Shown here: one piece after another, positions 1 through 64,000 of the stretch
Numbering within the stretch: position 1 is the stretch's first letter
How the letters are laid out: the number at the start of each line of letters is the position of its first letter
Source: Nitrospirota bacterium
Lineage (GTDB): Bacteria > Nitrospirota > Thermodesulfovibrionia > Thermodesulfovibrionales > Dissulfurispiraceae
Length of the DNA stretch: 64,000 bases
NCBI GenBank assembly: GCA_040758355.1
Contig: JBFLWF010000006.1
Location: 32,001-96,000, forward strand
Direction: 5' to 3'
The notes under the pieces: generated by a model
The model's input: the letters and a program-made list of their open reading frames with translations, nothing else
The model's database searches: none
What the model was told of the DNA's origin: nothing
Made by a program: the position numbers and the translations under genes

Positions 1-521
1 CCGTTATAGATTATCATTATCTTGTCTTTATGCACGGCATAGTGCCTTATGATCTGCTCCCTCACCATCTTTGAATTGGCAATTATAAGTTTTGTATTTT
101 CGAAGAGTTTTTTTTCGAGATTAAGAATCGCTATATGAAGCGGATTTATTCTGAAAGAGAGTTTTTTGTAAAACGGCCCGGTCTTTGACCTTATCTGAAG
201 CCACTCTGCATGGCATCCTTCGCCGGCCCTGTATATGTCCTGGCATGTCGTCCTCTCAAAACTTATAATATAATCGTAGACCATTGACCCTTGACCCTTA
301 ACCCTTGACCTTGCATTGATATCAAATGTCAGCGTGCTGAGGAAAGAGGTGAAGGGAATAATATTAACCTTATGAAATGTTATCCCTTCTTCATCGACCC
401 ATTGATTTGCGAATACATGTATTTCATGGCCTGAATTTTTGAGGTGTTGTATAAGGGTTTGCAGATACCTCTCTGCACCGCCATGGATAGAGAACTTCTT
501 TTTTATGAATGCAAGCCTCAA
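1..521 (-). CDS. Glycosyltransferase family 4 (RfaG/WaaG-like), 3' end outside window
   Basis: TTG start at 521 overlaps the stop of the upstream GT2. Reads MRLAFIKKKFSIHGGAERY...SFERTTCQDIYRAGEGCH, a typical GT4 N-terminus, and stays open to the window edge. Confidence 0.8.
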   Translation of the reverse strand, partial: MRLAFIKKKFSIHGGAERYLQTLIQHLKNSGHEIHVFANQWVDEEGITFHKVNIIPFTSFLSTLTFDINARSRVKGQGSMVYDYIISFERTTCQDIYRAGEGCHAEWLQIRSKTGPFYKKLSFRINPLHIAILNLEKKLFENTKLIIANSKMVREQIIRHYAVHKDKIMIIYN

Positions 522-1273
522 CTTTTAGTCTTCTCCAGTGTCTTTGCATACTTTAAGAATGTGTAAAAGCCATAGAGCACAGCAAGCATTAAGCCGTGCA
601 ATCCGTCTCTGAAGCCCTGCTTGAGGAAGAACATCTTTATAAAGGTGAAGGCAGGGCTTATTATCATCTTGAGAGCCATGAAAGTAGAAGAAGGATGGGG
701 ATTTTTGAGGAGTATTTCCTGTGCAGAGAGCGTGGAATAGCTTTCCATTTTTTTAATATAATCAGAGATCGTCCTGTACGTATAATGCTCCAGAGGGTTT
801 TTCAGATAGTCCACAGGACCTTTAACGATAACCTTTTCATGGACTTCCCTTTGTTCTACGAAAGATAGATCTTTTTTGAAAAGTCTCACGGTATAATCAG
901 GCCACCATCCGCTGTGTCTTATCCATTTGCCGAGGAAGAAATTCTTTCTCGGGATATAAAAACCGGCAGACCTCTCTATCGCTATTTTTTCCATAATCTC
1001 TGCCTTAAGCTCAGGCGTGACCCTTTCGTCAGCATCGAGGATTAGAACCCACGGCTTTTTTGCATAATCCACAGCCATTTGCTTCTGCCTTGCATATCCC
1101 TGCCATTCATGCTGAAACACCTTACTCGTGTATTGCCTGCATATCTCTACTGTTCTGTCCTCGCTGAAGGAGTCGACAATAACAATGTCCTCAAAATCCT
1201 TTACGCTTTCGAGGGCATCGCCTATGTTTTTCTCTTCGTTCTTTGTTACTATGACAACAGAAACGGGTATCAA
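518..1273 (-). CDS. Glycosyltransferase family 2 (KdtX/WaaE-like)
   Basis: SVVIVTKNEE, DSFSEDRT, LDADE and VHEKV motifs. Confidence 0.9.
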   Translation of the reverse strand: MIPVSVVIVTKNEEKNIGDALESVKDFEDIVIVDSFSEDRTVEICRQYTSKVFQHEWQGYARQKQMAVDYAKKPWVLILDADERVTPELKAEIMEKIAIERSAGFYIPRKNFFLGKWIRHSGWWPDYTVRLFKKDLSFVEQREVHEKVIVKGPVDYLKNPLEHYTYRTISDYIKKMESYSTLSAQEILLKNPHPSSTFMALKMIISPAFTFIKMFFLKQGFRDGLHGLMLAVLYGFYTFLKYAKTLEKTKS

Positions 1274-1347
1274 TTCTTCCCCTAACAGTGGATTTTAAAA
1301 TCTAATTTTTTTATTATATCAGATTAGCTCATATGTGAGGTTGTCGC

Positions 1348-2658
1348 ATGACAGAAGATTTTGTTTCAGGCAAAAAAAAGATAGCGGTTGTAGGACTCGG
1401 ATATGTAGGGCTCCCTCTTTGCGTTGGTTTTGGAAGGGTCTTTAGAGGAGTAATAGGCTTTGATATAAGCGAATCGAGGATAAATGAATTGAAATCAGGC
1501 AATGACTGGACACTTGAGGTCTCATCTGAGGACATTAAAAAAACATCTGTTGAGTTTACTGCCAATCCCCGGACATTAAAAAATGCCGGTGTGATAATCA
1601 TTGCAGTCCCCACACCCATAAACTCCCACAATATCCCTGATCTTAGACCCCTTGAATCGGCTTCGGAAATAGTGGGCAGTAATATGTCAAAGGGAACTAT
1701 AGTTGTATATGAATCAACAGTATATCCCGGAGTGACAGAAGACATCTGCGGCCATATCCTTGAAAAGTATTCAGGGCTGAAGGCCGGCATAGACTTTAAG
1801 CTGGGATACTCACCGGAGAGGATAAACCCCGGGGACAAGATTCATACACTCGAAAATATCGTGAAGGTTGTTGCAGGACAGGACAATGAGACAACAGAAC
1901 TTCTCGCCGGGATATACGGAAAGGTGGTAAAGGCAGGAATTTATAAGGCACGGAATATAAAGACAGCAGAGGCAGCAAAGGTTATCGAGAACATACAGAG
2001 GGATCTTAATATAGCATTGATCAATGAGCTTTCCATAATCTTTCATAAGCTCGGTCTCGATACGAGGGAAGTGCTCGATGCTGCAAAGACCAAATGGAAT
2101 TTTCTTCCTTTTGAGCCAGGTCTCGTAGGGGGGCACTGCATAGGTGTCGATCCTTACTATCTAACCTTTAAGGCGCAGGAGGTCGGCTATCATCCGGAGG
2201 TTATCCTTGCGGGCAGGCGGATAAACGATTACATGGGCAAGTATATTGCCGAACAGACAATAAAGGAGTTGATAAAGGCACAGGTTGCTGTCAAGGGAAG
2301 CAAGGTATTGCTTATGGGATTTACCTTTAAGGAGAATGTAAAGGATGTCAGAAATACAAGGGTGATCGATATATACAATGAACTTAAAGATTACGGCGTC
2401 AGCCCGTTTGTCTATGACCCGGAAGCCGACAGGGAAGAAGTGCGCTTAGAATACGGTATCGATATAATCGAAAGTCCTGAGGGTTCCTCACCTTATGACG
2501 GTATCATTGTGACTGTAAAGCATGATGAATTCAAAGAGTTTTCTGTTGAATATCTGAGTTCTCTGTGCGGGAACAGCAGTCCTGTTCTTATTGACGTAAA
2601 AGGACTCTTTAATGGAGATGTTTTAGAATTGGCAGGTTTCAGATACTGGAGACTTTAA
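1348..2658 (+). CDS. Nucleotide-sugar (UDP-GlcNAc/GalNAc) dehydrogenase, WbpO/TviB type
   Basis: GLGYVGLP Rossmann motif, [29 protein letters not shown]. Confidence 0.92.
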
Positions 2659-2660
2659 AA

Positions 2661-3647
2661 CTACCCGCCTATCTTCGACATAGGTTTCAGGTGCGTAAAG
2701 CACTTCTCGTGGTTTATGGAATGCCCTTCGGGCTTTATTTCGATGGAAAGCCTTAAGAGCCTCTCGATTTCTTCATCTGATGCGCCGCATCTCATTGCTG
2801 ATTTCAAATCGATCTCTGTTTCAGAGAACAGACACGGCCTGAGCTTTCCATCGGATGTTAATCTCAGCCGGTTGCATGAATTGCAGAAATGATGGGTTAT
2901 AGGGCTTATGAATCCTACAACTCCAGGCGCTCCCTCGAATCTGAAATATCTTGCAGGGCCGGATCTCCTGATCTTCACAGGAATCAGCGGCGCAATTTTT
3001 GATGCCCTCTCCTTTATTTCCTCTGTGGATATGTATTTTTCGTGGTCCCAGATTTCCTTTGCGCCTATGGGCATGAACTCTATGAATCTCACATTATAGG
3101 AGGTCTTTAATGTCAGTCTCGCAAATTCCTCTATCTCATCATCATTGAATCCTCTTATCGGAACCATGTTTATTTTTATAGGCAGAAGCCCAGCGTTTTC
3201 TGCCTCGTGGATTCCTTCCAGCACACTGTTTATATCCCCTCCCCTTGTTATCTCCCTGTATCTCTCCGGGCGGAGGGAATCAAGGCTTACATTGACCCTC
3301 CTTAATCCTGCTGATGCAAGGGATTGGGCATATTTCTTAAGCAAAAGGCCGTTAGTGGTGAGGCTTATATCCTCGATGCCTTCTATGCTGTTTATGGATG
3401 AGACTAAATAAGGAAGGTCTTTTCTTATGAGAGGCTCTCCGCCTGTGAGTCTTATCTTTCTTACGCCCAGACCTGCTGCAATCCTGACTATCCTTATAAT
3501 CTCTTCATAGCCGAGGATATCTTTATGCTCGATCGGTTTTATGCCTTCCGAGGGCATGCAGTAGATGCATCTGAGGTTGCAGCGATCGATGATGGAGATG
3601 CGCATGTAATCGATAATGCGCTCGTATTTGTCTTTTATCAGGCTCAT
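2661..3647 (-). CDS. moaA: GTP 3',8-cyclase MoaA
   Basis: CNLRCIYC radical-SAM motif, C-terminal CNSCNRLRL...PCL cluster, ends IGG. Confidence 0.96.
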   Translation of the reverse strand: MSLIKDKYERIIDYMRISIIDRCNLRCIYCMPSEGIKPIEHKDILGYEEIIRIVRIAAGLGVRKIRLTGGEPLIRKDLPYLVSSINSIEGIEDISLTTNGLLLKKYAQSLASAGLRRVNVSLDSLRPERYREITRGGDINSVLEGIHEAENAGLLPIKINMVPIRGFNDDEIEEFARLTLKTSYNVRFIEFMPIGAKEIWDHEKYISTEEIKERASKIAPLIPVKIRRSGPARYFRFEGAPGVVGFISPITHHFCNSCNRLRLTSDGKLRPCLFSETEIDLKSAMRCGASDEEIERLLRLSIEIKPEGHSINHEKCFTHLKPMSKIGG

Positions 3648-3710
3648 TTAGTTCCCAAATCCAGCGATAAGGATAAGTCTCTTTTGTTCAGAGACCCATC
3701 CTTATCGCAG

Positions 3711-4655
3711 TTACTTTTTCTTTTTCTTTGTACTGCTCTTAGTCCCCGCATTGTTTTTAGAGAGCAGTTCTGCAATCTTCTTCTCTGCGAGATCCGCTTC
3801 ACGTGAGTTTGGATACTTCTCCATGACCTTTTCCAGAAGTACCTTGCCTGTCTTTTTGTCTCCCATTTCCACAAAGGCGAATGCCTGTTTCAGCATCGCA
3901 CCTTTTGTCTTTTCGTGGTTCGGATATTTTTTCAGAAACGCCTCGTATGCGAGTATGGCGTCTTCGTATTTCTTATCGGCATAGTAGGATTCGCCGAGCC
4001 AGAAATAAGAGTTCGGCGCTAAGGCATGCTTTGGAAAGTCCTTTGAAAACTTTTCGAACTTTTGTCTCGCATCCACATACCGCTTTTCCTTAAAATCTAT
4101 CTGGGCATCGTCATATAGTTTTTGGGGGTCGGTGGTGTCTGCAGCCTTCTGGTCTTTTGCTTCGGGCTGTGCTGCCTCTGCATCTTTATGGCCTTCCTGA
4201 ACTGCTGATGTCTCTTTCTTTTCTGCGGGCTGGCTGCTGATTTTTGATTTGAGCTCCTTCAGTTCATTTTCGAGACCTGCTATTTTAGCCTGCTGCAATT
4301 CCCTCTCGGAGAGCAGGTCTTTTATGGTTTTGTCCATAAAGTATTTATTTTCATCAAAACGGCCTTTTAGCGTCTGTAGTTCCTTTGATAGATCTGAAGT
4401 CTGGATTAAAATGGATGACTGACTCTCTTTCATTGCGCTCAGGGAATACTCCTTGAGAGTGGTTATGTCCTTTGATATATTCGAGAGTTCGGTCTTTATC
4501 TGGGCAATCTCTTTTTTCTGATTTATGGACTCCACCTGAAGACCCGTAACATTATTTTTTAGATTGTCGATGTCAGAAGTGGTTGCACAGCCGGCAATCA
4601 AAAACAGAGCAGTAGTGCAATAGCCCAGCAGAGCAATAGTCTTCTGTCTCATCAC
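3711..4655 (-). CDS. cpoB: Tol-Pal system TPR lipoprotein YbgF/CpoB
   Basis: Lipobox IAGC, coiled coil, C-terminal TPR ([13 protein letters not shown]); directly downstream of pal. Confidence 0.85.
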
Positions 4656-5239
4656 CTGCCCCCTTCAACAAGTACAAAGTGCGCCCTTCTGTTTTTTGCC
4701 CAGCACTCTTCTGTCTGTTCGGCACAAAGGGATTTTTCTTCACCATAGCTTATTGTCTCGACCTTGCCTGAGGGGATGCCGAGTGATATAAGATACTCCT
4801 TTGCAGAGTTTGCCCTTCTGTCCCCGAGTCCGAGGTTGTATTCATTTGTGCCCCTTTCGTCACAGTGCCCTTCAATAATCACCTTTATGTCTTTATTCCT
4901 TGAGAGTATGGCTGACACCTCTTTCAATACAGGTTTTGCATCGTCCTTTATGTCATACCTGTCGTAATCAAAGCGAATATCCTGAATCCGTGTCTGGAGC
5001 TCCTTGAGCGTAGGCTGAACGTCTGCCGGCTGGGCCTTTGACAACTGCTTTTCTGTGATGGATTCTTTGGGAAGCTCCTTTGCGGCAGCAGTATCGGCTG
5101 TTGTTTTTTTATCCTCTGTTTTCATTATTTCAGGCTGTGCAGGAGGCTGCTCAGGTGCCCCGGCTATTTTCCTCTGAGCGCATCCGTTTACCGTAGTGAT
5201 TGCCAAAATGATAAAAATTGCAACACATAAGCGTCTCAT
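4652..5239 (-). CDS. pal: Peptidoglycan-associated lipoprotein Pal
   Basis: Lipobox, [28 protein letters not shown]. Start moved to ATG 5239, which has a GGAGG SD. Confidence 0.93.
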
Positions 5240-5346
5240 CTTTACCTCCAAGGCTTTGGTTTATTCTGTAATTTAGCAAATATCGCATTTCCTATGCAAC
5301 ACCGCTTTGATTGACTACGTATTCCATGTAAGAGTATTATTAAGTA

Positions 5347-6480
5347 ATGCAAAAAAAATCTCTGAATTCCCTTACAGGCAAGCTTATACTTGCAATAGGC
5401 ACAATGATGCTTATTGTGGGCCTTATTTTCGCTTATATATTCATCAAACAAAACCCTGACATTAAGCTTGAGGTTGTGCTGTTTTACGGCGGATTTTTTG
5501 TTGTTGCCATATCCTTCCTCTTGTGTCTGATCCTCTATAATTTCGTTACAAAACCCATATCGCTTCTGGTTGACGGCATGAACAAACTGTCCAGAGGGGA
5601 TATGGACTACAGGATTAACCTGAATACAAAGGATGAGATAGGACTGCTGGCGAACTCCTTCAATTCCATGGTGGGCGAGCTTAAACAGTACAGGGACAAG
5701 ATGGAGAACTGGACAAAGAACCTTGAGGGAGAGGTGCAGAAAAAGACCGCAGAAATAGTCAGGGCGCAGGAGCAATTGATAAATGCTGAGAAGCTGGCAT
5801 CCCTCGGCAGAATGGCTGCAGGCGTGGCCCACGAATTGAACAGCCCTTTAACAGGCATAGTTACTTTTGCCCATTTGATGGTGAAGCGCATGCCTCCGGA
5901 AAATACGCAGGATGCAGAGGATTTGAAGGTCATCATAGATCAGGCAGAGAGGTGTTCGAAGATCGTCAGGGGGCTTCTCGGCTTTTCGAGAAAGACCGCA
6001 TCGGAAAAGGCTCATGTCGATATGAACACATTGATAGAAAACACATTGTCGATGGTAAGGAATCAGGCGAAATTTTACAATATCGCCTTCGATGTCCGGC
6101 TCGATAAATCCATACCCGAGGTAAATGCAGATCCCAACCAGATCCAGCAGGTATTTCTTAACCTCCTTATAAATGCAGCAGATGCAATGGAGGAAAGAGG
6201 GAAGATAGCCATATCATCGAGGATGATAGAGGAGGATGCCGACAGGTTCGTGGAACTCGAATTTACTGATACAGGACCAGGCATTCCAGAAGAGATCAGG
6301 AGCAGGGTGTTCGAGCCTTTCTTTACAACCAAGCCTGCCGGCAAGGGCACAGGGCTCGGGCTTGCCGTAAGCTACGGCATTATCAAAAAACATGAAGGAC
6401 AGATATTCGTAAAAAGCGAACATGGGCAGGGAGCAAGCTTTTTCATTCGCCTGCCTGTAGCTAAAACAGATAAAGGTTAA
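5347..6480 (+). CDS. HAMP-domain sensor histidine kinase
   Basis: Two TM helices, HAMP, AHELNSP H-box, N/G1/F/G2 boxes. Confidence 0.93.
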   Translation: MQKKSLNSLTGKLILAIGTMMLIVGLIFAYIFIKQNPDIKLEVVLFYGGFFVVAISFLLCLILYNFVTKPISLLVDGMNKLSRGDMDYRINLNTKDEIGLLANSFNSMVGELKQYRDKMENWTKNLEGEVQKKTAEIVRAQEQLINAEKLASLGRMAAGVAHELNSPLTGIVTFAHLMVKRMPPENTQDAEDLKVIIDQAERCSKIVRGLLGFSRKTASEKAHVDMNTLIENTLSMVRNQAKFYNIAFDVRLDKSIPEVNADPNQIQQVFLNLLINAADAMEERGKIAISSRMIEEDADRFVELEFTDTGPGIPEEIRSRVFEPFFTTKPAGKGTGLGLAVSYGIIKKHEGQIFVKSEHGQGASFFIRLPVAKTDKG

Positions 6481-6482
6481 AT

Positions 6483-6833
6483 ATGAAACTTAACGACATA
6501 GCAGAACTGATTGATGGACAAATAATTGTCAACAGCGCGGATGGTTCCATAGACATTGTATCGGTCTGCAGCACAGATCTCATGAGCGATGTGCTGAGGT
6601 TTGCTACAAAGGGGTCATTGCTGGTGACTGCCCTGAACCAGTCTCAGGTGATCAGGACTGCCGAAATATCGGATATCCCTGCTGTCTTAATGGTCCTGGG
6701 AAAGAAGATGGAAAGGGAGATGATAGAGCTTGCCATGGAAAAAAATATTGCATTGATGGTGACGCATTTGCCTGCATTTACCGTATGCGGGATGCTGTAT
6801 GCAGGGGGGCTCAGGAGTTGTCTGGAGGATTGA
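6483..6833 (+). CDS. DRTGG-domain protein
   Basis: DLMSDVL...LLVTAL...IRTAEI pattern of the hydrogenase-cluster DRTGG proteins. Confidence 0.75.
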   Translation: MKLNDIAELIDGQIIVNSADGSIDIVSVCSTDLMSDVLRFATKGSLLVTALNQSQVIRTAEISDIPAVLMVLGKKMEREMIELAMEKNIALMVTHLPAFTVCGMLYAGGLRSCLED

Positions 6834-7270
6834 TGAATATAATGGATTCCATAGAGGGCTGCTTTCAGCTCATGGGCGGAGATTTTACAAACGCAGGTAC
6901 TGCCTCGAGCGAATTGAAGAGCACATTATCAAAGCTCGGTGTGTCACAGGAAGTTGTCAGGCGTGCAGCCATTGCTGCATTTGAGGCAGAGATGAACGTC
7001 ATAATACACGCAGTTGCAGGAACCATGCACTATGTGGTCAGCAGCGAAGAGGTAAGGATAACCCTTACAGACATGGGGCCCGGAATAGAGGACATCGAAC
7101 TGGCAATGCAGGAGGGATATTCCACTGCCCCTGACTGGGTAAGGGAGATGGGATGGGGCGCAGGCATGGGACTGCCGAATATAAAAAAGAATGCGGATAG
7201 ATTTAAAATAGATTCTGTGGTGGGTGAGGGCACAACCCTCGAAATAGTCATATATACGAGGAAAGATTAA
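6833..7270 (+). CDS. Anti-sigma regulatory factor / Ser-Thr kinase (RsbT-like)
   Basis: EAEMNVIIHA, DMGPGI, GYST, GAGMGLPN. ATG 6833 overlaps the upstream stop. Confidence 0.85.
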   Translation: MNIMDSIEGCFQLMGGDFTNAGTASSELKSTLSKLGVSQEVVRRAAIAAFEAEMNVIIHAVAGTMHYVVSSEEVRITLTDMGPGIEDIELAMQEGYSTAPDWVREMGWGAGMGLPNIKKNADRFKIDSVVGEGTTLEIVIYTRKD

Positions 7271-7271
7271 T

Positions 7272-7610
7272 ATGCTTAAAGTTAACGACGTTATCGAGAA
7301 AATCGGGCTGGATATAAGGGTAAGCGGCGATATGCACAAACATGTAACAGGATGCTACATAAGCGACCTCCTCTCCGACGTAATGGCTCACAGCAAGGAC
7401 GGAGAACTGTGGATAACCCTCCAGACCCATCCGAATATCGTGGCTGTTGCAGTAATAAAAGGACTTTCATGCATAGTCATAACGAATGGCAGATTCCCTG
7501 AGCCTGACACTGTCAAGAAGGCCGAATCGGAAAACATAACAATTTTAACTACTCCAAAGACAACATTCGAGACAGCAGGACTGCTTTATAATCTCCTAAG
7601 AAGTGAATGA
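7272..7610 (+). CDS. DRTGG-domain protein (second)
   Basis: GCYISDLLSDVMA...LWITLQTHPNIVAVA. Confidence 0.75.
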   Translation: MLKVNDVIEKIGLDIRVSGDMHKHVTGCYISDLLSDVMAHSKDGELWITLQTHPNIVAVAVIKGLSCIVITNGRFPEPDTVKKAESENITILTTPKTTFETAGLLYNLLRSE

Positions 7611-7614
7611 GTAA

Positions 7615-8346
7615 ATGAAGAGATTCATTGCAGACCTGCACATCCACACCTGCCTGTCCCCTTGTGCCGAACTTGATATGACCCCACTCCGTATAATAGA
7701 TGCAGCAGTTAAAAAAGGACTCGATGTAATAGCCATATCAGACCACAACTCGGCAGAGAATGCCGGGATCGCTATGAAGATAGCTCAGGAAAAGGGAATA
7801 AAGGTTCTGCCTGCAATGGAGGTTACATCCTACGAAGAGGCTCATGTCCTCGCCATATTTGATTCCATAGAGAAGGTTATGGGGATGCAGGAGATTGTTT
7901 ATAAGAACCTCCCTGACGGCATAAACGATGAAAGGCTGAGCGGCTATCAGGTGGTGGTCAATGAGAGCGATGAAGTGCTCGGATTCAATAAAAGGATTCT
8001 TTTCGGCGCCACAGGCCTTTCTCTCAATGCCCTTGTTGATGCAATCCATTCCTTTGGAGGGATTGCTGTTGCAAGCCATATAGACAAGGAGATTTTCAGC
8101 GTTGTCTCTCAATTGGGTTTTATTCCAGATGATATTGCATTCGATGCCCTCGAAATCTCGTATAATACAAAAAGGCAAAGGGCTGAGTCCGTGTTCGGGG
8201 TGTACAAATCAATTCCATGGATAACATCATCAGATGCCCATCACCTTAATGACATAGGCAGGAGGACGACCTCGTTTTTCTTAGAGGAACTTTTTTTTGA
8301 AGAGATAAAAAAAGCTTTTAAAGGTGAGAGAAGGATAGAATGGTAA
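7615..8346 (+). CDS. PHP-domain metal-dependent phosphoesterase
   Basis: DLHIHT, ISDHNS, SSDAH motifs. Confidence 0.88.
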   Translation: MKRFIADLHIHTCLSPCAELDMTPLRIIDAAVKKGLDVIAISDHNSAENAGIAMKIAQEKGIKVLPAMEVTSYEEAHVLAIFDSIEKVMGMQEIVYKNLPDGINDERLSGYQVVVNESDEVLGFNKRILFGATGLSLNALVDAIHSFGGIAVASHIDKEIFSVVSQLGFIPDDIAFDALEISYNTKRQRAESVFGVYKSIPWITSSDAHHLNDIGRRTTSFFLEELFFEEIKKAFKGERRIEW

Positions 8347-8364
8347 ATAACTGGCTACAGGCTA

Positions 8365-8455
8365 CTAATTTAAATTCAAAATTGAGCGATTATATATGTC
8401 AGGCACGGCTCAAAGACGCTCTTTTCGCCGCACCTGACATATATTTCTAAATTAG
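8365..8455 (-). repeat. Short tandem-G.A hairpin element (copy S1)
   Basis: ATATATGTCAGG (8392) / CCTGACATATAT (8444) stem. Minus strand reads GGC-GA-AAAGA-gcg-TCTTT-GA-GCC. CAGGCACGGC(T)TCAAAG is shared with the long copy at 36185. Confidence 0.75.
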
Positions 8456-8478
8456 AGCCTCTCAACTTAGGTTAAAAT

Positions 8479-9024
8479 ATGGAAGACCTGTCGCTTCACA
8501 TGCTCGACATTGCAGAGAATTCCATAGATGCAGGCGCCAGCAGGGTGGAAATTAAAATTATCATCAGTGGGGCTGACGACAGACTTATGCTTAAGATAAG
8601 CGATAATGGAAAGGGAATGGATGAAGACATGATAAGGATGGTTAAAGACCCTTTTTTTACAACAAAGACCGTCAGGCAGAGAAAGTTCGGCCTCGGCATA
8701 CCACTTCTTGCACAGGCTGCCGAGGAGTGCAATGGCAAATTCTCCATAGAATCAGAAGTTGGCAAAGGCACGGTTATCACAGCAGAGTTCCAGCACAGCC
8801 ACATAGACATAAAACCACTCGGTGATATAGGCTCAACAATGACAGTACTCATAGGCGGACATCCGGAGATAGATTTTTTGCTCTCCTATGAGAAGGATGG
8901 CTTTTCTTATAAACTTAACACAGCGGAACTGAAGAGGGAATTAAACGATGTGCCCATTAATCTGCCGGATGTTTTAAAATTAATAAGAGAAGACATAAAT
9001 AGCGCCTTGAAAGGAGAAACTTAG
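8479..9024 (+). CDS. HATPase_c domain ATP-binding protein
   Basis: LDIAENSI, DNGKGM, DPFFTT, GLGIP, HSHID..PLGD; no HisKA domain. Confidence 0.85.
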   Translation: MEDLSLHMLDIAENSIDAGASRVEIKIIISGADDRLMLKISDNGKGMDEDMIRMVKDPFFTTKTVRQRKFGLGIPLLAQAAEECNGKFSIESEVGKGTVITAEFQHSHIDIKPLGDIGSTMTVLIGGHPEIDFLLSYEKDGFSYKLNTAELKRELNDVPINLPDVLKLIREDINSALKGET

Positions 9025-9062
9025 ACTGAATTTGAGCGATTCAGGCACTTTAAACTTTAAAA

Positions 9063-9228
9063 ATGGATGGCAGGTGTTCTGAAAAGCCCTTTAATAGCGA
9101 TACCTTAGAGCCGAACCCTCCCGCTGTTTAAGGGCAACTTCAGTATCACTTTTGCATTCAGCGGTATAAACAGGCATCTAATAATCTCATCGCATTATTA
9201 AAGGCTTTGAGGAATACCCGCCATCCAT
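9063..9228 (+). repeat. Long rod-shaped structured element L1 (ncRNA or MITE-like; 6S-like shape)
   Basis: ATGGATGGCAGGTGTTC pairs with GAATACCCGCCATCCAT; inner stems and a central bubble; homologous to 36185-36353. Confidence 0.8.
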
Positions 9229-9276
9229 AATCACTTTAAAATCGCTTAATTGGGGCTTAAAATAGGGAGGGCATAA

Positions 9277-9648
9277 ATGGACAAGGGAAGAATACTCGTG
9301 ATTGACGATGAAGAGATTGTACAGGTGAGCTGCAAGAGAACACTCGTTCCCGAAGGATATGCGGTCGATGCTGCTGCATCGGGCAAAGAGGGTCTTGAGC
9401 TTTTTGAAAAATCCAAATACGACCTTGTGCTCATAGACCTGAAAATGCCGGGTATGGACGGGATAGAGGTACTGGTAAATATAAAGAGACAACGCCCGGA
9501 GCAGAATGTGATGATAATGACAGGCTACGATACTGTCGAGCATATAGTCGAATCCATATCATCGGGCGCTGCCCATTATCTCGAAAAACCCTTTACACCC
9601 GATACATTGATCGAAAGGATAAAAGAGGTGCTTGGCCAGGAGATGTAA
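9277..9648 (+). CDS. Single-domain response regulator
   Basis: LVIDDE, DLKMPGMDG, KPF. Confidence 0.92.
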   Translation: MDKGRILVIDDEEIVQVSCKRTLVPEGYAVDAAASGKEGLELFEKSKYDLVLIDLKMPGMDGIEVLVNIKRQRPEQNVMIMTGYDTVEHIVESISSGAAHYLEKPFTPDTLIERIKEVLGQEM

Positions 9649-11051
9649 TGATGACCTTGATTAACCCGGGCATACTCATTGTTGATGACGAAGATATTGT
9701 AAGGAAGAGCTGCGTCAGGATACTTTCGCCTCAGGGCTATAATCTCGAGACTGCAAAGAATGCGAGCGAGGCCGTGAAGAAACTCCAGAACGAGTCATTT
9801 GATCTCGTGCTCGCAGACCTTGTTATGCCCGATGTAACAGGCATAGACCTTTTGAAAAAAATTAAAGAGGATTGGCCTGAAACAGAGGTGATAATAATTA
9901 CAGGGTATGGAACAGTAAAAACCGCAGTGGATGCCCTCAAATACGGTGTATACGACTTTATAGAGAAGCCCTTCACTCCAGAGGCGCTTTTAAATTCTGT
10001 TGAGCGATGCCTCGAAAAGAAAAAGCTCGAACTCGAAAATATAAGGCTCAGGCAGGAGATCAATGCCCTGTACAGTTTAGACAATATCATAGGCACATCA
10101 AAGGAGATGCAAAAGGTATTTAAGCTCATAGCCACTGTCGCGTCTACAGGCAGCACTGTATTGATAACAGGCGAGAGCGGCACAGGAAAGGAGCTTGTTG
10201 CACGGGCCATACATTACAACAGTGCAAGGAGGGAGCAGCCCTTTATGGTGGTTGACTGCGGCACAATACCCGAAAACCTCATGGAATCCGAATTGTTCGG
10301 ACATACGAAAGGCTCATTCACAGGTGCAATTGCAACAGAAAAAGGAGTTCTCGAGGCAGCCAACGGAGGGACGGTATTTCTTGACGAGATAAGCAATCTT
10401 CCGCTGTCAATGCAGGTGAAGCTTCTGAGGGTATTGCAGGAAAAGGAGTTCAGGCCTGTTGGCAGCAAAAAGACAGTGAAGATCGACATAAGGTTTATCG
10501 CAGCAACTAACAGGGATCTTTCAGAGATGGTTAAAGAAGGGAAATTCAGGGAAGACTTCTTTTACAGGCTGAATGTATTTCCCATCGATATCCCTCATTT
10601 GAGGGACAGAAAAGAAGACATCCCTGCCCTCGCTTACCATTTCCTCCACAAATACAGCAAGGAAGTCGGAAGGGATGTCCCGCACATTTCAGCAGAGGCC
10701 ATGCGCCAGCTCATCGCCAATGACTGGCCTGGCAACGTAAGGGAGCTTGAAAATGTAATCCACAGGGCAGTAATAGTTTGCGAAGGCAGGACTCTCAAGC
10801 CAGAGCATATAATGATACCTCTGAATCGGGAGGAAGAAATAGAAACTCCAAAAACGCTAAAAGAACTGAAATTAAAGAAAAAGGACTTAAGGACAAGGTC
10901 TATAGAGGATATAGAGAAGAGCTTTCTCATTGCCGCGCTTAAGCGTAATGACTGGAATATCACAAAGGCTGCTGCAGAGGTGGGCATGCAGAGGCCGAAT
11001 TTCCATGCGCTGTTAAAGAAATACAATATCTCAAAGGGGAAGGCTGATTAA
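9648..11051 (+). CDS. Sigma-54-dependent response regulator (NtrC family)
   Basis: REC, GESGTGKE, ESELFGH..GSFTGA, WPGNVRELEN, Fis-type HTH. Confidence 0.95.
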   Translation: MMTLINPGILIVDDEDIVRKSCVRILSPQGYNLETAKNASEAVKKLQNESFDLVLADLVMPDVTGIDLLKKIKEDWPETEVIIITGYGTVKTAVDALKYGVYDFIEKPFTPEALLNSVERCLEKKKLELENIRLRQEINALYSLDNIIGTSKEMQKVFKLIATVASTGSTVLITGESGTGKELVARAIHYNSARREQPFMVVDCGTIPENLMESELFGHTKGSFTGAIATEKGVLEAANGGTVFLDEISNLPLSMQVKLLRVLQEKEFRPVGSKKTVKIDIRFIAATNRDLSEMVKEGKFREDFFYRLNVFPIDIPHLRDRKEDIPALAYHFLHKYSKEVGRDVPHISAEAMRQLIANDWPGNVRELENVIHRAVIVCEGRTLKPEHIMIPLNREEEIETPKTLKELKLKKKDLRTRSIEDIEKSFLIAALKRNDWNITKAAAEVGMQRPNFHALLKKYNISKGKAD

Positions 11052-11122
11052 ACCATAATCCGTAAACATGGATAGCAGGTATGCGCTCAAAGCCGTCCCT
11101 CTTTTCGGCGCACCTGCTATCC
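11050..11122 (-). repeat. Short tandem-G.A hairpin element (copy S2)
   Basis: GGATAGCAGGT...ACCTGCTATCC stem with CTCAAAG/CTTTTC core. Left flank AAACC..AATCCGTAAA also occurs at 36156. Confidence 0.7.
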
Positions 11123-11134
11123 TGCATTAGTGAG

Positions 11135-11323
11135 ATGACAAAAATCGATTGTTTTAAATGCAAACACTTCTATATCACATGGGACAAAGGCTTTCCTTAT
11201 GGATGCAAGGCAATGGGATTCAAGACAAAAAACATGCCCTCTGATGTCGTCTATCAATCTTCGGGAATGGAGTGTTTGAAATACGAGGAAAAGGACAAAA
11301 ATCCTAAAAATATCATCAGATAA
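11135..11323 (+). CDS. Small Cys-rich conserved hypothetical protein
   Basis: CFKCKHFYITWD..PYGC..GFK...SG.EC; ATG 11135 chosen as start. Confidence 0.7.
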   Translation: MTKIDCFKCKHFYITWDKGFPYGCKAMGFKTKNMPSDVVYQSSGMECLKYEEKDKNPKNIIR

Positions 11324-11395
11324 ACCGCCTAAGCGAGGGGATACAAAACTTCTTCCTGCTTGTGTCGCCAATGAGGACAGCACAAAACTTAGCAG
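11317..11395 (-). pseudogene. DNA methyltransferase internal remnant fused to the GCGGTTTATCTG motif
   Basis: Minus strand reads KFCAVLIGDTSRKKFCIP, versus KHCAVLIGDTRRNKFYIP in the 14359-14685 remnant. Confidence 0.75.
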
Positions 11396-11449
11396 GTGGC
11401 AGATTATAAATCTGTGGTATAATTTAATAAAAATGAAGGGTGGATTCCA

Positions 11450-11740
11450 CTGCCAATCATAATTGATGATATAATATGGCTGGATACCATAGTTGAGAAG
11501 ATTGCATGGAAACACGGCGTACTTCCACATGAGGTTGAAGAAGTGTTATCCGGCAATTTCAGGATGTTTAAAAGAGAAAGCGGAAAGGTTGAAGGAGAGG
11601 ATCTTTATAATGCCCTCGGCATAACCGAAGGCGGACGATATCTCTCAATATTTTTTATAAGGAAACTAAATAACAAGGCCCTGATCATAACTGCAAGAGA
11701 TATGAACAAAAGGGAGAAAAGAAGATATGAAAAAAAGTAA
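11450..11740 (+). CDS. BrnT-family toxin
   Basis: Frame extends upstream to CTG 11450 after GAAGGGTGG: IIW..IVEKIAWKHGV..EVEEV...ALG.T..GRYL...IITARDM...E.RRY. Confidence 0.8.
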   Translation: MPIIIDDIIWLDTIVEKIAWKHGVLPHEVEEVLSGNFRMFKRESGKVEGEDLYNALGITEGGRYLSIFFIRKLNNKALIITARDMNKREKRRYEKK

Positions 11741-11966
11741 ATACAGAGAGATGACAATAGCAGAGGCAAGCGACTATTTCAACGAGCATGATATATTTGA
11801 GTTTGAAGATGTAAAGGAAGTCTCTGATGTCAAATTCAAGTTGCATAAGAAAAAATATATTGGGGTTGACATAGACCTTTTTAAGAAAATTAAAAGTAAA
11901 GCAAAAAAACTCCATAAAAGCGAAGACCTGCTTATAAAAGAATGGCTTATTGAAAAAGTCGGGTAA
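11727..11966 (+). CDS. Cognate antitoxin (BrnA/CopG-like RHH)
   Basis: Overlaps the toxin; EASDYF..HD...LIKEWL.EK. Confidence 0.75.
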   Translation: MKKSKYREMTIAEASDYFNEHDIFEFEDVKEVSDVKFKLHKKKYIGVDIDLFKKIKSKAKKLHKSEDLLIKEWLIEKVG

Positions 11967-12039
11967 GACTTTTTCAATACCTTAAAAAATCCTTCCCGAT
12001 TTGTCTTTTGCAGTTTTGTTCTTTCGCCCCTTCCATGCT

Positions 12040-12081
12040 TTTTTGAAACACAAAAATATGCTCATTAAAAGGAGGGGAAAA
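12040..12081 (-). pseudogene. Methyltransferase C-terminal remnant
   Basis: Minus strand encodes ..EHIFVFQK, matching HEHIFVFYK of the 14359-14685 remnant. Confidence 0.55.
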
Positions 12082-12090
12082 GCATTAGGA

Positions 12091-12444
12091 TTAGTAAAAC
12101 TCTTGTAAAAATCTCAGTTGATTATCAATTTCTCCATCTTTGGTAACAGCAAGCAATTTGAGAGTTAGCCTTATTAGCTCTGCAATTTTTATTTCAGGAG
12201 ATATGATAATTCCTTTGTGGCGTTTGCCTTCTTCGAGCCATGTCCTATGCAGTTTTGTGAAATCGCCAATATTAAAAGTGAGTATGGCTCTGCCCTGAGA
12301 GGCTGTAAATACAAGTTGTTCTAAATCATTTTTGCCAAGCATGCCCGCATCTCTCGCAGACAAGACATCATAATTGTATTGCTTCAATATTAAGGTGAGG
12401 TCAACAGGGATCATTTCATCGAGATAAAGCTTAATAGCAGCCAT
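12091..12444 (-). CDS. DUF5615 PIN-like toxin
   Basis: KLYLDE...YDV......D.EQL..A....R.ILTFN..DF...H.GII. Confidence 0.85.
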   Translation of the reverse strand: MAAIKLYLDEMIPVDLTLILKQYNYDVLSARDAGMLGKNDLEQLVFTASQGRAILTFNIGDFTKLHRTWLEEGKRHKGIIISPEIKIAELIRLTLKLLAVTKDGEIDNQLRFLQEFY

Positions 12445-12842
12445 CAGTCATATTTTTCAGGAAGGGTTTCCCATGTATATGTCTTTTCTTTTTCATCGTC
12501 CGATAGTTTTTCAAATTCTTCTTCCGTTATAAGCCGGTCAATCCCGTATTCGCCTACAACCAATCGCATATTAGATCTTTTCATAATCGCTCTGAGTGTA
12601 TTTTCCTGAATTTCCTGTTCAATCTCATTCTTATGATCAAAGTAATAGCTGATGGCGTCATGGATCTGCGCAAATGTAAGATGAGGGTATCCCATAAGAA
12701 TATCTTCCGCAGAGTTTCCGCTTTTCACCATAGAAGCGATTAAGCGCACTGTAATCCTTGTGCCGGATATAACAGGCGAACCGCCGCAGATTTCCGGATT
12801 CTTGATAATGTAAGGATGTTCGGTCTTTAATTCTGTAGGCAT
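12444..12842 (-). CDS. DUF433 antitoxin
   Basis: HPYI..NPEICGGSPVISGTRI.V...YPHLT..QIHDAISYY; ATG 12842 with AGGAGG SD. Confidence 0.88.
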   Translation of the reverse strand: MPTELKTEHPYIIKNPEICGGSPVISGTRITVRLIASMVKSGNSAEDILMGYPHLTFAQIHDAISYYFDHKNEIEQEIQENTLRAIMKRSNMRLVVGEYGIDRLITEEEFEKLSDDEKEKTYTWETLPEKYD

Positions 12843-12900
12843 TGCGGACTTCCTCCTAAGCAAATAATATCAAAATCGCTCTGAAAGATGCAATTTATAT

Positions 12901-13060
12901 TCACAGATAAACCGCCCTGCCGACTTCTCTGGCAATAAGATTGTCGAATTTATAGTTCTTAAGCCACTGAGATTCCCGTTTCAGATTTTTGAATGCATCC
13001 GCCGCATCTGTGCCTTCGGCGATGCCGATGACAACGGCATCTTCAGTTGAATGGAGTTCA
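12901..13060 (-). pseudogene. 3' remnant of an unknown gene ending ...AVYL*
   Basis: Minus strand VVIGIAEGTDAADAFKNLKRESQWLKNYKFDNLIAREVGRAVYL*; no start codon; homologous to 13583-13689. Confidence 0.75.
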
Positions 13061-13062
13061 GA

Positions 13063-13302
13063 TTACTTTTTGAGAAATTTTTGAAATTCCTCTGGAGACA
13101 ATTCAATATCGCGAAGGATTTTTCTTAGAAGCCCTCGACCAATGGTCTTCCCTTTATGAACGGGGACTGTTGTTTTCCTTCCATCAGGGTGGGTATATCT
13201 GAAGTGACTGCCTTTGGACTTTCTCGTATTCTTGAAGCCAAGCCTTTCAAGAATCCTTATAATTTCTTTGGAAGGCAGTATTGGAAGTCCGCCTTCAGTC
13301 AA
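13063..13302 (-). CDS. hicA: HicA-family toxin
   Basis: L.RLGF....KGSH...HPDGRKTTVPVH......G.L.KIL. Confidence 0.9.
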   Translation of the reverse strand: MTEGGLPILPSKEIIRILERLGFKNTRKSKGSHFRYTHPDGRKTTVPVHKGKTIGRGLLRKILRDIELSPEEFQKFLKK

Positions 13303-13532
13303 ACTGCAACCTCAAGGCTTTTAATGCCTATTACTTCAGGATATTTTAAACTGATTTTTTTCTTTCTTTCCTTAAGTTCTTCAATGCACATGGCAATCAC
13401 ATCTTTTATATTTTCTATTGCCTCTTCAAAGGTCTCTCCCTGTGCATAGCAGCCCTGAAGTGCAGGGCATTCAGCAACATAGACGCCATCTTCATCTTGC
13501 TCGATAATTACCTGAAGATTATATTTCTTCAA
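13299..13532 (-). CDS. hicB: HicB-family antitoxin
   Basis: IEQDEDG.YVA.CPALQGCYAQGETFEEA; TTG 13532 after GGAGGTG. Confidence 0.9.
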   Translation of the reverse strand: MKKYNLQVIIEQDEDGVYVAECPALQGCYAQGETFEEAIENIKDVIAMCIEELKERKKKISLKYPEVIGIKSLEVAV

Positions 13533-13563
13533 TTTTAACACCTCCCCTGTTAAGTCTATGAAC

Positions 13564-13597
13564 ATTATACACCTAAAGCCGTTTACAGATAAACCGC
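13564..13597 (-). promoter_or_regulatory. 34-bp repeat containing a TATAAT -10 (copy 1 of 2)
   Basis: ATTATACACCTAAAGCCGTTT(A/G)CAGATAAACCGC recurs at 14358-14391 with one mismatch; both copies precede a TA-like operon. Confidence 0.7.
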
Positions 13598-13689
13598 CCC
13601 GCCTGCTTTTCTGGCAGCAAGGTTGTCGAACCGTTTCAGATTTCTGAACGCATCCTTTGCATTTCTGCCTTCGGCAATGCCGATAATTA
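13583..13689 (-). pseudogene. Second 3' remnant of the ...AVYL* gene (internally deleted)
   Basis: VIIGIAEGRNAKDAFRNLKR-FDNLAARKAGGAVYL*. Confidence 0.75.
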
Positions 13690-14238
13690 CGACTTTTTGA
13701 GATGAATAATAGGCTCAAGTTTAGGAAGCAGGAAATATTTTCCAGCCAGTTTGTAGACTTTGCGAATATCGGCCTTCTTTGAAAGCTCTTTAATATCAAT
13801 AATGTCCTGACTGCTTAACGGCAGGAGTTTCAGTAAGATAAGGTATTCAGGGGTAGCGACTTTAATGCTCTTTCCCAGAACATCGGCAACAACCGCATTT
13901 TTTATCGCATCAGCCGCCAAATCAAATCCGCCCGTGCCTATAATATCAACCTGAATCTGACCTGACATGAAAGAAAATTTCTCCTGTATCGTCATTCGCG
14001 GCGTTGCTTTATGGACAGATACCTTTTTCTGCAGTCTTGTCTGGATAAGAGAGATCAGGTCTACCCAGTTTATCTTTTTTGAGATTATAACAACCAGATC
14101 AACATCCCTCGTGGTGCGCGGACGCACCCATGCCGAAAGCGCAAGCCCGCCAATAAGCGCATAATCTTCGACAATGCCTTCATTCTTCAGCTCATCGAAA
14201 AAGGAAATGGTTTTTATAAAGGCTTCGATTATAGACAT
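13687..14238 (-). CDS. Nucleotidyltransferase (AbiEii/DUF6036-like), putative toxin
   Basis: YALIGGLAL.....PRTTRDVDL...VATPEYLILLKL......D..DI. Confidence 0.75.
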   Translation of the reverse strand: MSIIEAFIKTISFFDELKNEGIVEDYALIGGLALSAWVRPRTTRDVDLVVIISKKINWVDLISLIQTRLQKKVSVHKATPRMTIQEKFSFMSGQIQVDIIGTGGFDLAADAIKNAVVADVLGKSIKVATPEYLILLKLLPLSSQDIIDIKELSKKADIRKVYKLAGKYFLLPKLEPIIHLKKS

Positions 14239-14351
14239 TACTTTTTCTTTCCTGCTTTATGAACCGACTTCTTGATTATTAAGGAAAGTTCGAGCAGTTC
14301 GAGGGCGATTTCTATGTTTTTGCCGTTCGGTTTTAAAGGCTTCTTTTTCAT
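14238..14351 (-). CDS. 37-aa basic partner protein (not in ORF track)
   Basis: MKKKPLKPNGKNIEIALELLELSLIIKKSVHKAGKKK*. Stop overlaps the NTase ATG (TAATG); TATAAT lies 6 nt upstream of the start. Confidence 0.6.
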   Translation of the reverse strand: MKKKPLKPNGKNIEIALELLELSLIIKKSVHKAGKKK

Positions 14352-14358
14352 GCTTGAA

Positions 14359-14685
14359 TTATACACCTAAAGCCGTTTGCAGATAAACCGCAGGGCCTGC
14401 CTCTGTAGGTTTTCGTGGCTTGTAAAAAACAAAAATGTGCTCGTGCATTATGAGGAGAAAGTTGTACTCCTTTGATTTTTTGACCCAAAAACCTGTTGCC
14501 CTGCAATTGTGCTGAACCTTGATGATGTCTTCTTTGAGGACGAATCCAGCCTTTAAAAAGCGCTCCATGACGTTATACGCAAGGGGAATATAGAATTTGT
14601 TCCGCCTCGTATCGCCGATAAGAACAGCGCAATGTTTGCCGGGCTTTAAAACCCTGAAACATTTAGGATAGATTATTTTTGACAA
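14359..14685 (-). pseudogene. 5'-truncated beta-class DNA methyltransferase fused to the AVYL motif
   Basis: CFRVLKPGKHCAVLIGD...GFVLKEDIIK.QHN...HEHIFVF; lacks the catalytic and SAM motifs; ends EAGPAVYL. Confidence 0.75.
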
Positions 14686-14712
14686 TTCTAATAAAATACA
14701 TCAGGTGAACTC

Positions 14713-15165
14713 ATGAAGAAGATATTAACCCTCGCTGATCAGATCAACAAACGAATTTGGTGGCATTCTCCACCATCAGACAAAAACGCTTACAAAAAAA
14801 GAGGTATGTTCCTGTCTTCGTCATATAAGGAATGCGAATTTTATGGCCGCCCTCTTGATGAACCAATTAGGGTAAAAGTGTCTAAACCGTTAGTAGACAC
14901 TGAACGAAATGTAATTAGATTTTTCTTTGGTAATGATTCTCCACAGATGCTTACCTTAAATGCCTTAATGAATGGCACCTCAAGAAGCCCGGTAAAGGCA
15001 AGATTTAAATTAGATGCGGATTTATTTGAAGCAGCTAAGAAAAACAAATATGATGCCATTGCAATAATCCCAGAAAAGGGTCTTGAAAAAATAAAAAATC
15101 ACAAACTTCCAAGAAGTGTAGAGTTGAACGTAATTGATTTCGAGAATGGAATTGATAAAGTATGA
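14713..15165 (+). CDS. Hypothetical protein, possible ADP-ribosyltransferase-like fold
   Basis: SD AGGTGA; stop overlaps the MTase ATG; H...G.FL.......FYG...V.KPL...YDAI pattern. Confidence 0.55.
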   Translation: MKKILTLADQINKRIWWHSPPSDKNAYKKRGMFLSSSYKECEFYGRPLDEPIRVKVSKPLVDTERNVIRFFFGNDSPQMLTLNALMNGTSRSPVKARFKLDADLFEAAKKNKYDAIAIIPEKGLEKIKNHKLPRSVELNVIDFENGIDKV

Positions 15166-16103
15166 AAGGCACTACACATAAAATTAAAAGCGAAAAAAAG
15201 TGGTCTATAATATACAAGTACACAGAAAGCCCAATTGAATTTTACATTTCAGAAGAAACAGTCACTTATGGCGACAACGGCAAGAAAAAGCCTTTCTCCA
15301 TTTACTACGACAACCCTGCACATTCAGTGAGACTTCTCAAAGGCGATTGCATAGAGATATTGAATCAGGCCAGGGAAAACAGTGTTGATATGATTTTTGC
15401 CGACCCGCCTTATTTTCTTTCTAATGGAGGCATCACTTGCCATGCGGGAAAGATGGTATCTGTTAATAAAGGCAAGTGGGATAAATCCAAAGGTGTGGCA
15501 GAAAATCATAAATTTACTCTCGAATGGCTCAAGGCTTGTCAGCGCGTCCTAAAGCCAAATGGAACAATATGGGTTTCGGGAACAACACATATCATTTACT
15601 CGGTCGGCTTTGCAATGCAGGAGCTTGGATATAAAATCCTTAATGACATTATCTGGTACAAGCGCAACGCTCCACCAAATCTCTCATGCAGATATTTCAC
15701 ACATTCAACAGAGATAGTTTTATGGGCTGCCAAAAATGAAAAAAGCAAACATTACTTTGATTATCATCTTATGAAGAAAATGAATCAAGGTAAGCAGATG
15801 CGTAATGTGTGGGAAATCTCAGCACCGCCAGCAGAGGAAAAGAAGTTCGGAAAACATCCAACTCAAAAACCTGTGGAGCTTTTGAAAAGAATTATCCTTG
15901 CATCTACAAAAGGGGACGATTTAGTGCTTGATCCCTTCTGTGGCAGTTCAACAACCGGCGTTGCAGCGGTCTTATTAAATCGGAAGTATGTAGGGATTGA
16001 TTTGGAGGATGAATATCTTGCTGTCTCTGTAAAGCGATTGAAAGAAGCAATTGTGAAAAAAGAACATAAGCTATTTGAGCATAAAGAGGCAGTAACACGA
16101 TGA
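15162..16103 (+). CDS. Beta-class N6-adenine methyltransferase (DpnA-like)
   Basis: FADPPYFLSNGG, HPTQKP, LDPFCGS.TTG. Confidence 0.92.
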   Translation: MKGTTHKIKSEKKWSIIYKYTESPIEFYISEETVTYGDNGKKKPFSIYYDNPAHSVRLLKGDCIEILNQARENSVDMIFADPPYFLSNGGITCHAGKMVSVNKGKWDKSKGVAENHKFTLEWLKACQRVLKPNGTIWVSGTTHIIYSVGFAMQELGYKILNDIIWYKRNAPPNLSCRYFTHSTEIVLWAAKNEKSKHYFDYHLMKKMNQGKQMRNVWEISAPPAEEKKFGKHPTQKPVELLKRIILASTKGDDLVLDPFCGSSTTGVAAVLLNRKYVGIDLEDEYLAVSVKRLKEAIVKKEHKLFEHKEAVTR

Positions 16104-17026
16104 AATATTCCCCAATATTTAAAAATAAGATAGGTTGTAAGAATGAAAGCGAAGTATTTGCTTATCTGATCAATAATCTTAATGATTCCATCAGATACTG
16201 GGACTATTTTGTGAACTGGAAAAAGGTTCTCGGTAACACGCGAGAGTTGGAGGTAGATTTGAATATTATGAACTACCTGATCGGCAAGGAAGATATTGAG
16301 AAAGAATTTGGTTGTCTTTTAAAAAAGCATCCTCAGATTTTAAGATTAGTTCCTGTGCTTCTTGCATGTAGAGAACATAAGTTTAAAATCCTCACAGATC
16401 TTTCTGAGGGGAATCTCAAGTATGATGATTTTTCATTTGAGGAAAAGAGAAACCTTTCCGATGCTGAAATTTCAAAAGTTGTCCGTTTTGCGCAAAAAAG
16501 TGGCTTGTTAAAAATATTCAAAGACAAAACCGTTAAGAATGTTGTTGATTACACAATTGGGATTGAGGTTGGGCTTGACAGTAATGGGCGTAAAAACCGA
16601 GGCGGTACTGCTATGGAGAAAGTTATCGAATCTTATATTAAAGTAATATGCAAAATGCATGGCTTCAGATATATGAAACAGGCGACTTCTGAAAAGGTGT
16701 CTTCAGAATGGGGACTGAAACTTAGTGTTGACAAATCAAGTAGACGATTCGATTTTGCAGTATACAATGGCAAGAAGCTTTATCTCATAGAAGCCAATTA
16801 CTATGGCGGTGGAGGCTCTAAACTTAAATCTACAGCAGGCGAATATAAAGCTCTATATGATTTTGTCTCTAAGGACGGTCATAAATTTATCTGGATTACC
16901 GATGGCTTGGGATGGAAGACTACCAGTAGGCCTTTAGAGGAAACTTTTAATCATATCGAGTATCTTTTGAATTTAAAAATGCTTACTGAAGGTATCTTAG
17001 ATGGGATTGTTGTAAATAACCTCTAA
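16100..17026 (+). CDS. DpnII-family type II restriction endonuclease (GATC)
   Basis: GIEVGLDSNGRKNRGG, RFDF...IEANYY.GGGSKL, FIWITDG.GW. Confidence 0.9.
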   Translation: MKYSPIFKNKIGCKNESEVFAYLINNLNDSIRYWDYFVNWKKVLGNTRELEVDLNIMNYLIGKEDIEKEFGCLLKKHPQILRLVPVLLACREHKFKILTDLSEGNLKYDDFSFEEKRNLSDAEISKVVRFAQKSGLLKIFKDKTVKNVVDYTIGIEVGLDSNGRKNRGGTAMEKVIESYIKVICKMHGFRYMKQATSEKVSSEWGLKLSVDKSSRRFDFAVYNGKKLYLIEANYYGGGGSKLKSTAGEYKALYDFVSKDGHKFIWITDGLGWKTTSRPLEETFNHIEYLLNLKMLTEGILDGIVVNNL

Positions 17027-17064
17027 AGGGACAACAAAAATTGTACTCTGAATTTTTTAAGTCT

Positions 17065-17316
17065 CTATACTTCTATAGGCCATATAGGAGTAAAAGAATT
17101 GTTCGTCTCTTCAACTGATATTATGTTTTTGACCTCAAATTTACGCGTCCCCTTTTTCATTATGTCATAACAATAAAAGAATTCACTCCCTCTCTCAAAT
17201 CTGTAACTGTATGGTTCGGCTTCTCGAGTTTCAATAGAACCATCTTTCTCCTTAGCTGTTAATAGAATGGTATGAAGATTTTTACCAGCAGATGAAATAA
17301 TATCTTTAATTGTCAT
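17065..17316 (-). CDS. Stand-alone WYL-domain protein
   Basis: REAEPYS...FYCYD......R.F.V.NI..V......F.P. Confidence 0.7.
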   Translation of the reverse strand: MTIKDIISSAGKNLHTILLTAKEKDGSIETREAEPYSYRFERGSEFFYCYDIMKKGTRKFEVKNIISVEETNNSFTPIWPIEV

Positions 17317-17404
17317 TGCATACCCTCCACTGAAAAAATATTCTTAAAATAATAATCATTCTTTTTTGTCTACCCCCTACCAAAATTCAGGGTGCGACCT
17401 ATCT

Positions 17405-19318
17405 TCAGACATCTGGTAATATTCTTTTGCAGAGATCTTCTAATAGAACACATTTCTTGCCCTTCTCCCAGAGATGCTGAAGAGTAGCCACTATAACCAT
17501 TTCGTTTTTCTTTTTATTGGATATATCATTATAGCCGTAAAGCGCTACCATTTCAGCTTGTGCTTTATCCCAGACGTCATGCCCGATCTCATCTCGAACT
17601 GAATCCCTTATATTAGTACCCCACATTACCACATTTGTACCAAAATATCCGCCAGCCGACAACGGATCAACATCAGATGCTGAACATAAGTTGAGAATAC
17701 ATCTATTATCACGGCTATTGTCCTTCTTAACACAGTCCTTTGCATTCTTATCAGAATCACCATCAAAAATTACAAAATAGGGAATAGAGAGTTCCTTAGC
17801 TATAGCAAGTGGTCTGCTCATACTAGTCTTTCCACCGCATATAATGAAATGTCCGCCGCGCCGCTTAAACTCCATCATTCGCCCCAATAGTTCAATGTAT
17901 GTCGATATAAAAGCAACGTCCTCAATACCCTCTACTAATACTGCTAATCCGCTGAAATAAAGTTCGTTTAAAGAAGGTTGCATTATCTGTTGGATCATTG
18001 CCATGCAACTAGACGGCGGTGCGGGACTTTCACCTAAAGCAGCGGCAATGCAATTACTTAGCTTTTCTAATGTCAGATGAGATGCGGTGGAACAATCATC
18101 ATCGTCTTTCCATCGAACTAATCTTATATTTTCTACTCCTTTCCCAGATACAAAATATGGGCTGTGGGTAGTCACAACAACTTGAGCATTTTCCATGTCT
18201 TCAAGAAGTTTTGCCAAGTGCCGGGCCTGCGGAGGATGTTGATAGACTTCAGGCTCCTCAAACCCCAGAAGGAGCATAGGAACTTTTTCCTGTTTACTCT
18301 TTGCCAACATCTGTAATACTGAAACAATAAAAGCACGCTGTAACCCATGCCCCATTCTTCGTATATCACCAAGAAACTGCTTTTCGCCCACCTCTGCCTT
18401 AGCTAACGGCGGATCGACTTTAAATTTGCTTGGATCGAAATTCCAAGATAGTTTTACTCTGGCATCAGGATGAGTCCATTCCTGTAAAAGGCTTTGGAGC
18501 GAAGCCGAAACATCCTCTAATACATGATCTTGCTCACGAAGTATTGCTTCGTACTTTGTTCGTACTTCTTCCTTTAGGGGAATGAGATAGTCTGCAAAAT
18601 TGACACGCGACCTTATAGTTCGCTCAAGCAATTTGCCGAATGCTGTATTCTTAGATTCTTCTTGCTCGCTGGCTGCATCTTTTACAGCAGGAATGTACAC
18701 CCATTGCAGAAAGGGATCTAGTTTCCCTGATCCTTGGAATCCGAAAAATTGATCTTCGCTATCAATAAGTTCACACAATTCTGGGTGCTGGTCTTCATAA
18801 GCTCGGAGTGCTTCAAGCTTATCGTCCTTAGATTTCGGATTTGGAAGGTCTGGATACCTTTCGCGATATCCGTTATAAAGTTGCGTTAACAGGGCGGCAC
18901 TTTGACCTGCTTTATATGCCTCAAAAAATGGCCTAAATTCACCCATTCCCAGTCTTGCACCGAATTGCCTAACTTCTGCGGTTCTTTTTTCTTCATTCCA
19001 GACAGCTTTAGCAGTAAATATAAGTTTTTCGTTTCGTACATAGTGTTGCAAACTCTCTTTAGCTTCGGGTGTCAATTCGCCGAAAGTTGCCCTGATTTCT
19101 ATCGGGTCAGTGGTATTTCGATTGTGGAAATCCTCTTCTATTAATATCTGTACATCGGTTGTTACATCGGTCTTATTTCGGAATAAAACGTTTAAAGCCA
19201 TAAGGACTGTTGATTTGCCAGCGCCGTTTGGGCCTACAAGAGAGGTATACTTGCCAAAGTGGATGGTTGAGTCTTTAAATCCCCTATAGTTCTTAATCTC
19301 TAAAGTTTCAAGCTGCAT
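17405..19318 (-). CDS. OLD-family ATP-dependent nuclease (ABC ATPase + TOPRIM)
   Basis: GPNGAGKST, GHGLQR, FEEPE.YQHP, TTHSPYF, LVEG.ED, FDGD. Confidence 0.88.
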   Translation of the reverse strand: MQLETLEIKNYRGFKDSTIHFGKYTSLVGPNGAGKSTVLMALNVLFRNKTDVTTDVQILIEEDFHNRNTTDPIEIRATFGELTPEAKESLQHYVRNEKLIFTAKAVWNEEKRTAEVRQFGARLGMGEFRPFFEAYKAGQSAALLTQLYNGYRERYPDLPNPKSKDDKLEALRAYEDQHPELCELIDSEDQFFGFQGSGKLDPFLQWVYIPAVKDAASEQEESKNTAFGKLLERTIRSRVNFADYLIPLKEEVRTKYEAILREQDHVLEDVSASLQSLLQEWTHPDARVKLSWNFDPSKFKVDPPLAKAEVGEKQFLGDIRRMGHGLQRAFIVSVLQMLAKSKQEKVPMLLLGFEEPEVYQHPPQARHLAKLLEDMENAQVVVTTHSPYFVSGKGVENIRLVRWKDDDDCSTASHLTLEKLSNCIAAALGESPAPPSSCMAMIQQIMQPSLNELYFSGLAVLVEGIEDVAFISTYIELLGRMMEFKRRGGHFIICGGKTSMSRPLAIAKELSIPYFVIFDGDSDKNAKDCVKKDNSRDNRCILNLCSASDVDPLSAGGYFGTNVVMWGTNIRDSVRDEIGHDVWDKAQAEMVALYGYNDISNKKKNEMVIVATLQHLWEKGKKCVLLEDLCKRILPDV

Positions 19319-19488
19319 TCTTCCTCCTAATACGAGCTTTACTTAATAAGATATAGAGGCAACTTGTATATTATCCATGGGGCGCAGGCTTATTTTTCGA
19401 TCACTTTTTTCTGTCAGCAATCCATTTTTTGACAGTCCTGTCTTATTTCTGCCGCATTATAAATGAGAAAATGGAATTTTTTCAATAT

Positions 19489-19519
19489 AAAAACAGGACA
19501 TTTCTATTTTGGCTTGACA
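19489..19519. mobile_element. Possible solo IS terminal repeat (IS1202/ISNCY-like)
   Basis: AAAAACAGGACATTTCTATTTTGGCTTGACA ends where DpnI similarity begins. The resemblance to IS ends is from memory only; no transposase is nearby. Confidence 0.35.
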
Positions 19520-19696
19520 TCACAAAAACAAGGCGGAGATTTATCTTTAGGCGAGGCATATTCTTTTGATAGACGCCTTCAAGTGCTACATCCAGATAAC
19601 AAGCACATCCGCCCCAAAATCTGTCAGCAGTTGCAGATTCTGAGGGATAAAGGCATTCTGGAATTCAAAGGACAAGGGAAATATCAATTCAAATAA
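19520..19696 (+). pseudogene. DpnI / Dam-replacing protein C-terminal winged-helix remnant
   Basis: SLGEAYSF...L...HPDNKHIRPKICQQLQILRDKGILEF.G.G.Y. Confidence 0.85.
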
Positions 19697-19709
19697 CTTA
19701 GCCCTCGCC

Positions 19710-19803
19710 CCGCCCCAAAATCCGCTCTATGAGTCGTTGACTCCACTCTATGAGCCGTTGGCTCAACGAGCCATAGGCGAGTCAGAGACCGGCAGCTTTA
19801 AAT
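19710..19803 (+). repeat. DpnI remnant copy B with palindromic insert
   Basis: CCGCCCCAAAATCCGC, then a 63-bp insert, then CCGGCAGCTTTAAAT. Confidence 0.7.
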
Positions 19804-19812
19804 ATAATTTTT

Positions 19813-19834
19813 TGTTATAATTGTGTTATAACAC
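19813..19834 (+). promoter_or_regulatory. TA promoter/operator palindrome
   Basis: TGTTATAAT extended -10 followed by the perfect palindrome GTGTTATAACAC. Confidence 0.6.
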
Positions 19835-19849
19835 TGCACGGAGGTTTCG

Positions 19850-20098
19850 ATGCACAGGAAATTATGTTCCATAGGCAACAGTCAGGGAATATCAATTCCG
19901 CTGGATATGCTCGAAAGACTCAATCTGTCTGTAGGCTCTGAAGTGGATGTCAAGCTTGACGAAGCTGAATCAAGAATTATCATAGAGCCGGTAATGAAAA
20001 AAAAATATCCCAGGGGCATTGACAGGGAATTTGTCTCTCAGGTTAATGATTTTATCGGAAAGTACAAACCTGCGCTAAAAGAACTCGCAAAGAAGTGA
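19850..20098 (+). CDS. AbrB/MazE-family antitoxin
   Basis: RKL..IGNSQGISIP...L..L.L..G.EV. Confidence 0.88.
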   Translation: MHRKLCSIGNSQGISIPLDMLERLNLSVGSEVDVKLDEAESRIIIEPVMKKKYPRGIDREFVSQVNDFIGKYKPALKELAKK

Positions 20099-20484
20099 AA
20101 TATCTTTTAGTAGAGCAGGTTCTTTTTATTCACAGCAGGCTTATAGATGAGACAGGCGGCTCGCACGGAGTCAGGGATTTGGGGCTTCTTCAGGCTGCGG
20201 TATCGAGGCCGAAGGCGACTTTCGGGGGCAAAGACCTCTATCTTGATATTTTTCACAAGGCAGCGTCCCTCATGGAATCGCTTATAAAAAACCATCCTTT
20301 TATTGACGGCAACAAAAGAACCGCAATAACATCTGTCGGTATTTTTTTGCAAAGAAACGGCTGGTTATTGGAAACTTCACAAAAGGAGCTTGAGAGATTT
20401 GTGATTTCCGTGGCTGCAGGCAATGCCTCTTTTGATGATATTGTTAAGTGGTTTAAGCAGTATTCCTCAAAAGCAAAAATATAG
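20095..20484 (+). CDS. doc: Doc/Fic-family toxin
   Basis: GVRD.GLL..A..RP and HPFIDGNKRTA. Confidence 0.9.
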   Translation: MKYLLVEQVLFIHSRLIDETGGSHGVRDLGLLQAAVSRPKATFGGKDLYLDIFHKAASLMESLIKNHPFIDGNKRTAITSVGIFLQRNGWLLETSQKELERFVISVAAGNASFDDIVKWFKQYSSKAKI

Positions 20485-20485
20485 A

Positions 20486-20629
20486 CACATCCGCCCCCCA
20501 AAATCCGCTCGAAGCGAGTCTCGCGAAGAGTCGCACCGACCAGCAGCTTCAAATCCTCCGAGACAAAGGCATACTGTCCACGACTCGCAGAGGAGTTTAA
20601 ATGGGAAGGGGAGGTACGGGATTTTTTAA
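20486..20629 (+). repeat. DpnI remnant copy C with two inserts
   Basis: HIRP-KIR[insert]QQLQILRDKGIL[insert]EFK-GKGRYGIF*. Confidence 0.8.
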
Positions 20630-20919
20630 GGATGGGGTGTAATGGCTATAATAGTTATCTCTTTGTTTCCGGGACCATAATGCCAAAATATTCTATACGC
20701 GGCAGGGGTGGACTGCTCTGCATATGCCTCAAATACTTTTTCTCCTTTTGGACCTTTTAACGAAGTAAATTCATGGGTTTGCAGTCCGGGATGTCTTGGG
20801 TTTTGAGATAAAAATTGAATTGTCTTTTTTACTGCGTTATATCGTTTGGCAAGACCTTTGTCTGTCTTGAGCCGGTTTAACTGTTCTTTAGCCTCATCGG
20901 TCAGGAGTATATCGAACAA
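20626..20919 (-). CDS. RelE/ParE-like toxin
   Basis: L..NPRHPGL.THE...L.G..GEKVFEAY......AYRIFW.YG.....I.I.AI.PHP. Confidence 0.7.
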   Translation of the reverse strand: MFDILLTDEAKEQLNRLKTDKGLAKRYNAVKKTIQFLSQNPRHPGLQTHEFTSLKGPKGEKVFEAYAEQSTPAAYRIFWHYGPGNKEITIIAITPHP

Positions 20920-20928
20920 GAGAGATTC

Positions 20929-21177
20929 CTATAATTCATTGAGATTGAGTTTTGAAATCCTGCCTTCAGATGCGTCTTTCAGCCCTTTGTGAACGCTTTT
21001 AAGAGCTTCTTTATTTTTATAAAGCCATCTTTCGGGAAGCGGAATAGTTTCCAAAAGGGTTTCTAACCTGTCAAGCTCGTCCATAGCAATAACAGCAGCC
21101 ACTTTGTGCCCTCTTTTATCTGTTAAATACTGCTTAATTTTAATAAGTTCGCTTTCGCTCTTTAAGGTTGCCGGCAT
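20929..21177 (-). CDS. Putative antitoxin
   Basis: IP..E.WLY.N.EA...V..GL.DA..G; lies upstream of the RelE-like gene; AGGAGG SD. Confidence 0.7.
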   Translation of the reverse strand: MPATLKSESELIKIKQYLTDKRGHKVAAVIAMDELDRLETLLETIPLPERWLYKNKEALKSVHKGLKDASEGRISKLNLNEL

Positions 21178-21220
21178 ATATCCTCCTTTGAAGCCTGTTG
21201 CTAAAATAAATTATAACATA

Positions 21221-21256
21221 ATAACAAACACATCCACCCCCAAAATCCGCCGGCAG
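21221..21256 (+). repeat. DpnI remnant copy D; right edge of island
   Basis: ATAACAAACACATCCACCCCCAAAATCCGCCGGCAG (NKHIHP-KIRRQ). Confidence 0.7.
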
Positions 21257-21286
21257 CGGTTTTTAATATGCCAATGGTCGTGAGAA

Positions 21287-21478
21287 CTACACCTGTGCGG
21301 TTTTTAATTCTCCTGAATGGGGACGTTTTCTGTTCGGACAGTATATCACGGGGCAGGACTCGCAGCTTTCAGCAGAGTCTATCTCAAAGCCGAAGGGGAT
21401 CAATTCTCCGCAGTCGCATTGCCAGCCTTCTGGGGTATGTTTTGATAATGCATTATCACAAAAAGGACATTTAAGCAT
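21287..21478 (-). CDS. Small Cys-rich (Zn-finger-like) protein
   Basis: CPFC, CDC, CESC...C in 63 aa. Confidence 0.55.
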   Translation of the reverse strand: MLKCPFCDNALSKHTPEGWQCDCGELIPFGFEIDSAESCESCPVIYCPNRKRPHSGELKTAQV

Positions 21479-21554
21479 ATGTCTAATTTAAGTATAGAAC
21501 CGGGGAAAATATTTTTTTATGACGTGTATCATATGGATGCACACCCCTGTGTAT

Positions 21555-22370
21555 TTATCCCTTCCTTGAATCCTCAAGGTTACGAACAATCTCTGCGCCT
21601 ATGAGGAATATGCAGGATGAATAGAAGACCCACAGGAGGAATATCACAAAGGCCGAGAGGGGTCCGTATATGGTTCCTAATTTCGCAACCTTTACTACAT
21701 AGAGGGTGAAGGTGTGCTTTGCTGCTTCAAGAAGGATTGCTGTAAATAACGCCCCTGATAATGCGCAGCTGAGTCTTATCCTTTTTTTCGGGAGGAAGAT
21801 GTAGAGCGTGGCTGCGGTCAGGAATACCAGTATCAATGGCACGACAAATTTTATTACAAAGCCTGTTATCTTCCCAATCTTTACATCCGGGAAAAATTCC
21901 TGAAGTGTCTTAAGCATCGAGATTGCAGCTGTTGCGCCAAAGGAGGCAAGGATAAAGGCAATTATCAGGGTGATGATGAATAGAGAGAGGACAATGGAGA
22001 TTATAAAATGTCTCTTAGCCTTTGTCTTGAATATCACATTTGTTGCTGTTTCAAGTGATGAAAAAAGCTGGTAGGACAATACGGCATAGAGGATTACTGT
22101 AAACTGCCCTATTCCTTTGTAGGATATTATCTTTTTCAGTTCGTTGGTTATCTCGTGTGTGATCTTTGGAAAGAAACCCACGAGTTTTGCTGAAAAGAAT
22201 CTGAGCAGTTCTTCATTGCCGCCGAGGAAATGTCCGAATATTGTCACGAGGAGGAGGCAGAAGGGGACGATTGCCATCATGGTGAAGTATGATATTGAGC
22301 CTGCAAGCATGAGCCCGCCGTCCCTGAAGAAGTCCACGAAGCTTCTGAGTATTGCCTTTACATATCGCAT
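21555..22370 (-). CDS. YihY/BrkB-family membrane protein
   Basis: F..D....LA..I.YF; IYG.L.....FLLW..YSS.I.L.GAE. Confidence 0.9.
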   Translation of the reverse strand: MRYVKAILRSFVDFFRDGGLMLAGSISYFTMMAIVPFCLLLVTIFGHFLGGNEELLRFFSAKLVGFFPKITHEITNELKKIISYKGIGQFTVILYAVLSYQLFSSLETATNVIFKTKAKRHFIISIVLSLFIITLIIAFILASFGATAAISMLKTLQEFFPDVKIGKITGFVIKFVVPLILVFLTAATLYIFLPKKRIRLSCALSGALFTAILLEAAKHTFTLYVVKVAKLGTIYGPLSAFVIFLLWVFYSSCIFLIGAEIVRNLEDSRKG

Positions 22371-22430
22371 TTATGCTCAATTATAACAGAATCGATTGCT
22401 GGCAGTGCGTAAGCATGGTATTATTTTAGT

Positions 22431-22943
22431 ATGAAAAGGATTTTATATATATCGGCTGTTTTATGCATTGTCTTATTCTCTTGCGCCACAGGCAATTATC
22501 TGAAGACAGAAGGTGCAAAGGATGCGGATATCAAAGGTTCTTTCACCCTCATACTTTACGGCAGCAGGCATTTAAATGATATTGAGACCATAGCAATTCT
22601 TGACATTGAAGGAGACAGCTACAGCTTTGAGCCGTATGCACCTGAATTTGACTATAAGATAAAAAAGGGTATTCCTGCTAAAGAGGCACTGGAGGAAGCA
22701 GAGAGGTTTGTAAGCTGGCACAGCTCATTCCATTACTCACAATTAAGCAGGATTCTTGATGATAAAGGCAATGTCATCGGGTATGAGATTAGACCGCTTT
22801 ACCGGCCTCTTGCCTTTGGTGCTTCGGATGTCCTCGATGTCGATTACAGGATTAAAGACAGCAGGGTAATCGTGAGAATAAGGCTCAAGCCGCAGATCGA
22901 AAGGATGCTCTTTGACGGAGACAAATCAAAAGAGGATAATTAG
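22431..22943 (+). CDS. Hypothetical lipoprotein
   Basis: Signal peptide with LFSC lipobox. Confidence 0.75.
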   Translation: MKRILYISAVLCIVLFSCATGNYLKTEGAKDADIKGSFTLILYGSRHLNDIETIAILDIEGDSYSFEPYAPEFDYKIKKGIPAKEALEEAERFVSWHSSFHYSQLSRILDDKGNVIGYEIRPLYRPLAFGASDVLDVDYRIKDSRVIVRIRLKPQIERMLFDGDKSKEDN

Positions 22944-23004
22944 TTATATCCAAAACATAGCTATTCACTCCAGAGACCTATCCGTATCGCTGGATTTATT
23001 ATAC

Positions 23005-23120
23005 TGTCTGAAAAAAGTATACATCTCTTTGCCATATGCGTTTAATGGCTTATTTTCAAGGTTTTCAGGCGATTTTTCGATTAAAAGATGGCATCCTGCG
23101 GTGTATTAAAAAAATATACA
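23005..23120 (+). promoter_or_regulatory. Two TGT-N13-ACA enhancer-like sites
   Basis: TGTCTGAAAAAAGTATACA (23005-23023) and TGTATTAAAAAAATATACA (23102-23120). Confidence 0.55.
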
Positions 23121-23171
23121 CTTTTTTGTGTCAGTGAGTGTAAAATAGTGGTTAATGCCGATTTTTATTTC

Positions 23172-23187
23172 TGGCATCGATATTGCA
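23172..23187 (+). promoter_or_regulatory. Sigma-54 promoter
   Basis: TGGCAT-CGATA-TTGCA with exact -24/-12 spacing. Confidence 0.85.
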
Positions 23188-23221
23188 CAGTATCTAATTA
23201 CAATTTTAGGAAGGGGGCGTT

Positions 23222-23986
23222 ATGGAGAAACAGCGGATATTGGTCGTTGACGATGACCCTGTGATATGCCTGAGCTGTAAAAGGATACTGGGTGCAGAGG
23301 GTTTTTCGGTATTTACTGTAGAGGATGGGGAAAGCGCAATCGAGAAGGTCTCGAAGGAAGAGTTCGATCTGGTTATAACAGACATCAGGCTTCCTGATGT
23401 GTACGGGCTTACGGTTGTGCAGGAAACAAAGACCGTACAGCCGAAGGCGGATGTCGTTGTTGTTACAGGCTATCCCTCCCTCGAGGATGCAAAGGAGTCC
23501 ATAAGGCTTGGCGCATTTGAATACCTCGAAAAGCCTTTTACGCCTGACTTTATGATGAATGTCGCAAGGAAGGTCTTTGACAAAAGGGGCTGGATACTGA
23601 GAAAGGCATACATCGACCAGTTCAGGAATTATGTTGTACCTGCATCAGAGATGGACAACCTAACAATTTATTATAAGGACGGCACATGGGCACGGCCTAC
23701 GAAGGATGGAGGATGGGAAATAGGGGTTGATGTAAGGCACTTCCTTGTGAGCGGTCAACTGCTTTATGTGGACATGCTGATGGATATTAAGGCAGTTGCT
23801 GCAGGAGAGCCCTTTGCAAGGCTGCTTTCAGGCGAAGGGAATATCTATGACATAAAGGCCCCGATGACGGGAGTGGTGCAGGCTACCAACGGCCATGCCA
23901 ATGACGCCATATGTTCTCTTTTAAAGGACCATCTGTGCGAAGGATGGTTTTTATGGCTTATTAAGATTAATCCAATAACTGCATAA
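23222..23986 (+). CDS. Receiver domain fused to a GcvH-like domain lacking the lipoyl lysine
   Basis: N-terminal REC; C-terminal YY...TWA.......IGV...GEPFA.L.......I.APMTGVV...N...GW..L.KI.P. Confidence 0.75.
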   Translation: MEKQRILVVDDDPVICLSCKRILGAEGFSVFTVEDGESAIEKVSKEEFDLVITDIRLPDVYGLTVVQETKTVQPKADVVVVTGYPSLEDAKESIRLGAFEYLEKPFTPDFMMNVARKVFDKRGWILRKAYIDQFRNYVVPASEMDNLTIYYKDGTWARPTKDGGWEIGVDVRHFLVSGQLLYVDMLMDIKAVAAGEPFARLLSGEGNIYDIKAPMTGVVQATNGHANDAICSLLKDHLCEGWFLWLIKINPITA

Positions 23987-23998
23987 GGAGGATAAGGG

Positions 23999-24859
23999 AT
24001 GAAGGGGAATATCCTTGTGGTTGATGACGAACAGATTGTCCTGAGGAGCTGCGAGAGGATACTATCGCCTGAGGGATACGGAGTTGACACAGCAACATCT
24101 GCAAAAGACGCCCTGTCTCTGCTCGATAGGAATCTATACGACCTCATAATTACTGATATCAAGATGCCTGAGATGGACGGCATAGAGTTTATGAGACAGG
24201 CGAGGGCAAAGAACCCTGATATAAACATAGTGGTGATAACAGGCTACCCGTCGCAGGAAAGCATCAGGGAGGCATTGAGCTTGAGGATAATAGATTATCT
24301 GCCGAAGCCTTTCTCTCCCACCCATCTCATTGAGGTAACGAACAATGCTGTTGAACTAAAGAAAAAAGGCGTTGCACCCGAGCCTCAGGTCGAGGTTTAT
24401 ACCGAAGATGTGGCTGCAAAATTAGATGAAATCATAAATAAATATAAACACAAGCCGGGAAGCCTTATCCCCGTTCTTCAGGAGTCACAGGAGCTTGTGG
24501 GGTATCTGCCGCCTGTTGTACAGAGGCATATATCAAAGGGATTGAGAATACCTGTAAGCGAGGTGCATGGAGTCGTATCCTTCTATTCATTCTTTACAAT
24601 GAAGCCCAAAGGCAAGCACAACATCAGGGTATGCCTCGGAACCGCATGCTATGTCAAGGGCGCTGAAGAGATAGTCAAGAAGTTCAGCGATGGACTTAAG
24701 GTTGATGTGGGCGGAATAACAACAGACAAGAAGTTCTCGCTCGAGACAGTGAGATGTCTCGGTGCATGCGGGCTTGCGCCTGTCGTTGTTGTGGATAAGG
24801 ACACCCATGGCTCTGTCAACCCTGTAAAGACGCTGGATCTCTTGAAGGAATATGAATGA
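23999..24859 (+). CDS. Receiver domain fused to NuoE/HndA/HydC [2Fe-2S] subunit
   Basis: REC, then LIPVLQ..Q...GYLP, V.GVVSFY, VCLGTAC...CLGACGLAP. Confidence 0.9.
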   Translation: MKGNILVVDDEQIVLRSCERILSPEGYGVDTATSAKDALSLLDRNLYDLIITDIKMPEMDGIEFMRQARAKNPDINIVVITGYPSQESIREALSLRIIDYLPKPFSPTHLIEVTNNAVELKKKGVAPEPQVEVYTEDVAAKLDEIINKYKHKPGSLIPVLQESQELVGYLPPVVQRHISKGLRIPVSEVHGVVSFYSFFTMKPKGKHNIRVCLGTACYVKGAEEIVKKFSDGLKVDVGGITTDKKFSLETVRCLGACGLAPVVVVDKDTHGSVNPVKTLDLLKEYE

Positions 24860-24948
24860 TAAGTAAGTGAGTAAATAAGTGAATGAAACTTAATAACTCA
24901 ATTTCTTAATTTCTTAATAACTTATTGTTTAAAAAAACGGAGGAATAT

Positions 24949-25332
24949 ATGCCCAGATTAACGGTTGATGATTTAAAAAAGATCAAGGAAGATTATAAGG
25001 CATCCCTCACATTAAGGGAGGGAGGCTACAGGGCGAAGATAACTGTTCACATGGGTACATGCGGGATTGCTGCTGGTGCGCGAAAGGTGATGGAGGCGCT
25101 CCTCGATGAGATAAATAAAGGCAATGTGAAGGATGTGATTGTGACAACATCCGGATGCGCAGGGCTTTGCAGCAAGGAGCCCATGGCAACAGTTGAGATA
25201 ATAAACGAGGCGCCTGTGAAATATGTCTATCTCAACGAAGATAAGATAAAGAAGATATTCAAAGAGCACGTAATGGAAGGAAATGCGGTTCAAGACTACG
25301 CCCTTGTCGTGGGCAGCGAAACAGCATATTAG
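24949..25332 (+). CDS. HndB-like thioredoxin-fold ferredoxin subunit
   Basis: VHMGTCGIAAGA...SGCAGLC.KEP; ATG 24949 with GGAGG SD. Confidence 0.85.
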   Translation: MPRLTVDDLKKIKEDYKASLTLREGGYRAKITVHMGTCGIAAGARKVMEALLDEINKGNVKDVIVTTSGCAGLCSKEPMATVEIINEAPVKYVYLNEDKIKKIFKEHVMEGNAVQDYALVVGSETAY

Positions 25333-25340
25333 GAGGAGAG

Positions 25341-27227
25341 ATGGAAAGGTATCGTGCGAGTGTTATGTTGTGCGGAGGCACCGGCTGCATAGCCGGAGGC
25401 AGTCTGAAGGTAAAGAATGCCCTTGACGAAGAACTCAAAAACAGGGGGCTTCAGAATGAAATAAATGTTGTCCTTACAGGTTGCAACGGGTTCTGTGCGC
25501 AGGGCCCTGTTATGACTGTTTATCCGGAAGATATATTTTATGAAAAGGTCACTGTAAGAGACATCCCTCTTATTGTTGAAGAGCACTTCATAAAGGGAAG
25601 GCCTGTTGAGAGGCTCATGTATAAGGAGCCTGCTAAGAAGCAGACAATACCTTTAATGAGGGATATACCGTTCTTCAGCCTCCAGGTTCTCAGGGCATTA
25701 AGGAACAAAGGTCTTGTAGACCCCGAAAAGATAGAGGAGTATATTGCACGTGATGGGTATCATGCTGCTGCAAAGGTGTTAACAGAGATGACCTCTGAGC
25801 AGGTAATAGAAGAGATTAAGAAGTCAGGACTCAGGGGCAGGGGAGGCGCTGGATTCCCTACAGGCTTGAAGTGGGAGTTCTGTTCGAAGGTAAAGGGAGA
25901 CCAGAAGTATATCCTTTGCAATGGCGACGAAGGAGACCCGGGTGCATTCATGGACAGGAGCATTATGGAGGCAGATCCCCATGTTGTCCTTGAGGGCATG
26001 ATTATCGGAGCAAGGGCGATAGGTGCGAATAAAGGCTACATATACGTGAGGGCAGAGTATCCCCTCGCGGTGCATAGGCTTCAGCTTGCCATAAAGCAGG
26101 CAAAGGAATACGGCCTCCTTGGAGAAAATATTTTAGGTGCCGGCTTTAACCTCGACATCGAGATATATCAGGGCGCAGGCGCATTTGTGTGCGGCGAGGA
26201 GACAGCACTGATGAGGTCAATAGAAGGAAAGAGGGGAATGCCGAGGCCGAGACCACCGTTCCCTGCACAGAAGGGACTCTGGGACAAGCCCTCTGTGCTC
26301 AACAATGTCGAGACATATGCAAACATCCCCCAGATAATATTGAACGGAGGAGAGTGGTACAGGAGCCTCGGTACAGAGAAGTCAACAGGCACAAAGGTCT
26401 TTGCATTGAGCGGCGCCATAAACAACATAGGTCTTATAGAAGTTCCCATGGGAATTCCTCTTAGAAAGATAATATACGATATCGGCGGCGGGATACCAAA
26501 AGGCAGGAAGTTCAAGGCAGTTCAGCTCGGAGGCCCGTCAGGCGGATGCATTCCGGAGCATCTCCTCGATACTCCTGTAACATACGAAGACATTGTCCAG
26601 ACCGGCGCAATCGTCGGTTCAGGCGGTATGGTTGTCATGAATGACCTCAACTGCATGGTGAGCGTTGCAAAGTTCTTTCTCGAATTTACCGCAGAAGAGT
26701 CATGCGGAAAATGCCCTCCGTGCAGGATCGGCACAACGGTCATGCTCGATATGTTGACGAACATAACAGAGGGCATGGGCAAGGAGGGAGATATAGAGCT
26801 CCTTGGAGACATGTCTCGGGATATAATAGCAACATCCCTCTGCGGATTGGGCCAGACAGCGCCGAACCCTGTCCTGACAACAATAAAATATTTCAGGGAC
26901 GAGTACGAGTCCCACATAAACGAAAAATGGTGCAAGACCGGCGTATGCAAAGAACTCTGCACATTCTACATAGATGAAGAAAAATGCAAGGCATGCGGCG
27001 CATGCAAGAGGGTCTGCCCCCAGAACGCAATCTCAGGCGAAAAGAAGGTCCCGCACCGCATCGATCAGTCCATATGCATACAATGCCGCTCATGCTATGA
27101 GGCATGCAAGTTCGATTCTGTGAAGATAGGACCGAGGAGTTACAGAGAGATCCTGAAAGAGAATATGCCTGCACAGGAAATTCTAAGAGAAATGCATATG
27201 GCTGTGCTTGCCGGAAAAGAAGAATAA
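25341..27227 (+). CDS. NuoF/HndC/HydB-type FMN/NADH subunit
   Basis: GRGGAGFPTG, DEGDPGAFMDR, CGEETAL, CGKCPPCR; N-terminal [2Fe-2S] and C-terminal 2x[4Fe-4S]. Confidence 0.93.
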   Translation: MERYRASVMLCGGTGCIAGGSLKVKNALDEELKNRGLQNEINVVLTGCNGFCAQGPVMTVYPEDIFYEKVTVRDIPLIVEEHFIKGRPVERLMYKEPAKKQTIPLMRDIPFFSLQVLRALRNKGLVDPEKIEEYIARDGYHAAAKVLTEMTSEQVIEEIKKSGLRGRGGAGFPTGLKWEFCSKVKGDQKYILCNGDEGDPGAFMDRSIMEADPHVVLEGMIIGARAIGANKGYIYVRAEYPLAVHRLQLAIKQAKEYGLLGENILGAGFNLDIEIYQGAGAFVCGEETALMRSIEGKRGMPRPRPPFPAQKGLWDKPSVLNNVETYANIPQIILNGGEWYRSLGTEKSTGTKVFALSGAINNIGLIEVPMGIPLRKIIYDIGGGIPKGRKFKAVQLGGPSGGCIPEHLLDTPVTYEDIVQTGAIVGSGGMVVMNDLNCMVSVAKFFLEFTAEESCGKCPPCRIGTTVMLDMLTNITEGMGKEGDIELLGDMSRDIIATSLCGLGQTAPNPVLTTIKYFRDEYESHINEKWCKTGVCKELCTFYIDEEKCKACGACKRVCPQNAISGEKKVPHRIDQSICIQCRSCYEACKFDSVKIGPRSYREILKENMPAQEILREMHMAVLAGKEE

Positions 27228-27242
27228 AAGGAGGAATAAGAT

Positions 27243-29699
27243 ATGCCAATAGAGCTTACAATAAACGGAAAGAGTATAAAGGTTGAGCCAGGGACGACCA
27301 TTCTTCAGGCAGCACAGAAAAACGGCATTTATATACCCAATATGTGCTATGACAAGAGACTCAAGCCTTACGGCGGATGCAGGCTCTGCATTGTGGAGGT
27401 TGAAGGGCAGCCGAGGCTCTTTGCTGCATGCTCAACCCCTGTTACAGAGGGCATGGCAGTACAAACAGAGACGCCAAAGCTTGCAAAGGCGAGGAAGCTT
27501 GTCCTTGAGCTCCTTCTTGTTCACCATCCACTTGACTGCCCCATATGCGACAAGGCAGGGGAGTGCGACCTTCAGGACCTTGCCTTTAAATACGGTCCTT
27601 CCCAGAGCAGGTTTGTGGCTGAAAGAAAGCATGACCCGGAAAGGATCGATGCACCCATTGTTGAGAGGAATCCGAACAGGTGCATCCTCTGCGGAAAGTG
27701 CGTGAGGGTCTGTGCAGAGCATCAGGGAGTGGGCGCGATAAACATAATAGGCAGGGGGTTTAAGTCAAAGATAAGCCCTGCCTTTGAGGAGACCCTCAAC
27801 TGCGAGTTCTGCGGCCAGTGCATAGACGCATGCCCTGTTGGAGCCCTCGGTGCAAAGCCTTACAGGTTCCGCTCAAGGGTGTGGTATATGGACGAATACG
27901 AGACCATATGCCCTTATTGCGGATGCGGTTGTACGACGAATGTGAGCATGAGGGAAGGAAGGATAATAAGGGCAAGGGGCAAAGAGGACGTAGGAATAAA
28001 CGAAGGGAATCTCTGCAGCAAGGGCAGGTTCGGGTTCGATTACATATATTCGGAAAACAGGCTCACAACCCCAATGATTAAAAAGGACGGGAAACTGTCG
28101 CCTGCATCATGGGAAGAGGCCCTTGAGCATGTGGCAAAGAGGCTTGAGTCCATAAAGGAACAGTACGGGCCATCTGTCATCGGAGCAATCGGCTCCCAGA
28201 GATGCACCATGGAAGACAACTATATGCTCCAGAGATTCATGAGGGATGTTATTGGCACGGATAATATAGATTCTGCAGCACGATTCGGCTATGCAAAGGC
28301 GCAGAGGGCAATGGAAAAGGCATTCGGCACGGACTTCCTGCCCATAAAATGGGATGCCCCCCTTAATACAGATTTCATGCTGGTTGTGGAGTCGGATATA
28401 ACATCCACACTTCCGGTGTGGGGATTGAATTTCATCAAGGCGAGGAATGACGGTGCAACGCTGATCGTCGCAGATACAAAGGAGACAAAGCTTGCGAGGA
28501 ACAGCACACAGTGGTTAAGGATACGGCCTGGTTCAGGCACGGTGCTTTTAAATGGTGTCGCCAAGGTCATAATAGACAAAGGTTTGTATGACAAGGATAA
28601 GGCTTCTTCAATAAAGAATTTTGATGCCCTTGTGAGCAGCCTGAAGGAGTTTACGCCATCGGCAGTCTCCAAGATTACAGGCATACCCGAAAACGAGATA
28701 TTAAGCCTTGCGCAGTCTTATGCCTCTTCCAAGAAGCGGCTTGTGGCATTGACATCAAATGCATCGGAAAATACAAAGAGCATAAACACACTCCTTGCCG
28801 CTTCAAACCTCGTACTCCTCATGGGCGACGGACCGGATGCCATACAGATACCTGCCGAGTTTTCGAATACCCTCGGAATGTGGATGGTAGGAGTCAGACC
28901 CCTTGCTGACGGAAAGGATGTCCACGAGATGCTTTATGAGACAGGCACTATAAAGGCCCTTTACATAATGGGAGAAAACCCCCTCGTAACCTTCCAGGAT
29001 GTGTCAAAGGTTGAAAGGACCCTGAAGGGCCTTGAATTGCTTATAGTGCAGGATATATTCCTTACAGAGACTGCGAAGCTTGCAGATGTTGTCCTTCCTG
29101 CATGCAGTTGGTCAGAAAAGGAAGGGACATTTATGGCAGCCACAGGCAATATCCAGAAAATACCGAAACTGATATCAGAGACAGGACAGTCTATCCCGGA
29201 CTGGAAGGTGTTCAGAAACCTTGCGAGGGTAATGAACAAAGACCTCGGGTTGAAGGGACTCATGGATATAAGGGCATTAATTGCAGACATGGTTATCACG
29301 GGTGAGACAAGGGAGGTTCATCCTTCATTCAACCCTGTTTCTTACGAGGTCATGGAGAGCGTAAGCGATGAGTATCCCATGTTCCTTGTCACTGCAAATA
29401 TCCTCCAGCACTCAGGGGCACTCTCTGTCCTCTCCAAAAACCTTGACTCTGTTGTATCCGATGCATACCTGCAGATAAATACAAAGGATGCGAAGAAACA
29501 CAATATACATGATGATGCCTTTGTAAAGGTCAGATCAAAGAGGGGAGAGGTTTATCTGAAGGCAATGCTTTCCGAAGAGGTGCCTGAAGGTACGGTTTTT
29601 GCGCCCACGCATTTTGCACATGCAAAGGTTAATACCCTGACCTATCCTTCTCTGAACGGAGGCCTGCCGCTTGTGGCAGTAAAGATAGAGGCAGCATAG
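27243..29699 (+). CDS. FdhF/NuoG/SfrA-like molybdopterin-fold Fe-S subunit
   Basis: [2Fe-2S], HxxxCxxC, 2x[4Fe-4S], CPYCGCGC..C. Active-site loop NIDSAARFGY has no Cys/Sec. Confidence 0.85.
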   Translation: MPIELTINGKSIKVEPGTTILQAAQKNGIYIPNMCYDKRLKPYGGCRLCIVEVEGQPRLFAACSTPVTEGMAVQTETPKLAKARKLVLELLLVHHPLDCPICDKAGECDLQDLAFKYGPSQSRFVAERKHDPERIDAPIVERNPNRCILCGKCVRVCAEHQGVGAINIIGRGFKSKISPAFEETLNCEFCGQCIDACPVGALGAKPYRFRSRVWYMDEYETICPYCGCGCTTNVSMREGRIIRARGKEDVGINEGNLCSKGRFGFDYIYSENRLTTPMIKKDGKLSPASWEEALEHVAKRLESIKEQYGPSVIGAIGSQRCTMEDNYMLQRFMRDVIGTDNIDSAARFGYAKAQRAMEKAFGTDFLPIKWDAPLNTDFMLVVESDITSTLPVWGLNFIKARNDGATLIVADTKETKLARNSTQWLRIRPGSGTVLLNGVAKVIIDKGLYDKDKASSIKNFDALVSSLKEFTPSAVSKITGIPENEILSLAQSYASSKKRLVALTSNASENTKSINTLLAASNLVLLMGDGPDAIQIPAEFSNTLGMWMVGVRPLADGKDVHEMLYETGTIKALYIMGENPLVTFQDVSKVERTLKGLELLIVQDIFLTETAKLADVVLPACSWSEKEGTFMAATGNIQKIPKLISETGQSIPDWKVFRNLARVMNKDLGLKGLMDIRALIADMVITGETREVHPSFNPVSYEVMESVSDEYPMFLVTANILQHSGALSVLSKNLDSVVSDAYLQINTKDAKKHNIHDDAFVKVRSKRGEVYLKAMLSEEVPEGTVFAPTHFAHAKVNTLTYPSLNGGLPLVAVKIEAA

Positions 29700-29706
29700 T
29701 TAGAAA

Positions 29707-29784
29707 ATTGGAGTATTGGAGTGTTGGAGTATTGGGAAAAACATCACTCCATCACTCCAGTTCTTTTTACTCCATTACTCCATT
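29707..29784. repeat. Octamer tandem/inverted micro-repeat
   Basis: (TTGGAGTR)x3 followed by (ACTCCATY)-like x4. Confidence 0.8.
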
Positions 29785-29865
29785 CTTGAATGCATTCAAA
29801 ACAAAAAAACTTATATTCCTATTAACCAGCAGTAAAAAAATAATTTCTTGATATATAATAATAAA

Positions 29866-31419
29866 ATGTTTCGAAACATTTATCTCGATATTCTCAATAA
29901 TATCTCCGACGGCGTCTATTACATCAACAGCGACAGGAAGATAGAGTACTGGAATAAGGGCGCAGAAATCCTTACAGGATATTCCTCTGAAGAGGTCAAG
30001 GGGAGAATTTGTGATGAGGTACTTTCATTCGAGGACGAATCCGGGGCCAAGCTGCCTGTCTATGAATATCCAGCGATTCTCTGTTTGCAGTCATCCAGAA
30101 CACATGTTAAGAGCCTGTTCCTTGTAGATAAGAATAAAGAAAAGATATATATAGAGGAGCAGGCATCCCCTGTCTTGCGGGGAGGGAAAATAATCGGCGC
30201 TGTCTGTGTCTTAAGGGACAATATGCGGGTATTTCCTGCTGTTGAGGCGCATATAAAGAGCCAGAGAAGGGAAAGGCTGGTTCCCATATGCGCATGGTGC
30301 AAGAAGATAAAGATAAGCGAGAACTCATGGGAGCAGATAGAGAAGCACCTTACAGACGAGGGGTTCGGGGTATTCACACACGGCATGTGCCCTGATTGCG
30401 CAGACAAGATATTCGAAAAGAAGGTCTATCTCGAGAGCTATCAGAATATCTGCAAGGCAATAAGTGCAAGCCTGTCCCTTAATGAGGTGTTGAACCTTAT
30501 CGTGACCAATGCCGTGAAGGTAATGAATGTGAAGGCGAGCATGCTCAGGCTTTTAAACAAGGAGACACAGAAGCTGGAAGTGGCTGCCTATTATGGACTG
30601 AGTGAAAGGTATGTAAATAAAGGCCCTGTTGATTACGACAAGAGCATTGCAGATGCCATGGAGGGCAAGGCTGTATCTATTTATGACATCACCTCTGATT
30701 CGGATGCGCGATACCGCAGAGATGCAGAGCAAGAGGGGATAAGGAGCATACTGTCGATTCCTGTCAAGTTTAAGAAAGAGGTGATCGGGGTTTTAAGGAT
30801 GTATACTGCCGAGCCTGTAAAGTATAAAGATGAAGACTTGAAATTTATGGCAGCAATAGCAGAGCAGGCAGCCATCGCAATAGTGAATGCAAGGACATTC
30901 GAGACCACCGTGTCCCGTGCAAGGGAATATCTCAGGGTGTTTGAAGAGGTGACAAAGGCGGTGAGCTCTACATTAAGGCTGAATGAGGTGCTTAATCTCA
31001 TAGTCAAGAAACTGCCCGAGGTAATGAACCTCAAGGCTGCTACTATAAGATTGCTCGATGCTACCGGCCAGAAGCTGGAATTGGCAGCAGCCTATGGACT
31101 TAGCGAGAAATACCTCGGTAGGGGGCCTGTCGATACAGAGGAAAATGTAAGGGAGGCTCTCCAGACAAGGCCTGTTGCCATATACGATGTAACAACCGAC
31201 CAGAGGATTAATTACCAGAAAGAGGCCATGGAAGAAGGGATAAAGAGCATACTTACCCTTCCAATAATTGCAAAGGACAAGGTAATAGGGGTTTTGAGGC
31301 TCCTTACAGACATGCCGCGCCATTTTACAGAAGAGGATATTGCATTTTCAGCATCTCTGGCAGAGGTGTGCGGCACTGCAATCGAGAATGCAAAGATGTA
31401 TGAGCAACTCTCCCGGTAA
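29866..31419 (+). CDS. PAS / CxxC metal-binding / tandem GAF sensor with no output domain
   Basis: PAS (YWNKGAE.LTGYS.EE); ICAWCKKI...THGMCPDC; two homologous GAF repeats ending AI.NA. Confidence 0.8.
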   Translation: MFRNIYLDILNNISDGVYYINSDRKIEYWNKGAEILTGYSSEEVKGRICDEVLSFEDESGAKLPVYEYPAILCLQSSRTHVKSLFLVDKNKEKIYIEEQASPVLRGGKIIGAVCVLRDNMRVFPAVEAHIKSQRRERLVPICAWCKKIKISENSWEQIEKHLTDEGFGVFTHGMCPDCADKIFEKKVYLESYQNICKAISASLSLNEVLNLIVTNAVKVMNVKASMLRLLNKETQKLEVAAYYGLSERYVNKGPVDYDKSIADAMEGKAVSIYDITSDSDARYRRDAEQEGIRSILSIPVKFKKEVIGVLRMYTAEPVKYKDEDLKFMAAIAEQAAIAIVNARTFETTVSRAREYLRVFEEVTKAVSSTLRLNEVLNLIVKKLPEVMNLKAATIRLLDATGQKLELAAAYGLSEKYLGRGPVDTEENVREALQTRPVAIYDVTTDQRINYQKEAMEEGIKSILTLPIIAKDKVIGVLRLLTDMPRHFTEEDIAFSASLAEVCGTAIENAKMYEQLSR

Positions 31420-31524
31420 ATCAGCAAATGAGTATATGGGTAAATGTGTATCTGATGTCAGAGCATTTTTAAAAATCTTTTACACCCATTTACTCATAAA
31501 CCCATTCACTCATTTACTAATACA

Positions 31525-32286
31525 ATGGAAGCTTTTATAAAGCGAAGGATATATAAGAGCGCCAGCGACTCTCTCGAAGAGAGGGAAGACCTTATAGCTA
31601 TTGAAAAGAGGCTAAAGGTTTCTGTAAACGGCAAAGAGGTCTTGAGCCTCTACTGCACGCCGCTTATGATAAGGGAACTTGTTGTCGGCATGTTCATGAC
31701 CGAGGATATCATCAAAGGCAAATGGTGTGCAGAGAGGATGTCCATAGAGTACGGGGAAGATGTCCTGGTAGACATCCCTGCCGAGGGAGAGGCCTCCACT
31801 GACGGTGCTGTAATCACATCAGGATGCATCGGCGGCATAACATTTCCAAAGAGATTGTCCCTGCAAAAAATAGATGACCGGTTTCAGATAAAGATGTCTG
31901 CATTGAAAGAGTTGTTCAGGAGATTCCAGAATGCCTCCGAGCTTTATAAAATAACAGGATGTGTGCACAGCGCAGGACTCAGCGACGGCAATGAAATCTT
32001 TTGCCTCGCAGAGGATATCGGAAGGCACAATGCAGTTGATAAGGTTATAGGCTATGCAATCCTTGAGAATATCCCATTCGAAGGCAAGATAATGCTCGCA
32101 AGCGGAAGATTGTCTTCAGAGATTGTATCAAAGTGCGCAAAGTGGGGAATACCCATGGTTGCGAGCAGGACATCCCCTACAAGCCTTGCAGTGGACATTG
32201 CTGAAAAAAGCGGCGTAACTGTCGTCGGCTTCATAAGGGCCGACAGGCTGAACGTCTATACAAATCCACAGAGGGTGATAAGTTAG
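31525..32286 (+). CDS. fdhD: Formate dehydrogenase accessory sulfurtransferase FdhD
   Basis: TG.VHSA, EDIGRHNAVDKVIG, SGRLSSE. Confidence 0.93.
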   Translation: MEAFIKRRIYKSASDSLEEREDLIAIEKRLKVSVNGKEVLSLYCTPLMIRELVVGMFMTEDIIKGKWCAERMSIEYGEDVLVDIPAEGEASTDGAVITSGCIGGITFPKRLSLQKIDDRFQIKMSALKELFRRFQNASELYKITGCVHSAGLSDGNEIFCLAEDIGRHNAVDKVIGYAILENIPFEGKIMLASGRLSSEIVSKCAKWGIPMVASRTSPTSLAVDIAEKSGVTVVGFIRADRLNVYTNPQRVIS

Positions 32287-32509
32287 CAGTAGCCAGACGC
32301 TTTACATCCAACGCTGCACAAGCTGATATTTTGGTAGAAATTTCTTTCCTCTCAAAAATATTGTTTGCCAACTTACTATCTGATATAATGCCATTAAAAT
32401 TAAATGCAGGATACGCTTAAAAATAAATGTTAGGGGGCAAATAACAGTAAGGAGGAGGCATCCGATATTTTGTTCCATTTCAGCTTTCTGCCTTAATCAT
32501 AAAAACGTA

Positions 32510-32863
32510 TCACCGGAATTCTTGCAGCCATTTAAAAGAGTTTTTCAAATCATCTGGTGTAGCGGTTTCCAGTAAATTAATGAGCAAGCGTATCATTTCA
32601 GGCATATCTATTACTTTTGATACGACAATGCCTGCATGTTCTTTTTCTGAAAAGAAATATGCTCTTGCAAGAGGTGCATAATGGCGGGAGTTGAAAGAAA
32701 TTATAACCCTATTTGTTTTACTGGCAAACTCTATCTGTTCTTTGTCTGACTTGCTAAGCATTCCTTCTTCGTGGGCGCTGACAACATCATATCCCCGACT
32801 TCTTAAAACTCTGGCGATGGCAGGAGAGATATCTTCATCAAGGTAGAGCTTTATTTTGCCCAC
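32510..32863 (-). CDS. DUF5615 PIN-like toxin
   Basis: Paralogue of 12091-12444. Confidence 0.85.
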   Translation of the reverse strand: MGKIKLYLDEDISPAIARVLRSRGYDVVSAHEEGMLSKSDKEQIEFASKTNRVIISFNSRHYAPLARAYFFSEKEHAGIVVSKVIDMPEMIRLLINLLETATPDDLKNSFKWLQEFR

Positions 32864-33138
32864 GGCTCATTTTTATATTGTTCTTTTATATATGCCTCTG
32901 AGCTTTCTTCGATGTATTTGGCAATCTCTTCCTTGTTGTCATAATAGTATGAAAGGGCATCGTATACCTCTGCATGAGTAAGGTGGGGGTATAGAGCAAT
33001 TATTTCATCAACTGATTTTCCAACTCGCTCAAGCTCTGCAATAAGCCTCACGCTGATTCTTGTGCCTTTAATAACAGGCTCTCCACCGCATATACTGGGT
33101 GTTTTCTCGATGTGAGGATGTGTAACTATTGTGGACAT
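32851..33138 (-). CDS. DUF433 antitoxin
   Basis: HPHI...P.ICGGEPVIKGTRISV...YPHLT.AEVYDALSYY. Confidence 0.88.
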   Translation of the reverse strand: MSTIVTHPHIEKTPSICGGEPVIKGTRISVRLIAELERVGKSVDEIIALYPHLTHAEVYDALSYYYDNKEEIAKYIEESSEAYIKEQYKNEPWAK

Positions 33139-33293
33139 TTTTAAACCTCGCTGAGACTTAATTCAGTATACCATATTCAGCATGCAATATTGCGAATAGT
33201 AGGGTATGCCGAAAAAGTTCTCTGGCTTAAAGGCATCAAATACGGAAGGGTCAAATTAGCATATGTTGATACGAAGAAGGCTGGTAAACTGTA

Positions 33294-34373
33294 TTATCTG
33301 AATCTTGTTCCCTTTTGAAGCATCTGCATCATCTCTTCAGGCACAGGCGAGTGATTGATAGCATCATCCTGCGATATCAATCCCTTTGTATAAAGTTCAT
33401 GGAGCGACTGGTTCATGGTCTGCATTCCTGAGCGTGTCTGTCCTGTCTGCATCATGGAGTATATCTGGTGGAGCTTGTCTTCCCTTATAAGATTTCTTAT
33501 GGCAGGTGTTGGCACGAGGATTTCGAGGGCAAGAACCCTTCCCTGTCCATCCTGCCTTGTCATCAATCTCTGTGAAATAATGCCTTCAAGCACAAAAGAC
33601 AACTGAACCCTTATCTGCTCCTGCTGATGTGGTGGGAATACATCTATTATCCTGTTTATTGTCTGGACTGCCGAGTTCGTATGAAGCGTGGCCAAAGTCA
33701 GATGTCCTGTCTCTGATATCCTTATGGCTGCTTCTATTGTTTCGAGGTCGCGCATCTCGCCTATGAGCACAACATCGGGATCCTGTCTCAGTATGTATTT
33801 TAAGGCATTATTAAACGAGAATGTATCGGAGTTTACCTCCCTCTGGTTTATGAGGCATTTTTTATGGCTGTGCAGGAATTCTATTGGATCTTCCACTGTT
33901 ACTATATGCGAATCCCTTTCAGAGTTTATCCTGTCTATCATTGTTGCGAGGGTTGTTGATTTTCCGCTTCCTGTGGGCCCTGTAACGAGGATGAGTCCGT
34001 GTGGTTTCTTGATGAGTTCCTCCACTACATCCGGCAGTCCCAGTTCCTGAAATGTCTTGATGTTAAATGGTATTGCCCTGAATGCACCTGCAACCGCGCC
34101 TCTCTGAAGAAACATATTTGCCCTGAATCTGCTGAGGCCTTTCACGCCGAATGAGAGGTCAAGTTCATTGTTCTCCTCGAATTTATGCTTCTGGGATTCT
34201 GTAAGAATACTGTAGCAGAGCTCCTTTGTGTCTTCAGGCGTCAAAGAAGGATTGCCTTCAACCGGAACAAGCCTTCCTGCTATGCGCAGCCTCGGCGGAC
34301 TGCCTGTTGTTATGTGCAGGTCGGATGCGCCCTTTTCTATCATTAATCTCAATAAATCAAATAATGAAGCCAT
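33294..34373 (-). CDS. pilT: Type IV pilus retraction ATPase PilT
   Basis: ASDLH, GPTGSGKSTT, AIRNLIRE. Confidence 0.95.
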   Translation of the reverse strand: MASLFDLLRLMIEKGASDLHITTGSPPRLRIAGRLVPVEGNPSLTPEDTKELCYSILTESQKHKFEENNELDLSFGVKGLSRFRANMFLQRGAVAGAFRAIPFNIKTFQELGLPDVVEELIKKPHGLILVTGPTGSGKSTTLATMIDRINSERDSHIVTVEDPIEFLHSHKKCLINQREVNSDTFSFNNALKYILRQDPDVVLIGEMRDLETIEAAIRISETGHLTLATLHTNSAVQTINRIIDVFPPHQQEQIRVQLSFVLEGIISQRLMTRQDGQGRVLALEILVPTPAIRNLIREDKLHQIYSMMQTGQTRSGMQTMNQSLHELYTKGLISQDDAINHSPVPEEMMQMLQKGTRFR

Positions 34374-34375
34374 AA

Positions 34376-36121
34376 TCAGTCTTCAAAGGTTACCCTGAGG
34401 ATCTCTTCTACGGTTGTTATTCCGTTTATTACCTTTTTTAATCCGCTTTGCCTGAGCGTTGACATGCCGAGGCGTATCGCCTCCTTTTTTATGTCTGCTG
34501 CAGGCGCACCCTGAAGTATCATCTCCTTTAACTCATCCTTTATGGGCATGATTTCATGGACAGCTATCCTTCCTTTATATCCTGTATTGTTGCATTCAGG
34601 ACAACCCTTTCCCATGTAGCACTTAATATCCTTTACAGCATCGGGCGAAAACCCTGCCCTGATGAGTGTTGTTTCGGAGAGATGTTCCTCTTCCTTGCAG
34701 TTCTCGCATATCTTCCTTGCAAGCCTCTGCGCCACTATTAAAATGACAGATGATGAGACCATGATGGGCTCTATTCCCATGTTTATAAGCCTTGCTATGG
34801 TGCTCGGCGCATCGTTTGTGTGAAGGGTGCTCAAAACAAGATGTCCTGTAAGCGCCGCCTTTATTGCAATCTCTGCTGTCTCAAAATCTCTTATCTCACC
34901 CACGAGGATGATGTCAGGGTCCTGCCTTAAAAATGACCTCAGGGCAGAGGCAAAATTGAGCCCGATATCTTCCCGTATATGCACCTGGTTTATTCCAAAG
35001 AAGTTGTATTCGACAGGGTCTTCTGCAGTCATGATATTTACGCCGGGCTTGTTCAGATGGGAGAGGGCAGAATACAGGGTCGTTGTCTTGCCGCTTCCTG
35101 TGGGCCCTGTTACGAGTATCATGCCGTAGGGTTTTTCGATGGCATCATAGAAATCCATGAGCTGCTGCTCGTCGAATCCCAGCTTTGATAGTTCAAGCTG
35201 GAGGTTGGATTTATCGAGAAGCCTCATGACAACCTTTTCCCCAAAGAGGGTTGGCAGCGTGGAGACCCTGAAGTCTATCTCCCTGTCATCGCCGAATTTG
35301 AGTTTTATCCTTCCGTCCTGTGGCAGCCTCCTCTCCGATATGTCGAGATGGGACATTATCTTTATCCTCGATGTAATTGCATTCTTCATCTTTACAGGAA
35401 GCTTTAACACAGGCTGAAGCACCCCGTCTATCCTGTATCTAACCCTGAGAATATCTTCGGAAGGCTCTACATGTATATCGCTGGCACGGGACCTTATGGC
35501 ATTCATCAGGACACCGTTGACCAGCTTTACTATGGGGGCATCTATCTCTTTTGGTCCGTCCTTATCTTCTCTTTCCTCCACAACAGTTATGTCCTCAAGG
35601 GCGCTGCCTATTACCTTGTTGAGGTCCTCTATCTCCATAACGTCCTTTTCCCCGCCCTTGCGTCCGCTTATTGTTACTTTTGCCTCTTTCTTCGGATAGT
35701 ACTTTTCTATGGCCTCCATGATGGCGGACTCTGCAGCTACATGCACCAACACCTTCATTCCTGAGAGAAACCTGACATCATCTATTGCAAGGTTGTTGGA
35801 TGGGTCTGCTATGGCGATCCTCAATCCGGCTCCGTCCTTTGAGATGGGGATGAGCTGGTACTTTTTTGCTGTTTCGTAAGGTATAAGCTTTAATAAAACA
35901 GTGTCGATTTTGTGGTCTGAAAGGTTGATTGCAGGGGCATTGTACTGCCTGCTTAAAAATGTGATAAGGCTTTCTTCATTTATATGGCCTAATTTCAGAA
36001 GTACCGAACCGAGCCTTTTGCCTTCAAGCCTTTGGAGACGAAGGGCTTCGTTTAGTTGTTCCTCTGTGATAAGTTTTGCTTTTAATAAAAGCTGGCCTAA
36101 TAAGGACGTTCCTACGGTCAT
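34376..36121 (-). CDS. pilB: Type IV pilus assembly ATPase PilB
   Basis: MshEN-like N-terminus, ERRLPQDGR, GPTGSGKTTT, tetracysteine motif. Confidence 0.93.
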   Translation of the reverse strand: MTVGTSLLGQLLLKAKLITEEQLNEALRLQRLEGKRLGSVLLKLGHINEESLITFLSRQYNAPAINLSDHKIDTVLLKLIPYETAKKYQLIPISKDGAGLRIAIADPSNNLAIDDVRFLSGMKVLVHVAAESAIMEAIEKYYPKKEAKVTISGRKGGEKDVMEIEDLNKVIGSALEDITVVEEREDKDGPKEIDAPIVKLVNGVLMNAIRSRASDIHVEPSEDILRVRYRIDGVLQPVLKLPVKMKNAITSRIKIMSHLDISERRLPQDGRIKLKFGDDREIDFRVSTLPTLFGEKVVMRLLDKSNLQLELSKLGFDEQQLMDFYDAIEKPYGMILVTGPTGSGKTTTLYSALSHLNKPGVNIMTAEDPVEYNFFGINQVHIREDIGLNFASALRSFLRQDPDIILVGEIRDFETAEIAIKAALTGHLVLSTLHTNDAPSTIARLINMGIEPIMVSSSVILIVAQRLARKICENCKEEEHLSETTLIRAGFSPDAVKDIKCYMGKGCPECNNTGYKGRIAVHEIMPIKDELKEMILQGAPAADIKKEAIRLGMSTLRQSGLKKVINGITTVEEILRVTFED

Positions 36122-36184
36122 TATCTAAAATACTGTAAAAAAATGACTTAAGTCAAACCTCAATCCGTAAAGAAACACATACAG

Positions 36185-36353
36185 AAGAAAAGCGGGCATG
36201 GGTGAGAAGCCTTTATCAGCGATACCTCAGAGCCGATCCCTCCCGCTGTTTAAGGGCAATTTCAGTATCGCCTTATGCATTCAGCAGTATAAACAGGCAG
36301 CAAAATAATCTTATCGCATTGATAAAGGCTTTGAAGCCGTGCCTGCTTTTCTT
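36185..36353 (+). repeat. Long rod-shaped structured element L2
   Basis: AAGAAAAGCGGGCATGG pairs with CCGTGCCTGCTTTTCTT (G-U pairs on the + strand); core highly similar to 9063-9228. Confidence 0.8.
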
Positions 36354-36431
36354 GATTACGGATGTTTTGGTTAAACGAGTCTTGAATTAATATCTCGTTA
36401 CTTGTTACTATAGACCCGTTGCCGTTGTTGA

Positions 36432-36507
36432 GGGCAGTTAGCTCAGTCGGTAGAGCAGGGGCCTGAAAAGCCCCGTGTCGGGAGTTCGATTCTCTCACTG
36501 CCCACCA
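36432..36507 (+). tRNA. tRNA-Phe (GAA)
   Basis: Cloverleaf; GGGGC-CT-GAA-AA-GCCCC anticodon arm, TTCGA loop, encoded CCA. Confidence 0.96.
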
Positions 36508-37531
36508 TTTTCACCTTCCCCTGTCCCCCGATCTCTCCTTCAATCGAAAATTCATATTCGTGGAATAATCCTATTGCCCACAGATTGGTAAGCAAATGCT
36601 GAGTGGCGCATGAAGTTGTAAAAACCGATTCGTTATTGCACAGAGACAGGTATAAAACCATCTGATCAGGAAGGTGCGAATCCAATGCTGCATTGCTTGA
36701 ATAGTAATTAAGGAACTCTATTGCTGCCTCTTCCCCCACTATCTCTGCCCTCTTACCCCTTTCACCGATGGCTGTGAATCCTGCAACGGAACTTTCCGAT
36801 TCTGATTTCATGAATACGAATGTGCCCTGTCCCGGAGTTGGAGCATCTATGATCTCCATATCCACAGGACATTTAATATCTGCCTGTGAATGTATTTTTT
36901 CCATGAAGGCATTTCTCTGTCTTTCGGCTATTGATGGATGCAGATTTCCCACGCCGGAGCATCCACTGAGCTTTATAAGCTGTCCTCTTTCCATAATTCT
37001 CAGCGGTTTGATCTCTTTTGCAGGAAATATCTCTGCCCTTATTCTTCCTCCTCCTTTTGGATAAAAACCGTAAGATTCTATGTTTAGCTCTATCCGTACG
37101 CCCAGTTTTTTCAGCATCGGGACAAAGACCTCTGAGATGTAGTGGTAGCAAGGGCTGAATGGAACATGGGTTCCTCCTTTTAATACGACGGTTGTTTTTC
37201 TGTTCAGGAATATCAGTGAGGGGATGATTGTTTGAAGGACTAATGATGTAGAGCCTGCAGTGCCGATATCAAAGAAAAAGTCTCCGCCCTTTACGCCTTT
37301 TGGCGAGAATATAAGCTCTGTTGAACCCTTGAAATCGCCTATTACCTCAGCATTGGAGAGGAGTTGCGCAGCCCTTACGCATGTGAGATGCTGGGGCATG
37401 AGCCCTGGATTTTTCCTGCCCTTCCTGATGTTGAATATCCTGAATGGCTTGTTGAAAAGGCATGAAAGGCTGAGGGCCGTCCTCAGTATCTGGCCTCCGC
37501 CTTCTCCAAAGCTTCCGTCTATTTCTATCAT
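36443..37531 (-). CDS. rtcA: RNA 3'-terminal phosphate cyclase
   Basis: DGSFGEGGGQILR, GGTHVP, GFYPKGGG, HLPDQ, HL.TN. Confidence 0.93.
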   Translation of the reverse strand: MIEIDGSFGEGGGQILRTALSLSCLFNKPFRIFNIRKGRKNPGLMPQHLTCVRAAQLLSNAEVIGDFKGSTELIFSPKGVKGGDFFFDIGTAGSTSLVLQTIIPSLIFLNRKTTVVLKGGTHVPFSPCYHYISEVFVPMLKKLGVRIELNIESYGFYPKGGGRIRAEIFPAKEIKPLRIMERGQLIKLSGCSGVGNLHPSIAERQRNAFMEKIHSQADIKCPVDMEIIDAPTPGQGTFVFMKSESESSVAGFTAIGERGKRAEIVGEEAAIEFLNYYSSNAALDSHLPDQMVLYLSLCNNESVFTTSCATQHLLTNLWAIGLFHEYEFSIEGEIGGQGKVKMVGSERIELPTRGFSGPCSTD

Positions 37532-37602
37532 GGTTAAATATTACAACATGGAAGGTCGAAATGCCCAAATTTAAGAGGAGTTTTTTGAAAGGGATGCTGT
37601 TT

Positions 37603-37679
<77 letters not shown>

Positions 37680-37774
37680 GGTAATTAGCTTACCTGAACG
37701 GTCTGAATGTTGTCAACTTGAGTTGCAAATTCCTTCTTAATGGTGCTATCTTACCCTGTTTTTCGGAGGGCAAT

Positions 37775-38383
37775 GTGGATATAGTTCTTGCAACAAGGAA
37801 TAAAAAGAAGGTCGAGGAGATGAGCAGGATCCTCGGCGGCATGGACATAAACATACTAACACTCGATGACTTTCCATCCTGTCCTGAAGTTGAAGAAGAT
37901 GCAAATACCTTCGAAGGGAATGCTGTTAAAAAGGCATTGGCAATAACAAAATGCACAAATAAAATCGCTGTGGCAGATGATTCCGGGCTTGAGGTTTATG
38001 CCCTTAATGGTGCACCCGGGGTTATGTCTGCAAGGTATGCAGGTGAGAGTGCCGATGATGTTGCTAATATCGGAAAGCTCCTTAGCGAGATGAAGGATAT
38101 ACCTGACGAGCAGAGAGGGGCAAGGTTTGTGTGCTGTATTGCCCTCGCTTATCCAAACGGCAAGACAGAGACATTCTTTGGCTTTGCAGAAGGCAGGATC
38201 GGCAGAGAGCCGAGGGGAAGGATGGGTTTCGGATACGACCCTGTTTTCTACCTGGCGGGCTATGATGAGACCTTCGCCGAAATGTCGCCCGAAGAAAAAG
38301 ACGCCCTGAGCCACAGGGGAAATGCCCTTGAGGGGTTCAAGGAATATATGAAGGCTCATTATTCTGAATATAAGGAAATTTAA
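37775..38383 (+). CDS. rdgB: Non-canonical purine NTP pyrophosphatase (RdgB/HAM1)
   Basis: LAT.N..K, ADDSGL, GFGYDP.F, SHRG; GTG start after GGAGG. Confidence 0.93.
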   Translation: MDIVLATRNKKKVEEMSRILGGMDINILTLDDFPSCPEVEEDANTFEGNAVKKALAITKCTNKIAVADDSGLEVYALNGAPGVMSARYAGESADDVANIGKLLSEMKDIPDEQRGARFVCCIALAYPNGKTETFFGFAEGRIGREPRGRMGFGYDPVFYLAGYDETFAEMSPEEKDALSHRGNALEGFKEYMKAHYSEYKEI

Positions 38384-38473
38384 TGTAATGATTATAATTT
38401 TAAACTTGAATTAAATCGCTTCTTTGATTAAGTTATATCGTTTTTCAAAATTTCTTCAATTGGAGGTTCTCCC

Positions 38474-39121
38474 ATGAGATTGGTTCTTCTTGGTGCTCCT
38501 GGAGCTGGAAAGGGCACGCAGGCAAAAATACTCGTTGAAAAATATGGTATTCCCCAGATTTCCACAGGTGATCTTTTAAGGGCAGCAGTAGCTGCCGGAA
38601 CAGCCCTCGGAAAAGAGGCAAGGTCCTATATGGACAAAGGGGAGCTTGTCCCTGACAGTGTTGTTCTCGGAATGGTGGAAGAAAGGCTTAAACAGGATGA
38701 CTGTAAAAAGGGCTATATTCTCGACGGCTTCCCGAGGAATACAAAGCAGGCAGAAGCTCTGGACAAAATGCTCTCACCCTTAAATATGTCATTGACTGCA
38801 GCACTCAGCGTTGATGTTCCATTTGACGACCTTATGAAGAGACTTACCGGAAGAAGGACATGCAAGGCTTGCGGCCAGATGTACAATGTCTACTTCAATG
38901 CACCCAAAAAAGAAGGCGTTTGCGATAAGTGCGGCGGCGAGCTTTTCCAGAGGGATGACGACAAAGAAGAGACCATAAAGAAGAGACTTGAGGTCTACAA
39001 TGCACAGACAGCGCCTCTTATTGACTACTATGGCAAGAAAGGCATATTGAAATCAGTCGCAGGCACAGGCAGTATTGACGACATATTTAAAAAGGTCTGC
39101 GGCGCCCTGGGACTTAAATAG
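38474..39121 (+). CDS. adk: Adenylate kinase (Zn-lid)
   Basis: GAPGAGKGTQA, LDGFPR, CxxC..CxxC lid. Confidence 0.97.
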   Translation: MRLVLLGAPGAGKGTQAKILVEKYGIPQISTGDLLRAAVAAGTALGKEARSYMDKGELVPDSVVLGMVEERLKQDDCKKGYILDGFPRNTKQAEALDKMLSPLNMSLTAALSVDVPFDDLMKRLTGRRTCKACGQMYNVYFNAPKKEGVCDKCGGELFQRDDDKEETIKKRLEVYNAQTAPLIDYYGKKGILKSVAGTGSIDDIFKKVCGALGLK

Positions 39122-39182
39122 AACCTTTAATAGAGTATTCAAGCTCGGTCTTGAAATATAAAAATCAAACAGGAGGATTAAG

Positions 39183-40397
39183 ATGGCTTTAGTAAATCCG
39201 CATGGAAAACAAAAGAAATTAAACCCGCTCTTGCTGACAGGCGCTGCCCTCGAAGAAGAGAAGAAAAAAGCTAAGACCCTCACTCAGGTCAGGATTGCAT
39301 CGAGAGAGGCAGGAGACCTGATAATGATGGGTATTGGCGGATTCACTCCGCTTACAGGATTTATGGGACATGATGACTGGAAAGGCGTATGCGCCGAGTA
39401 CAAGATGGCAGACGGCACCTTCTGGCCAATACCGGTGACTGTTTCCACAACAGAGGGGCAGGCAGACAGCATAAAGAAGAACGAAGAGGTTGCCCTCGTC
39501 TCAGAAGAAACAGGCGAGATAATGGCAACAATGAAGGTCACAGATAAGTACAAGATTGATAAAGAGTATGAATGCAAACAGGTATTCAGGACAACTGATA
39601 TGGAGCATCCCGGTGTTGTCATGGTTATGAAGCAGGCCGATATAAACCTTGCAGGTACAGTGAAGGTTCTTAGCGAAGGGGTATTTCCAAAGGATTTTGC
39701 AGGTATCTATCTTAGGCCGGCAGAGACAAGGAAGATATTTGAGGAAAAGGGCTGGAGCACAGTAGCAGCGTTCCAGACAAGAAACCCAATGCACCGCTCC
39801 CATGAATACCTCGCAAAGATTGCCATAGAGACCTGTGACGGCGTCTTCATTCATATGCTCCTTGGCAAGTTGAAACCGGGTGACATTCCCGGAGATGTAC
39901 GGCAGAGGGCTATAGACACCCTTATTGAACATTATTTTGTGAAAGATACGATAACTGTCGGCGGTTATCCACTTGATATGAGATATGCAGGCCCGAGAGA
40001 GGCTCTCCTCCATGCCCTATTCAGGCAGAACTACGGCTGCAGCCATCTCATAGTCGGAAGGGACCATGCAGGCGTGGGAGAATACTACGGACCATTCGAT
40101 GCGCAGAAGATATTCGATGAGATTCCGGCAAACGCTCTCGAGACAAAACCGCTCAAGATAGACTGGACATTCTACTGCCATAAGTGCGATGGAATGGCAT
40201 CCATGAGGACATGCCCTCACGGAAAAGAGGACAGGTTGATCCTCAGCGGAACAAAACTCAGGAAAATGCTCTCGGAAGGTGAGGATGTTCCTGACCACTT
40301 CAGCAGGCCTGAAGTCCTCAAGATATTAAGAGAGTACTACGAAGGATTGACCGAGAAGGTGGAGGTTAAACTCCATAAATTTGCAGAAGGCGCATAA
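39183..40397 (+). CDS. sat: Sulfate adenylyltransferase
   Basis: [29 protein letters not shown]. Confidence 0.97.
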
Positions 40398-40594
40398 ATA
40401 AAAGGATAAGGCAAAGGTAAAGTAAAGGCAAAGAAACATCAATCTTAACCTCAACCTTTACCTCAACCTGTTTTTAATGAAAGGGGGTGTGAAGCCGAGA
40501 TTACTGGCTTATAATTTTGTTGTTCGTTGTGTATCAAATAGCATACAGGGCATCAGAAATCGATGCTTAATAAAAAACCGAAGGAGGTTATATT

Positions 40595-41014
40595 ATGCCA
40601 AGCTATGTAATTACTGAGAAGTGTGATGGTTGCAAGGCTCAGGACAAGACTGCATGTCAGTACATTTGTCCTAATGACCTCATGGTCCTTAACAGGGATC
40701 TCATGAAGGCATTCAATCAGGAGCCGGATCAGTGCTGGGAGTGCTACAACTGCGTAAAGATCTGCCCTCAGCAGGCGATCGAGGTAAGGGGTTATCAGGA
40801 TTTCAATCCTCTGGGAGGCAATGTCATCCCGATGAGAGGTACCGACTCCATCATGTGGACAATCAAGTTCAGGAACGGATCCCTCAAGAGATTCAAGTTC
40901 CCCATCAGGACAACTCCGGAAGGTTCTATTGATCCATACAAAGGAACACCAGAACCGGATTTTTCAAAAATCAAGAAGCCTGGCTACTTCAACTACGAAG
41001 CCAGAACAAAATAA
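40595..41014 (+). CDS. aprB: APS reductase beta subunit
   Basis: CDGCK...C.YICP, CWECYNCVKICP, W.IKFRNG. Confidence 0.97.
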   Translation: MPSYVITEKCDGCKAQDKTACQYICPNDLMVLNRDLMKAFNQEPDQCWECYNCVKICPQQAIEVRGYQDFNPLGGNVIPMRGTDSIMWTIKFRNGSLKRFKFPIRTTPEGSIDPYKGTPEPDFSKIKKPGYFNYEARTK

Positions 41015-41024
41015 TTAAGGAGGG

Positions 41025-43010
41025 ATGACCATGGAAAAAGAAACTTGCACGTTTTCATATTGCCAGAGGCCTGAAGTCGTTGAGATAGAGACAGACCTCC
41101 TTCTCATCGGCGGCGGCATGGCATGCTGCGGCGCAGCATTTGAGGCAGTTCGCTGGGCAAACGCAAAGGGCTTGAAGGTTACAATGGTTGACAAGGCAGC
41201 AACAGACAGAAGCGGTGCTGTTGCAATGGGTCTTTCAGCCATCAATACATACTGCGGCGAGAATGATCCTGCAGATTATGTCAAGTACGTAAGAAACGAC
41301 CTGATGGGCATAATCAGGGAAGACCTTGTTTATGACCTCGGAAGGCACGTTGACAACTCGGTCCACCTCTTTGAAGAGTGGGGCCTTCCAATATGGAAAA
41401 AGGCTGATGACGGATTCTCCCTCGACGGCTTTCAGGCAAGGGATGCAGGAAAGGCAATGCTCAAAGACGGCGGCGTTCCTGTAAGGTCCGGTAAATGGCA
41501 GATAATGATTAACGGTGAGTCCTACAAGGTCATCGTTGCAGAGGCTGCTAAGAAGGCCCTCGAGATCAACAGGCAGGCAACAGGCGTTGCCCAGAACCAC
41601 TTCGAGAGGGTATTTATCGTAAAACTCTACCATGACGCAAACGACCCGAAGAGGGTTGCAGCAGCAGCAGGCTTCAGCGTCAGAGAGAACAAGATATATG
41701 TATTTAAGGCCAAGGCAATGATCAATGCTGCCGGCGGTGCAGTTAACGTCTTCAGGCCGAGGTCGGTCAGAGAGGGTCAGGGTAGGGCATGGTATCCTGT
41801 ATGGAACTCAGGTTCAGGATATGCCCTCGGAATGCAGGCCGGTGCAGAGCTCACAATGATGGAGAACAGGTTCGTCCCTGCAAGATTCAAGGACGGATAC
41901 GGACCAGTCGGCGCATGGTTCCTCTTCTTCAAGGCAAAGGCAACTAACTCACTCGGAGAAGACTATTGTGTAACACACATGGATGCTACAAAGGCTCTCT
42001 ACAGCCCGTATGCAGAGAAACTCGGCACAGCCATCAGAAACCACATGATGATGCTCGACATGAAGGCAGGCAAGGGCCCTATCCTCATGAACACCCATAC
42101 AGCAATGCAGGAACTCGCAAAGACCATGGATGCAAAGAGGATCAAACACCTCGAAGCAGAGGCATGGGAAGACTTCCTCGACATGTGTATCGGTCAGGCA
42201 GGCCTCTGGGCATGTAAGAACATAGAGCCTGACAAAGAGCCTTCAGAGATTATGCCTACAGAGCCGTATCTCTTAGGCTCTCACGCAGGCTGCGCAGGAT
42301 TCTGGTGCAGCGGCCCCGGCGATATAGCAGGAACTCCTGATCACTACTCATGGGGTTATAACAGGATGTCAACAGTGCCGGGCCTCTTTATGGCCGGCGA
42401 CATCTGCGGCGCATCAGGCCACAAGTTCTCCTCAGGCTCGCATGCAGAGGGAAGAATTGCTGCAAAGGCTGCATTGGCATTCATCCTTGACCATGCTGAT
42501 TACAAGCCTGCAATCAAGCAGACAGCAGATGAGATTGCAGCAGAACTCTATATGCCTTACGAGATCTATGAGAAGTACAAGACCTTCTCGACAGATCCTG
42601 CTATGAACCCTCACTACATCAGGCCGCACATGCTTCAGGCAAGGCTACAGAAGATTGCAGACGAGTACTTTGGCGGCATCTCCACATGGTACATGACCTC
42701 AAAGACAATGCTCGAAGAGGGTCTGAAGCAGCTCGAATTGCTCAAGGAAGACGCTGCCAAGAGTGCAGCAGCCAATCTCCATGAGCTTATGAGGGCATGG
42801 GAGAACTTCCATAGAATTCTTTCTGTTGAGGCACATGCAAGGCACATCCTCTTCAGGGAAGAGTCAAGGTATCCAGGATACTACTACAGAGGCGACTTCC
42901 TCCCGATCAACGACAAGGACTGGAAGTGCTTCGTCAACTCAAAATACGATGCAGAGAAAAATACATGGGAGCTCAAGAAGGTTCCTTATGTACAGATGAT
43001 CGCTGACTAA
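41025..43010 (+). CDS. aprA: APS reductase alpha subunit
   Basis: RSGAVA.GLSAINTY, WQIMINGESYK, RFKDGYGPVGAWFL, GHKFSSGSH. Confidence 0.97.
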   Translation: MTMEKETCTFSYCQRPEVVEIETDLLLIGGGMACCGAAFEAVRWANAKGLKVTMVDKAATDRSGAVAMGLSAINTYCGENDPADYVKYVRNDLMGIIREDLVYDLGRHVDNSVHLFEEWGLPIWKKADDGFSLDGFQARDAGKAMLKDGGVPVRSGKWQIMINGESYKVIVAEAAKKALEINRQATGVAQNHFERVFIVKLYHDANDPKRVAAAAGFSVRENKIYVFKAKAMINAAGGAVNVFRPRSVREGQGRAWYPVWNSGSGYALGMQAGAELTMMENRFVPARFKDGYGPVGAWFLFFKAKATNSLGEDYCVTHMDATKALYSPYAEKLGTAIRNHMMMLDMKAGKGPILMNTHTAMQELAKTMDAKRIKHLEAEAWEDFLDMCIGQAGLWACKNIEPDKEPSEIMPTEPYLLGSHAGCAGFWCSGPGDIAGTPDHYSWGYNRMSTVPGLFMAGDICGASGHKFSSGSHAEGRIAAKAALAFILDHADYKPAIKQTADEIAAELYMPYEIYEKYKTFSTDPAMNPHYIRPHMLQARLQKIADEYFGGISTWYMTSKTMLEEGLKQLELLKEDAAKSAAANLHELMRAWENFHRILSVEAHARHILFREESRYPGYYYRGDFLPINDKDWKCFVNSKYDAEKNTWELKKVPYVQMIAD

Positions 43011-43021
43011 TTGATTTGGAC

Positions 43022-43055
43022 ACTTGAGAGAGAGGTAACTGCCTCTCTCTCAAGT
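43022..43055 (+). terminator. Strong hairpin after aprA (no U-tract)
   Basis: ACTTGAGAGAGAGG / CCTCTCTCTCAAGT. Confidence 0.6.
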
Positions 43056-43165
43056 CATTAAGTAATTAAGTCACTAAGTAATTAACACAGAACAGTTATC
43101 ATATAAAGATTTCTAATAACTCAATGACTTAATTACTCAATGACTCAAGAATAAGGAGGAAAAGC

Positions 43166-44410
43166 ATGCCAGACGTTAATCGAATATTAGTTGTCGGAGG
43201 CGGCTTTAGCGGTCTGACGACTGCTGTTGATGCAGCAGAGACAGGCGCTGAAGTGGTAGTGATAGAAAAGAACCCGTATTTGGGCGGACGGGTTGCACAG
43301 CTTAACAAATACTTTCCGAAGCTCTGCCCGCCGATCTGCGGCCTCGAGATTAATTTCAGAAGGATCAAGACCAATGCGAATATCACGTTCTACACAATGA
43401 CAGAGGTTGAGAATATAAGCGGTGGCCCCGGAAACTATAATGTAACAGTAAAGGTCAGTCCCAGATATGTGAATGATAACTGTGTTGCATGCAATGCCTG
43501 TTCAGAGGCATGTCCGGCAGAGAGGCCCAATGAATACAATTTCGGCATGGATAAGACAAAGGCTGCATATCTTCCTTTTAATCAGGCATTTCCGCAGAAG
43601 TATGTGATTGATTCTAATTACTGTAAGGGTGACTGCGGAAAGGCGTGTAAGGATGCATGTAAGTACAATGCCATTGACCTTGATATGAAGCCGGAGACAA
43701 TAAATCTGAATGTCGGTTCGATAGTTGTTGCAACAGGATGGAACCCATACGATGCAAATAAACTCGATTTACTCGGCTTCGGCAAAGTAAAGAATGTTAT
43801 CACCAATATGATGATGGAGAGGCTTGCCTCACCCACAGGCCCGACAGCAGGCAAGATACTGAGGCCGTCCGACGGAAGGCCTGCGCAGAATATCGCATTT
43901 GTGCAGTGTGCAGGAAGCAGGGATGAGAATCACCTGCCATTCTGCTCATATATATGCTGTTTGGCATCGCTGAAACAGACAACATACATCAGGGAGCAGA
44001 ACCCTGAATCAAAGGCAACAATCTTCTATATAGACATCAGAACACCCGGCAAGTATGAGAAGTTCTACTGGAAGGTCAAGGAAGACCAGAATGTATCATT
44101 CATTAAAGGCAAGGTCGCAGACATCGTTCAGGACGAGGGTTCCGATGATGTTGTTGTTACAGCAGAAGACATGCTGACAGGAAACAAAGTGAAGATGAAG
44201 TTCGATATGGTTGTTCTCGCAACAGGAATGGAGCCTTCAGGCGCATCCAGGAAGATTGCCGGCGTGAATTATAACGAAAACGGTTTCGCATTGCCGGGCA
44301 CAGGGATATACTCTGCCGGCTGCACCAAGAACCCCATGGATGTTGCCAGGTCAGCTCAGGACTCTACAAGTGCAGTGTTGAAGGCAATTTCGGCAGGAAA
44401 GGGGAGGTAA
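43166..44410 (+). CDS. qmoA: QmoA (HdrA-like)
   Basis: GGG.SG, KYFPKLCPP.CG, FVQCAGSRD..HLP.CS.ICC; follows aprBA. Confidence 0.93.
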   Translation: MPDVNRILVVGGGFSGLTTAVDAAETGAEVVVIEKNPYLGGRVAQLNKYFPKLCPPICGLEINFRRIKTNANITFYTMTEVENISGGPGNYNVTVKVSPRYVNDNCVACNACSEACPAERPNEYNFGMDKTKAAYLPFNQAFPQKYVIDSNYCKGDCGKACKDACKYNAIDLDMKPETINLNVGSIVVATGWNPYDANKLDLLGFGKVKNVITNMMMERLASPTGPTAGKILRPSDGRPAQNIAFVQCAGSRDENHLPFCSYICCLASLKQTTYIREQNPESKATIFYIDIRTPGKYEKFYWKVKEDQNVSFIKGKVADIVQDEGSDDVVVTAEDMLTGNKVKMKFDMVVLATGMEPSGASRKIAGVNYNENGFALPGTGIYSAGCTKNPMDVARSAQDSTSAVLKAISAGKGR

Positions 44411-44416
44411 TCGAAA

Positions 44417-46567
44417 ATGGACAAGAATATAGGACTTTATATATGCACAGGATGCTCCATAGGAGAATCCATTGATGTAGAAAAATCAATCAATATCGCA
44501 AAAAATGCCTTAAGGGTTCCGATAGTTAAGTCCCATTTTGCCCTGTGCGGCAAGGAAGGCATAGAGCTTATAAACAACGATATCAAGAATGAAGGCGTTA
44601 ACACAGTAGTTATTGCTGCATGCTCTCAGAGGGTCAAATACGAGGAGTTTGACTTCCCAGGATGCATTGTCGAAAGGGCGCCTTTGAGGGAGCTTGCTGT
44701 ATGGACTCAGGACGGCAAAGAGAATGCGCAGCTTGCAGCAGAAGACTATGTTAAGATGCATGTAATCAAGGCACAGAAGGGAGACCTACCAGAGCCTTAT
44801 ATGATGGAGACTGTGAAAACCATTCTCGTTATCGGAGGCGGTATCACAGGAATGACAGCAGCACTTCAGGCAGCAGATGCAGGCTACAATGTTTCCCTCG
44901 TTGAAAAAGAACCCCAGTTAGGCGGGTTTGCCAATAAATTATACAAGGTTGTTCCAACTGCTCCTGGCGAATACAGCGAGCCACTTATTGTTGATCCTGA
45001 CATAGACAAGACAATCAAGGCAGTGGAAAGTCATCCGAATATAAAGGTTTACAAATCATCAAAGGTCGAAAAGACAGACGGCCAGCCGGGTGCATACGAT
45101 GTTACCATATCTTCAAACGGCAGTTCCGAGGTCGTAAAGATCGGCACAATTGTCCTTGCAGCAGGCTGGAGGCCTTACGATGCCGCAAAGCTCGAACATC
45201 TTGGCTATGGTGTTTCAAAGGATGTTGTCACCAATATAGAGCTTGAGGAAATTGCTAAGAAGAACAACGGCAAGATACTAAGGCCATCGGACGGCAAAGA
45301 GGCAAAGAAGGTAGCCTTTATACAGTGCGCAGGACAGAGGGATCCGAATCATCTGCCCTACTGCTCAGCAATGTGCTGTACAACATCATTAAAGCAGGCA
45401 AAATATGTAGCACAGAATTCCGATGCAACAGCAATGATTCTCTATAAAGATATCAGAACACCCGGAAGGCTTGAGTATTACTACAAGGCTGCACAGAACG
45501 ACCCCGGCGTAATGATGACAAAGGGAGATGTAACAGGAGTTGCTGACGCTGGAAACGGAAATCTCCATGTGGAGATGGAAAACAGCCTGCTCGGGCAGAA
45601 GGTAAAGATCGAGGCAGACCTTGTTGTCTTGGCAACAGGCGTTGTCCCAGCAACAGTGGATGACCCTATACTGAATCTCCAGTACAGACAGGGTCCCGGC
45701 CTTCCAGACCTTGAACTCTACGATGGATTTGCAGACTCCAACTTCATCTGCTTCCAGTATGAAACAAGGAGAACAGGCGTCTACGCAGCAGGCTGCGTAA
45801 GACAGCCCATGAATATGTCAGAGGCACAGGAGGATGCAACAGGCGCAGCACTCAAGGCAATACAGGCTGCAGAGCATGTGGCCAAAGGCATTGCTGTTCA
45901 TCCGAGGGCATGGGATATGACCTATCCTGATCCGTTCATGCAGAGGTGTACAGCATGTAAGAGGTGTACAGAGGAGTGCCCGTTCGGCGCAATAGATGAA
46001 GACGAAAAGGGAACACCGTTCTATAAGCCGGGCAGGTGCAGAAGGTGTGCAACATGTATGGGTGCATGTCCTGAAAGAATCGTTTCATTCAAAGATTATC
46101 ATGTGGATATGATAGGCTCGATGATGAAGAATGTCTCTGTCCCTTCAGAGGACGACAAGCCGAGGATAATTGTCCTTGCATGCGAAAACGACGCATATCC
46201 TGCAATCGATACAGCGGCATTAAAACAGATGAAGATAGACTCAGCAGTGAGGTTTATACAGCTCAGATGTCTTGGTTCGACAAACCTCGTATGGGTTGCA
46301 GACGCCCTCTCAAGGGGAATCGACGGAATGCTCCTTTTAGGCTGCAAGTTCGGTGAGAATTATCAGTGCCACTTTGCAAAGGGCAGCGAGCTCGCAAACT
46401 ACAGGCTCGGAAAGGTTCAGGAAACACTCGGCAGGCTTCAGCTCGAATCCGAAAGGGTTCAGATGATCCAGCTTGCAATAGACGAGTATGACAATATACC
46501 GAAGATTATCGGCGACTTTGTAGAAAGGGTCAAAGAAATAGGACCCAACCCATTCAAAGGATTTTAG
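44417..46567 (+). CDS. qmoB: QmoB (HdrA-MvhD fusion)
   Basis: FAD domain, 2x[4Fe-4S], C-terminal CENDAYPA..RCLGS..GCK.G..YQCHF. Confidence 0.95.
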   Translation: MDKNIGLYICTGCSIGESIDVEKSINIAKNALRVPIVKSHFALCGKEGIELINNDIKNEGVNTVVIAACSQRVKYEEFDFPGCIVERAPLRELAVWTQDGKENAQLAAEDYVKMHVIKAQKGDLPEPYMMETVKTILVIGGGITGMTAALQAADAGYNVSLVEKEPQLGGFANKLYKVVPTAPGEYSEPLIVDPDIDKTIKAVESHPNIKVYKSSKVEKTDGQPGAYDVTISSNGSSEVVKIGTIVLAAGWRPYDAAKLEHLGYGVSKDVVTNIELEEIAKKNNGKILRPSDGKEAKKVAFIQCAGQRDPNHLPYCSAMCCTTSLKQAKYVAQNSDATAMILYKDIRTPGRLEYYYKAAQNDPGVMMTKGDVTGVADAGNGNLHVEMENSLLGQKVKIEADLVVLATGVVPATVDDPILNLQYRQGPGLPDLELYDGFADSNFICFQYETRRTGVYAAGCVRQPMNMSEAQEDATGAALKAIQAAEHVAKGIAVHPRAWDMTYPDPFMQRCTACKRCTEECPFGAIDEDEKGTPFYKPGRCRRCATCMGACPERIVSFKDYHVDMIGSMMKNVSVPSEDDKPRIIVLACENDAYPAIDTAALKQMKIDSAVRFIQLRCLGSTNLVWVADALSRGIDGMLLLGCKFGENYQCHFAKGSELANYRLGKVQETLGRLQLESERVQMIQLAIDEYDNIPKIIGDFVERVKEIGPNPFKGF

Positions 46568-46641
46568 TGCAAAATCCGAAACCCGAATTTCGAAATTCGA
46601 ATTTTGGATTTAGAATTTGTTTATATAAGGAGGAAATATAG

Positions 46642-47772
46642 ATGGCAGAACAGATAATGACACAGGTAATAAGTCCGGATTTAAAATTTGTTAAAGATAT
46701 CCTGGCCTCTGGAGGCGAGGATTTAAAGAAGTGCTACCAGTGCTCAACCTGCACTGTTGTTTGCAATGTAACACCCGACAATAAACCATTCCCGAGAAAA
46801 GAGATGATGTACGCACAGTGGGGAATGAAGGACAAACTCATAAGCAATCCAGACATCTGGTTGTGCCACCAGTGCAGCGACTGCACAGCCAATTGCCCGA
46901 GGGGAGCAAAACCGGGAGAGGTGATCGGTGCGGTAAGGAAGCTTGCAATCCAGCATTATTCGCCGACCCCTCTGTCTAAGATGGTGGGCGACCCGAAGTA
47001 TCTCTTGATACTCTTTGCCATACCTGTTTTGCTGTTCCTCTCTTATATAGTGCCGAAAGGCTATCTCGATTTTTCCGCCATTCCGAGGGGTGAAGACGGC
47101 GGCATAGTATATTCCAAATTTATGCCTGTATTCCCGCAGATAGATGTAACATTTGGGGCGGCTGCATTTTTTGCTGCGGTCTGCTTTGTGCTCGGTATAA
47201 AGAAATATTGGTCAGAGATGAGTGCAGGAGTGGGGGCTCAGGGCAATCTGGCAGACAGCATAAAGACGACAATTACCGAGATACTTGCCCACAAGAGATT
47301 CGAAAAGTGTAATGTAACAAAAGACAGAAAGACCGCACACCTTCTGGTGTTCTATGCATTTATCGGTCTTGCAATAACAACAACATTGGCAATTGTTTAT
47401 CTTTACGGATTCCATTACGAATCTCCATATCCTTTATACGACCCTCTTAAGCTCATTGGAAATATAAGCGCCCTCGCACTGCTCTATGGAATAACCCTTG
47501 TAACCGGCAATAGATTAAAGAATGCAGAGAAGGCAGGAAAGGGAAGCTACTTTGACTGGCTTTTTATCACGGTTGTATATGGCATCGTGGTTACAGGTAT
47601 ACTTGCCGAACTTTTAAGGCTCGCAAACATAGCCATACTCGCATATCCTACATACTTTGCGCATCTGGTATTTGTCTTCTTCCTGTTTGCATACGCACCA
47701 TTCTCTAAGATGGCGCATATGGTTTACAGGGCGACTGCAATGGTATATGCAAGACATACAAAGAGAGACTGA
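46642..47772 (+). CDS. qmoC: QmoC (HdrC-like plus membrane cytochrome b)
   Basis: CYQCSTC..VC, CHQCSDC...CPRG, TM helices, PFSK.AH..YR. Confidence 0.95.
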   Translation: MAEQIMTQVISPDLKFVKDILASGGEDLKKCYQCSTCTVVCNVTPDNKPFPRKEMMYAQWGMKDKLISNPDIWLCHQCSDCTANCPRGAKPGEVIGAVRKLAIQHYSPTPLSKMVGDPKYLLILFAIPVLLFLSYIVPKGYLDFSAIPRGEDGGIVYSKFMPVFPQIDVTFGAAAFFAAVCFVLGIKKYWSEMSAGVGAQGNLADSIKTTITEILAHKRFEKCNVTKDRKTAHLLVFYAFIGLAITTTLAIVYLYGFHYESPYPLYDPLKLIGNISALALLYGITLVTGNRLKNAEKAGKGSYFDWLFITVVYGIVVTGILAELLRLANIAILAYPTYFAHLVFVFFLFAYAPFSKMAHMVYRATAMVYARHTKRD

Positions 47773-47903
47773 GGCAATAAAGGCCATAAATTATTTTAAG
47801 TCTAAGATTGTAAGGAGGTGAAAGAGACTTCAAGGCTAAAGGTCAGGGACAAAGAAGTGTTAGTTGTAAAAACCAAATTTTATAGAAGGAGGAGAGGGAA
47901 GAA

Positions 47904-49940
47904 ATGAGTTCAATAATTCTCTTTGCCCTTGTTTGCGGCGCACTGGGAGTAGCATATGCCCTGATGACCGCAGCATGGGTCACAAAGCAGGACAGTGGAA
48001 CAGACCGCATGAGAGAGATTTCCGATGCGGTCAAAGAAGGTGCAACAGCATTCCTCAGAAGGGAGTACAAGACAGTTGCTATAGTCGGAGTCATTCTTGC
48101 GGTTGTATTGCTCTATCTCGGCGTATGGACATCGATCGGATTTGTTATCGGTGCAGTTGGTTCAGCTCTTGCCGGCTATATCGGCATGATGGTCACAGTC
48201 AGGGCAAATGTCAGGACAACAGAGGCTGCAAAGAAGGGAATTCAGGCAGCATTGACCGTGGCATTTAAGGGCGGTGCAGTTACAGGAATCATGGTTGTCG
48301 GCCTTGGATTGCTCGGTATTGCAGGATACTATCTTGTAGCAAAACAGGCAGCAGGCGAAGAGGCATTTCATGCGCTCATAGGACTCGGATTTGGATGCTC
48401 CCTCATGAGCGTCTTTGCCCGTATAGCAGGCGGTATTTACACAAAGGCCGCTGACGTGGGCGCAGACCTTGTGGGCAAGGTCGAGGCAGGAATTCCAGAG
48501 GACGATCCGAGAAACCCTGCAGTTATCGCAGACAACGTTGGCGACAACGTTGGTGACTGCGCAGGAATGGCAGCAGACCTCTATGAGACATACACAGTTA
48601 CACTCGTTGCAGCAATGCTCCTTGCAAAGACAGTCTTTGGAGCGCAGAGCATGTGGGTTGAATTCCCGCTCCTTATCGGCGGCATCTCGATTGTTGCATC
48701 GATTATAGGAACATATTTTGTTAAGCTTGGAAAGAGCCAGTACATCATGGGTGCACTTTACAAAGGCCTTGCAGTATCAGGCATACTCGCTGCAATAGCC
48801 TTCTACTTTGCATCACAGTGGTTCCTTGGTATTCCGGGCGTTGAGCAGGCATTCACAGCAACAGGCGTATTCACGACAGCACTTATCGGACTCATACTCA
48901 CAGGCCTGATTGTTATGATCACAGAGTACTTCACATCCAAGAGCTTTAATCCTGTTAAACACATAGCAGCAGCAAGCCAGACAGGACATGGAACAAACGT
49001 TATCGCGGGTCTTGCTGTGAGCATGAAGTCAACAGGTCTTCCGGCACTTGTCATCTCCGGCGCCATTTTGTGGGCATACTCCCTCGGCGGCGGATTTGCA
49101 GGCAATGCCGGCGGCGGGCTTTTTGCAATAGCACTCTCAGCAGTTGCAATGCTCTCGATGACAGGTATTGTTGTTGCAATCGACTCATACGGGCCGATAA
49201 CAGACAATGCCGGTGGCATAGCTGAAATGGCTGAGCTTCCTGACAGCGTCAGGGCAGTTACAGACCCCCTCGATGCAGTGGGTAATACAACAAAGGCAGT
49301 TACAAAGGGATATGCAATAGGCTCGGCAGGTCTTGCAGCACTGGTTCTCTTTGCAGAATACTCAAGGTCATTCGGCGAGGCAATTGCATTCGACCTTTCA
49401 AACCCTAAGATCATCGTAGGACTCTTCATCGGTGGTCTCCTGCCGTACTTCTTCGGCGCTCTCCTCATGGAGGCTGTTGGAAAGGCTGCTGGAGGAGTTG
49501 TTGAAGAGGTGAGAAGGCAGTTCAGGGAAATCCCGGGAATCATGGAAGGGAAGGCAAAGCCCGAGTACGGAACATGCGTTGACATAGTTACAAAGGGCGC
49601 AATCAGACAGATGATGGTTCCTGCCCTTATTCCTGTTGCAGCGCCAATTTTAGTTGGTCTTCTTCTCGGCAAAGAGGCCCTCGGCGGTGTGCTCATCGGC
49701 AGCATTATCACCGGTCTCTTCCAGGCAATCGCAATGACAAGCGGCGGCGGTGCATGGGACAATGCAAAGAAGTTTATAGAAGACGGTGCTTACGGCGGAA
49801 AGAAATCCGATGCGCACAAGGCAGCAGTCACGGGTGATACAGTCGGCGATCCTTACAAGGATACAGCAGGACCTGCAATCAACCCGATGATCAAGGTCGT
49901 AAATATCGTGGCACTGCTTATAGTTCCGCTGATAAAATAG
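47904..49940 (+). CDS. hppA: Membrane H+-translocating pyrophosphatase, K+-independent type
   Basis: [26 protein letters not shown] (Lys determinant). Confidence 0.95.
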
Positions 49941-49953
49941 TCTTAAGAAAATC

Positions 49954-49988
49954 AAAGGCCGACAGAGTTTCCTCTGTCGGCCTTTTTT
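49954..49988 (+). terminator. Rho-independent terminator
   Basis: GGCCGACAGAG-TTTC-CTCTGTCGGCC-TTTTTT. Confidence 0.92.
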
Positions 49989-50031
49989 ATTGTTTAAAAA
50001 CAGAAACACCTTATCAACAGACCATCCTTCA

Positions 50032-50075
50032 AATTATGGAATTCGTTCCATAATTATGGAATAGATTCCATAATT
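50032..50075. promoter_or_regulatory. Tandem palindromic operator/enhancer
   Basis: AATTATGGAA-N4-TTCCATAATT twice, with a 20-bp period. Confidence 0.7.
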
Positions 50076-50143
50076 AATTGTATCCGTAGAATGCTCCCAG
50101 AAAAAAACACTTGCAAAACAAAGGGATTTATTATGTCAGGATG

Positions 50144-50159
50144 TGGTATCAGTTTTGCT
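50144..50159 (+). promoter_or_regulatory. Sigma-54 promoter
   Basis: TGGTAT-CAGTT-TTGCT. Confidence 0.7.
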
Positions 50160-50241
50160 AAAAATAAATAATGTTCTTAACGATTCTCAAAGAAGTATAA
50201 AAATATATTTTCAAAACTATCAAAAGGAGATAAAATCTGAC

Positions 50242-50610
50242 ATGGACAATAAAAAGATCCTTGTGGTGGAGGATAATGAGAAAAACCGGGTATTGGTAAG
50301 GGATATCCTGCGGTACTACGGCTATGATGTTATAGAGGCAATAGACGGCGAGAAAGGAATAAAAATGGCAAAGGAGCAGAGTCCTGACCTGATACTTATG
50401 GACATGCAGATGCCTGTCATGGATGGATTTAATGCAATAAAGATGCTTAAAAACGACCCTGACACCAAGCACATAAAGATAATTGCAGTGACATCCTATG
50501 CAATGAAGGGTGACAGGGAGAGGATTATCAAGGCAGGGGCGGATGATTATATGGCGAAACCTTTAGATACCAGGGAATTGCCGCGGATAATACAAAGGCT
50601 CTTGTTCTGA
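50242..50610 (+). CDS. Single-domain response regulator (DivK-like)
   Basis: LVVEDN, DMQMP.MDG, T.YAM.GD.E; ATG 50242. Confidence 0.9.
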   Translation: MDNKKILVVEDNEKNRVLVRDILRYYGYDVIEAIDGEKGIKMAKEQSPDLILMDMQMPVMDGFNAIKMLKNDPDTKHIKIIAVTSYAMKGDRERIIKAGADDYMAKPLDTRELPRIIQRLLF

Positions 50611-50621
50611 CAAAGAACACC

Positions 50622-51463
50622 ATGGTTACACCGGGCATGGATATCGACAGAAAGACCGACAACCTCCACGCCCTCCTTGAGTATGTCAGGGAGTTGAGGG
50701 CAATAGATTTCAATGCTCACAGGCCGGGCACAATAAGGCGGCGCCTCCATCTCAGGCTTTCCGCAACAGGGATGCCGGATTATGCCTCCTACCATAAATA
50801 TCTCATGGAAAACCCGGGAGAGATTGATCCCTTATAGATTCCCTTACCATAAAGGTAAGTTATTTCTTCAGGAACCCTTTTGTATTTGAGGCCCTCCATG
50901 AATTCGTCCTTCCCGAGATCCTGGATGCTTTTAAGGATGATACCTTAAGGATATGGTGTGCAGGGTGTGCGAGGGGGGAAGAGCCTTATTCTATTGCCAT
51001 ACTTCTTAAGGAGTTTATTAAAAAAGAGGAGTTGTCTCCAAAGATATTCATTATAGGCACAGATATAGACAGGCAGGCACTGAAAGATGCAGGGGAGGCT
51101 ATATACAGCGCCGAATCACTTTCAGAGATTAAGAAAGGTTACCTTGACAGATATTTCTCCCGTAAGGACGGTCTTTACAGGCTGAGCGAAGAAATCCGGT
51201 CAATGGTGACATTCGCCTATCATGATGTTGCAACCTTATCTACTCCAAAGGATGGTATATTTTCGGACTATCACCTCATATTTTGCCGGAATGTCCTCAT
51301 ATATTTTGAGAAGGACACCTGTAAGAATGTCTTAAACAGCCTTTCAGGTTTTATTTTAAAAAGCGGCTATCTTGCATTGGGAGAGGCTGAAGCCATGCCT
51401 TCGGAACTCATGGGCGAGTTCGAAGAGATGCTGCATAGGACAAAGCTGTTCAGGAGAGTTTAA
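50622..51463 (+). pseudogene. CheR-type methyltransferase with a 1-nt deletion near 50830
   Basis: Frame 1 ends GEIDPL*. The shifted frame continues LIDSLTIKVSYFFRN...IWCAGCARGEEPYSIA...IFCRNVLIYF. Confidence 0.85.
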
Positions 51464-54183
51464 TGAAGGAGTGGATATTAAAAAAGAGGCGGAGGGTTAT
51501 TTTTTCAGGACTCCTTATTGTTGCCATACCACTTTTGAGTCTCGCTTTATTCGTTCATTTTAAAGTAACTGCAACCCTCGAAGAAAGAATAATAAGGGAA
51601 AATAAAGGGCTTGCTACAATTGCTGCCCACAGTATAGAGGAGAGGCTGAAGAGCGATATAGAGTTGGGCAGGGCATATGCAACAAGGCCGTATCTTTTGG
51701 CAGGAGTAAAGAGGGGCGACAAGAAGGAAATGGACAGGCACCTTAAGATTCTCATAGATAACTCCCACACCATAGAGCGTGCATTCATAACAGATCCCAA
51801 AGGCGTTCAGCTTTCCAATTATCCTTATACACCGGAGACAATAGGCAAGGATTTTTCTGCCAGGGACTGGTATAAAGGGGTATCCAAAAACTGGACTTCC
51901 TACGTCTCGGAGTTTTATATGAGGATGGCACAGCCCCAGAGGTACCTTTTCTCAATAGCAGTCCCCATGAGATTGGAGGGAGGCATTATAGGAATACTCG
52001 TATTGCAGCCTAAGGATGATTATATAAAGTACGCCATAGGCAGAATAGATAACTGGAAGGGCAGGATATATGTGGTGGATAAGAAAGGCAATCTTGTCTA
52101 CCACTCGCAGCATGCCGTGGACAGGATTATAAATCTCTACAGTATTTCTGCAGTACAAAAGGTGATAAAGGGTCTCGAAGGAGTTGAAAGAATATTGGAC
52201 CCTCAGAGCAAAGAGCCTATAATTTCAGCATATCATCCCCTTGCTGAATTCGGCTGGGGTATTGTTGCTGAAAAGCCAGAGGCTGTTGCTCTTGCCCCTG
52301 TTAAAAAGGTGACCTTCTATCTCATTGCTGTTACCGGGCTGATGCTATCCATCGGAGGATTTTTTGCCTACAAAGGGGCCGAGCTTCTAATTTCTTCACA
52401 ACGCCTGACAGATGAGCTTAAAAACAGGGAAATATCCGAGAAGGTATACACGGATTTCCTTGTCCTCCTTAACAGGCAGTTTTCGAGCATCGATGAATTA
52501 TGCGATGCATCCCTCAAAAAATTGAGCGAGCACGCATACATGGACGCAGGAATATTTTATGTCCTCGAAGAAAGAAAACTCATTCCTTATGCCAGTTTTG
52601 CAGTTCAGAAGCCTGAGACGATCGGCGGGCTTTCCTATGAATGCATAACTCAGAAAAGAATACTCGGGCTTAAAGATATTCCGTCTGATACATACCTGAA
52701 AGTAAATACAGGCATGGGCATCTTACTGCCCAGGGACATCATCGCCATTCCTTTAATTTATAAGGGTGAGCCTGTAGCTGCGCTTGAATTGGCTTCTTTA
52801 AAGGGTTTTGAGGAAAGGAATATTGCCAACCTCGAACGGATGGCATCACAGTTGGCTATAGGTGCGCAAACAATCAAGGATCATCTTGCCCTGAAGTCAC
52901 TTTCAGAGGAACTTTCCCGCTCCAACGAGGAGCTTCAGGCAATGAACGAAGAACTCCAGTCGATGAATGAAGAGGTTCATGCAATGAACGAAGAGCTTCA
53001 GGCACAGCAAAAAGAGCTTATGGAGGCCAATTTCAAGCTTGCCGAGGCATCAAAGGCAAAGTCAGACTTCCTTGCAAATATGAGCCATGAATTAAGGACA
53101 CCACTTAACTCTATCCTCGGCTTTTCGGAGATACTCACGGATGAGCTTTACGGAAAACTCAATGAAAAGCAGCAGGAGTATGTAAAGGATATTCATAGCA
53201 GCGGCAAGCATCTGCTTAATCTCATCAATGATATCCTCGATCTCTCCAAGGTCGAATCCGGCAAGATGGAGCTTGAGCCATGCAGTTTTCCCTTAAGAGA
53301 TGTTCTCAATGCATCAATTGCAATGCTCAAGGAAAAGGCAATCAAGCACAACATAAAACTGGGCCTCGAAATAGAACCCGAAGCCGATACCGTTATCGAG
53401 GCTGATGAGAGGAAGCTGAAGCAGATAATGTTTAACCTTTTGAGCAATGCGGTAAAGTTCACGCAGGACGGAGGAAGTGTAAGCGTGCAAGCGCGGAAAG
53501 TCGGCAGTCAGCACGAAACGGATTTTATTGAAATATCTGTTATCGACACAGGTATCGGAATAAAAAGCGAGGATGTGCCGAGGCTCTTCAAGGAGTTCAC
53601 ACAACTTGAATCGCCATATGACAAGCGTTACGAAGGTACAGGCCTCGGGCTTGCCCTGACAAGAAGGCTTGTGGAGCTTCACGGAGGAAAGACATGGGTC
53701 GAAAGCGAATTCGGCAAGGGAAGTAAATTCACATTCGCCATACCAGTTAAACAGCCTGTCAAGCCCGAGATTGTCCTAACTGCACAGGATATGCATGAAA
53801 AGAAAAAACCAGCAGACAGGCGTATACTCGTTATCGAGGACGATCCCAAAACACTGGATATTGTGGAGAAGGCGCTTGCTGCCGGAGGGTATAGCATTGT
53901 CAAAACATCCAGTGGAAGTGAGGGACTGGAGGCTGTAAAGAGGGATTTGCCAGACCTTATAGTGCTTGACCTTATGATGCCGGACATGAGCGGTTTTGAT
54001 GTGGCCGATATTTTGAGCATGGACAAGAAGACAGCAGATATTCCAATAATTGTTTTAACGGCAATGGACCTTTCATTCGATGATAAAAAGAGGATCGAGG
54101 GCAAGGTAAGACATATATATGAAAAGGGAGGACTTACGAGGGAAATGTTTATGGATAAAGTTAAAAGGGTGCTGGAGAAATAG
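51463..54183 (+). CDS. Hybrid sensor kinase (Cache-GAF-coiled coil-HisKA-HATPase-REC)
   Basis: RDWY Cache motif, NEELQ repeats, MSHELRTPL, GTGLGL, C-terminal REC. Confidence 0.92.
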   Translation: MKEWILKKRRRVIFSGLLIVAIPLLSLALFVHFKVTATLEERIIRENKGLATIAAHSIEERLKSDIELGRAYATRPYLLAGVKRGDKKEMDRHLKILIDNSHTIERAFITDPKGVQLSNYPYTPETIGKDFSARDWYKGVSKNWTSYVSEFYMRMAQPQRYLFSIAVPMRLEGGIIGILVLQPKDDYIKYAIGRIDNWKGRIYVVDKKGNLVYHSQHAVDRIINLYSISAVQKVIKGLEGVERILDPQSKEPIISAYHPLAEFGWGIVAEKPEAVALAPVKKVTFYLIAVTGLMLSIGGFFAYKGAELLISSQRLTDELKNREISEKVYTDFLVLLNRQFSSIDELCDASLKKLSEHAYMDAGIFYVLEERKLIPYASFAVQKPETIGGLSYECITQKRILGLKDIPSDTYLKVNTGMGILLPRDIIAIPLIYKGEPVAALELASLKGFEERNIANLERMASQLAIGAQTIKDHLALKSLSEELSRSNEELQAMNEELQSMNEEVHAMNEELQAQQKELMEANFKLAEASKAKSDFLANMSHELRTPLNSILGFSEILTDELYGKLNEKQQEYVKDIHSSGKHLLNLINDILDLSKVESGKMELEPCSFPLRDVLNASIAMLKEKAIKHNIKLGLEIEPEADTVIEADERKLKQIMFNLLSNAVKFTQDGGSVSVQARKVGSQHETDFIEISVIDTGIGIKSEDVPRLFKEFTQLESPYDKRYEGTGLGLALTRRLVELHGGKTWVESEFGKGSKFTFAIPVKQPVKPEIVLTAQDMHEKKKPADRRILVIEDDPKTLDIVEKALAAGGYSIVKTSSGSEGLEAVKRDLPDLIVLDLMMPDMSGFDVADILSMDKKTADIPIIVLTAMDLSFDDKKRIEGKVRHIYEKGGLTREMFMDKVKRVLEK

Positions 54184-54196
54184 GCAGGGGGTCTTT

Positions 54197-55714
54197 ATGA
54201 ATACACAAAAGAGGATACTCTGTGTTGACGACGAGCCCGTGAATCTGAGTCTCCTTGAGGCATTGCTTAGGCCTAAGGGTTATGAGGTGATCACTGCATC
54301 AAACGGCAGGGAGGCACTTGAAAGGATTAGTGAGAAGGTGATAGATATTGTTCTTCTGGATGCCATGATGCCCGAGATGAACGGCTTCGATGCATGCAGA
54401 GCGATAAAGGAGGATGAAAGGTACAGGAATATTCCTGTTGTCATGATTACGGCATTGACGTCAAAGGAAGACAGGATTAAGAGCATAGAAGCAGGAGCTG
54501 AGGACTTTATCTCAAAGCCTTTTAATGTAGAAGAGGTTCTTGCGAGGGTAAAGATGCTTCTCAGGATGAAGGACCTCAATGACAGGCTGAATGATGCATA
54601 TAACAATATCAACAACCTCGCATCCTTTGGAGAGAAGATCGTAAAGACATTCAATCCCCTTAATTTCAATTTTATGGCCAAGATCGACAGTATTGTTAAT
54701 CTTGTTATCGGGCAGGACGATGAAATAGCAGAGAAACCCAGGATGGTCGTTGTCGGAATACCTTATGACATGGGCCGCTGGCAATGGAATCACTACGTGT
54801 CCGTTCCCGGTAAACTTCAGCGAGAACCTATTAAGTTAGACCTCCAGAATGAACTGCGCTTGCCTGTAAATAATTCAACAATAACTTTTTATAACTATAA
54901 CGACCTCGAAAACCGGGAGGTGGGGCAGATTGCTGCAAAAATGGAGTCTGCGGGGATACCTGTCTCTAACATGGTTTGTTATTTAAGCTGCGACCTTGTT
55001 GTCTTAGCCCTCAATTACGGAAGGGATGTTACCAATTACGATGCCGCTGTCTTAAAAAGCCTTGTTATCCAGAGCCTGTTCCTGAGATCGCTTTCATCGC
55101 AGATAAAAGAGGTGGAGGATGCATTTACATATACGGTCTATGCCCTTGCAAGGGCAGCCGAGGCAAATGACGAGGATACAGGGAACCACATATTAAGGGT
55201 TGGCGAGTATGCAGCGATTCTCTCAAGACATCTCGGAATGCCGGAAGAATTTATAAGCATAATAAGGCTTCAGGCACAGATGCACGACGTGGGAAAGATT
55301 CACATTCATCCAGACATCCTGAAAAAACCCGGCAAACTGGCCCCCGATGAATGGGAAAGCATGAAGGCACATACGATACACGGATCGATAATACTCGGTG
55401 AACATGTAAGGCTCACGATGGCAAAGGAGATAGCATTAGGGCACCACGAAAGATGGGATGGGAGCGGTTATCCTATTGGATTGCAGGGCGTGCAGATACC
55501 ACTTCCTGCAAGGATAACAACCATTGCAGACCAGTACGACGCACTAAGAAACCCACGTGTTTATAAACCGGCCTTTGACCATGAAACAACATGCAGGATA
55601 ATCACCGAAGGCGACGGCAGAACAATGCCTTACCACTTTGACCCTCAGGTGATTAAGGTGTTCAGGGAATCTGCCTCACAGTTCGAAGAAGTGTATGAGA
55701 AGTTAAGGGGATGA
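54197..55714 (+). CDS. REC + HD-GYP cyclic di-GMP phosphodiesterase
   Basis: HDVGK, HHERWDGSGYP; ATG 54197. Confidence 0.92.
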   Translation: MNTQKRILCVDDEPVNLSLLEALLRPKGYEVITASNGREALERISEKVIDIVLLDAMMPEMNGFDACRAIKEDERYRNIPVVMITALTSKEDRIKSIEAGAEDFISKPFNVEEVLARVKMLLRMKDLNDRLNDAYNNINNLASFGEKIVKTFNPLNFNFMAKIDSIVNLVIGQDDEIAEKPRMVVVGIPYDMGRWQWNHYVSVPGKLQREPIKLDLQNELRLPVNNSTITFYNYNDLENREVGQIAAKMESAGIPVSNMVCYLSCDLVVLALNYGRDVTNYDAAVLKSLVIQSLFLRSLSSQIKEVEDAFTYTVYALARAAEANDEDTGNHILRVGEYAAILSRHLGMPEEFISIIRLQAQMHDVGKIHIHPDILKKPGKLAPDEWESMKAHTIHGSIILGEHVRLTMAKEIALGHHERWDGSGYPIGLQGVQIPLPARITTIADQYDALRNPRVYKPAFDHETTCRIITEGDGRTMPYHFDPQVIKVFRESASQFEEVYEKLRG

Positions 55715-55821
55715 TAAGCCTTCAAACCTAAGGGCAATAACAGTACAAGATTAAACTTGCCAAAGATTTAGCATATCCTGTAAAATAATATTCTAAATCT
55801 TATTTTTCAGGAGGTTTTACG

Positions 55822-56022
55822 TTGAAAGAGGGAATACATCCGAATTATAAAGATGTAAAGGTCAGTTGCGCCTGCGGCGAGACATTTACAACCAAATCAA
55901 CAACGGATAATGTCAGAGTTGATATATGCTCAAAGTGCCACCCGTTCTTTACCGGAAAGCAAAAGCTTGTGGATGCTGAAGGAAGGGTGGATAAGTTTAA
56001 GAAGAAGTACGCAAAGAAATAG
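55822..56022 (+). CDS. rpmE: 50S ribosomal protein L31
   Basis: [21 protein letters not shown]. Confidence 0.96.
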
Positions 56023-56031
56023 CATAAATTG

Positions 56032-56075
56032 AGGGGTTAGAGGCAGTGGATTGGTTTGCGCTCTAACCCCTTTTT
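56032..56075 (+). terminator. Hairpin with U-tract after rpmE
   Basis: GGGGTTAGAG...CTCTAACCCC-TTTTT. Confidence 0.6.
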
Positions 56076-56089
56076 ATTGGAGAAACAGG

Positions 56090-56986
56090 ATGAAAAACAT
56101 AGGTGGTCAGGCAGTCATAGAAGGCGTGATGATGAAGTCTCCTGCTGGTTGGAGCGTGGCCGTAAGGGATGCAAAGGGAGAGATAAATCTCAAGATGGTC
56201 AGGACAAAGAAAATGCCTGCTCTTTTTAGGCTGCCCCTTATCAGGGGGGTGGTAGGGCTTTTTCATGCCCTTATGATCGGAGTAAAAGCTATTGAGTTTT
56301 CCGGCAGCGTGGCATATCAGGAGCAGGAAGGGGATAAACCAATTAGTCCGTGGGGATTGGGACTATCCATAGGTCTTGCCATTATCCTCGCAATAGCCCT
56401 TTTTAAATTCCTTCCGCTCTTTCTGACGACCCTGATAGGCAATGTAGTTAAAGGTGTTTCGAATAATTCGTTGCTGTTTAATTTTACTGATGGATTTATC
56501 CGCGTTGGAATATTTCTCTTTTACATATTTGTCATCGGCCTCTGGAAAGAGATGAGGCGGGTATACCAGTATCATGGTGCTGAACACAAGGTCATTTACG
56601 CTTACGAGGCAGGGGAAGATCTCACTGTCGAAAATGCAAAGAAATATAAACCTTACCACCCGAGATGCGGAACCAGCTTTTTATTAATAGTGATGGTTAT
56701 CAGCATAATGGTATTTCTCCTGATACCGAAGGACTGGTCTTTTGTCGATAAACTCGTATCAAGGATTATCTTAATACCGGCCATAGCAGGGCTTTCATAC
56801 GAAGTGCTCAGGTTTTCCGCAAAGAGGAAGAATAATCCGGTGGTAGGATTGATGGTTTTTCCCGGCCTTTTGCTTCAGAGAATGACTGTGAGGGAGCCCG
56901 ATGAGTCACAGATAGAGGTCGCATTAGCCGCCATGAATGAGGTTTTAAAAATAGATAGGGATAAAGAGGTTTGCAGTCAATGTTAG
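56090..56986 (+). CDS. DUF1385 membrane protein
   Basis: [26 protein letters not shown]. Confidence 0.92.
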
Positions 56987-58041
56987 AGAAGTTGCTGACA
57001 ATAGAGGAAAAATATGATGAGATAACTGCTGCCCTCACCAATCCAGAGGTATTGTCCAATGCCCAGGCATATCAGAAGTATTCTAAGGAACAGGCAGAGC
57101 TTATGCCTATTGTGGAGAAGATCAAGGAGTATAAGAAGCTGCTGACAGACCTTGAAGATGCAGAGGAAATACTGAAAGGCGGAGACGGCGACCTGAGGGA
57201 ATTGGCACAGGCGGAGATGGAAGATATTAAGAAAAGAAAACCTCTTATAGAAGACGAGCTTAAGATAATGCTCCTTCCAAAAGACCCGAGGGATGAAAGG
57301 AACGTCATCCTCGAAATAAGGGCAGGCACAGGCGGAGAGGAGGCAGCGCTTTTCGGAGCATCGCTCTTCAGGATGTATTCAAAATATGCAGAAGCAAGGC
57401 GGTGGAAGATAGAAGTGATCGATTCAAGCCCCACAGGTCTCGGCGGATTAAAGGAGATAATAGCGAATATTACGGGAAAGGGTGCATACAGCAGGCTTAA
57501 ATACGAAAGCGGCGTGCACAGGGTTCAGAGGGTGCCTGTTACAGAGGCATCGGGCAGGATTCATACATCCGCTGCCACTATTGCTGTTCTGCCTGAAGCA
57601 GAGGAACTTGATATAAAGATAGAAGAAAAGGATTTGAGAGTAGACACCTTTTGCTCTTCAGGCGCAGGTGGACAGAGCGTCAACACGACATATTCGGCGG
57701 TGAGGATTACGCATATCCCTACCGGACTCGTTGTGCAGTGTCAGGACGAGCGCTCGCAGCTTAAAAACAGGGAAAAGGCTATGAAGGTATTGCGTTCCCG
57801 CCTCCTTGAAATAGAGACCGAGAAAAAGCAGAAGGAGCGCGCCATGGAAAGGAAGACGCAGGTTGGCACTGGAGACAGGAGCGAGAGGATAAGGACATAC
57901 AACTACCCGCAGAACAGGGTGTCAGACCACAGGATAGGCCTTACGCTCCATAAGCTTGAGCAGGTACTTGAAGGAAATCTCGACGAGATTGTCGATGCCT
58001 TAATTACCCATTATCAGGCAGAGAGACTGAAGGAGTTGTGA
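56980..58041 (+). CDS. prfA: Peptide chain release factor 1
   Basis: GTGGEEA, PVT, GGQ. Confidence 0.97.
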
Positions 58042-58067
58042 TTGGCTTGCTATCCGAATTTTTTAAT

Positions 58068-58370
58068 TTATACAGCATTTGCATACACCCTTACCTCTTG
58101 CTCCAATCTTTTGCCGAGTTCCTCAGCAGTGACATCTAAATCATACTGTGATTGCAGTCCGAGCCAGAATTCGGCGGATGTTCCAAAGAACCTTGCAAGC
58201 CTGAGAGCGGTATCGGCAGTAATTCCGCGCTTGCCGAGAACAATTTCATTGATTCTCCGCGGTGGCACGCCAATACTAAGCGCAAGTCTGTTTTGACTTA
58301 TACCCATTGGCTTGAGAAATTCTTCCAAAAGAACTTCGCCAGGATGTACGGGATGTAGCTTTTTTTTCAT
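58068..58370 (-). CDS. higA: HigA antitoxin
   Basis: HPGE.L.EEFL.P, ITADTALRL..FFG....FWL.LQ. Confidence 0.93.
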   Translation of the reverse strand: MKKKLHPVHPGEVLLEEFLKPMGISQNRLALSIGVPPRRINEIVLGKRGITADTALRLARFFGTSAEFWLGLQSQYDLDVTAEELGKRLEQEVRVYANAV

Positions 58371-58381
58371 AACCCTCCTCT

Positions 58382-58663
58382 CTAATGATAGTCAGTTATT
58401 TCCACGTCATGCGCATCACCTTCTTGCCAGGTGAAGCAGATACGCCATTGGTCATTAATCCTGATGCTATATTGTCCTTCACGGTCGGCTTTTAGTTTTT
58501 CCAGCCGGTTCGCAGGTGGTATCCTCAAATCATTAAGATTTTTTGCGTTATTTATCATACGTAATTTCCTTAATGCAACTTGCTGAATATCTCGCGGTAA
58601 TTTGTTTGATCCCTCTCGACTATATACCTTCTCTGTTTCATTGTCCCTAAATGATTTTATCAT
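58382..58663 (-). CDS. higB: HigB toxin
   Basis: MIKSF, PP.NRLE.L, YSIRINDQWRICF. Confidence 0.93.
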   Translation of the reverse strand: MIKSFRDNETEKVYSREGSNKLPRDIQQVALRKLRMINNAKNLNDLRIPPANRLEKLKADREGQYSIRINDQWRICFTWQEGDAHDVEITDYH

Positions 58664-58744
58664 TTATTGTAATTTTATAACGGGAAGCGTTAAACGTCAA
58701 GAGTTATTTTTGGAGGCGGTTTGGTGAGAAATACGGTATTTCAC

Positions 58745-58802
58745 AGATAATGACTGAATTAACGGGCGGCTACTCGCCGTCCCCTTGAATGACTCGTTAG
58801 AT
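58745..58802 (-). mobile_element. Integron attC site (R' degenerate)
   Basis: ATCTAAC-GAGTC-ATTCAAGG-GGACGGC-GAGTA-GCCGCC-CGTTAAT-TCAGTC-ATTATCT shows R''-5-L''...L'-6-R' spacing; GTT is changed to ATT. Confidence 0.8.
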
Positions 58803-59067
58803 GTTTCTTTGATTCAAATCTCAGGGGATATTTTTCAGGATGTTCGAGATTGTCAATTTCAAGGTCAACATCCAAATCAGGCCAGTATAAATGATAGCCA
58901 TGAAGCAATTGAACATTTTGTATTGAACTCAATGTCTGGTCTTTAAAATATGGATAATCCTTATAGCTTAGAAAATATTCCTTTTCTTTAACATACAGCC
59001 ATATGCCGAAAGGCGTTATGTTTTCAACGCTTACTGAAATGCCTTTGCCATGTTTTAGCGATTTCAT
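58759..59067 (-). CDS. DUF2442 protein (DhiA-like)
   Basis: GIWL....KEYFL.Y..YP.F...HL.WP.LDVDL......PE.YPL. Confidence 0.85.
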   Translation of the reverse strand: MKSLKHGKGISVSVENITPFGIWLYVKEKEYFLSYKDYPYFKDQTLSSIQNVQLLHGYHLYWPDLDVDLEIDNLEHPEKYPLRFESKKHLTSHSRGRRVAAR

Positions 59068-59266
59068 TTTTGTGCTCCTCAACGATTTTTTGAATTTCGT
59101 TCAATCTTTTTGGGTTCAGCCCATGAGATACAGCCAATGAGACTATGGGCTCTATCCAAAATTTAGCCTCTCCATCAGCGCATGTCACATGAATATGGAT
59201 TCTGTCCTCTTCGTTTGAGAGGAAATAAAATCTATACCCTTTTTCTCTGAAAATCGAAGGACTCAT
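59024..59266 (-). CDS. DUF4160 protein (DhiT-like)
   Basis: MSP.IFR..GYRF.F.S.EE.R.HIHV....GEAKFW. Confidence 0.88.
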   Translation of the reverse strand: MSPSIFREKGYRFYFLSNEEDRIHIHVTCADGEAKFWIEPIVSLAVSHGLNPKRLNEIQKIVEEHKNEIAKTWQRHFSKR

Positions 59267-59329
59267 TCTAATTAATATTTAATACAATTCTTGCAGTTTT
59301 TGCAATATAACTACAGAAATCAGTTTTAT

Positions 59330-59386
59330 TAGGGACAGCGCCCGTTTTCTGATTCTGGTCTCAACTTTAAATAGTCGCTGTCCCTA
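59330..59386. repeat. 11-bp inverted repeat (GGGACAG family)
   Basis: TAGGGACAGCG ... CGCTGTCCCTA. Confidence 0.65.
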
Positions 59387-59485
59387 TTTACCTATTTTTA
59401 TAAAAACTGAACTTTTGTCTTGCGGGCACGACAGCAATTCGGTATAATGATAAATATTTATTAATATGCGTATTCGTGATAATTT

Positions 59486-59937
59486 ATGAACGACAATAAT
59501 TTGAATGGATTTAAGGGTTATCTTATATCCAAATCAGCGGTTAATGAGAAATATGCTCCATATTATGTGAGGTGGGTTTCTTCCTGCTATGCCTTTGTCA
59601 ACCAATCGCTTTCAGATGTTTTAACTAATGGACAGAAACAAGATTTTCTAAAACATTTCGCAAAGAATCATGAAGATTGGCAGGTAAAACAGGCTGAAGC
59701 AGCGCTCCTGCCTCGCTGCAAAAGGCGTTTAAAGCCGCTGCGGCAGAAGCGGGAATTATCAAGCAAGCCTCAGTACATACTCTAAGGCATAGCTTTGCCA
59801 CGCATCTGCTCGAAAACGGATATGACATCAGGACGATTCAGGAATTGCTCGGACACAGGAATCTTCAAACCACTATGATTTATACTCATGTGGCTACTAA
59901 AAATGTCCTCGGCGTCAAAAGTCCACTGGATAAATAA
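59486..59937 (+). pseudogene. intI: Integron integrase with a large internal deletion
   Basis: N-terminus (YYVRWV...[10 protein letters not shown]) is joined out of frame near 59706 to SLQKAFK.A...[34 protein letters not shown]....TTMIYTHV......V.SPLD. Confidence 0.88.
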
Positions 59938-60905
59938 TGACCGCCATTGACAAACTGAAAGAGGTTTCGGCCTTTCTTGAATCTAAAGGCATCGAAGACT
60001 CTGCAAAAGAGGCTGAGATGCTTATAACAGAAACACTCCACATCGACAAATCAAAACTTTATGCCGGCAGTTTAGAAATATCAGAAGATACATCAAAGCA
60101 AATAGACACACTCACAGCAAGGCGCGCAAATGGCGAACCCATTCAATATATTATCGGGCATGTGGATTTTTATGGGCTGAAAATAAATGTTGGGAAAGGG
60201 GTCCTTATTCCGAGACCAGAGACAGAGCTGCTTGTGGAAGAAGTCATTAAAGCAATCAGCAATCAGCAATCAGCAATCAGCAAAGAAAAACTGTCGTTTT
60301 GCTGTCGGCTGACGGCTGACGGCTGTAAGCTACACATCCTCGACCTCTGTACTGGCAGCGGGTGCATTGCCATTGCAATTGCAAAGCACTTTCCAGATGC
60401 CGATGTTTACGGAGTCGACAAATCAGATACCGCCATTCAGTATGCAACTCGAAATGCAACTGAAAACAATGTAAGGAATGTTCATTTCATAAAAGGTGAT
60501 TTATTTAGTATCTCATGGGACAGTCCCGAATCTACGACGCCTATCGGCGTCCGTAATTCTGGGACAGTCCCCATGTTCGCTGTTCACTATTTTGATTGCA
60601 TAGTCTCAAACCCGCCTTACATAAAAACCGATGATATTCAGAATCTACAGAGAGAGATAAAGGATTATGAGCCTGTTGATGCCCTTAACGGAGGAGAGGA
60701 CGGACTTGATTTTTATAGAAGGATATTCGAAAATGCTCACAAATTTCTCAAGGAAAATGGCATAATCATCCTTGAGATTGGCCATGACCAGGCAGATGAT
60801 ATGGAAAAAATAGCTATGAATGCAGGCTTTAAAAATGTTACTTTTATAAAGGACTATGCAGGGATAAAGAGAATATTTATAGGGAGGAAAAATGAGGCTA
60901 AGTAG
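59937..60905 (+). CDS. prmC: Release factor glutamine methyltransferase, with two in-frame repeat insertions
   Basis: LIPRPETE, LDLCTGSG, SNPPY. Confidence 0.94.
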   Translation: MTAIDKLKEVSAFLESKGIEDSAKEAEMLITETLHIDKSKLYAGSLEISEDTSKQIDTLTARRANGEPIQYIIGHVDFYGLKINVGKGVLIPRPETELLVEEVIKAISNQQSAISKEKLSFCCRLTADGCKLHILDLCTGSGCIAIAIAKHFPDADVYGVDKSDTAIQYATRNATENNVRNVHFIKGDLFSISWDSPESTTPIGVRNSGTVPMFAVHYFDCIVSNPPYIKTDDIQNLQREIKDYEPVDALNGGEDGLDFYRRIFENAHKFLKENGIIILEIGHDQADDMEKIAMNAGFKNVTFIKDYAGIKRIFIGRKNEAK

Positions 60906-61668
60906 AAAGATTTTATTGATTTTAAGCCTTTTGTTATTCCTTGAAGCGCATGTCTTTGCAGTTGAAAAGACAATGATATACGGCCTGGGTACAAAGAAAA
61001 ATATGCAGGCAGAACTTATCATGCCCGATGGTAAAGGCCCTTTTCCCGGCGTCCTGATAGTGCATACGAGCGGCGGTGTGCAGGATGGCGATATTAACTT
61101 CGCAACACAACTGTCAGAGCAGGGATATGCCTGCCTCATCCCTTATTATTTCGATGCCTATGGCATTTCTCATAATACGAGGCATCTTATAACAACACGA
61201 TATGCAGAGGATGTCTTTGCGGATCTTGCTGATATGCTCGAATATTTGAAGAAAAATCCTAAAGTGAAGGCAGATAGACTCGGAGCGGTCGGATTTTCAA
61301 TGGGAGGATACTGGGCCCTTGTACTGGCTGCAAAAAATAGAGTAAAAGCAGGCGTGTCATATTACGGAGCACTTACCGGCGGAGGCAAGAATCTGGATTT
61401 AAAATACAGGTTTGATGATGTATTTAACAGAGACAGTTCTCCGGTTTTAATTCTTCACGGCTCTCAAGACTCTGTAGTGTCTGCAAGGCATGCAGCTAAC
61501 CTCGCTGTGCTGCTCGATGAAAAAAAGAGTCTTTATGAATTGAGAATATATATCGGCGCCGAACACCGCTATGAAAGGGCGCCAAACAGGGATGAGGATG
61601 CTGCCAACGATAGCTGGAAAAGGACACTTGAATTTTTTAAGAAGTATTTAAAAGGAAATAAATTATAA
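60892..61668 (+). CDS. Secreted dienelactone hydrolase-family protein
   Basis: Signal peptide, GFSMGG, LHG..D..V, GAEH. Confidence 0.85.
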   Translation: MRLSRKILLILSLLLFLEAHVFAVEKTMIYGLGTKKNMQAELIMPDGKGPFPGVLIVHTSGGVQDGDINFATQLSEQGYACLIPYYFDAYGISHNTRHLITTRYAEDVFADLADMLEYLKKNPKVKADRLGAVGFSMGGYWALVLAAKNRVKAGVSYYGALTGGGKNLDLKYRFDDVFNRDSSPVLILHGSQDSVVSARHAANLAVLLDEKKSLYELRIYIGAEHRYERAPNRDEDAANDSWKRTLEFFKKYLKGNKL

Positions 61669-61677
61669 GGAGAGCCT

Positions 61678-62319
61678 GTGGAACTGCTTGCAAACTTCAT
61701 TGACATCTTCATGCACCTCGATAAGCATTTAAGCCTTGTCATTCAGAATTACGGGACGTTGACATATGTAATCCTGTTTCTTATTATTTTCTGCGAAACA
61801 GGCCTTGTAGTTACACCTTTCCTTCCAGGAGACTCGCTGCTTTTTGCTGTCGGCACCTTTACAGCAATAGGTGCACTCGATGTCTCTGTTGTTTTTGTCC
61901 TTCTCACAATAGCTGCAGTAGCAGGAGATACAGTGAACTATTGGATAGGAAATTTTGTGGGACCGAAGGTTTTCCATAAAGACGATGTGAGGTTTCTGAA
62001 TAAAAAACACCTTGAGCGCACCCATCGGTTCTATGAAAAATACGGAGGCAAGACAATAATCATAGCGAGGTTTGTCCCAATTATCCGCACATTTGCTCCG
62101 TTTGTGGCAGGCGTAGGAAGCATGACCTATGGACGTTTCCTCAGCTACAACATCATAGGCGGCATTTTATGGATTGCTGTCTGTGTTTTTGCAGGATATT
62201 TTTTTGGTAACATTCCTGTTGTAAAACAGAACTTCAGCATCGTTATTTTAGCCATTATCTTTATTTCAATCATGCCCGGGGTTATCGAGTTTTTACGTCA
62301 CCGCTATAGGGCTTCGTAA
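61678..62319 (+). CDS. dedA: DedA-family membrane protein
   Basis: ETGL...[23 protein letters not shown]. Confidence 0.93.
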
Positions 62320-62320
62320 A

Positions 62321-63910
62321 ATGAGCGCCAAGGGCAAGATAGCAAGAGCTGCTGGACTGATGTCCATTGCAACCTTTATAAGCCGCATCCTCGGCTATGT
62401 AAAGGACATGATCCTTGCGCGGTATTTTGGTGCAACCGGAATCGCCGATGTCTTTTTTGTTGCCTTCAGGATTCCCAATCTTTTGAGGGAGCTTTTTGCA
62501 GAAGGCTCCATGTCCTCTGCCTTTATACCTGTTGTTACAGAATATCAGACAAAGCACGGAAGGGCTGAGGCAAACAGGCTTGTAAGTTCAACATTCATAT
62601 TCATCCTAATTTTTGTGGGTATAATTTGTGCCCTCGGAATAATCTTCGCACCTGCCATTGTTTCTGCAATCGCACCTGGATTTTTAAAAGAGCCTGAAAA
62701 GTTCTCCAACACTGTTCTTCTAACGAGAATAATGTTTCCGTTTCTTCTGTTTATCAGCCTTGCTGCATTGACAATGGGAGCTTTAAATGCGAGGGGTGTT
62801 TTTTTTATTCCTGCACTGGCGCCTGCAATGCTTAATATTGTGATCATTGTCTGTGTTTTAACGCTATCAATGCAATTCACCGATCCCATTGTTGCCGTTG
62901 CCATCGGCGTAACTGCAGGTGGACTCGTACAGTTTTTAATTCAGGTTCCGTCTTTTTTTAGGCAGGGATATACATTAGGGTCAAGGGGCTGGCATCCGGG
63001 ACTGAAAAGAATAGGTCTCCTCATAATCCCTTCCACTGCCGGACTCGCAGTTGCCCAGATTAATATATTCATAAGTACAATCCTCGCATCATACCTTGCT
63101 GAAGGAAGTATTACCTATCTTTACTATTCAATGAGATTGATCCAATTTCCTATAGGAATATTCGGTGTAGCAATGGGCATGGCAGTGCTTCCTGCCCTTT
63201 CAGAGCATTCTGTGAAGGGCGAAATGGAAAAGGTAAAAGAAGATTTTTCCTTTGCGCTGAGGCTGCTGTTTTTTATTACAGTGCCTGCAATGATCGGCCT
63301 AATAGCATTGAATGTCCCTATTGTAAGCACCCTTTTTCAGAGGGGTAAGTTTGAATATGCTGCGACTATAGGCACATCGGATGCCCTTATGTTTTACTCA
63401 CTCGGGATATGGGCTATTGTGGGAGTCAGGGTTATCGCTGCAACTTTTTATTCCATGCAGGACACAAAAACTCCTGTGAAGGTGGCTGCTGCAGCAATGA
63501 TAATCAATGTGATATTCAGTCTTCTCTTGATGAAGCCTATGAAGCACAATGGCCTTGCCTTTGCCAATGCCATTGCATCGGGCTGCAATTTTGTATTGCT
63601 GTTTTATTTCCTCAGAAAGAGGCTTGGAGGCATAGGGACAAAGAGGATACTGAACTCCTTTACAAAGACATTTATTGCATCTGCAATCATGGGACTTGCA
63701 GGATGGTTTATTGCCAGAAATGAAATATGGTCAATAAGTGAAGTATGGACATTGAGCGGATACGGGCTTAAGAAGGCAATATATCTCGGCTCGGCAATAA
63801 TAATCTGCGGTGTAATATACATGTTCCTTTCCTATTTACTAAAGAGTGAGGAGTTGGGTTATATTATAAAGAGAGTAAAAGAGAAATTAAGGAGAAGGTA
63901 TGCTGATTAA
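62321..63910 (+). CDS. murJ: Lipid II flippase MurJ
   Basis: SRILG...D, AFRIPN.LR.LFAEG, LFQRG.F. Confidence 0.95.
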   Translation: MSAKGKIARAAGLMSIATFISRILGYVKDMILARYFGATGIADVFFVAFRIPNLLRELFAEGSMSSAFIPVVTEYQTKHGRAEANRLVSSTFIFILIFVGIICALGIIFAPAIVSAIAPGFLKEPEKFSNTVLLTRIMFPFLLFISLAALTMGALNARGVFFIPALAPAMLNIVIIVCVLTLSMQFTDPIVAVAIGVTAGGLVQFLIQVPSFFRQGYTLGSRGWHPGLKRIGLLIIPSTAGLAVAQINIFISTILASYLAEGSITYLYYSMRLIQFPIGIFGVAMGMAVLPALSEHSVKGEMEKVKEDFSFALRLLFFITVPAMIGLIALNVPIVSTLFQRGKFEYAATIGTSDALMFYSLGIWAIVGVRVIAATFYSMQDTKTPVKVAAAAMIINVIFSLLLMKPMKHNGLAFANAIASGCNFVLLFYFLRKRLGGIGTKRILNSFTKTFIASAIMGLAGWFIARNEIWSISEVWTLSGYGLKKAIYLGSAIIICGVIYMFLSYLLKSEELGYIIKRVKEKLRRRYAD

Positions 63911-64000
63911 AAATATAGTGGTCGGTCCCCTTGAGGTTAACTGTTTTGTTGTTGCAGATGAGGGGTCTAAAAAGGCAGTAGTGGTTGATCCCGGCGACGA
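63900..64000 (+). CDS. MBL-fold metallo-hydrolase, partial
   Basis: MLIKNIVVGPLEVNCFVV......AVVVDPGD. Confidence 0.8.
   Translation, partial: MLIKNIVVGPLEVNCFVVADEGSKKAVVVDPGD

Follow-up and report, generated by a model that had tools for sequence, protein, structure and literature searches.

How do toxin-antitoxin pairs that bring no mobility genes come to stand in rows on both sides of a restriction locus, each set off from the next by the leftover end of a gene? The entry of small toxin-antitoxin islets of this kind, and their pile-up beside restriction systems, are called "poorly characterised" in the available part of one study (PMC13617665). We addressed the question in a window of 64,000 nt from a Nitrospirota genome (93 contigs, 2.77 Mb), which holds an island of ~10 kb at 11317–21257 with a GC content of 0.40 against 0.44–0.46 around it. 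Toxin-antitoxin pairs flank the restriction locus of this island and are spaced by leftover gene ends, an arrangement, also found in many relatives, through which cells likely acquire, lose, and exchange defence modules by ordinary recombination, with no dedicated enzyme.

Anatomy of the island

Both arms of the island repeat the tails of genes lost from its core (Table 1). The right arm is the dpnI-tail array, and the spacers of the left arm are 3′ ends of a small gene, AF_1447-like according to an ESM Atlas lead (0.93), mixed with pieces of a second methyltransferase; the piece at the left border, from the inner part of that gene, occupies 11331–11399. A preliminary description had proposed a mirror design, and this is borne out: methyltransferase tails are repeated on the opposite arm in many loci, and the intact core found elsewhere is a full-length dpnI divergent to an N6/N4 methyltransferase. 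Its further proposal, that accretion at both ends uses the termini of restriction-modification genes, holds for gene ends as landing places, which are not restricted to those of restriction-modification genes. No Rfam match was obtained at E 1 for 11000–22000.

Table 1. Features of the island and its flanks, in window coordinates.
Feature	Position	Strand	Remark
Host Cys-rich ORF, left flank	11081..11323	+	
Left border	11317..11399	-	13-nt small-gene end overlapping the stop of the host gene, plus methyltransferase fragment
BrnT/BrnA-like pair	11543..11966	+	Weak BrnA match only, E 0.0028
Methyltransferase-tail remnant, short	12037..12065	-	Weak, 9.5 bits
DUF433/DUF5615 pair	12091..12863	-	Pfam; skipped by a contig joint of run X20
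Left repeat, small-gene tail	12900..13051	-	Longest copy
HicB/HicA pair	13063..13565	-	Pfam; HicB start approximate, from the G002 orthologue
Left repeat, small-gene tail	13582..13706	-	
AbiEii-like nucleotidyltransferase module	13687..14238	-	Pfam
Left repeat, AF_1447-like small-gene end	14376..14406	-	
Lost core methyltransferase, 3′ part	14414..14663	-	Profile comparison
Replacement core	14713..19318	.	DpnII-type system and OLD nuclease in place of the methyltransferase-dpnI pair
150-aa ORF of no assigned family	within 14713..19318		Replacement core
N6/N4 methyltransferase	15162..16103		Replacement core; Pfam
DpnII-family nuclease	16100..17026		Replacement core; Pfam
83-aa ORF of no assigned family			Replacement core, between DpnII-family nuclease and OLD-like gene
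OLD-like ATPase/TOPRIM	17405..19318		Replacement core; Pfam
Tail copy A	19537..19696	+	Last ~160 nt of dpnI including stop; anchor AATCTGT
Tail copy B	19710..19796	+	16-nt core, 63-nt nested palindromic insert, then 8 nt of tail
AbrB/MazE-type antitoxin	19850..20098	+	PF04014
Doc-family toxin	20095..20484	+	PF02661, TIGR01550
Tail copy C	20483..20629	+	Reaches its own stop; split by two GAGTC-containing inserts
RelE-like toxin (label is a lead)	20626..20919	-	97 aa; ESM Atlas neighbours named RelE/ParE
RelB-like antitoxin	20929..21177	-	Weak Pfam match, E 0.0011
Tail copy D	21222..21257	+	Short, 36 nt; last tail of the island
Right flank	21287..22370	-	Cys-containing ORF of 63 aa, shared with G002; YihY/BrkB gene of the host at 21555..22370

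A scan of the window finds dpnI-derived segments beginning at 19604, 19710, 20486, and 21229, the four places given in the preliminary description. The peptide HIRPKIRQQ, said there to recur in them, is intact in none: copy A encodes HIRPKICQQ, copy B retains RPKIR only, the C-run is frameshifted in copies C and D, and inserts split copies B and C. The identity of the segments is clear from copy A, which matches Pfam DpnI_C (E 4.6e-19) and the DpnI structure 4esj (E 3.9e-11). Copy B follows it directly, with no cargo between, and most of its palindromic insert (19726–19788, 63 nt) recurs in another locus (L100). Copy C carries palindromic inserts of 31 nt (20509–20539) and 16 nt (20577–20592), and its stop overlaps that of the RelE-like gene. 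The bracketing of two toxin-antitoxin pairs by these segments stands, with the AbrB/Doc pair identified by Pfam and TIGRFAM; the label RelE-like is to be taken as a lead, the protein having no matches in Pfam, NCBIfam, or PDB. The 10-mer CCCCAAAATC occurs nine times in the 2.77-Mb genome, and four of these occurrences are in the array.

Copy C reads QQLQILRDKGIL; its 9 differences from copy A over 36 nt fall in 7 of 12 codons and are all synonymous. Hence A and C descend from separate working genes, and the earlier view of the copies as independent alleles rather than a fresh duplication is upheld.

Forms of the site in strains, relatives, and other lineages

Among four same-genus genomes, the site is empty in one (G003), as it is in a contig of run X2, while G001, G002, and G004 contain other toxin-antitoxin pairs with the same spacer. 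The empty-site joint in contigs runs from 11329 to 21555. In the empty genome the end of the host gene resembles the left repeat, which fits joining at a short match.

Contigs from sequencing runs show module-sized gains and losses at tail borders. Joints corresponding to the loss of single modules were found at 19696–20496 and 20547–21288 (run X4) and at 11983–12840 (run X20); some contig joints may represent other tail alleles mapped to the nearest copy. Alternative cores in contigs of other runs rejoin the island at the start of copy B (16015 to 19710). A minor contig of run X1 connects 14663, in the methyltransferase tail, with 19589, in the dpnI tail, through 1357 letters, to be set beside intact cores of 1362 letters in L081 and 1464 in L085 (lengths alone are compared). 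Joints leading from 21236 back to 20495/20496 in contigs of runs X2 and X4 fit a circle and a C-type allele at the position of D equally well.

The tail-spaced design is real, lineage-wide, and two-armed. A profile scan requiring the core identified 63 tail copies in 36 loci with 43 upstream-flank clusters, a full gene of another subfamily (L114) having been removed from the initial 64 fragments and 44 clusters; the same scan gave no hits in 662,638 bases of shuffled DNA. Of 201 genomes of the order, 34 contain DpnI_C; across the phylum the figure is 25 of 301. The exact tail pattern occurs in 22 species-genome stretches (19 from Nitrospirota, one from Methanoperedens, two from Acidiferrales) and in 18 metagenome rows, with no matches in viral contigs. 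Tails come after full-length dpnI and form rows of up to five, with a median tail-to-tail distance of 814 nt (36 intervals), and the cargo between them includes HicAB, RelB/ParE, PIN, MNT/HEPN, DUF433/DUF5615, UPF0175/DUF3368, Gp49/HTH, and NERD nuclease genes. Tandem tails free of cargo are seen in L081, L136, and run X2.

The core varies as well. Five loci (L087, L090, L092, L096, L147) have other defence genes between outward methyltransferase and outward dpnI tails, as in the window, and in L101 the two tails are ~330 nt apart. The islands adjoin varied host genes, e.g., yihY, greA, rpmA, yip1, ftsY, and gyrB/gyrA. The RelE-like module keeps its pair of borders in six genomes from three families (G000, G001, G047, G160, G174, G175).

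Short flanking repeats of host sequence also occur outside the island. Direct repeats flank 8 of the 35 toxin-antitoxin-like loci of the genome, and outside the island 5 of 30, whereas random places have them in 4 of 400 cases. Examples include serS-like and rluD-like genes whose ends are duplicated (inspected by eye, the labels being our own reading). The dpnI tail is thus a hotspot within a wider habit of repeat-flanked toxin-antitoxin loci.

Tail boundaries and the origin of the array

Far from being single-copy pieces with random breakpoints, dpnI fragments are multi-copy elsewhere and their 5′ boundaries are sharply non-random. Thirty-five of 43 distinct junctions lie 4–20 nt before the anchor (TCCGCCCC-AAAAT) and 22 lie at 7–11 nt; the full range is 4–79 nt, with copy A alone exceeding 47 nt (four loci, L084, L113, L124, and L127, were set aside, and identical contexts from duplicate contigs were collapsed). 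A whole-gene profile without the core requirement yields the same pile-up, and its partial hits include no N-terminal or inner fragments of this dpnI clade: the longer candidates proved to be genes cut by contig ends or members of other subfamilies. The core lies upstream of 79 of 96 distal-half segments (about seven lack it on inspection), which suggests that the core itself is kept. Methyltransferase tails have scattered starts, at profile positions ~257–536.

The boundary window is the GC-richest of 24 windows of 10 nt (0.71). Illegitimate joints favour GC-rich matches and can leave duplications. In 14 of 16 flanks with a short boundary, a C-run that dpnI lacks stands before the core, and across the 43 unrelated flank clusters no conserved arm was found upstream of the core, the short C-run alone being in common. 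A tail copy lies downstream of 8 of 20 full genes with the core and of none of 9 without it (p 0.033, confounded by kinship and short contigs), and intact fragments make up 12 of 18 first tails and 9 of 27 later ones (p 0.037); since kin are not independent, all p-values here overstate the case.

The preliminary description had also noted that the motifs of both arms end in AA(A/T)CCGC. This is so for copies B, C, and D and four left copies; copy A has AATCTGT. As a junction signal shared by the arms the word finds no support: junctions of the right arm precede it by ~8 nt, 5′ ends in the left arm are scattered, and there is no enrichment. The genome contains 359 AAACCGC (367 expected) and 309 AATCCGC (331 expected), and over-representation of the kind seen in Chi or DNA-uptake sequences is absent (z from -3.1 to 1.3 across 16 motif words), so both of these readings were rejected. 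Part of the idea survives: 33 of the 63 fragments have AATCCGC at the anchor, compared with 4 of the 19 full genes, and palindromic inserts stand directly behind it.

Most tails are 70–85% alike over ~90 nt, and the tails are mosaic. Agreement of L094 with the full gene L080 begins at about +9, that of L112 covers the last ~20 nt only, and L087, L090, L111, and L144 diverge near +69; the switch points vary between cases, as left by crossovers at variable places. Tails upstream of the same cargo have a likeness of 0.85 at +60..81 against 0.56 in unrelated pairs, and the gap is far smaller at +15..60 (0.77–0.82 against 0.70–0.76, 15 pairs); same-upstream pairs in this comparison number only three.

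Neither a tyrosine recombinase nor a Y1 transposase was detected by tblastn in 62 loci (520,471 nt; queries were five tyrosine recombinases and one Y1 transposase of this genome). A Pfam scan of 147 + 85 ORFs (232 selected from a larger set, through which alone serine and DDE recombinases were covered) gave one weak Y1 hit, which in L141 stands behind a tail, a single group II intron reverse transcriptase, and no integrase. Elsewhere the genome has five long tyrosine-recombinase ORFs, one of them integron-integrase-like (the IntI and Xer labels are our own reading); an IntI-like gene is found on a different contig, and 38 kb from the array there is a broken one. There are also two Y1 genes, and one competence gene, that of ComEC. 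The attC pattern RYYYAAC...GTTRRRY is absent from the island and also from the integron-like region at 57.9–60 kb, the scan being insensitive; the spacers are dpnI coding sequence. A word near copy D that resembles a XerD arm, by the Xer arm consensus as used here, was read by eye as the extended -10 box of the antitoxin gene (TGTTATAAT); the Xer reading was dropped because there is no XerC arm and the word is confined to one cargo family.

The absence of an integrase from the 62 loci, together with the mosaic tails, favours an origin by joining and homologous recombination. The tails are likely crossover patches for ordinary homologous recombination, not sites for a dedicated integrase. We put at about even odds (roughly 0.5) a reading in which modules are born by homology-anchored joining at short matches and then spread and are lost by homologous recombination, and prefer it to a recombinase acting in trans. 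At birth, incoming DNA with an intact dpnI and downstream cargo would pair with the resident dpnI, and its far end would be joined back to that gene within the C/G-rich patch TCCGCCCC; dpnI would be restored, the cargo added, and the old tail with older cargo pushed outward. The same process may act on the methyltransferase operon in the opposite arm. Crossovers at any point of the tail could then move, remove, or reorder a tail-flanked module, in linear or circular form, as could homologous recombination within shared modules, and a double crossover could put other restriction systems in place of the core between the two innermost tails. Old tails would decay and accumulate small palindromes and repeat arms.

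Such joining has a precedent in homology-facilitated illegitimate recombination, where transformation combines a RecA-dependent anchor with a short-match joint; in the laboratory it is rare, at 10^-2 to 10^-3 of homologous transformation (PMC6382021, available part). Several observations speak against the joining and recombination scheme. Short-match joining does not call for so sharp a 5′ edge (22 of the 43 junctions at 7–11 nt), the C-run before the core is foreign to the gene, and the core itself seems to be kept; tails that are 70–85% alike over ~90 nt also make a poor RecA substrate between genera. The edge and the C-run might be accounted for by descent of one junction allele. Addiction as a ratchet that holds the modules in place is plausible, yet doubtful, because chromosomal toxin-antitoxin modules are described as giving no long-term stabilisation (PMC13617665, in the portion available).

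Chief among the facts left unexplained are the sharp edge and the C-run; they keep a second reading under serious, if tentative, consideration, namely that TCCGCCCCAAAATCCG is the attachment core of a site-specific recombinase acting in trans (an integron integrase, XerC/D, or a phage-type integrase), or of larger integrative elements since reduced to their toxin-antitoxin pair. The tails would then be displaced attR-like gene ends, as in the gene-end tandem arrays of integrative and conjugative elements (PMC5812530) and thaumarchaeal elements (PMC6563490), both as given in the available text. Besides the peaked boundary and the retention of the core, it would account for tails that, inside a single cargo family, wear down towards 8 nt (24, 8, 8; 38, 8), for inserts immediately behind the core in old copies, and, with the confounding noted above, for downstream tails at core-bearing genes only; the core is also the left arm of an imperfect palindrome in the fold of copy A, and the five tyrosine-recombinase ORFs of the genome are candidate enzymes. 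Against it stand the lack of a recombinase in the 62 loci, the lack of a conserved arm before the core in 43 flanks, and mosaic tails that switch at several places; the left arm would require two more targets, unrelated and scattered. Integron crossovers follow an AA-C pattern, and the junction is unlike it. A bolder version, which we consider unlikely, makes the island an integron analogue: the 16-nt dpnI core would be a true site for a host enzyme in trans, selected after loss of the gene and capturing and reordering a lineage-wide pool of toxin-antitoxin genes. If so, cassettes would ride a restriction-gene scaffold that moves between chromosomal sites.

It is more improbable still that palindrome or four-helix repeat-arm machinery, e.g., a REP-associated HUH enzyme, makes the junctions by cutting at TCCGC. 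In several genomes palindromes of 16, 31, and 63 nt do interrupt tails at +9 and +44, many tails are split by repeat arms between the core and the distal half, and the two Y1 genes and the weak hit in L141 could supply the enzyme; however, the inserts lie behind the core and the cargo junctions before it, G000 has few of the palindromes elsewhere (1–7 hits per pattern), and many intact tails are free of them. A local duplication of a single dpnI end, with toxin-antitoxin pairs arriving later by unrelated routes, would explain the adjacency of A and B and the empty tandem tails of other loci, but is hard to credit given the purely synonymous differences between A and C and modules that travel with their borders across families. 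Finally, an assembly chimera of related strains, for which the 93-contig genome and the differences between strains within samples might speak, can be dismissed for the design: an X1 contig spans 19753–22500 unbroken (13 other letters, one gap), contigs of X20 and X11 bridge A to B, and the design recurs in 36 loci.

In practical terms, many short DpnI_C matches in this lineage are spacers, not genes. Each gain leaves a readable scar, with dozens of junctions at one place and an order of arrival, and there are also an empty form of the site, the ancestral core in intact form, and gains and losses between strains. A 90-nt substrate would thus allow a test between homologous recombination and a site-specific system as yet hidden.

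Comparison with known systems

No description of dpnI-tail arrays appears in the literature searched, most subscription papers lying outside its coverage. The cassette arrays of integrons, like CALINs, consist of one- or two-gene units, rich in toxin-antitoxin genes, with one repeat each and decay with distance. The rows described here share the unit size, the toxin-antitoxin content, the single repeat per unit, and the decay with distance. In contrast, their repeat is protein-coding sequence, the units may point in either direction and come with promoter-like sequences of their own, and an integrase at the array is lacking in 62 loci.

The published systems are compared below on the available parts of the cited texts. 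The pneumococcal tvr locus likewise combines restriction-modification genes, direct repeats, and a phd-doc-like pair, and some of its excision proceeds without the recombinase; it encodes TvrR, however, and shuffles hsdS segments, whereas the present island has no local recombinase and its cargo varies (PMC6265443). The DpnI/DpnII/DpnIII cassettes also place alternative GATC systems at one site, and the enteric immigration control region, which is set against an integrase-anchored hotspot, shares an empty site and variable defence content between anchors. The available text describes no repeated tails (PMC12707154), while here the anchors belong to the island and the host sites vary. Photorhabdus toxin-antitoxin islets lack mobility genes as well, and one stands between two copies of a 24-bp site of which the empty genome has just one; the islets are traced to Tn3 res sites, with no repeat arrays in the text available (PMC13617665), whereas gene tails serve here.

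Closer parallels are found in tandem integrative elements, such as SXT/R391, which form arrays at prfC (PMC5812530), and thaumarchaeal elements, which use 3′-distal parts of protein genes (PMC6563490). As here, one protein-gene site is reused, displaced ends lie between units, and RecA hybrids arise. Unlike them, the present units are mostly one toxin-antitoxin pair, without an integrase among the ORFs scanned; the target is an accessory restriction gene, itself often lost; the two arms grow from two divergent genes; and no conserved element arm adjoins the core in 43 flank clusters. Unconventional circularizable structures (PMC7843796), including cfr(C) circles (PMC10770853), share the lack of a recombinase gene, cargo between direct repeats of gene sequence, and exchange at a pre-existing repeat. 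Their repeats are long and near-identical, whereas those of the array are ~90 nt, 70–85% alike, and largely fixed at the 5′ edge; the published structures form circles, whereas the tail array is known from contigs alone. On the features tested, the tail array falls outside integrons, integrative-element arrays, and the tvr type, and it resembles gene-end tandem accretion and recombinase-free direct-repeat cassettes.

A strain variant and insertions within the tails

Comparison of the window with sequencing run X20 (window 20508-20902) revealed a strain in which tail copy C has lost its distal half and the RelE-like toxin is missing as well. The antitoxin is retained, with the joint lying directly behind the tail core.

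The tails themselves contain GAGTC/GAGCC palindromes of 15–16 nt, which form one family, occur singly, in tandem or nested, and enter the tails at two positions, +9 and +44. Outside the tails, this family is rare in the source genome, G000. Repeat arms with a seven-base period are situated between the core and the distal half of tails, or after stops. Four-helix (PF05635) genes are present in loci L086 and L107. In locus L098, the gyrB/gyrA gap holds a lone dpnI tail without a cargo gene.

Repeats around other cargo in the source genome

At ten places in G000, toxin-antitoxin or defence cargo is bracketed by diverged direct repeats of host sequence (29–100 nt), some of which are gene ends. Each of two DUF433 genes is flanked by copies of one ~41-nt repeat family, possibly a second type of spacer. 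An intergenic family of ~200 nt has several copies per contig on C1, C5, C12, C18, C22, C26, and C29.

Features in and around tails and other repeats
Feature	Location	Coordinates
Palindromes	window tails	19726-19788; 20509-20539; 20577-20592
Palindromes	L024, L085, L093, L100, L128, L140, L147	
Seven-base periodic arms	L023, L024, L081, L083, L112, L117	
Lone tail	L098	6599-6685
Repeat-bracketed cargo	C1	28162-29969; 231199-232037
Repeat-bracketed cargo	C13	36892-37700; 1060-2287
Repeat-bracketed cargo	C31	19354-20137
Repeat-bracketed cargo	C32	21578-22406
Repeat-bracketed cargo	C33	14783-18848
Repeat-bracketed cargo	C40	15059-15976
Repeat-bracketed cargo	C49	12412-13036
Repeat-bracketed cargo	C52	5128-6280
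DUF433 gene with flanking repeats	C12	15573-16031
DUF433 gene with flanking repeats	C48	near 10809-11027
Replacement-core ORFs	window	14713-15165; 17065-17316
Integron-like stretch	window	58042-59900

GATC content, core ORFs and the region behind prfA

Across the whole G000 genome, GATC occurs at 0.48 times the expected frequency, which is consistent with a long history of contact with systems that cut GATC. Two ORFs of the island's replacement core had no Pfam or NCBIfam matches.

Behind prfA, a HigB/HigA-like pair and a DUF4160/DUF2442-like pair are followed by a broken tyrosine recombinase, the pieces of which have as their top match G000's own integron-integrase-like protein. This stretch looks like a decayed integron.
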